Shown piece by piece: positions 1 through 18,238 of a stretch of 18,238 bases of DNA; position 1 is the first letter of the stretch; each line of letters starts with the position of its first letter. The stretch is from Kofleriaceae bacterium. Lineage in GTDB: Bacteria > Myxococcota_A > Polyangia > Haliangiales > Haliangiaceae. Position numbers and translations under genes: made by a program. Location of the stretch: assembly GCA_046597055.1 (NCBI GenBank), contig JBKJLC010000252.1, positions 1-18,238 on the forward strand, given 5' to 3'. Under the pieces are notes generated by a model. The model was not told the origin of the DNA and did not search any database. It saw only the letters and a program-made list of their open reading frames with translations.

Positions 1-312
1 GCCGTTGAGGTTGCGGTCGTGGACGACCGCGACCGCGTACTCGTCGTGCGGCAGGTCCTTGAACGTCGTCGAGACCTTGCCGTTCTTGATCGCCACCTTG
101 GCGACCCGGAACGCGCCCCCGATCGCCAGCCAGCTCTTGCCCCGCCGGTAGACCCCGACCACCGCCTGGCCCTGGTCGTTATTGAAGTCGACCGCGGTGA
201 CCGACAGCACGCCGGTCGGCTCGGCGTGAACGGGCGCCGGCGACGCGAACGCGATCGCGCCGAGGAGGATCGCGACGCAGGCGGGCAGAAGACGAGAGGT
301 CGGGCGGTTCAT
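1..312 (-). CDS. DUF2141-family secreted protein (5' part; runs off window edge)
   Basis: Absent from the ORF track; translated by hand from ATG at 312 with GGAG RBS upstream: MNRPTSRLLPACVAILLGAIAFASPAPVHAEPTGVLSVTAVDFNNDQGQAVVGVY...FKDLPHDEYAVAVVHDRNLNG. Signal peptide plus the YAVAVxHDxNxNG motif typical of DUF2141. Confidence 0.8.
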   Translation of the reverse strand, partial: MNRPTSRLLPACVAILLGAIAFASPAPVHAEPTGVLSVTAVDFNNDQGQAVVGVYRRGKSWLAIGGAFRVAKVAIKNGKVSTTFKDLPHDEYAVAVVHDRNLNG

Positions 313-334
313 GAGTGGCTCCAGGGTCAAGGGG

Positions 335-1084
335 TCAGTGCTCGCGCAGGAGGCGGCCCGCCCCCCACACCCGGTCGGTCACGCCGGCTTCGCGCAACGC
401 CAGCCACCAGGTCGCCGCGTTGATGGCGATCACCGGCTTGCCGAGCCAGCGCTCGGCCTCGTCGGCGAGCCGGACCATGCTGAGGTTGGTGCCGCACTGG
501 ACGATCGCGTCGACGTCGGGCCCGTCGACCTCGCGCAGCGCGGCCCGCAGGGTGTCCTCGCTGACGTGGGCGATCGCGACCGCGGTCGGACAGCGCAGGC
601 CCTTGATCCGGACGACGTCCACGTCGAGGTCGGCGAAGAAGCGCACGACGTTGCGGTCGCCGACCGGCTGGTAGGGCGTGATCACGGCGATCCGACGCGC
701 GCCGAACAGCCGGAGCGCGCGTTCGCACGCCTCGGCGCCGGTCGCGACCGACATCCCGCCGGCCAGCCCGCGGATCTGCTCGACGAACCGCCGGTTGCCG
801 TCCTTGCCCTCCCAGAACGTCTCGGCGCTCATCCCCATCACCATCGCGTCGGGCTCGCAGGTCATGACCCGCGCCACCGCGTGGCCGATCTCCTCGCGGA
901 TCTGGCGCAGCAGCTGCTCGAACGCGCCGTCCGACGACAGATCCTGGTTGCGGATGTGGATGCGCGAGATGTGCGCGGTCACGCCGGGCACCGCCATCGC
1001 GTGGAAGTCGGGCTCCACGATCGTGTTGGTGCTCGGGATGATCACCGCGAGCTTCTTCCGCCAGCCGAGCGCGTCAGTCGACAC
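335..1084 (-). CDS. Asp/Glu/hydantoin racemase - maleate cis-trans isomerase / arylmalonate decarboxylase family protein
   Basis: Motifs IIPSTNTIVEPD, RIAVITPY, GTNL, LGKPVIAINAATWW and GAGRLL; GTG start with GGAGG RBS overlapping the upstream gene end. Confidence 0.85.
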   Translation of the reverse strand: MSTDALGWRKKLAVIIPSTNTIVEPDFHAMAVPGVTAHISRIHIRNQDLSSDGAFEQLLRQIREEIGHAVARVMTCEPDAMVMGMSAETFWEGKDGNRRFVEQIRGLAGGMSVATGAEACERALRLFGARRIAVITPYQPVGDRNVVRFFADLDVDVVRIKGLRCPTAVAIAHVSEDTLRAALREVDGPDVDAIVQCGTNLSMVRLADEAERWLGKPVIAINAATWWLALREAGVTDRVWGAGRLLREH

Positions 1085-2786
1085 CGGGCACCTCCTCGAA
1101 GAACCCGTCGATCAACCGCCACGGCCGGCCCGCCAGCAGATCGGTGCGGTGGGAGACGACCTTGTTGGCCGCGGCCGCCGGGTGGACCGCGCCGCGCAGG
1201 ACGCCGACCCGGCCGGTCGCGACCGACGGGTGGCTGAGCAGCCCGTCGAAGCGCCGCTCGCGCCACGCCGTCATGATCGTGAAGTCGTCGGGCAGGGTCG
1301 CGATCAGCGCGCGCGGCCCGGGCCCGGCCCCGGCCGCGGCGACCAGGTTCACCCGGTTCTCGGCCGCGCGCTCGACCAGGCCGAGCTCGGCCTCCCACGG
1401 CTCGCACAACGCCGAGGGCACCGCGACCACCGCCGCGCCGGCCAGCGCCGCCAGCCGGAAGACCTCGGGGTAGATCGCGTCGTCGCCGACCACGATCGCC
1501 AGGCGTCCCCAGGGCAGGTCGAGCACGGCGATCGGCGCGGCCATCGCGACCGCGTCGACCACCGCCCACGCGTGGCGGTCGACCGCGTGCAACTGCGGTT
1601 GGCGCAGCACGACGCCGCCGCGATCGATGGCGACCCCGACGTGGTGGAGCCGGTCGCCGCGCGCCTCGACCACGGAGGTCACGACGTGCGCGCCGGGCGC
1701 GCACGCCGCGCTCAGGGCGGCGATCACCGCGGTCGCCTCGGCGCCGACGCCGCCACACAGCTCGGGCAGCACGACCAGCCGCGCGCCGGCCTCGGTGAGC
1801 TCGCGGACCCGCGCCGCGGCTTCGGTGACCGCCGCCGCGCCGCCCGCCTCGATCACGACCGCCGCGACCAGCAGTCGGTCGGCGCTGGCGCCGCCGGACG
1901 CGGTGGCCCCGGCCGGGGTCGACGGATCCGCGGCCAGCGCACGGTACAGCCCGGGCCGCCGCGCGGCGAACACGTCGGTGCCGTCGGGGCGCCGCTTGAC
2001 GCGCGCGCGGGTCGGCTCGACGTCGGCGAACACCACCTCGGGCTCACAGCGACCGGCGCGGACCCGCGCGACCCCGTCGGGCCCGACGATCTGGCTCTCG
2101 CCGGCGCCATGCAGGAACTCGACCGGGATCGCGGTGGCCGCGCTGACCGGCGCCAGCAGCGCGGGCGGGATCAGCGGCCCGACCTTGTTGGCCGCGATCA
2201 CGAACACCCGGTTCTCGGCGGCGCGCACCGGCACGTGCAGCGACGCCTCGTCGAGCGCGAACGAGTTGAGGCTGTTGCACAGCAGCTCGGCGCCGCGGAG
2301 CGCCAGCGCCCGCGGGGTCTCGGCGATCACCCCGTCCATGCACGCGTACAGGCCGAGCCGGCCGATCGCGGTCTCGATCACCGGCGCCGGCGCCGAGGCC
2401 GGCCGCAAGAAGTCGTTCTCGTGCCCGATCAGGACCTGCTTGTCGGACGCGCCGCACAGCGCCCCGTCCGGACCGTACAGGAGCGAGGTCCCCGTGCACG
2501 CCCCACCGTCGCGGCGCACGGTCGCGTTGACCACCACCAGCAGGCGATGCCGCCGCGCGCGGGCGGCGATCGCGCCCAGCCACGGGCCGTCGAGCTCGAC
2601 CGCGACCTGCCAGCAATGCGCCGCGTCGGCGTACCACGACAGGTGGTTGCAGAACTCGGGCAGGACGACCAGCGCGGCCCCGCCCTCGGCGGCACGGTCG
2701 ATGGCCGCGACGCAGGTCGCCAGGTTGACGTCGAGATCGTCGCCGGCCGCGAGCTGGGCCGCCGCCACCCGCACCAGGCCGGTCAC
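1074..2786 (-). CDS. Carbon-nitrogen hydrolase (nitrilase superfamily), two tandem domains
   Basis: Domain 1: VRVAAAQL, LVVLPEF, DKQVL, GLYACMDG (E-K-C triad), RAAENRVFVIAANKVG. Domain 2: LVVLPEL, IYPE, RAAENRV. Start reassigned to GTG 2786 (GTGA overlap with upstream stop). Confidence 0.88.
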   Translation of the reverse strand: MTGLVRVAAAQLAAGDDLDVNLATCVAAIDRAAEGGAALVVLPEFCNHLSWYADAAHCWQVAVELDGPWLGAIAARARRHRLLVVVNATVRRDGGACTGTSLLYGPDGALCGASDKQVLIGHENDFLRPASAPAPVIETAIGRLGLYACMDGVIAETPRALALRGAELLCNSLNSFALDEASLHVPVRAAENRVFVIAANKVGPLIPPALLAPVSAATAIPVEFLHGAGESQIVGPDGVARVRAGRCEPEVVFADVEPTRARVKRRPDGTDVFAARRPGLYRALAADPSTPAGATASGGASADRLLVAAVVIEAGGAAAVTEAAARVRELTEAGARLVVLPELCGGVGAEATAVIAALSAACAPGAHVVTSVVEARGDRLHHVGVAIDRGGVVLRQPQLHAVDRHAWAVVDAVAMAAPIAVLDLPWGRLAIVVGDDAIYPEVFRLAALAGAAVVAVPSALCEPWEAELGLVERAAENRVNLVAAAGAGPGPRALIATLPDDFTIMTAWRERRFDGLLSHPSVATGRVGVLRGAVHPAAAANKVVSHRTDLLAGRPWRLIDGFFEEVPGVD

Positions 2787-3688
2787 GCCGCCACCGCCCG
2801 CGCCTGCCACCACGACCGGGTCCGTCCGCCGACCGGACGGCCGACCAGGTCGCTCGCGACCTCGACCGCGTCCCACAGTCCGGCCAGCTCGATGCCGGTG
2901 TCGAGGCCGAGCTTGTTGGCCAGCATCACCAGATCCTCGGTCGCCAGGTTGCCGGCCGCGCCTGGCGCGAACGGGCAGCCGCCGAGCCCGCCGATCGCCG
3001 CATCGATCGTGCGCACGCCCGCCTGCAGCGCCGCGGCCGCGTTGGCCAGCCCGAGCGCACAGGTGTCGTGCAGGTGGGCGGCCAGCCGGCCGACGCCGAC
3101 CCGCGCGCCCAGCGCCTCGAACAGCCGGCCGACCTCGACCGGGTGGGCCTGGCCGATCGTGTCGGCGATCGCGAGCTGGTCCACGCCGGCGGCCGCGAGA
3201 TCCTCGGCGGCGGCGATCACCCGGTCGGGCTCGACCGCACCCTCGAACGGGCACACCCACGCCGGCGCCAGGTAGACCCGGACGTGGCAGCCGTCGGCGC
3301 GCGCGCGCGCGGCCAGCCGGGCCGCGGTCGCCAGCGACGCCTCGACCGTCATCCGGTTGTTGCGCAGGCACAGCGTCTCGGTGAGCACCGTGACGATCGC
3401 GATCGCGCGCGCGCCGGCGCCGATCGCCCGCTCGTAGCCGGCGTCGTTGATCACCAGCGCCGAGGCCCGGCCCGACTCCCAGGTCCCGGTCGCGGCCATC
3501 ACCGCCGCGGCGTCGGCCAGCTGCGGGATCGCGCGCGGGCTGACGAAGCTGGTCACCTCGAGCTCGCGCAGGCCGGCCCGGCGCAGCGCGCCCAGCAGGC
3601 GGAGCTTGCCGGCGGTCGAGACCGGCGTGGCTTCGCCTTGCAGCCCGTCGCGGAGCCCGACCTCGTGCACGTGGAGCGCGTCGGTCAC
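2783..3688 (-). CDS. Hydroxymethylglutaryl-CoA lyase family (DRE-TIM metallolyase)
   Basis: EVGLRDGLQ, IADTIG, HLHDT, GGLGGCPFAPGAAGNLATED; GTG start at 3688 in GTGA overlap. Confidence 0.9.
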   Translation of the reverse strand: MTDALHVHEVGLRDGLQGEATPVSTAGKLRLLGALRRAGLRELEVTSFVSPRAIPQLADAAAVMAATGTWESGRASALVINDAGYERAIGAGARAIAIVTVLTETLCLRNNRMTVEASLATAARLAARARADGCHVRVYLAPAWVCPFEGAVEPDRVIAAAEDLAAAGVDQLAIADTIGQAHPVEVGRLFEALGARVGVGRLAAHLHDTCALGLANAAAALQAGVRTIDAAIGGLGGCPFAPGAAGNLATEDLVMLANKLGLDTGIELAGLWDAVEVASDLVGRPVGGRTRSWWQARAVAA

Positions 3689-4884
3689 GCGATCACCCCC
3701 TGCGCCCGCAGCGCGGCCAGCGCCGGGCCGTCGAGGCCGGCCAGCCGGCCGAGGACCTCGTCGGTGTGCTGGCCGAGCGTCGGTGGCGCGGTGTAGCGGT
3801 CGTCGCCGCTGTCCGACAGCTTGATCGGGTTGCCCGGCATGCGCACGGTCCCGCCGTGACCGTCGGGGACGTCGACCACCATCGCCCGCGCGAGCACCTG
3901 CGGATCGTGGAGCGTCGCGGCCAGGTCGTTGACCGGCGCGCACGGGATGCGGGCGGCCCGCAGGCGCTCGAGCCAGTACGCCGACGGCTGCAGCTTCAAC
4001 CGCTCGGCCAGCGTGTGATCGATCAGGTGCCGGTTGCGCCACCGCCCGGGCTGGCCCCGGTGCGCCTCGGTGTCGAGCGCCGGCAGCTCGAGGAGCTGGA
4101 CCAGCTGGGTCCAGAACCCGTCGAAGATGACGGCGATGATGATCCAGCCGTCCCGGGTCGGGTAGGTCCCGTACGGCACGTGCACGAAGTGGCCGTTGCC
4201 GAGCGGGCCCGGCACCTCGCCCGACAGGAAGTACATCGTCGCCATGTAGTTGAGCAGGCTCACCTGCGCGTCCTGCATCGAGATGTCGACGTGCTGGCCG
4301 CGGCCGGTGGTCGCGCGCGCCTGCAGCGCTGCCAGCACGCCGATCACGCCCATCACCGAGCCGCCGAGATCGCCGATCGGGATCCCCGACCGGGTCGGGG
4401 CGCCGCCCTCGGCGCCGGTGATGCTGAGGCCGCCGCCGGCACCCTGCGCGACCAGGTCGAAGCTGACCAGGTCCTTGTTCGGCCCGGTCTCGCCGAAGCC
4501 GGTGATGCTGCAGGTGACGATGCGCGGGTTGATCGCGGCCAGGCTGGCGTGGTCGATGTGCAGCCGGCCGGCGACCCCGGCCGCGAAGTTGTAGATGACG
4601 ACATCGCTGGCCGCGACCAGCCGGCCGAACACCTCACGACCCTCCGCCTGCTTGAGGTCGAGGGTGACGCTCTGCTTGTTGCGGTTGAGGGTGAGAAAGT
4701 ACGCCCCCAGCCCGTGCCGGCTGTAGCGCGGGTCCGACGCCAGCAGCCGGCGGGTCCCCTCGCCCTCACCGGGCGGCTCGACCTTGATCGTCTCCGCGCC
4801 CAGGTCGGCCATCATCATCGCGGCGAACGGGCCGCTCAACATGTGGGTCAGATCGAGAACACGCAGGCCGTCGAGCGCTCTCAC
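3685..4884 (-). CDS. Family III (CaiB/BaiF) CoA-transferase
   Basis: ALDGLRVLDLTHMLSGP, LGAETIKVEPP, NRNKQSVTLDLK, SITGFGETGP, TGRGQHVDISM, PPTLGQHT; GTG start at 4884 in GTGA overlap. Confidence 0.92.
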   Translation of the reverse strand: MRALDGLRVLDLTHMLSGPFAAMMMADLGAETIKVEPPGEGEGTRRLLASDPRYSRHGLGAYFLTLNRNKQSVTLDLKQAEGREVFGRLVAASDVVIYNFAAGVAGRLHIDHASLAAINPRIVTCSITGFGETGPNKDLVSFDLVAQGAGGGLSITGAEGGAPTRSGIPIGDLGGSVMGVIGVLAALQARATTGRGQHVDISMQDAQVSLLNYMATMYFLSGEVPGPLGNGHFVHVPYGTYPTRDGWIIIAVIFDGFWTQLVQLLELPALDTEAHRGQPGRWRNRHLIDHTLAERLKLQPSAYWLERLRAARIPCAPVNDLAATLHDPQVLARAMVVDVPDGHGGTVRMPGNPIKLSDSGDDRYTAPPTLGQHTDEVLGRLAGLDGPALAALRAQGVIA

Positions 4885-5504
4885 AGGTGCTCCATGACCG
4901 CTGCCAGCGGCAGCACGTCGCCGTACTTGGCGTCGATGTCGAAGAGGTTGGCGTCGTGCGGGGCGGCGGCGCGGTCGGCGACGCACTCGCGGGGAACGAT
5001 CACGCGGAAGCCGTGCTGGAGCCCGTCGACCGCGGTCGCGCGCACGCAGCCCGAGGTCGAGCAACCGACGACGATCACGGTGTCGACCGCGGCCGCGACC
5101 AGCAAGGACGCCAGCGGCGTCGCGAAGAACGCGCTGGCGTAGGCCTTGACCAGCACGACCTCGTCGGCGCCCGGCGCCAGCTCGGGGACGATCGCGGCCA
5201 GCGGCGAGCCGGCGGTGAACGCCGCCAGCGCCGGCACCTTGCGCAGGAACACGCCGGCCTCGGCCGCCGACCGCGAGTACTCGACCCGGGTGAACACCAC
5301 CGGCAGCCGGCGCGCGCGGGCCCGGTCGAGCAGCGGCCGGGTCGCGCGCACGGCGTCGACCACCGCGGGCGCGAACAGCGGCGCGCCCGGCTCGGTGTAG
5401 GCGCGGACGAAGTCGACCACGATCAGCGCCGGCCGCTGGCCGAAGCCGACCCGATCGCCGAACACGCCGCGGTAGCTCGCGGCCAGCGCGTCGTCGCCGA
5501 TCAC
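4881..5504 (-). CDS. Isochorismatase-family cysteine amidohydrolase (maleamate amidohydrolase NicF / N-carbamoylsarcosine amidase-like)
   Basis: GFGQRPALIVVDF, KAYASAFF, GCSTSGCVRATAVD, HDANLFDIDAKYGDV (D-K-C triad); GTG start at 5504 in GTGA overlap. Confidence 0.88.
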   Translation of the reverse strand: MIGDDALAASYRGVFGDRVGFGQRPALIVVDFVRAYTEPGAPLFAPAVVDAVRATRPLLDRARARRLPVVFTRVEYSRSAAEAGVFLRKVPALAAFTAGSPLAAIVPELAPGADEVVLVKAYASAFFATPLASLLVAAAVDTVIVVGCSTSGCVRATAVDGLQHGFRVIVPRECVADRAAAPHDANLFDIDAKYGDVLPLAAVMEHL

Positions 5505-6040
5505 GAGCCCTCCTCGCGCGCGGCGCCCGCCTGGCGCGTGCGCGTGTAGGCGACGATGCCGCCGGCGCGCAGGATGTCGAGCGAGATGCCGCCCAGGTTC
5601 CGGATCAGATAGACCAGCCCGGTGCGCGGGTTGCTCACCGCGCGGGCGTCGAGATCGACGGTGAGGACGTCGCCGGTCTCGATGCCCTCGATGGTGTCGA
5701 CCACGATCGGCGGCAGCCCGATGTTGACGCAGTTGCGCAGGAACACCCGGCCGAAGCTGGGCGCGATCAGCGCCGCGACCCCGGCCTTGAGCAGCGCGTA
5801 CGGCGCCGACTCGCGGCCCGAGCCGCTGCCCAGCTCGGGCCCGCCGACCACCAGATCGCCGGGCGCCACCTGCGCCGCGAAGTCGGGCGCGATGCCGGCC
5901 AGCGCGTAGCGGCCGACCTCGTCGGACCCGTGATCGAGGTAGCGGCCGGGCAGGATGTCGTCGGTGGTCAGGGTGCCGGGGAACACCCAGGCCGCGCCCC
6001 GCAGGCGCTCCAGCGAGCGATGGCCCGCGCCCGCGCTCAC
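5501..6040 (-). CDS. Aconitase-family small (swivel) subunit, LeuD/DmdB/HacB-like
   Basis: TTDDILPGRYL, GSGSGRESA, IAPSFGRVFLRNCVNIGLP, ILRAGGIV. Confidence 0.88.
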   Translation of the reverse strand: MSAGAGHRSLERLRGAAWVFPGTLTTDDILPGRYLDHGSDEVGRYALAGIAPDFAAQVAPGDLVVGGPELGSGSGRESAPYALLKAGVAALIAPSFGRVFLRNCVNIGLPPIVVDTIEGIETGDVLTVDLDARAVSNPRTGLVYLIRNLGGISLDILRAGGIVAYTRTRQAGAAREEGS

Positions 6041-7245
6041 GCCGCCACCTCGGCCGCGACGTCACGCGGATCGGTGATCGCCCCACGAAGCGCCGAGGCC
6101 GCGACCGTGTAGGCCGAGGCCAGCACGACGCGCGCGTCGCGGCTGCCCATCCGCCCGGGGAAGTTGCGGGTCGCGGTGGCGATCACCCGATCGCCCTCGC
6201 CCTGCACGCCGGCGTGCACGCCCGCGCACGCGCCGCACGCGGGCGGCATGATCGTGCAGCCGGCCGCGACCAGCGTCGCCAGCGTGCCATCGGCCAGCGC
6301 GCGCGCGTGCACGCCGCGGGTCGACGGCGTCACCAGCGTCGGCACCCGCACCGTGCGCCCGGCCAGCACCCGCGCTGCCGCGCGCAGATCTGCGTCGCGG
6401 CCACCGACGCAGCTGCCGATCCACGCCATGTCGACCGGCTCCCCGGCCAGCGCGCGGGCCGGGGTCACCGCGGCCGGCGATGGGTGCGCCGCACACAGCG
6501 GCTCGAGCCCGGCCACGTCGAGCTCGAGGCGCCGGGCCCAGCTGCGCTCGGCGCGATCCGCGCCGACGTCGACCACCGCGTGGGTCGCGCCCAGCTCGGC
6601 GCCCTGGTTGGCCAGCACCAACCGGGTGTCGAGGTCGGCGCCCACGACGAAGTCGCCGCCGTACTCGATCGCGCGCCCGAACGCCAGCCGGGTGCCGTGC
6701 TCCCCGAGCAGCCGCATCGTCACGTCGCGCGCGTCGCACCACGGCGGCAGCGCGCCGGTCAGGTCGATCCGGATCGTCTCGGGCACGGTGAGCCACACCT
6801 GCCCGGTCGCCATCACCGTCGCCAGCTCGGTCGAACCGACCGCCAGCGCGACCGCGCCGACCGCGCCCGCGGTGGTGGTATGCGAGTCGGCGCCGACCAC
6901 CAGCATGCCGGGCGCGACCAGGCCGCGCTCGAGGACGAGCGCGTGCAGGATGCCCTCGTACTCGTGGAAGGCGCCGATCTGCTGCTCGCCGGCCCAGCGT
7001 CGGGTCGCCTTGAGGATCGCGGCGTGGCGCAGGTTGCCGGCCGGCACGAAGTGGTCCGACACGACCACGACCCGCGCGCGATCCCACAGCCCGCCCAGCT
7101 CGTCGACCAGCCCGGCCAGCCGGCGCGGTCCCGACGAGTCGTTCATGATCATGCGATCGGCCTCGGCCCACACCTCGTCGCCGGGCCGGACCCGGTGCCC
7201 GGCGGCGCGGGCGATGATCGTCTCGGTCAGCGGCGCGGCGATCAC
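6037..7245 (-). CDS. Aconitase-family large subunit, LeuC/DmdA/HacA-like [4Fe-4S] hydratase/isomerase
   Basis: DHFVP, GADSHTTTAGA, IGSC and CGAC (three Cys ligands), RNFPGRMG; GTG start at 7245 in GTGA overlap. Confidence 0.9.
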   Translation of the reverse strand: MIAAPLTETIIARAAGHRVRPGDEVWAEADRMIMNDSSGPRRLAGLVDELGGLWDRARVVVVSDHFVPAGNLRHAAILKATRRWAGEQQIGAFHEYEGILHALVLERGLVAPGMLVVGADSHTTTAGAVGAVALAVGSTELATVMATGQVWLTVPETIRIDLTGALPPWCDARDVTMRLLGEHGTRLAFGRAIEYGGDFVVGADLDTRLVLANQGAELGATHAVVDVGADRAERSWARRLELDVAGLEPLCAAHPSPAAVTPARALAGEPVDMAWIGSCVGGRDADLRAAARVLAGRTVRVPTLVTPSTRGVHARALADGTLATLVAAGCTIMPPACGACAGVHAGVQGEGDRVIATATRNFPGRMGSRDARVVLASAYTVAASALRGAITDPRDVAAEVAA

Positions 7246-8729
7246 GAGGTCCTCGCGGCGCCGTACGGGCGGCGCAGGTAGCGACCGCGTGGCTCGCCGA
7301 CCACCTGGCCGGCCTGGTAGACCAGCTCGCCGCGCAGGTAGGTCGCCTCGACCCGGCCGCGCAGCGCGAGCCCGGCGAACGGCGAGTAGCCCTGCGCCGA
7401 CGGCGACCGCTCGGCGTCGACCACGACCGCGGCGTCGGGATCGACCAGCACCAGGTCGGCGTCGCAGCCGATCGCGAGGTCGCCCTTGGCCAGCAGGCCG
7501 AACCGGCGGGCCGGGTTGCGGCACAGCAGCTCCGCGATCCGCCCGAGCGACAGCCCGCGCCGGGTCCCCTCGGTGAGCAGGCCGGGCAGCAGCCACTCGG
7601 TGCCGCCGAACCCGCTGCGCGCGCGCCAGACGTCATCCGGGTTGTCGCGGTCGAGCTTGTGCTCGGCCGCGCAGCACGCGTGATCGCTGACCACCCAGTC
7701 GATGTCGCCGGCGAGCACCGCCTGCCACAGCCGCTCGACGTCCTCGCGCGGGCGGATCGGCGGGTTGACCTTGGCCAGCAGCCCGGCCGGGCTGTCGACG
7801 TCGAGCAGCAGGTGGCCGATCGTCACCTCGCGGGCGAAGTCGACGTGCGGGAACACCGCGCGCATGGTCAGCGCGGCGTCGATCGCCTTGCGCGACGACA
7901 GATGCAGCAAGTTGATCTTCGCGCACCGGGTCTCGTCCGCCAGGTAGGCGGCGATGAAGATCGCGAGCCCCTCGGAGTGCGGCGGGCGCGACGCGCTGTA
8001 CGCGCGCAGCCCGGTCAGGCCCGGATCGCGCTCGACCAGCCGGGTGTAGGCGGTCAGGATCTCGCCCAGCTCGCAGTGCAGGCTGACGCTGACCGCGTCG
8101 CCCGCTCCCGGCACCTCGGCCGCGATGCGCGCCGCCTCGCGCATCACCATCTCGAAGTGGGCCAGGTCGTAGCTGTGATCGTCCTCGATCTTGAGGAAGT
8201 CGCGCTGTGACCCCGACCGGCCGTGCAGGCCGTGGTTGCCGTAGAACATGAAGATCTTGAACGACGGCACGCCGTGGTCGCGGACCAGGGCCTCCATCTC
8301 GCCGATGTGCGAGCGCTGGATCGGCGCCAGGTGGTAGCCGTAGTCGACGTGGAACGCGCCGGCCGAGCGGGCCAGCACCTCCGGGAACACGTCGGCGTAG
8401 GCGCCGCCGGTGTCGAGGTAGTACTGGCCGGTCCGGAAGTAGCTGAGCAGCGTGGTCACGCCGCCCATCGCCGCGGCCCGCGACTCGGACCGGGCGTCGT
8501 CGGCCAGCGGCCGGTAGATGCCGACGTGGGTGTGGGCGTCGACCAGGCCCGGGAACGCCAGCCAGCCGTGGCCGTCGACCACCTCGCGCGCGTCCGAGGC
8601 CGGGATGCCGGGCGCCAGCGCGGCGACCACGCCGCCGGCGACCGCGACGTCGACGTCGTCGGGCGCGGCCCGGCCCGGCCGCACCACCCGCACGTTCTTG
8701 AACAGGCGGTCGTACATCACCGGCGTCAT
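7242..8729 (-). CDS. Cyclic amidohydrolase (dihydroorotase/allantoinase/hydantoinase/imidase family), binuclear metal
   Basis: PGLVDAHTH, SFKIFMFY (carboxylated Lys position), HCE, LHLSS, KVNPPIR, VVSDHAC, KGDLAIGCDADLVLVD; ATG at 8729 in ATGA overlap. Confidence 0.9.
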   Translation of the reverse strand: MTPVMYDRLFKNVRVVRPGRAAPDDVDVAVAGGVVAALAPGIPASDAREVVDGHGWLAFPGLVDAHTHVGIYRPLADDARSESRAAAMGGVTTLLSYFRTGQYYLDTGGAYADVFPEVLARSAGAFHVDYGYHLAPIQRSHIGEMEALVRDHGVPSFKIFMFYGNHGLHGRSGSQRDFLKIEDDHSYDLAHFEMVMREAARIAAEVPGAGDAVSVSLHCELGEILTAYTRLVERDPGLTGLRAYSASRPPHSEGLAIFIAAYLADETRCAKINLLHLSSRKAIDAALTMRAVFPHVDFAREVTIGHLLLDVDSPAGLLAKVNPPIRPREDVERLWQAVLAGDIDWVVSDHACCAAEHKLDRDNPDDVWRARSGFGGTEWLLPGLLTEGTRRGLSLGRIAELLCRNPARRFGLLAKGDLAIGCDADLVLVDPDAAVVVDAERSPSAQGYSPFAGLALRGRVEATYLRGELVYQAGQVVGEPRGRYLRRPYGAARTS

Positions 8730-9589
8730 CCTTCGACCACGTAGCGGCGCTCGAGCTCGGCGAGCTCGTCGAGCCGGGTCAGGCGGTTGAGCGCGGCGAA
8801 GTCGATCATCCGGTCGAGCTCGCCGGCGGTGGTGCCGTCGCGGCGCAGCACGCCCAGCACCTCGGCCGCCGCGTGCGCGAACCGCCGGATCAGCGTGTTG
8901 GGGTAAAGCACCAGCGCGTAGCCGAGCGCGGCCAGCTCGTCCGCGGGCACCAGCTCGGTCTTGCCGCCCTCGACCATGTTGGCAACCAGCCGCTGGCCGG
9001 GCAGCGCGGCCGCGATCGCGGCCAGCTCGGCGCGGTCGCGCGGCGCCTCGACGAACAGTAGATCCGCGCCGGCCTCGGCGTAGGCGCGGGCGCGGCCGAT
9101 GGCGGCGTCGAGCCCGAGCTCGGCGCGGGCGTCGGTGCGGGCGATGATCAAGAAGTCGCGCGACCGGCGCGCGGCCCGGGCGGCGTGCACGCGACCGACC
9201 ATCGCGGCCTCCGACACCAGCCGCTTGCCGTCGAGGTGACCGCACCGCTTGGGTGAGGCCTGGTCCTCCAGCTGGATCGCGGCCGCGCCGGCGTCCTCGA
9301 ATAGCCGGACCGTCCGCATCAGGTTCATCGCGTTGCCGTGGCCGTTGTCGCCATCGGCGATCAGCGGGATCGAGATCGCGCGCGCCGCCGACCCGACCCG
9401 CTCGGCCATCTCGGTCACGCTGACCAGGCCGACGTCGGGCTGGGCCAGCTGCGAGTAGGACACCCCGGCCCCGGACAGGTAGACCGCGTCGAACCCGGCG
9501 GTCTCGATCAGGCGCGCGGTCAGCGCGTCGTAGGCGCCGGGCGCGATCAGCGCCGCCCCGCGGTCGAGCCGTGCGCGCAGGCCGGTCAT
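8726..9589 (-). CDS. Isocitrate lyase/PEP mutase superfamily C-C lyase (2-methylisocitrate / 2,3-dimethylmalate lyase-like)
   Basis: PGAYDALTARL, YLSGAG, IADGDNGHG, EDQASPKRCGH, IIARTDA, NMVEGGKT; ATG at 9589 in TGATG overlap. Confidence 0.9.
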   Translation of the reverse strand: MTGLRARLDRGAALIAPGAYDALTARLIETAGFDAVYLSGAGVSYSQLAQPDVGLVSVTEMAERVGSAARAISIPLIADGDNGHGNAMNLMRTVRLFEDAGAAAIQLEDQASPKRCGHLDGKRLVSEAAMVGRVHAARAARRSRDFLIIARTDARAELGLDAAIGRARAYAEAGADLLFVEAPRDRAELAAIAAALPGQRLVANMVEGGKTELVPADELAALGYALVLYPNTLIRRFAHAAAEVLGVLRRDGTTAGELDRMIDFAALNRLTRLDELAELERRYVVEG

Positions 9590-10047
9590 CACGGCCCCCG
9601 GTACAGCGCGAAGGTGAGGTCGTCGAGGTTCACCGCGGCGCCGCCGACCGTCCTGGCCCCGCCGGTCTCGGCGATGTAGTCGACGTTGGGGACCGGCTGG
9701 AAGTTGCCGCCGGCGACGTCGTAGAGCACGACGTAGACGTAGTACTCGCCGGCCGGCATCACGTCGGCGGCGTGGAGCGTGTATGGCGTACCCGGCGTGA
9801 TCGGGGGCTGCTCGACGATCGCGGCCACGCCGATCGGGGGCCCCGGCGGGGGCAGTCGCTCGTACAGCCCGGCGATGATCTTCTTGGGTGTCCCCACGTA
9901 GTCGGCGGGCAGGTGCAGGGTGACGCAGATCGACGCCGGATCGGTGCAGTCGCCGGGCCGCGGCTCGGGGCCGGTGCCGGTGTCGGCGTCGGTGCACCCC
10001 ACGCACGCGGCCAGCACGATTACGACCAGCAAGCGAATCGAGATCAT
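9589..10047 (-). CDS. Hypothetical lipoprotein, probably beta-rich
   Basis: Hydrophobic signal with lipobox LAAC; GAGGAG RBS; start and stop both overlap neighbouring genes. Confidence 0.75.
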   Translation of the reverse strand: MISIRLLVVIVLAACVGCTDADTGTGPEPRPGDCTDPASICVTLHLPADYVGTPKKIIAGLYERLPPPGPPIGVAAIVEQPPITPGTPYTLHAADVMPAGEYYVYVVLYDVAGGNFQPVPNVDYIAETGGARTVGGAAVNLDDLTFALYRGP

Positions 10048-12566
10048 CGGCGTTTCTCCTCGTCAGGCGATGGGTGGTCGGCGAGCACGTAGAGCTGCAA
10101 TGGGCGGAAGATCGTGGGCTGGGCCAGCGCCGCGCCCGAGGTCACCGCGGCCAGCCGCGGCGCCGCGCCGGGCGCGCCGCCGGGCCACTCGAACAGCTGC
10201 GAGACCTGCACCGCGTTGGTGCCGAACGCGTGGCCGGTGACCATCTGCCAGCCGGCGCCATCGCGGGTGCGGAACACGTAGCCGCTCTTCTGGCGCAGCT
10301 CCGACGCCAGCTGCACGAACGCGACGTCGTGGACCCACAGATAGCCGCCGGCCACCGCCAGCCGGCCGGCGAGCTGGCTCGGGTCGCCCCAGCCCGGGCC
10401 GAGCCGCGCGCCGGCACCAACCTCGCGGTTCCAGGTGACGCCGTCGCGGCTGGAGAACAGCTCGCTGCCCTCGAAGTGCAGGGTCGCCAGCCACAGCCGG
10501 TCCCCGAAGTCGATCATCGACGACACCTGGTGGTTGCCGCTGCCCATGCCGGCCTCGTCGAGGCCGACCTCGTCGGCGTCGACCGCGTCGTCGATGCGCG
10601 CGATGAGCGTCCCGGCCGCGTCGAGCGTGAACAGACGCGCGCCATGATCCTCGGTACCGGTGCCGCCGAGGTAGAGCAGCGGCCGGCCCGACACCGACGA
10701 CGGGTACAGCGCCGAGATCGAGGTGGTGATCGGCACGCCGTCCGGGTGGCGGCCGAAGCTCGCGCGCGCGACCGCGACGTCGAACCGAACGCCGTCGGTC
10801 GACACCCGCAGCTCGGCGCCGTCCTCGTAGTCGAGGGCGGTGCCGACGTAGAGGCGGTCGTCGTACACCGCCATCGCCGCGAGACCCTTGCTCCACGGAT
10901 GGCCGAACCCGCTCTCGTCGTCGCCCTGGCGCAGGTAGACCACGTCGCCGGGCCCGAGCCGATCGCACACGGTCGACTCGACGGTGTGGGCGAGGTCGTT
11001 GGCCTGCACGGTCAGGCTGTCGGCGCTGTTGTCGAGCACCTCCCACACGATCGGATCGGCGCCGGGCTCCGCGGTGGGGCTGCCGACGTCGTCGAGCACC
11101 GCGCCGCGCAGGGCGCCCGGCGTCCAGCCGGCGTCGGCCACCCGCACGATCGCGCTCGGATCGCCGTCGTTGGCCGCGCAACCGGTGACGCCGCTCACCG
11201 TCGCCGGCGGATCCTCGTCGACCTGGCGCGAGACCACCGGCCGCCAGCGCGCGCCGTTCCACGCCCAGACCTCGGCGCCGGTCGACGCCAGCTCGCCACC
11301 CTGAGCGCCCGACGACACGCCGACGTAGAGCTCGTCACGGAACACGACCATCGCGCCCAGCAGGCCGTCGAGCCGCGGGTTGCCGTGGAAGGCGGCCGGG
11401 CCCCCAGCGGCATCGGGGCTCACCACCGGCGTGAACGTGCCGGCCGGGTCGAGCCGCAGGACCCGGGCGCCGGTGACCGCGTCGCGCACGAGCAGGTACC
11501 GATCGCCGCGCCACGCTGCGCTGGCCACCACGTCGGCGGTGGTCGGGGTCTCGGTCAGCGCCGAGCCACCCAGCCGTTGCCGGATCACCCGCGGCAGCCC
11601 GGGATCGAGCAGCGTCAGCCGGGCCAGCCGGGTATCGGCGGTCACCGCCGGGTCGTCCGCCGCTCCCAGGTCATCCGCGATCGCCGCGTCTCCGGCGAGG
11701 TAGCGGGCCGCGAACGCGACCAGGTATCTCGCCGCGGTCGCCCGCGCCGCGCGGTTGCCGATGGTCGGGTCGCTGTCGTCGTCGAGCCGCAGGTCCGCGC
11801 GCACGTCGACGTAGTCGGTGAGCTGGTAGTGGTTGCCGCCCTCGATCTGGATCGCGTGCAGCGGGCGGTCCTCGATCCGATCGACCGTGATCGCGACCTT
11901 GTCCGGCGTGGCCAGCCCGTCGCGCGAGCCCGACATCAGCAACCAGGGAACCTCGGCGGCGGCCATCGGCGCGCGGTCGGTGTCGCGGGCCTGGTTGTGA
12001 TAGCCGAGCAGGATCAAGCCACGTAGCGCGGCCGGCGTGGTGTCGGTCGGGGCGCAGATGCCCGGCGGGCACGCGGCGACGTCGACCAGCCCGACCTGCG
12101 CGACCCCGCCGGCCGAGTGGCCCGCCAGCACCACCCGCGACAGATCGAGGTGCGCGCGCACGTCCGCCAGCCCGGGATCGGCGGCCAGCGCGTCGAGCGT
12201 GCCGAGCGTGTGTTCGCTGGCGCCGAACGCGCCGTGGGGCTGCACGACGAAGGTCGCGATGCCGTGGCTGGCCAGGGTCGCGCCCATCCAGCGGTACCGC
12301 TCCTTCACCACCAGCGCGCCCGGGAGCATGACGACCACCGGCGCGGCCGCGACGTCCGGCAGGTAACCGTCGACCGCAATCGTGCGACCGCCGCGGGTCC
12401 AGCTCAGCGCCGCCTCTCTATAGAGGACGTCGCCGAGCGGCAGATACGACAGGTCGGGATCGGGCGCGGTGTCGTACCAGGGCCCGTCGGCGCTGCACGC
12501 GATCAGCCCGCCCAGCGCGAGGGCCAGCGCCGCGAGTCCGGTCGGTCGTGGGCGACGAGAGGACAT
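10044..12566 (-). CDS. Lipoprotein: N-terminal alpha/beta serine hydrolase fused to C-terminal Asp-box beta-propeller
   Basis: ATG 12566 gives MSSRRPRPTGLAALALALGGLIAC (lipobox). GHSAGG nucleophile elbow, GSRDGL (Asp), GGNHYQ (His). Repeated blades such as MVVFRDELYVG, MAVYDDRLYVG, MIDFGDRLWLA with STDGVRF/SRDGVTW/TRDGAGW. Confidence 0.8.
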   Translation of the reverse strand: MSSRRPRPTGLAALALALGGLIACSADGPWYDTAPDPDLSYLPLGDVLYREAALSWTRGGRTIAVDGYLPDVAAAPVVVMLPGALVVKERYRWMGATLASHGIATFVVQPHGAFGASEHTLGTLDALAADPGLADVRAHLDLSRVVLAGHSAGGVAQVGLVDVAACPPGICAPTDTTPAALRGLILLGYHNQARDTDRAPMAAAEVPWLLMSGSRDGLATPDKVAITVDRIEDRPLHAIQIEGGNHYQLTDYVDVRADLRLDDDSDPTIGNRAARATAARYLVAFAARYLAGDAAIADDLGAADDPAVTADTRLARLTLLDPGLPRVIRQRLGGSALTETPTTADVVASAAWRGDRYLLVRDAVTGARVLRLDPAGTFTPVVSPDAAGGPAAFHGNPRLDGLLGAMVVFRDELYVGVSSGAQGGELASTGAEVWAWNGARWRPVVSRQVDEDPPATVSGVTGCAANDGDPSAIVRVADAGWTPGALRGAVLDDVGSPTAEPGADPIVWEVLDNSADSLTVQANDLAHTVESTVCDRLGPGDVVYLRQGDDESGFGHPWSKGLAAMAVYDDRLYVGTALDYEDGAELRVSTDGVRFDVAVARASFGRHPDGVPITTSISALYPSSVSGRPLLYLGGTGTEDHGARLFTLDAAGTLIARIDDAVDADEVGLDEAGMGSGNHQVSSMIDFGDRLWLATLHFEGSELFSSRDGVTWNREVGAGARLGPGWGDPSQLAGRLAVAGGYLWVHDVAFVQLASELRQKSGYVFRTRDGAGWQMVTGHAFGTNAVQVSQLFEWPGGAPGAAPRLAAVTSGAALAQPTIFRPLQLYVLADHPSPDEEKRR

Positions 12567-12568
12567 GC

Positions 12569-12608
12569 TTGACCGAAATGTCGTAACATTATAACTAATG
12601 AGCGTCAA
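12569..12608. promoter_or_regulatory. Divergent promoter region with candidate GntR operator
   Basis: AT-rich island with facing -35-like hexamers TTGACC (+, 12569-74) and TTGACG (-, 12608-03) around overlapping palindromes AATGT-CGTA-ACATT (12577-90) and CATTA-TAAC-TAATG (12587-600). Confidence 0.6.
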
Positions 12609-12727
12609 GACTCGCCTCCCCAAACGTCCACCCGTAATCCCGTGTATTTGGACGACTTCTTCAGCAAGTGAGAAGTACGACTTCTCGCTCCTAACACGGC
12701 TCACTGTCTCGAAGGAAGCAGAACCAC

Positions 12728-13225
12728 ATGTCGCCCTCCTACATCCGGTACCGCCTCGTGACCCTCGCCGCGCTGTTCGCCTGCGCCACCTGTGGCCAGA
12801 GCGACGATCAAGCGCCGCCCGCCGCTGACGCCGCCAGCGCCGACGCCGTCAGCGCCGACGCGACGATCGATGCGTCGACTGCGACCGACGCGGCCGCCGC
12901 ATCCCCGACCCAGATCAACTGCGGCACGGCCAGCCCGTGCGAGCGCTCCAGTCAGGTGTGCTGCTTCACCGGCCCGCCGACGATCACCACCCGGTGCACC
13001 GCCACCGCGCAGTGCACCGATCTCCCCGGCCGCTGCGACGGCCCCGAGGACTGCGCCGCCGGCGAGATCTGCTGCGGCACCCAGGAGGGCGCCGACTGCC
13101 GTGCCGCGAGCGCGTGCACCGGCGTCACCGCGGCCCAGCTCTGTCACACGGCGCAGGACTGCGCGTCCGGCCAGATCTGCCGCACGTCGCAGTTCGTCGC
13201 CTGGCCGATCTGTGCCCGCAGCTGA
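12728..13225 (+). CDS. Cysteine-rich lipoprotein, hypothetical
   Basis: GAAGGA upstream; signal peptide ending LFAC; Asp/Ala-rich linker, then a Cys-rich domain (CDGPEDC...GEICC). Confidence 0.75.
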   Translation: MSPSYIRYRLVTLAALFACATCGQSDDQAPPAADAASADAVSADATIDASTATDAAAASPTQINCGTASPCERSSQVCCFTGPPTITTRCTATAQCTDLPGRCDGPEDCAAGEICCGTQEGADCRAASACTGVTAAQLCHTAQDCASGQICRTSQFVAWPICARS

Positions 13226-13248
13226 CGCCGCGTACCATGCACGGATTC

Positions 13249-14004
13249 ATGGCGGCTTCGATCGCGCGCGGCTCGCCGCTCCCGCTCTATCACCAGCTCA
13301 AGCAGCTGCTCCTCGATCAGATCGAGCGCGGCGCCTGGAAGGCCGGCGACCTCATCCCCGGCGAGCAGGAGCTGCAGGACGAGCACGGCCTGTCTCGGAC
13401 CACCGTCCGCCAGGCCCTGCGCGAGCTCGAGGTCGAGGGTCGGATCAGCCGCCACCGCGGGCGCGGCACGTTCGTGTCCCCGCCGAAGCTGACCCACTCC
13501 GTCGAGCCGCGGGTCAGCTTGTCCGCGTCGCTGCGGGCGCGCGGCATGGAGCCGGGCTGGCAGGTGCTGACCGTCGCGCACGTCGCGCCGCCGGGCGACG
13601 TCGGCGATCGGCTCGAGATCCCGCGCGGCAGCAAGGTGCTGCGGGTCCGGCGCCTGCGGCTGGCCGAGCGCGAACCCATCGGCCTGCACGTCGCCCACAT
13701 CGCGCCCGCCTTCGAACGCCTGGTCGATCGCGACGCGCTGACCACCGGCGGCTCGCTCGACTACCTCCGCCCTGACCCCGCGCTCGACCGCAACCACGCC
13801 GAGCGCGTCCTCGAGGCGATCGGTTGCCCACGCGCCGAGGCGGAGCTACTCGATCTCGTCGAGGGCGCGCCCATGCTACGCATCCGCCGCCTGATCATCA
13901 CCGCCGGCGGCAAGCCGATCGAGGACCTGTCCGCGATCTACCGCGGCGACCGCTTCCAGTACCACCTGTCCAGCTCGTCGGCTCGCGACAGCGGCGCGCC
14001 CTGA
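13249..14004 (+). CDS. GntR-family transcriptional regulator, HutC subfamily (wHTH + UTRA)
   Basis: PLYHQLK, IPGEQEL, SRTTVRQAL, RGRGTFV; UTRA-type RLRLAEREPI and YRGDRFQY. Alternative start at 13237. Confidence 0.93.
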   Translation: MAASIARGSPLPLYHQLKQLLLDQIERGAWKAGDLIPGEQELQDEHGLSRTTVRQALRELEVEGRISRHRGRGTFVSPPKLTHSVEPRVSLSASLRARGMEPGWQVLTVAHVAPPGDVGDRLEIPRGSKVLRVRRLRLAEREPIGLHVAHIAPAFERLVDRDALTTGGSLDYLRPDPALDRNHAERVLEAIGCPRAEAELLDLVEGAPMLRIRRLIITAGGKPIEDLSAIYRGDRFQYHLSSSSARDSGAP

Positions 14005-14097
14005 GTCACCGCAGTGACCGTCCTCCTCCTCCTGAAGGGTTGCCAGACGACGAGTGAACCTCCTCGGCGGCGCCACCGCCGCAGCGACTGACCTGGA

Positions 14098-15243
14098 TCA
14101 GAGATTCTCGAGGCACGCCACGATCGCGGCAGCGTGGGGGCGCGGCCACCGCGCGGCGAAGTGCCGAGCATGGCCGAGGGCGGTGCCGTCATACCGCGGG
14201 TCGCGGATGTCGAGTGCTGCCCCCCGCGCAACCAGCTCGCGCACGACGCCGAGGTGTCCGTTGCGCGCGGCATGATGGAGGGGCGTGAGGCCGGCCGGGT
14301 CGCGCCCATCGATCGGCAGCCCGAGGGCGAGGCCCAGCTCGAGCGCGTCGAGCCGGCCGTGACGCGCGGCCGCGAGCAGGGCGCCGGGCTCCGCCCTGGC
14401 CGAGGGTGACGCCACGAGGATGCGGTGCGCCTCGGCCTCGTTCATCGCCAGGACGGCGACGCGAAGGCGCTCGTGCTCACGCAGCGCGGGCGAGCGTGCC
14501 CCCGCGGCGATGAGCAGCCCCGCGATCTCCGTGTGACCCTCGAGCACCGCGTTCTCGACGTGCGTGCGCCCGTTGTATCGGTTGCGTCCGTCCGCGCCGG
14601 CGCCGTGTGCCAGCAGCAGCCGCACGCGCTCGACGAACCCCTGCACGGCGGCCTGGCCGAGCAGGAAGTCGAGCTCGGGCGCCGACGACAGTCCGCGCCC
14701 GAGCAGCAGCTCGAGCCAGGCGTTGCTCGGGAGGAAGTGCGTGTTGTAGATGCCCTGCGCGTCGTTCGGGTCAGCACCGGCGTCGAGCAGACGCTCGGCC
14801 ATCGCGCGGGCATCGGGATGCGGTGACTGTTCGAGCGGGCCGGCCTCGCCCTCGCCCATCGCCCCGGTCAACGCGGTGAAGCGGCTGTCGCCGAGCATCA
14901 CGTACGCGTTGGGATCGGCGCTGCGTGCGAGCAGCAGGTCGAGGCAAGCGAGTGCGTCCTGTGACTCGACGCGGCTGTAGCAGAGCGCCAGCAACGGCGC
15001 CCAACCGCGCGACCCATCCGGCCGCTCGACGCATCCCGCATCGCGATCGAGGTGCAGGCGCAGGGCCTCGACATCGCCGGCTGCCGCCGCGGCGTGAACA
15101 CTGGCGTCGACCAGGCACGGCGTCGCGGCCAGCAGCAAGCTCGCCTCCAGCCGGCGCGCGCGCGCCTCGTCGTCGCGGTAGGTCAGGCACGCGAGATCGA
15201 CGAAGCGGTCTGCCGCGTCACGCACGGCGGTGGGGAGCTGCAT
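14098..15243 (-). CDS. Ankyrin-repeat protein
   Basis: Ankyrin motifs VHAAAAAGD, LLARSADPN, LLDAGADPND, GLTPLHHAARNGHLGVVRELVARGA, DGTALGHA. Start uncertain (15243 preferred over 15321). Confidence 0.85.
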   Translation of the reverse strand: MQLPTAVRDAADRFVDLACLTYRDDEARARRLEASLLLAATPCLVDASVHAAAAAGDVEALRLHLDRDAGCVERPDGSRGWAPLLALCYSRVESQDALACLDLLLARSADPNAYVMLGDSRFTALTGAMGEGEAGPLEQSPHPDARAMAERLLDAGADPNDAQGIYNTHFLPSNAWLELLLGRGLSSAPELDFLLGQAAVQGFVERVRLLLAHGAGADGRNRYNGRTHVENAVLEGHTEIAGLLIAAGARSPALREHERLRVAVLAMNEAEAHRILVASPSARAEPGALLAAARHGRLDALELGLALGLPIDGRDPAGLTPLHHAARNGHLGVVRELVARGAALDIRDPRYDGTALGHARHFAARWPRPHAAAIVACLENL

Positions 15244-15836
15244 CGGGTCCCATGCTACGCCGATCGCGCAGCACCAGCCTCTCTCCCACGCGCGGGCCTC
15301 TGTGCCCGAGCGCGCGTGCAACCGTGGCCGATCGGCGTTGTCCCTCGCCCGCCGCGCCGTCGCCGCTGGTCAAGGCGGGTCGTCGTCGATCGCGTCGGCG
15401 CCGGCGGCGAGCGCGAGGCCGACTGCAGCGGCGAAGACGAACACGATGGCGCCGACGACGACCGCGACCTTGGCGACGCCCCCGAGCTCGCCGTCGTCGA
15501 CGCAGGCGGCCGCCGGTGGTCGCTCGTCGTCACCGCACGCGCTCCTGGAACGGGTCGCGCCGAGCAGGACTCGAGGCATCCCATGTACGCGGTGTGGCGC
15601 GACAGACCGGAGCGGGAGGGGAACTCGTCCATCGATAGCATCCGCTCGACGACCTCGGCGTTCCCGGTGCGGTCGTGCATCATGGTGCCGGTCATAGGAA
15701 GGATGGCGTACCGATCGTGCTGGAGGACCCAGCCGCCACAGGGGCGGCGACGCCATCGTTGTGGATCTCGGACGAGAATCAGCGATCTGGCGAGCCGGTC
15801 GTTGGCGACCTCCGCGCCCGCGCTACGCTCCCCACG

Positions 15837-16079
15837 ATGTCCGGCTATGAGCGTGCTCCGCTGGTGGAGGCCCTCTGCGAATTCCAGTTCGCGAGCGCGC
15901 CGGACAGCGCGTGGGACTGGACGCTGCCCGGACAGTTCTACGAGCGCGTCAAGGACCGCTTCCCAGGTCGAGCCGAGGCGCGCCGCCTTGATCTCGCCGT
16001 CGGTCCGACCTTGGCGGCGCGCACCCACGATCGAATCCAGTTTCGCCGACCCGAGGGTGACGGTGCGCGTGCAAGTCGA
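15837..16079 (+). pseudogene. TIGR04255-family protein, 5' fragment interrupted by IS21-like sequence
   Basis: MSGYERAPLVEALCEFQF...WDWTLPGQFYERVKDRFP resembles the TIGR04255 N-terminus (recognised from memory). Similarity appears to shift frame (VQV) and stop near 16079. Confidence 0.65.
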
Positions 16080-16330
16080 TGGTCACCGACCGCCAAGTCC
16101 GCGTTCTAAGGAGCAAAAGGATGCGAGGACAGACATTGGAAGCCGCGGCCGCCGCCGCGGGCATGAGCGAGCGCTCGGCGAGGACCTGGCAGGAAGGACC
16201 GATGCCCTCCGCGACGGAACAGACCCGGACCTGGAGGACCCGGACGGATCCATTCGCGGCAGTGTGGGCGACTGAGATCGAGCCGTTCCTGCGCAGCGAC
16301 GAGGACGGCGAGCTGCTGGCAACGACGTTG
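16079..16330 (+). mobile_element. istA: IS21-family transposase IstA, N-terminal fragment
   Basis: MVTDRQVR...[15 protein letters not shown]...PS...[14 protein letters not shown]...ATTL is the HTH N-terminus of an IstA subgroup. No DDE domain or istB follows. Confidence 0.75.
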
Positions 16331-17117
16331 GGTGTGGATCGTCTGGAGCTCCGAAAAAACCGATCGATTTCGGCAGGTTGTTCGCGGCGGAAGTTTCCGG
16401 ATCGATCGCGAGCGGCCAGCGTGCGGGGCCTGATGCCCACCGCCCGCACCGCGAGGATCGCCAACGACAGCCCGTTCTGCGAGTCTCGGCAGCGCGCTGC
16501 ACGCAAGCTCGGCGTCGAGGTCACCATCGTCCTCGACATCGTCCACGTGCTCGAGTACGTGTGGCGCGCCGCGCATGCGTTCCACGCGGCGGGCACCGAG
16601 GACGCCGAGACCTGGGTTCGCCACCGCTTGCTCGCGCTCCTCAGCGGTCGCAGCGGTGGCGCCGTCGCCAAGAGCCTGCGCCTGATGATCGCGAGCCACG
16701 GCCTCGACAAGAAGGCTGCCGCGCCGGTAGTGCGTTGTGCCAACTACCTGGTCAAGAACACGCGGTGGTTGCACTACGACCGCGCGCTCGCCGACGGCCT
16801 GCCGATCGCGACCGGGGTGATCGAGGGCGCGTGCCGCTACCTGGTGCAGGACCGCATGGGCCGAACCGGCGCCCGCTGGTCCCTCGCCGGCGCCGAGGCG
16901 ATCCTGCGATTGCGCGCGCTCAAGACCAGCGGCGACTTCGACGACTACTGGCAGTTCCACCTCGCGAAGGAGCACGAGCGCACGCATCGTTCACGCTACG
17001 CCGCCGGCGCGGTCCCCAACCCGCTGCCGCCACCGCGACCGACGGCGCGACCGACGCTCAGGCTGGTCAAGTGATCGAAACTTCTCCCGTCGAGCGCCGT
17101 TCCAATGGAGCCGCACC
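16331..17117 (+). mobile_element. ISKra4-family element, internally deleted (both ends plus transposase C-terminal part)
   Basis: [16 protein letters not shown]...[28 protein letters not shown]...[17 protein letters not shown] (stop 17074). Imperfect terminal inverted repeats GGTGTGGATCGTCTGGAGCT (16331) and reverse complement GGTGCGGCTCCATTGGAACG (ending 17117), 13/20 identical. Confidence 0.75.
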
Positions 17118-17157
17118 GAAGCCGCTTCGCGGCTCGCGCTCAATTCAGGCGTTAGGC
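17116..17157 (+). other. Integron attC site, right part (central hairpin, L' and R' core GTTAGGC)
   Basis: CCGAAGCCGCTTCGCGGCTCGCGCTCAATTCAGGCGTTAGGC: hairpin GCCGC-TTC-GCGGC, L' GCTCAAT, 6-nt spacer, GTTRRRY core. Resembles the short Xanthomonas-type attC. Confidence 0.8.
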
Positions 17158-17195
17158 GGCGCGCTCACTCTCGTTCACATATTGGAGATACAAAC

Positions 17196-17684
17196 ATGGC
17201 ACTTCCTGAACCTCACCGCGTCGATCGTGTCGAACACGAAACTCTAACATTCGAGCGTCAGCTCAAAGCTCCGAGAGAAGCTGTATTTGAAGCATTTTCG
17301 GACGCGGTTGCTCGGGCCAAATGGGCTTCGCCATCCCCAACCTCTGTTGTCATTTACGACTCAGAGAATTTCGTTGAAAACGGAGAGGATGAATATCGCT
17401 GTGGATCCAAGGATGATCCGAGCATACATGGCAGAACCCACTACCTAGAGGTAGTACAAAACAGGCGAATCGTTTCTTCTGAAACGCTAACCATGAACGG
17501 CCAGAGGCTTAGTGCGTCTATCACCACAGTGGAGCTATCGTCAGTAGAATCGATGACCATACTCAAGCAGACAACCCATGTCGTTTCGTTCGTCGGCGCC
17601 TCGATGATTGACGGGTTCAAGCAAGGAAACAATGCGTCCCTAGACAACTTGATGAAGTACGTTGAGGACCGAAACGCCGCCTAA
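17196..17684 (+). CDS. SRPBCC / AHSA1-like (START superfamily) domain protein in an integron gene cassette
   Basis: HETLTFERQLKAPREAVFEAFSD...KW, YLEVVQNRRIV, LDNL; GGAG RBS; lower GC (30/60 at 17221-80 versus 47/60 at 3001-60); stop TAA lies inside GCCTAAC. Confidence 0.88.
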   Translation: MALPEPHRVDRVEHETLTFERQLKAPREAVFEAFSDAVARAKWASPSPTSVVIYDSENFVENGEDEYRCGSKDDPSIHGRTHYLEVVQNRRIVSSETLTMNGQRLSASITTVELSSVESMTILKQTTHVVSFVGASMIDGFKQGNNASLDNLMKYVEDRNAA

Positions 17685-17689
17685 CAATT
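17679..17689 (+). other. Integron attC site, left part (R'' inverse core GCCTAAC-AATT), truncated
   Basis: RYYYAAC overlapping the stop codon. CGCCGCCTAAC (17675-85) is the exact reverse complement of GTTAGGCGGCG (17151-61). Confidence 0.75.
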
Positions 17690-17755
17690 TCAGGTTCCCC
17701 CTTCTTTTCTTGGAGCCCAAGAAACCGGCTTCTACACAACTATAGGGACACGACC
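17690..17755 (-). mobile_element. IS256-family-like terminal fragment
   Basis: Minus strand reads GGTCGTGTCCCTATAGTTGTGTAGAAG, resembling IS256-type GG..GTGTC...TTGTGTA ends, then a purine-rich RBS-like tract. No transposase is retained. Confidence 0.45.
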
Positions 17756-17823
17756 GCGTGACCTCACCGCGGCCACCGCGGCATCTTCGTCGTCGTCCGC
17801 GATCAGCACGTCGAAGCGACCCT

Positions 17824-18135
17824 CTAGAACACCGACCGGTTTGAAACCATCGCGATCATGCTGCCCTGGCCCTGGTCGTGGTGGCGACGACCGAGCTTTC
17901 AAGGCGCCGCTGAATGATCTCTAGATTGCTGATGGCGCTGGCTCGTCGTAGATCGAATTCGTTCTTGCGGCTGCCGATGTAACGCGCGTGTCGACCCTGC
18001 CGGCGACACGTGTGTGCCTGGCGATGCTCGACGGGCACGCGCTCGCGGAGCTGTTGTCGGCCTGCGGACGTCGCAGCCTTCTTGCGGAGGCGGTGCTGGA
18101 GAAGTTCGTTCTCAGCGATCGCAACGTAAGCGCTG
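17824..18135 (-). pseudogene. IS1182-family-like transposase C-terminal remnant with right end
   Basis: Hand translation VAIAENELLQHRLRKKAATSAGRQQLRERVPVEHRQAH...QGRHARYIGSRKNEFDLRRASAISNLE (stop at 17856), followed by an end-like GTCGGTGTTCTAG. An in-frame stop lies upstream. Confidence 0.7.
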
Positions 18136-18238
18136 GGCGAAACCCACCGGACAGGCCGGAACGGCCCGTGCTACCGCTCGGCGAGGCGGGGACGACGACG
18201 CCTACGTGACCGTCGCGGCGACGTCGGGTTCGATGCTG

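Follow-up and report, generated by a model that had tools for sequence, protein, structure and literature searches.

A Kofleriaceae operon within a larger gene cluster proposed for tetrapyrrole catabolism through alkyl-maleimides

An 18,238-nucleotide stretch of Kofleriaceae DNA (hereafter the window) contains the first 11 genes of an ∼33-gene cluster; they likely encode the lower half of tetrapyrrole catabolism. The explanation that we favor, with a confidence somewhat above even, is that the window genes carry out the later steps, or lower half, of an aerobic tetrapyrrole pathway that leads via alkyl-maleimides, maleates, and malates to central metabolites, with the upper half encoded on contig C77. 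Its substrates are probably chlorophyll catabolites and probably also bilins. The earlier note had offered tetrapyrrole oxidation products as a speculative source; the neighbors described below, with the fold of RCC reductase (RCCR, of plant chlorophyll breakdown), a Rieske center, or a likeness to bilin lyases, strengthen this suggestion, although the substrate itself is still a prediction.

As listed in Table 1, the 11 genes between positions 335 and 12566 lie on the same strand, each adjoining the next with an overlap (4-bp stop/start overlaps at 8 of the 10 junctions, 1 bp at one and 11 bp at one), and GC3 is 0.93–0.98 across all 11 frames. All eight enzyme families that had been assigned to one tight operon are present, together with a 152-aa lipoprotein-like ORF, which had no Pfam or NCBIfam match and no relative in the fetched homologous loci, and an 840-aa α/β-hydrolase fusion. 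The operon does not close inside the window but exits at position 1 and resumes on contig C77: the two contig ends share an exact and unique overlap of 117 bp, the DUF2141 frame stays open across it, and the junction was spanned by single contigs in three of three runs of one study. The operon of the window and the genes of C77 are one physical cluster of ∼33 same-strand genes, ∼21 of them on C77 beyond DUF2141. Because the operon runs on into C77, the initial observation that there is no pyridine-ring oxygenase or hydroxylase holds for the window, but "no oxygenase" is untrue of the operon, which has three on C77.

Table 1. Features of the window
Position	Strand	Feature	Basis or remark
1..330	-	DUF2141 gene	PF09912 above cut-off; cut by contig end, in-frame continuation into C77
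335..1084	-	Arylmalonate-decarboxylase/maleate-isomerase fold protein	PF17645
1074..2786	-	Tandem nitrilase-family amidase	PF00795 twice
2783..3688	-	HMG-CoA-lyase-family enzyme	NF004283, 279.6 bits (cut-off 246)
3685..4884	-	Family III CoA-transferase (CaiB)	PF02515
4881..5504	-	NicF/N-carbamoylsarcosine-amidase-like cysteine amidase	PF00857
5501..6040	-	LeuD/DmdB-type hydratase small subunit	TIGR02087, 143.5 bits (cut-off 108.95)
6037..7245	-	LeuC/DmdA-type [4Fe-4S] hydratase large subunit	PF00330
7242..8729	-	Binuclear cyclic amidohydrolase, uncharacterized family	Invariant metal-site residues
8726..9589	-	ICL/PEP-mutase-family C-C lyase	PF13714
9589..10047	-	Predicted lipoprotein, 152 aa, no family	No Pfam or NCBIfam match
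10044..12566	-	Predicted lipoprotein, α/β hydrolase with large unassigned C-terminal domain	PF12740 above cut-off
12577..12590	.	Palindrome, 14 bp, 5-bp arms	Likely GntR operator
12728..13225	+	Cys-rich predicted secreted protein	Between operon and regulator; membership uncertain
13237..14004	+	GntR/HutC-type regulator with UTRA domain	PF00392 and PF07702

Judged by its sequence, the cyclic amidohydrolase is likely to open an imide or lactam ring. Its binuclear site (four His, a carbamylated Lys, and an Asp) was invariant in 19 of 19 sequences at H66, H68, K158, H218, H276, and D349, and a search at E ≤ 1e-100 gave the protein 6942 relatives or more. The closest solved relatives are allantoinases and hydantoinases, and cyclic imide hydrolysis is reported for members of its family in works cited by PMC9863593. 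Its top NCBIfam and PDB matches are allantoinases, and JGI labels many of its relatives "allantoinase", which would suit an ordinary allantoinase with unrelated catabolic genes as neighbors. We consider this highly improbable: the scores of 228.2 bits for the AllB model TIGR03178 (cut-off 357.85), 188.1 for the dihydropyrimidinase model TIGR02033 (393.25), and 177.5 for the dihydroorotase model TIGR00857 (279.05) mean that no allantoinase, hydantoinase, or dihydroorotase cut-off among the NCBIfam models shown is passed, and on these scores the allantoinase and dihydroorotase readings were rejected. Further, uricase, allantoate, and ureidoglycolate gene families were absent among the scanned recurrent neighbors, and purine catabolism has no use for the LeuCD and malate-type lyase genes to which the amidohydrolase is conservedly coupled.

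This coupling was evident in 80 GTDB amidohydrolase loci (many of them truncated), which contained LeuC-like and LeuD-like genes 38 times each, an isocitrate-lyase (ICL)-family lyase 34 times, CaiB 21 times, and the HMG-CoA-lyase-like gene (HMGL) 15 times. The co-occurrence of the amidohydrolase with LeuCD and lyase genes is far above chance, and the core recurs across phyla. It ends in either an ICL-family lyase or a CoA-transferase with an HMG-CoA-lyase-like enzyme; the two lyases were together in 0 of the 80 loci, as expected if they are alternative end steps.

The ICL-family enzyme likely cleaves 2,3-dialkylmalates. Its top PDB match, with the catalytic Cys loop aligned, is the petal death protein 1zlp (E 1.4e-59), which prefers 2-ethyl-3-methylmalate; the fungal 2,3-dimethylmalate lyase 3fa3 matched at E 1e-45, and PrpB, whose cut-off the enzyme does not reach, was a close second in the structure matches. 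The LeuC-like subunit scored 378 against NF001614 (cut-off 385), has the three cluster cysteines in its sequence, and is extra to the housekeeping LeuC, further LeuC-like genes being found on contigs C261 and C279. In Eubacterium barkeri (DmdAB and Dml) and in Pseudomonas (the maleate hydratase HbzIJ), LeuCD-type hydration of an alkylmaleate is followed by ICL-family cleavage. The cluster would share this logic, and its LeuD passes the LeuD/DmdB model, but a cyclic amidohydrolase would feed it in place of nicotinate fermentation or gentisate cleavage, and it has a second, CoA-dependent cleavage route. For the latter, family placement makes the HMG-CoA-lyase-family enzyme a likely (R)-citramalyl-CoA-type lyase, and CaiB, which passed no NCBIfam equivalog, is 63–68% identical to the CaiB adjoining NicF/HMGL in RCCR-fold clusters. 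The (R)-citramalate route, whose enzymes we take to belong to the CaiB and HMGL families, similarly applies a CoA-transferase and lyase pair to an (R)-2-alkylmalate made by LeuCD-type enzymes, but the window substrate probably has an added 3-substituent. In that route, the pair is succinyl-CoA:(R)-citramalate CoA-transferase and (R)-citramalyl-CoA lyase (EC 2.8.3.20 and 4.1.3.46; PMC8307300).

Among the products of the C77 genes are two RCCR-fold proteins (RCCR1 and RCCR2), DUF3598-like barrels, and three oxygenases, namely one Rieske enzyme and two flavin monooxygenases. The kinship of RCCR1 and RCCR2 to plant RCCR is based on Pfam, PDB, and fold: RCCR1 passes PF06405 (38.6 bits, cut-off 24.9), with Arabidopsis RCCR as its only PDB match, and RCCR2 is below the PF06405 cut-off and 16–18% identical to RCCR, yet its predicted model (pLDDT 89) matched RCCR best (TM 0.74–0.77), with Z 21.7–23.1 against HY2, RCCR, PebA, PebB, and PcyA. 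At the site of the first catalytic acid of plant RCCR, RCCR1 has Ala and RCCR2 an invariant D95; the distal Asp is retained in RCCR1. Described enzymes with the RCCR/FDBR fold act on tetrapyrroles (PMC10151467 and PMC13446030); one FDBR-fold match, 8xks, is a subunit of a chloroplast motor complex, so the fold is not solely enzymatic. In fold the barrel proteins resemble DUF3598/BFA1 (Z 18), with lower scores for nitrobindins (Z 12.5) and for CpeS, a bilin lyase (10.7), and their Atlas neighbors include DUF3598 and CpeS. The Rieske protein combines Rieske and VanA_C domains (SxtT/NdmA type); lacking the PaO domain PF08417 at E ≤ 0.05, it was rejected as a pheophorbide a oxygenase orthologue, although it could still act in a PAO-like manner. 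A search of the 94%-complete genome for the Stay-Green dechelatase found none, but the control search gave no match either.

The hydrolase of the window has a Ser-Asp-His triad, invariant in 10 of 10 sequences, belongs to the PETase/chlorophyllase clan, and is 21–25% identical to an esterase kept in RCCR-fold clusters. Membership in the chlorophyllase family PF07224 was rejected for both, with 11.6 bits (E 0.12) for the window hydrolase and at most 20.9 for the cluster esterase family against a cut-off of 26. In related Halieaceae clusters, two of five mapped have a separate esterase above the Pfam chlorophyllase cut-off. In one Halieaceae cluster (G675), a PuuE-type hydrolase may take the place of the amidohydrolase, a substitution not seen in the other fetched loci.

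Next we consider how the lower genes are linked to the upper, RCCR-fold half. In the Chloroflexota class of genome G354 (251 genomes), all nine genomes with RCCR2 are among the 10 with the amidohydrolase, six of the nine within 10 kb (Fisher 2.7e-14, overstated since related genomes are not independent). The link recurs in Chloroflexota, Myxococcota, one Halieaceae genome, and the present genome, and a FastTree tree of 86 rows, with most near-identical metagenome rows left out, requires eight label changes for it, at least four forced by well-supported branches. A Halieaceae isolate has the full cluster, whereas Nostoc spongiaeforme FACHB-130 and Lentisalinibacter carry the amidohydrolase alone. 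In many genomes the halves occur apart, which speaks against the favored reading: an upper-half gene was found in 11 of 79 GTDB amidohydrolase loci (10-kb flanks, many incomplete); among 151 Halieaceae genomes, RCCR2 is in 24 and the amidohydrolase in one; among 121 Xanthobacteraceae genomes, the amidohydrolase is in three and RCCR2 in none; and PF06405 occurs in zero of five proteobacterial and one of five cyanobacterial amidohydrolase carriers. That most carriers are without the upper half would fit a different N-heterocycle (a hydantoin, a succinimide, or some other natural product with a pyrrole ring) with the RCCR-fold proteins and barrels repurposed, as would a Rieske protein that is not a PAO orthologue and pigment links that are all by fold or family. 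Against this stands the meeting, in clusters of this type, of several independent tetrapyrrole-associated folds (two RCCR-fold proteins, CpeS/nitrobindin-like barrels, a globin, chlorophyllase, and the CpcT bilin lyase of the G247 cluster), as well as a cyanobacterial RCCR-family protein that is 51% identical to RCCR1 of L004. We regard a different heterocycle as unlikely.

By gene neighborhood, the two amidases and the isomerase-fold protein go with the upper half rather than with the amidohydrolase. NicF, nitrilase, and isomerase-fold genes were near the amidohydrolase in two, two, and none of the 80 loci, whereas 38 long RCCR2-anchored loci (≥10 kb) contained them 13, 9, and 13 times; the same 38 loci had the amidohydrolase 19 times, LeuC 18, LeuD 17, CaiB 23, and HMGL 29. 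Thus, of the proposed order of imide opening, amide hydrolysis, hydration, and retro-aldol cleavage, the chemistry fits the families, but co-occurrence does not support the amidohydrolase-then-NicF sequence. The nitrilase is likely active in its N-terminal domain, where E44, K116, and C149 are invariant in 10 of 10 homologs, and likely inactive in its C-terminal domain, which has no equivalent invariant Lys/Cys in 10 homologs. The NicF-like amidase has an isochorismatase fold whose Asp, Lys, and Cys align with its best PDB matches (26st, 4l07, and 3ot4), a triad that does not settle the substrate.

In the maleate isomerase NicE/MaiA, two cysteines are catalytic. The isomerase-fold protein of the window has Gly or Met, never Cys, at site 1, and Cys197 is replaced by Val or Ala in 4 of 10 homologs (S86, E88, Q196, T199, and N200 are invariant). 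With no conserved Cys at either catalytic position, the isomerase role implied by its first label was rejected. A score of 59.2 against the arylmalonate decarboxylase model NF052327 (cut-off 225) and a variable proton-donor Cys place it outside that family too; it is likely a decarboxylase or tautomerase. The maleamate pathway shares with the cluster a NicF-like amidase and a maleate-isomerase-fold gene, but the latter is without the catalytic cysteines, and no pyridine-specific upstream enzymes were identified. A role in maleamate-type degradation of nicotinate or pyridines (NicF and NicE), or in anaerobic breakdown of nicotinate (DmdAB and Dml), we consider extremely improbable despite the intact NicF triad, the DmdB-family LeuD, a lyase akin to dimethylmalate lyase, and an FAD monooxygenase on C77: the NicF-like amidase neighbors RCCR-fold clusters and not a pyridine-ring pathway, and a Mo hydroxylase, 2,5-dihydroxypyridine dioxygenase, and B12 mutase were absent among the scanned cluster genes.

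Operons that have the lower half only consist of GntR, an ABC transporter, LeuCD, the amidohydrolase, an FAD_binding_2 dehydrogenase, and a lyase; no half-amidase gene was found in them. This arrangement, and the separation of NicF and nitrilase from the amidohydrolase, are consistent with a tetrapyrrole origin in which the ring to be opened would be, instead of an imide, of the pyrrolinone or hydroxylactam kind (BOX/propentdyopent type; such lactams are documented chlorophyll products). On it, an enamidase-like amidohydrolase would release ammonia in one step, and the dehydrogenase would make the maleate. However, the solved relatives of the amidohydrolase cut imide or ureide rings, the imide hydrolysis reported for its family points the same way, and the FAD dehydrogenase is missing from this genome (best 27%). 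We consider the lactam reading rather unlikely.

In the favored pathway through alkyl-maleimides, an esterase of the upper half (C77) would remove ester groups from the pigment, and the Rieske oxygenase would open either a methine bridge or the macrocycle. With the barrel proteins holding the pigment, bridges would be reduced by the two RCCR-fold proteins. Single pyrroles would be released, and oxidized to maleimides and pyrrolinones, by flavin monooxygenases together with aldehyde dehydrogenases; the decarboxylase-fold protein that lacks the cysteines would strip a carboxyl. The amidohydrolase would then open imides of the methyl-ethyl, methyl-vinyl, or hematinic acid type, ammonia would be freed by one of the amidases (NicF-like or nitrilase-family), and LeuCD would hydrate the dialkylmaleate to a 2,3-dialkylmalate. 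Finally, the ICL-family lyase, or the CoA-transferase with the HMGL-like lyase, would split this product into a 2-oxo acid, such as pyruvate, and an acyl-CoA or short acid; with both lyase routes, the genome could handle rings that differ in their side chains. That chlorophyll and heme break down to hematinic acid and to methyl-ethyl- and methyl-vinyl-maleimide is documented (PMC7318184 and PMC12860425).

Like the plant PAO/phyllobilin pathway (chlorophyllase, PAO, and RCCR; PF06405; 2zxk and 3aga), the cluster places a Rieske oxygenase by RCCR-fold reductases and a chlorophyllase-clan esterase. In contrast, it is bacterial, has two RCCR paralogues, a Rieske protein without the PaO domain, and no Stay-Green found. 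The plant route halts at linear tetrapyrroles (PMC9306834 and PMC7318184), whereas the cluster adds ring-opening, hydratase, and lyase genes. The cyclic-imide pathway of Blastobacter sp. A17p-4 opens the imide with an imidase and then hydrolyzes the amide to the dicarboxylate with a half-amidase; the present system differs in its genes, in being a regulated 33-gene cluster, and in a hydratase and lyase that imply branched substrates. Searches of CC-licensed PMC and bioRxiv articles found no description of the cluster or of bacterial genes for maleimide or chlorophyll catabolism.

A broader proposal, which we hold tentatively and at somewhat less than even confidence, is complete bacterial mineralization of chlorophyll: after ester cleavage, oxygenolytic ring opening, and reduction of the RCCR type, maleimides would form and end as ammonia, pyruvate, and short acids, with the maleimide half spreading alone to soil proteobacteria and deinococci, which would scavenge fragments, and to cyanobacteria, which would recycle their own. 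Chlorophyll turnover is on the scale of 10^12 kg/year, and its fate beyond plant phyllobilins is described as largely open (PMC7318184); the origin of maleimides used as sediment biomarkers is incompletely understood (PMC12860425). The cluster makes the question directly testable, since its enzymes can be named, the candidate substrates are simple, and the operator of its regulator is defined. If true, the proposal would provide the first function for several groups: the bacterial relatives of RCCR, the DUF3598-like barrels, DUF3891, and a multi-thousand-member amidohydrolase family labeled allantoinase/dihydroorotase.

With respect to regulation, a scan of positions 12400–14300 for sigma-70 promoters and terminators found none, and the Cys-rich protein had no family match and was in 0 of the 80 amidohydrolase loci. 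The palindrome, 11 bp ahead of the first start codon of the operon, is present in a single copy in the 8.4-Mb genome, and of 24 distinct homologous loci, 15 have its core close to the GntR gene (shuffles, n = 300: mean 2.4, maximum 7). It is a likely operator for GntR, and the GntR/HutC regulator is a likely repressor of the operon. GntR relatives (41–52%) lie beside the cluster in 19 of the 38 long RCCR-fold loci, and in genome G028 a relative is directly upstream of the lyase gene.

The 11 genes of the window operon meet in eight 4-bp overlaps, one 1-bp overlap and one 11-bp overlap, and the earlier note's list of families was correct. The window makes up all of contig C19 (18,238 bp) in this genome (8.4 Mb, 72% GC, 94% complete, 303 contigs). 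A DUF2141 gene starts 4 bp past the last operon gene and is cut off at window position 1. The end of a neighboring contig, C77, is identical to the final 117 bases of the window in the operon sense; no other contig end overlaps this end by at least 5 bases, and the DUF2141 reading frame continues across the junction to its stop. In three of three soil-metagenome runs from a single study, which may be the source study, one contig spans the junction (1368-, 3374-, and 3208-base records), with equal depth on both stretches. At window positions 181–331, all three runs differ by ∼15 substitutions and one missing base, reflecting either strain variation or an assembly difference. With the 21 same-strand genes added by C77, the whole cluster comprises ∼33 genes in ∼33 kb, whose co-transcription we infer from the gene overlaps.

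Features of the cluster, its surroundings and its variants (L, fetched loci; G, genomes, G000 being the present one)
Feature	Position	Strand	Remarks
Window operon	window 12566 to 335	-	11 genes
Gene 1, alpha/beta-hydrolase fusion		-	840 aa
Gene 2, lipoprotein-like ORF		-	152 aa
Gene 3, ICL/PEP-mutase-family lyase		-	287 aa
Gene 4, cyclic amidohydrolase		-	495 aa
Gene 5, LeuC-like		-	402 aa
Gene 6, LeuD-like		-	179 aa
Gene 7, isochorismatase-family (NicF-like) amidase		-	207 aa
Gene 8, CaiB CoA-transferase		-	399 aa
Gene 9, HMGL-like lyase		-	301 aa
Gene 10, tandem nitrilase		-	570 aa
Gene 11, arylmalonate-decarboxylase fold		-	249 aa
Palindrome	window 12577-12590		14 bp, 5-bp arms
GntR-UTRA gene	window 13237-14004		putative repressor
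Ankyrin-repeat protein	window 14098-15321	-	
331-aa ORF	window 16079-17074		no Pfam match
AHSA1 gene region	window 17001-18000		GC 56%
Lipoprotein; Rieske oxygenase; RCCR-fold protein 2	C77	as operon	
Acyl-CoA-dehydrogenase-fold protein	C77	as operon	best solved relatives include flavin monooxygenases
One unknown; two aldehyde dehydrogenases; FAD monooxygenase	C77	as operon	
Two alpha/beta hydrolases	L086:16338-17129; L086/L087 junction gene G000:C77:68723-69613	as operon	
Second CaiB	C77	as operon	
Truncated-globin lipoprotein	L086:17135-17587 (G000:C77)	as operon	PF01152 above cut-off
RCCR-fold protein 1; single barrel; DUF3891; three double barrels	C77	as operon	
SDR; FG-GAP lipoprotein; MFS transporter	C77	as operon	
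LeuC remnant, G028	L084:16979-17170		64 aa
Isochorismatase and two PuuE-like hydrolases, G675	L184:11275-13881		Halieaceae
Thiamine-dependent decarboxylase pair or HpaI-type aldolase	L020:11470-12606; L164:7259-8023		extra in variant clusters

A GTDB scan with the amidohydrolase gave at least 580 relatives (∼2100 stretches estimated), of which the best 80 were analyzed (59–67% identity, many phyla). Among these best 80, the amidohydrolase is accompanied by LeuC-like (38), LeuD-like (38), ICL-family lyase (34), CaiB (21), GntR (18), HMGL (15), NicF (2), and nitrilase (2) genes and in 0/80 by the decarboxylase-fold gene, hydrolase fusion, or lipoprotein. Of the gene set whose co-occurrence the earlier note proposed to check, LeuCD and the ICL-family lyase often lie beside the amidohydrolase, NicF and the nitrilase rarely, and the decarboxylase-fold gene in none of these 80 loci. 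The ICL-family and HMGL-like lyases occur together in 0/80 of these loci, and both are present in the window and in the nearest relative, G028. The G028 locus keeps GntR-lyase-amidohydrolase-CaiB-HMGL-DUF3598, with LeuC reduced to a remnant and LeuD absent. Proteobacterial lower modules, that is, counterparts of the window genes, carry an extra branched-chain-type ABC transporter and a FAD_binding_2 dehydrogenase, and those examined contain no half-amidase gene. Cyanobacterial lower modules adjoin a 2-oxoglutarate hydroxylase, DUF4437, and DUF3598. In 10 cyanobacterial loci (L018, L025, L034, L035, L060, L062, L068, L074, L078, and L080), an Asp/Arg-beta-hydroxylase-family gene adjoins the amidohydrolase, and some add DUF4437, DUF3598, aldehyde dehydrogenase, nitrilase, or ICL lyase; these loci are possibly an internal pigment-recycling version. 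The amidohydrolase is rare among close relatives (2/61), and RCCR2 (see below) occurs in 2/301 genomes of the phylum.

The amidohydrolase has an invariant metal site and scores under every named family cut-off. The triad of the NicF-like amidase is intact, and the tandem nitrilase, judged by its residues, pairs an active domain with a degenerate one. Nearest to the ICL-family lyase is petal death protein, which cleaves 2-alkylmalates. Among these is 2-ethyl-3-methylmalate, which hydration of methyl-ethyl-maleate would be expected to yield. The maleate-isomerase-fold protein of the earlier note has neither catalytic cysteine, which speaks against an isomerase role. The window hydrolase belongs, as a divergent member, to the cluster esterase family, in which Ser, Asp, and His are invariant and which is itself distantly related to a Halieaceae chlorophyllase-family protein (96%). 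For the two C77 alpha/beta hydrolases, the family that was aligned carries His in place of the nucleophile-elbow Ser in at least 9/10 members and so may not be a plain esterase. Over this observed anatomy, we infer each reaction of the pathway. Candidate natural substrates are methyl-ethyl-maleimide, methyl-vinyl-maleimide, and hematinic acid, described as chlorophyll and heme products in two reports (PMC7318184, PMC12860425). The FAD dehydrogenase of many lower modules could desaturate the succinimide from a reduced chlorin ring; no such dehydrogenase is present in this genome. The pigment source could be chlorophyll-derived, a phycobilin, or both.

The C77 half encodes two proteins, RCCR1 and RCCR2, with the fold of plant red chlorophyll catabolite reductase (RCCR). 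RCCR1 scores above the PF06405 cut-off, and its PDB matches are Arabidopsis RCCR only. The predicted RCCR2 model (pLDDT 89) has RCCR as its top Foldseek match and aligns with HY2, RCCR, PebA, PebB, and PcyA at Z 21.7–23.1, compared with 5.4 for the next unrelated fold. The two are homologous paralogues (98.5%), between which the two catalytic acids, by the residue roles of plant RCCR, appear to be divided. The double barrel is nearest in fold to BFA1/DUF3598 (Z 18), followed by nitrobindins and CpeS, a match of common fold, not function. The Rieske protein has no PaO domain, its nearest relatives being SxtT/NdmA-type enzymes, and the truncated-globin lipoprotein is a possible pigment binder. 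Stay-Green was not found in the 94%-complete genome, in a search whose control was uninformative. One Polyangiales MAG, G357 (L173, L175, L177, and L178), has nine RCCR1-like matches, three of them strong.

With RCCR2 as anchor, 80 metagenome loci were fetched, many of them related Chloroflexota-type loci. The 38 of at least 10 kb contain Rieske (34), double barrel (34), HMGL (29), CaiB (23), amidohydrolase (19), GntR (19), LeuC (18), LeuD (17), NicF (13), decarboxylase-fold (13), and nitrilase (9) genes, and one (L118) reproduces the NicF-CaiB-HMGL-nitrilase-decarboxylase-fold order exactly. Similarly, in the class of the Chloroflexota MAG G354 (251 genomes), all 9 genomes with RCCR2 lie inside the 10 with the amidohydrolase, and the two genes are within 10 kb in 6/9. 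In a FastTree phylogeny of 86 amidohydrolases, the 18 linked to the upper half (C77-type genes) are interspersed with stand-alone ones. This pattern takes 8 changes, of which at least 4 are forced, and suggests a single family acting on one class of substrate. In 2/5 mapped Halieaceae clusters, the lyase adjoins an esterase that scores above the chlorophyllase-family cut-off, and a CpcT bilin lyase lies within the G247 cluster region. The maleimide-to-malate route of the earlier note, as part of a putative tetrapyrrole-degrading cluster, is the most likely reading, but the halves separate in several groups. An upper-half gene was seen in only 11/79 GTDB amidohydrolase loci (from the best 80 of at least 580). 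Halieaceae (151 genomes) have RCCR2 in 24 and the amidohydrolase in 1, with an orthologue in 0/5 genomes rechecked at low stringency, and Xanthobacteraceae (121 genomes) have the amidohydrolase in 3 and RCCR2 in 0. PF06405 occurs in 0/5 proteobacterial and 1/5 cyanobacterial amidohydrolase carriers, the amidohydrolase is missing from G247, which carries the upper half, and the double barrel is missing from G028, which carries the amidohydrolase. Genomes with only the lower half may scavenge free pigment fragments, and those with only the upper half may stop early or use another hydrolase. In a single Halieaceae cluster (G675), an isochorismatase and two PuuE-like hydrolases are present and the metal amidohydrolase is absent. 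Overall, a tetrapyrrole origin of the substrate, by either ring type, is probable, and we lean slightly toward the module being the final part, from maleimide to malate, of tetrapyrrole breakdown in bacteria.

The module is real, conserved, and catabolic and is apparently undescribed; no account of this pathway was found in the openly licensed PMC and bioRxiv literature. Systems for comparison are DmdAB/Dml, HbzIJ, enamidase, and PuuE-type imidase. In passages of PMC9306834, PMC10151467, PMC2716323, PMC13446030, PMC8307300, and PMC9863593, imidases are placed in the cyclic amidohydrolase family, and bacterial RCCR-like sequences are treated only as an outgroup or a cyanobacterial oddity.

The palindrome, the sole such copy in the genome, lies 11 bp upstream of the first start codon of the operon. 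Because its core recurs near the GntR gene in 15/24 distinct homologous loci, usually 11–28 bp before the GntR start (300 shuffles: mean 2.4, maximum 7), the GntR-UTRA protein is the likely repressor. The two odd lipoprotein genes are likely co-regulated. Elsewhere in the window, the ankyrin-repeat protein has apparently no relation to the cluster, and the 331-aa ORF, after which the GC content falls, resembles a transposase remnant.
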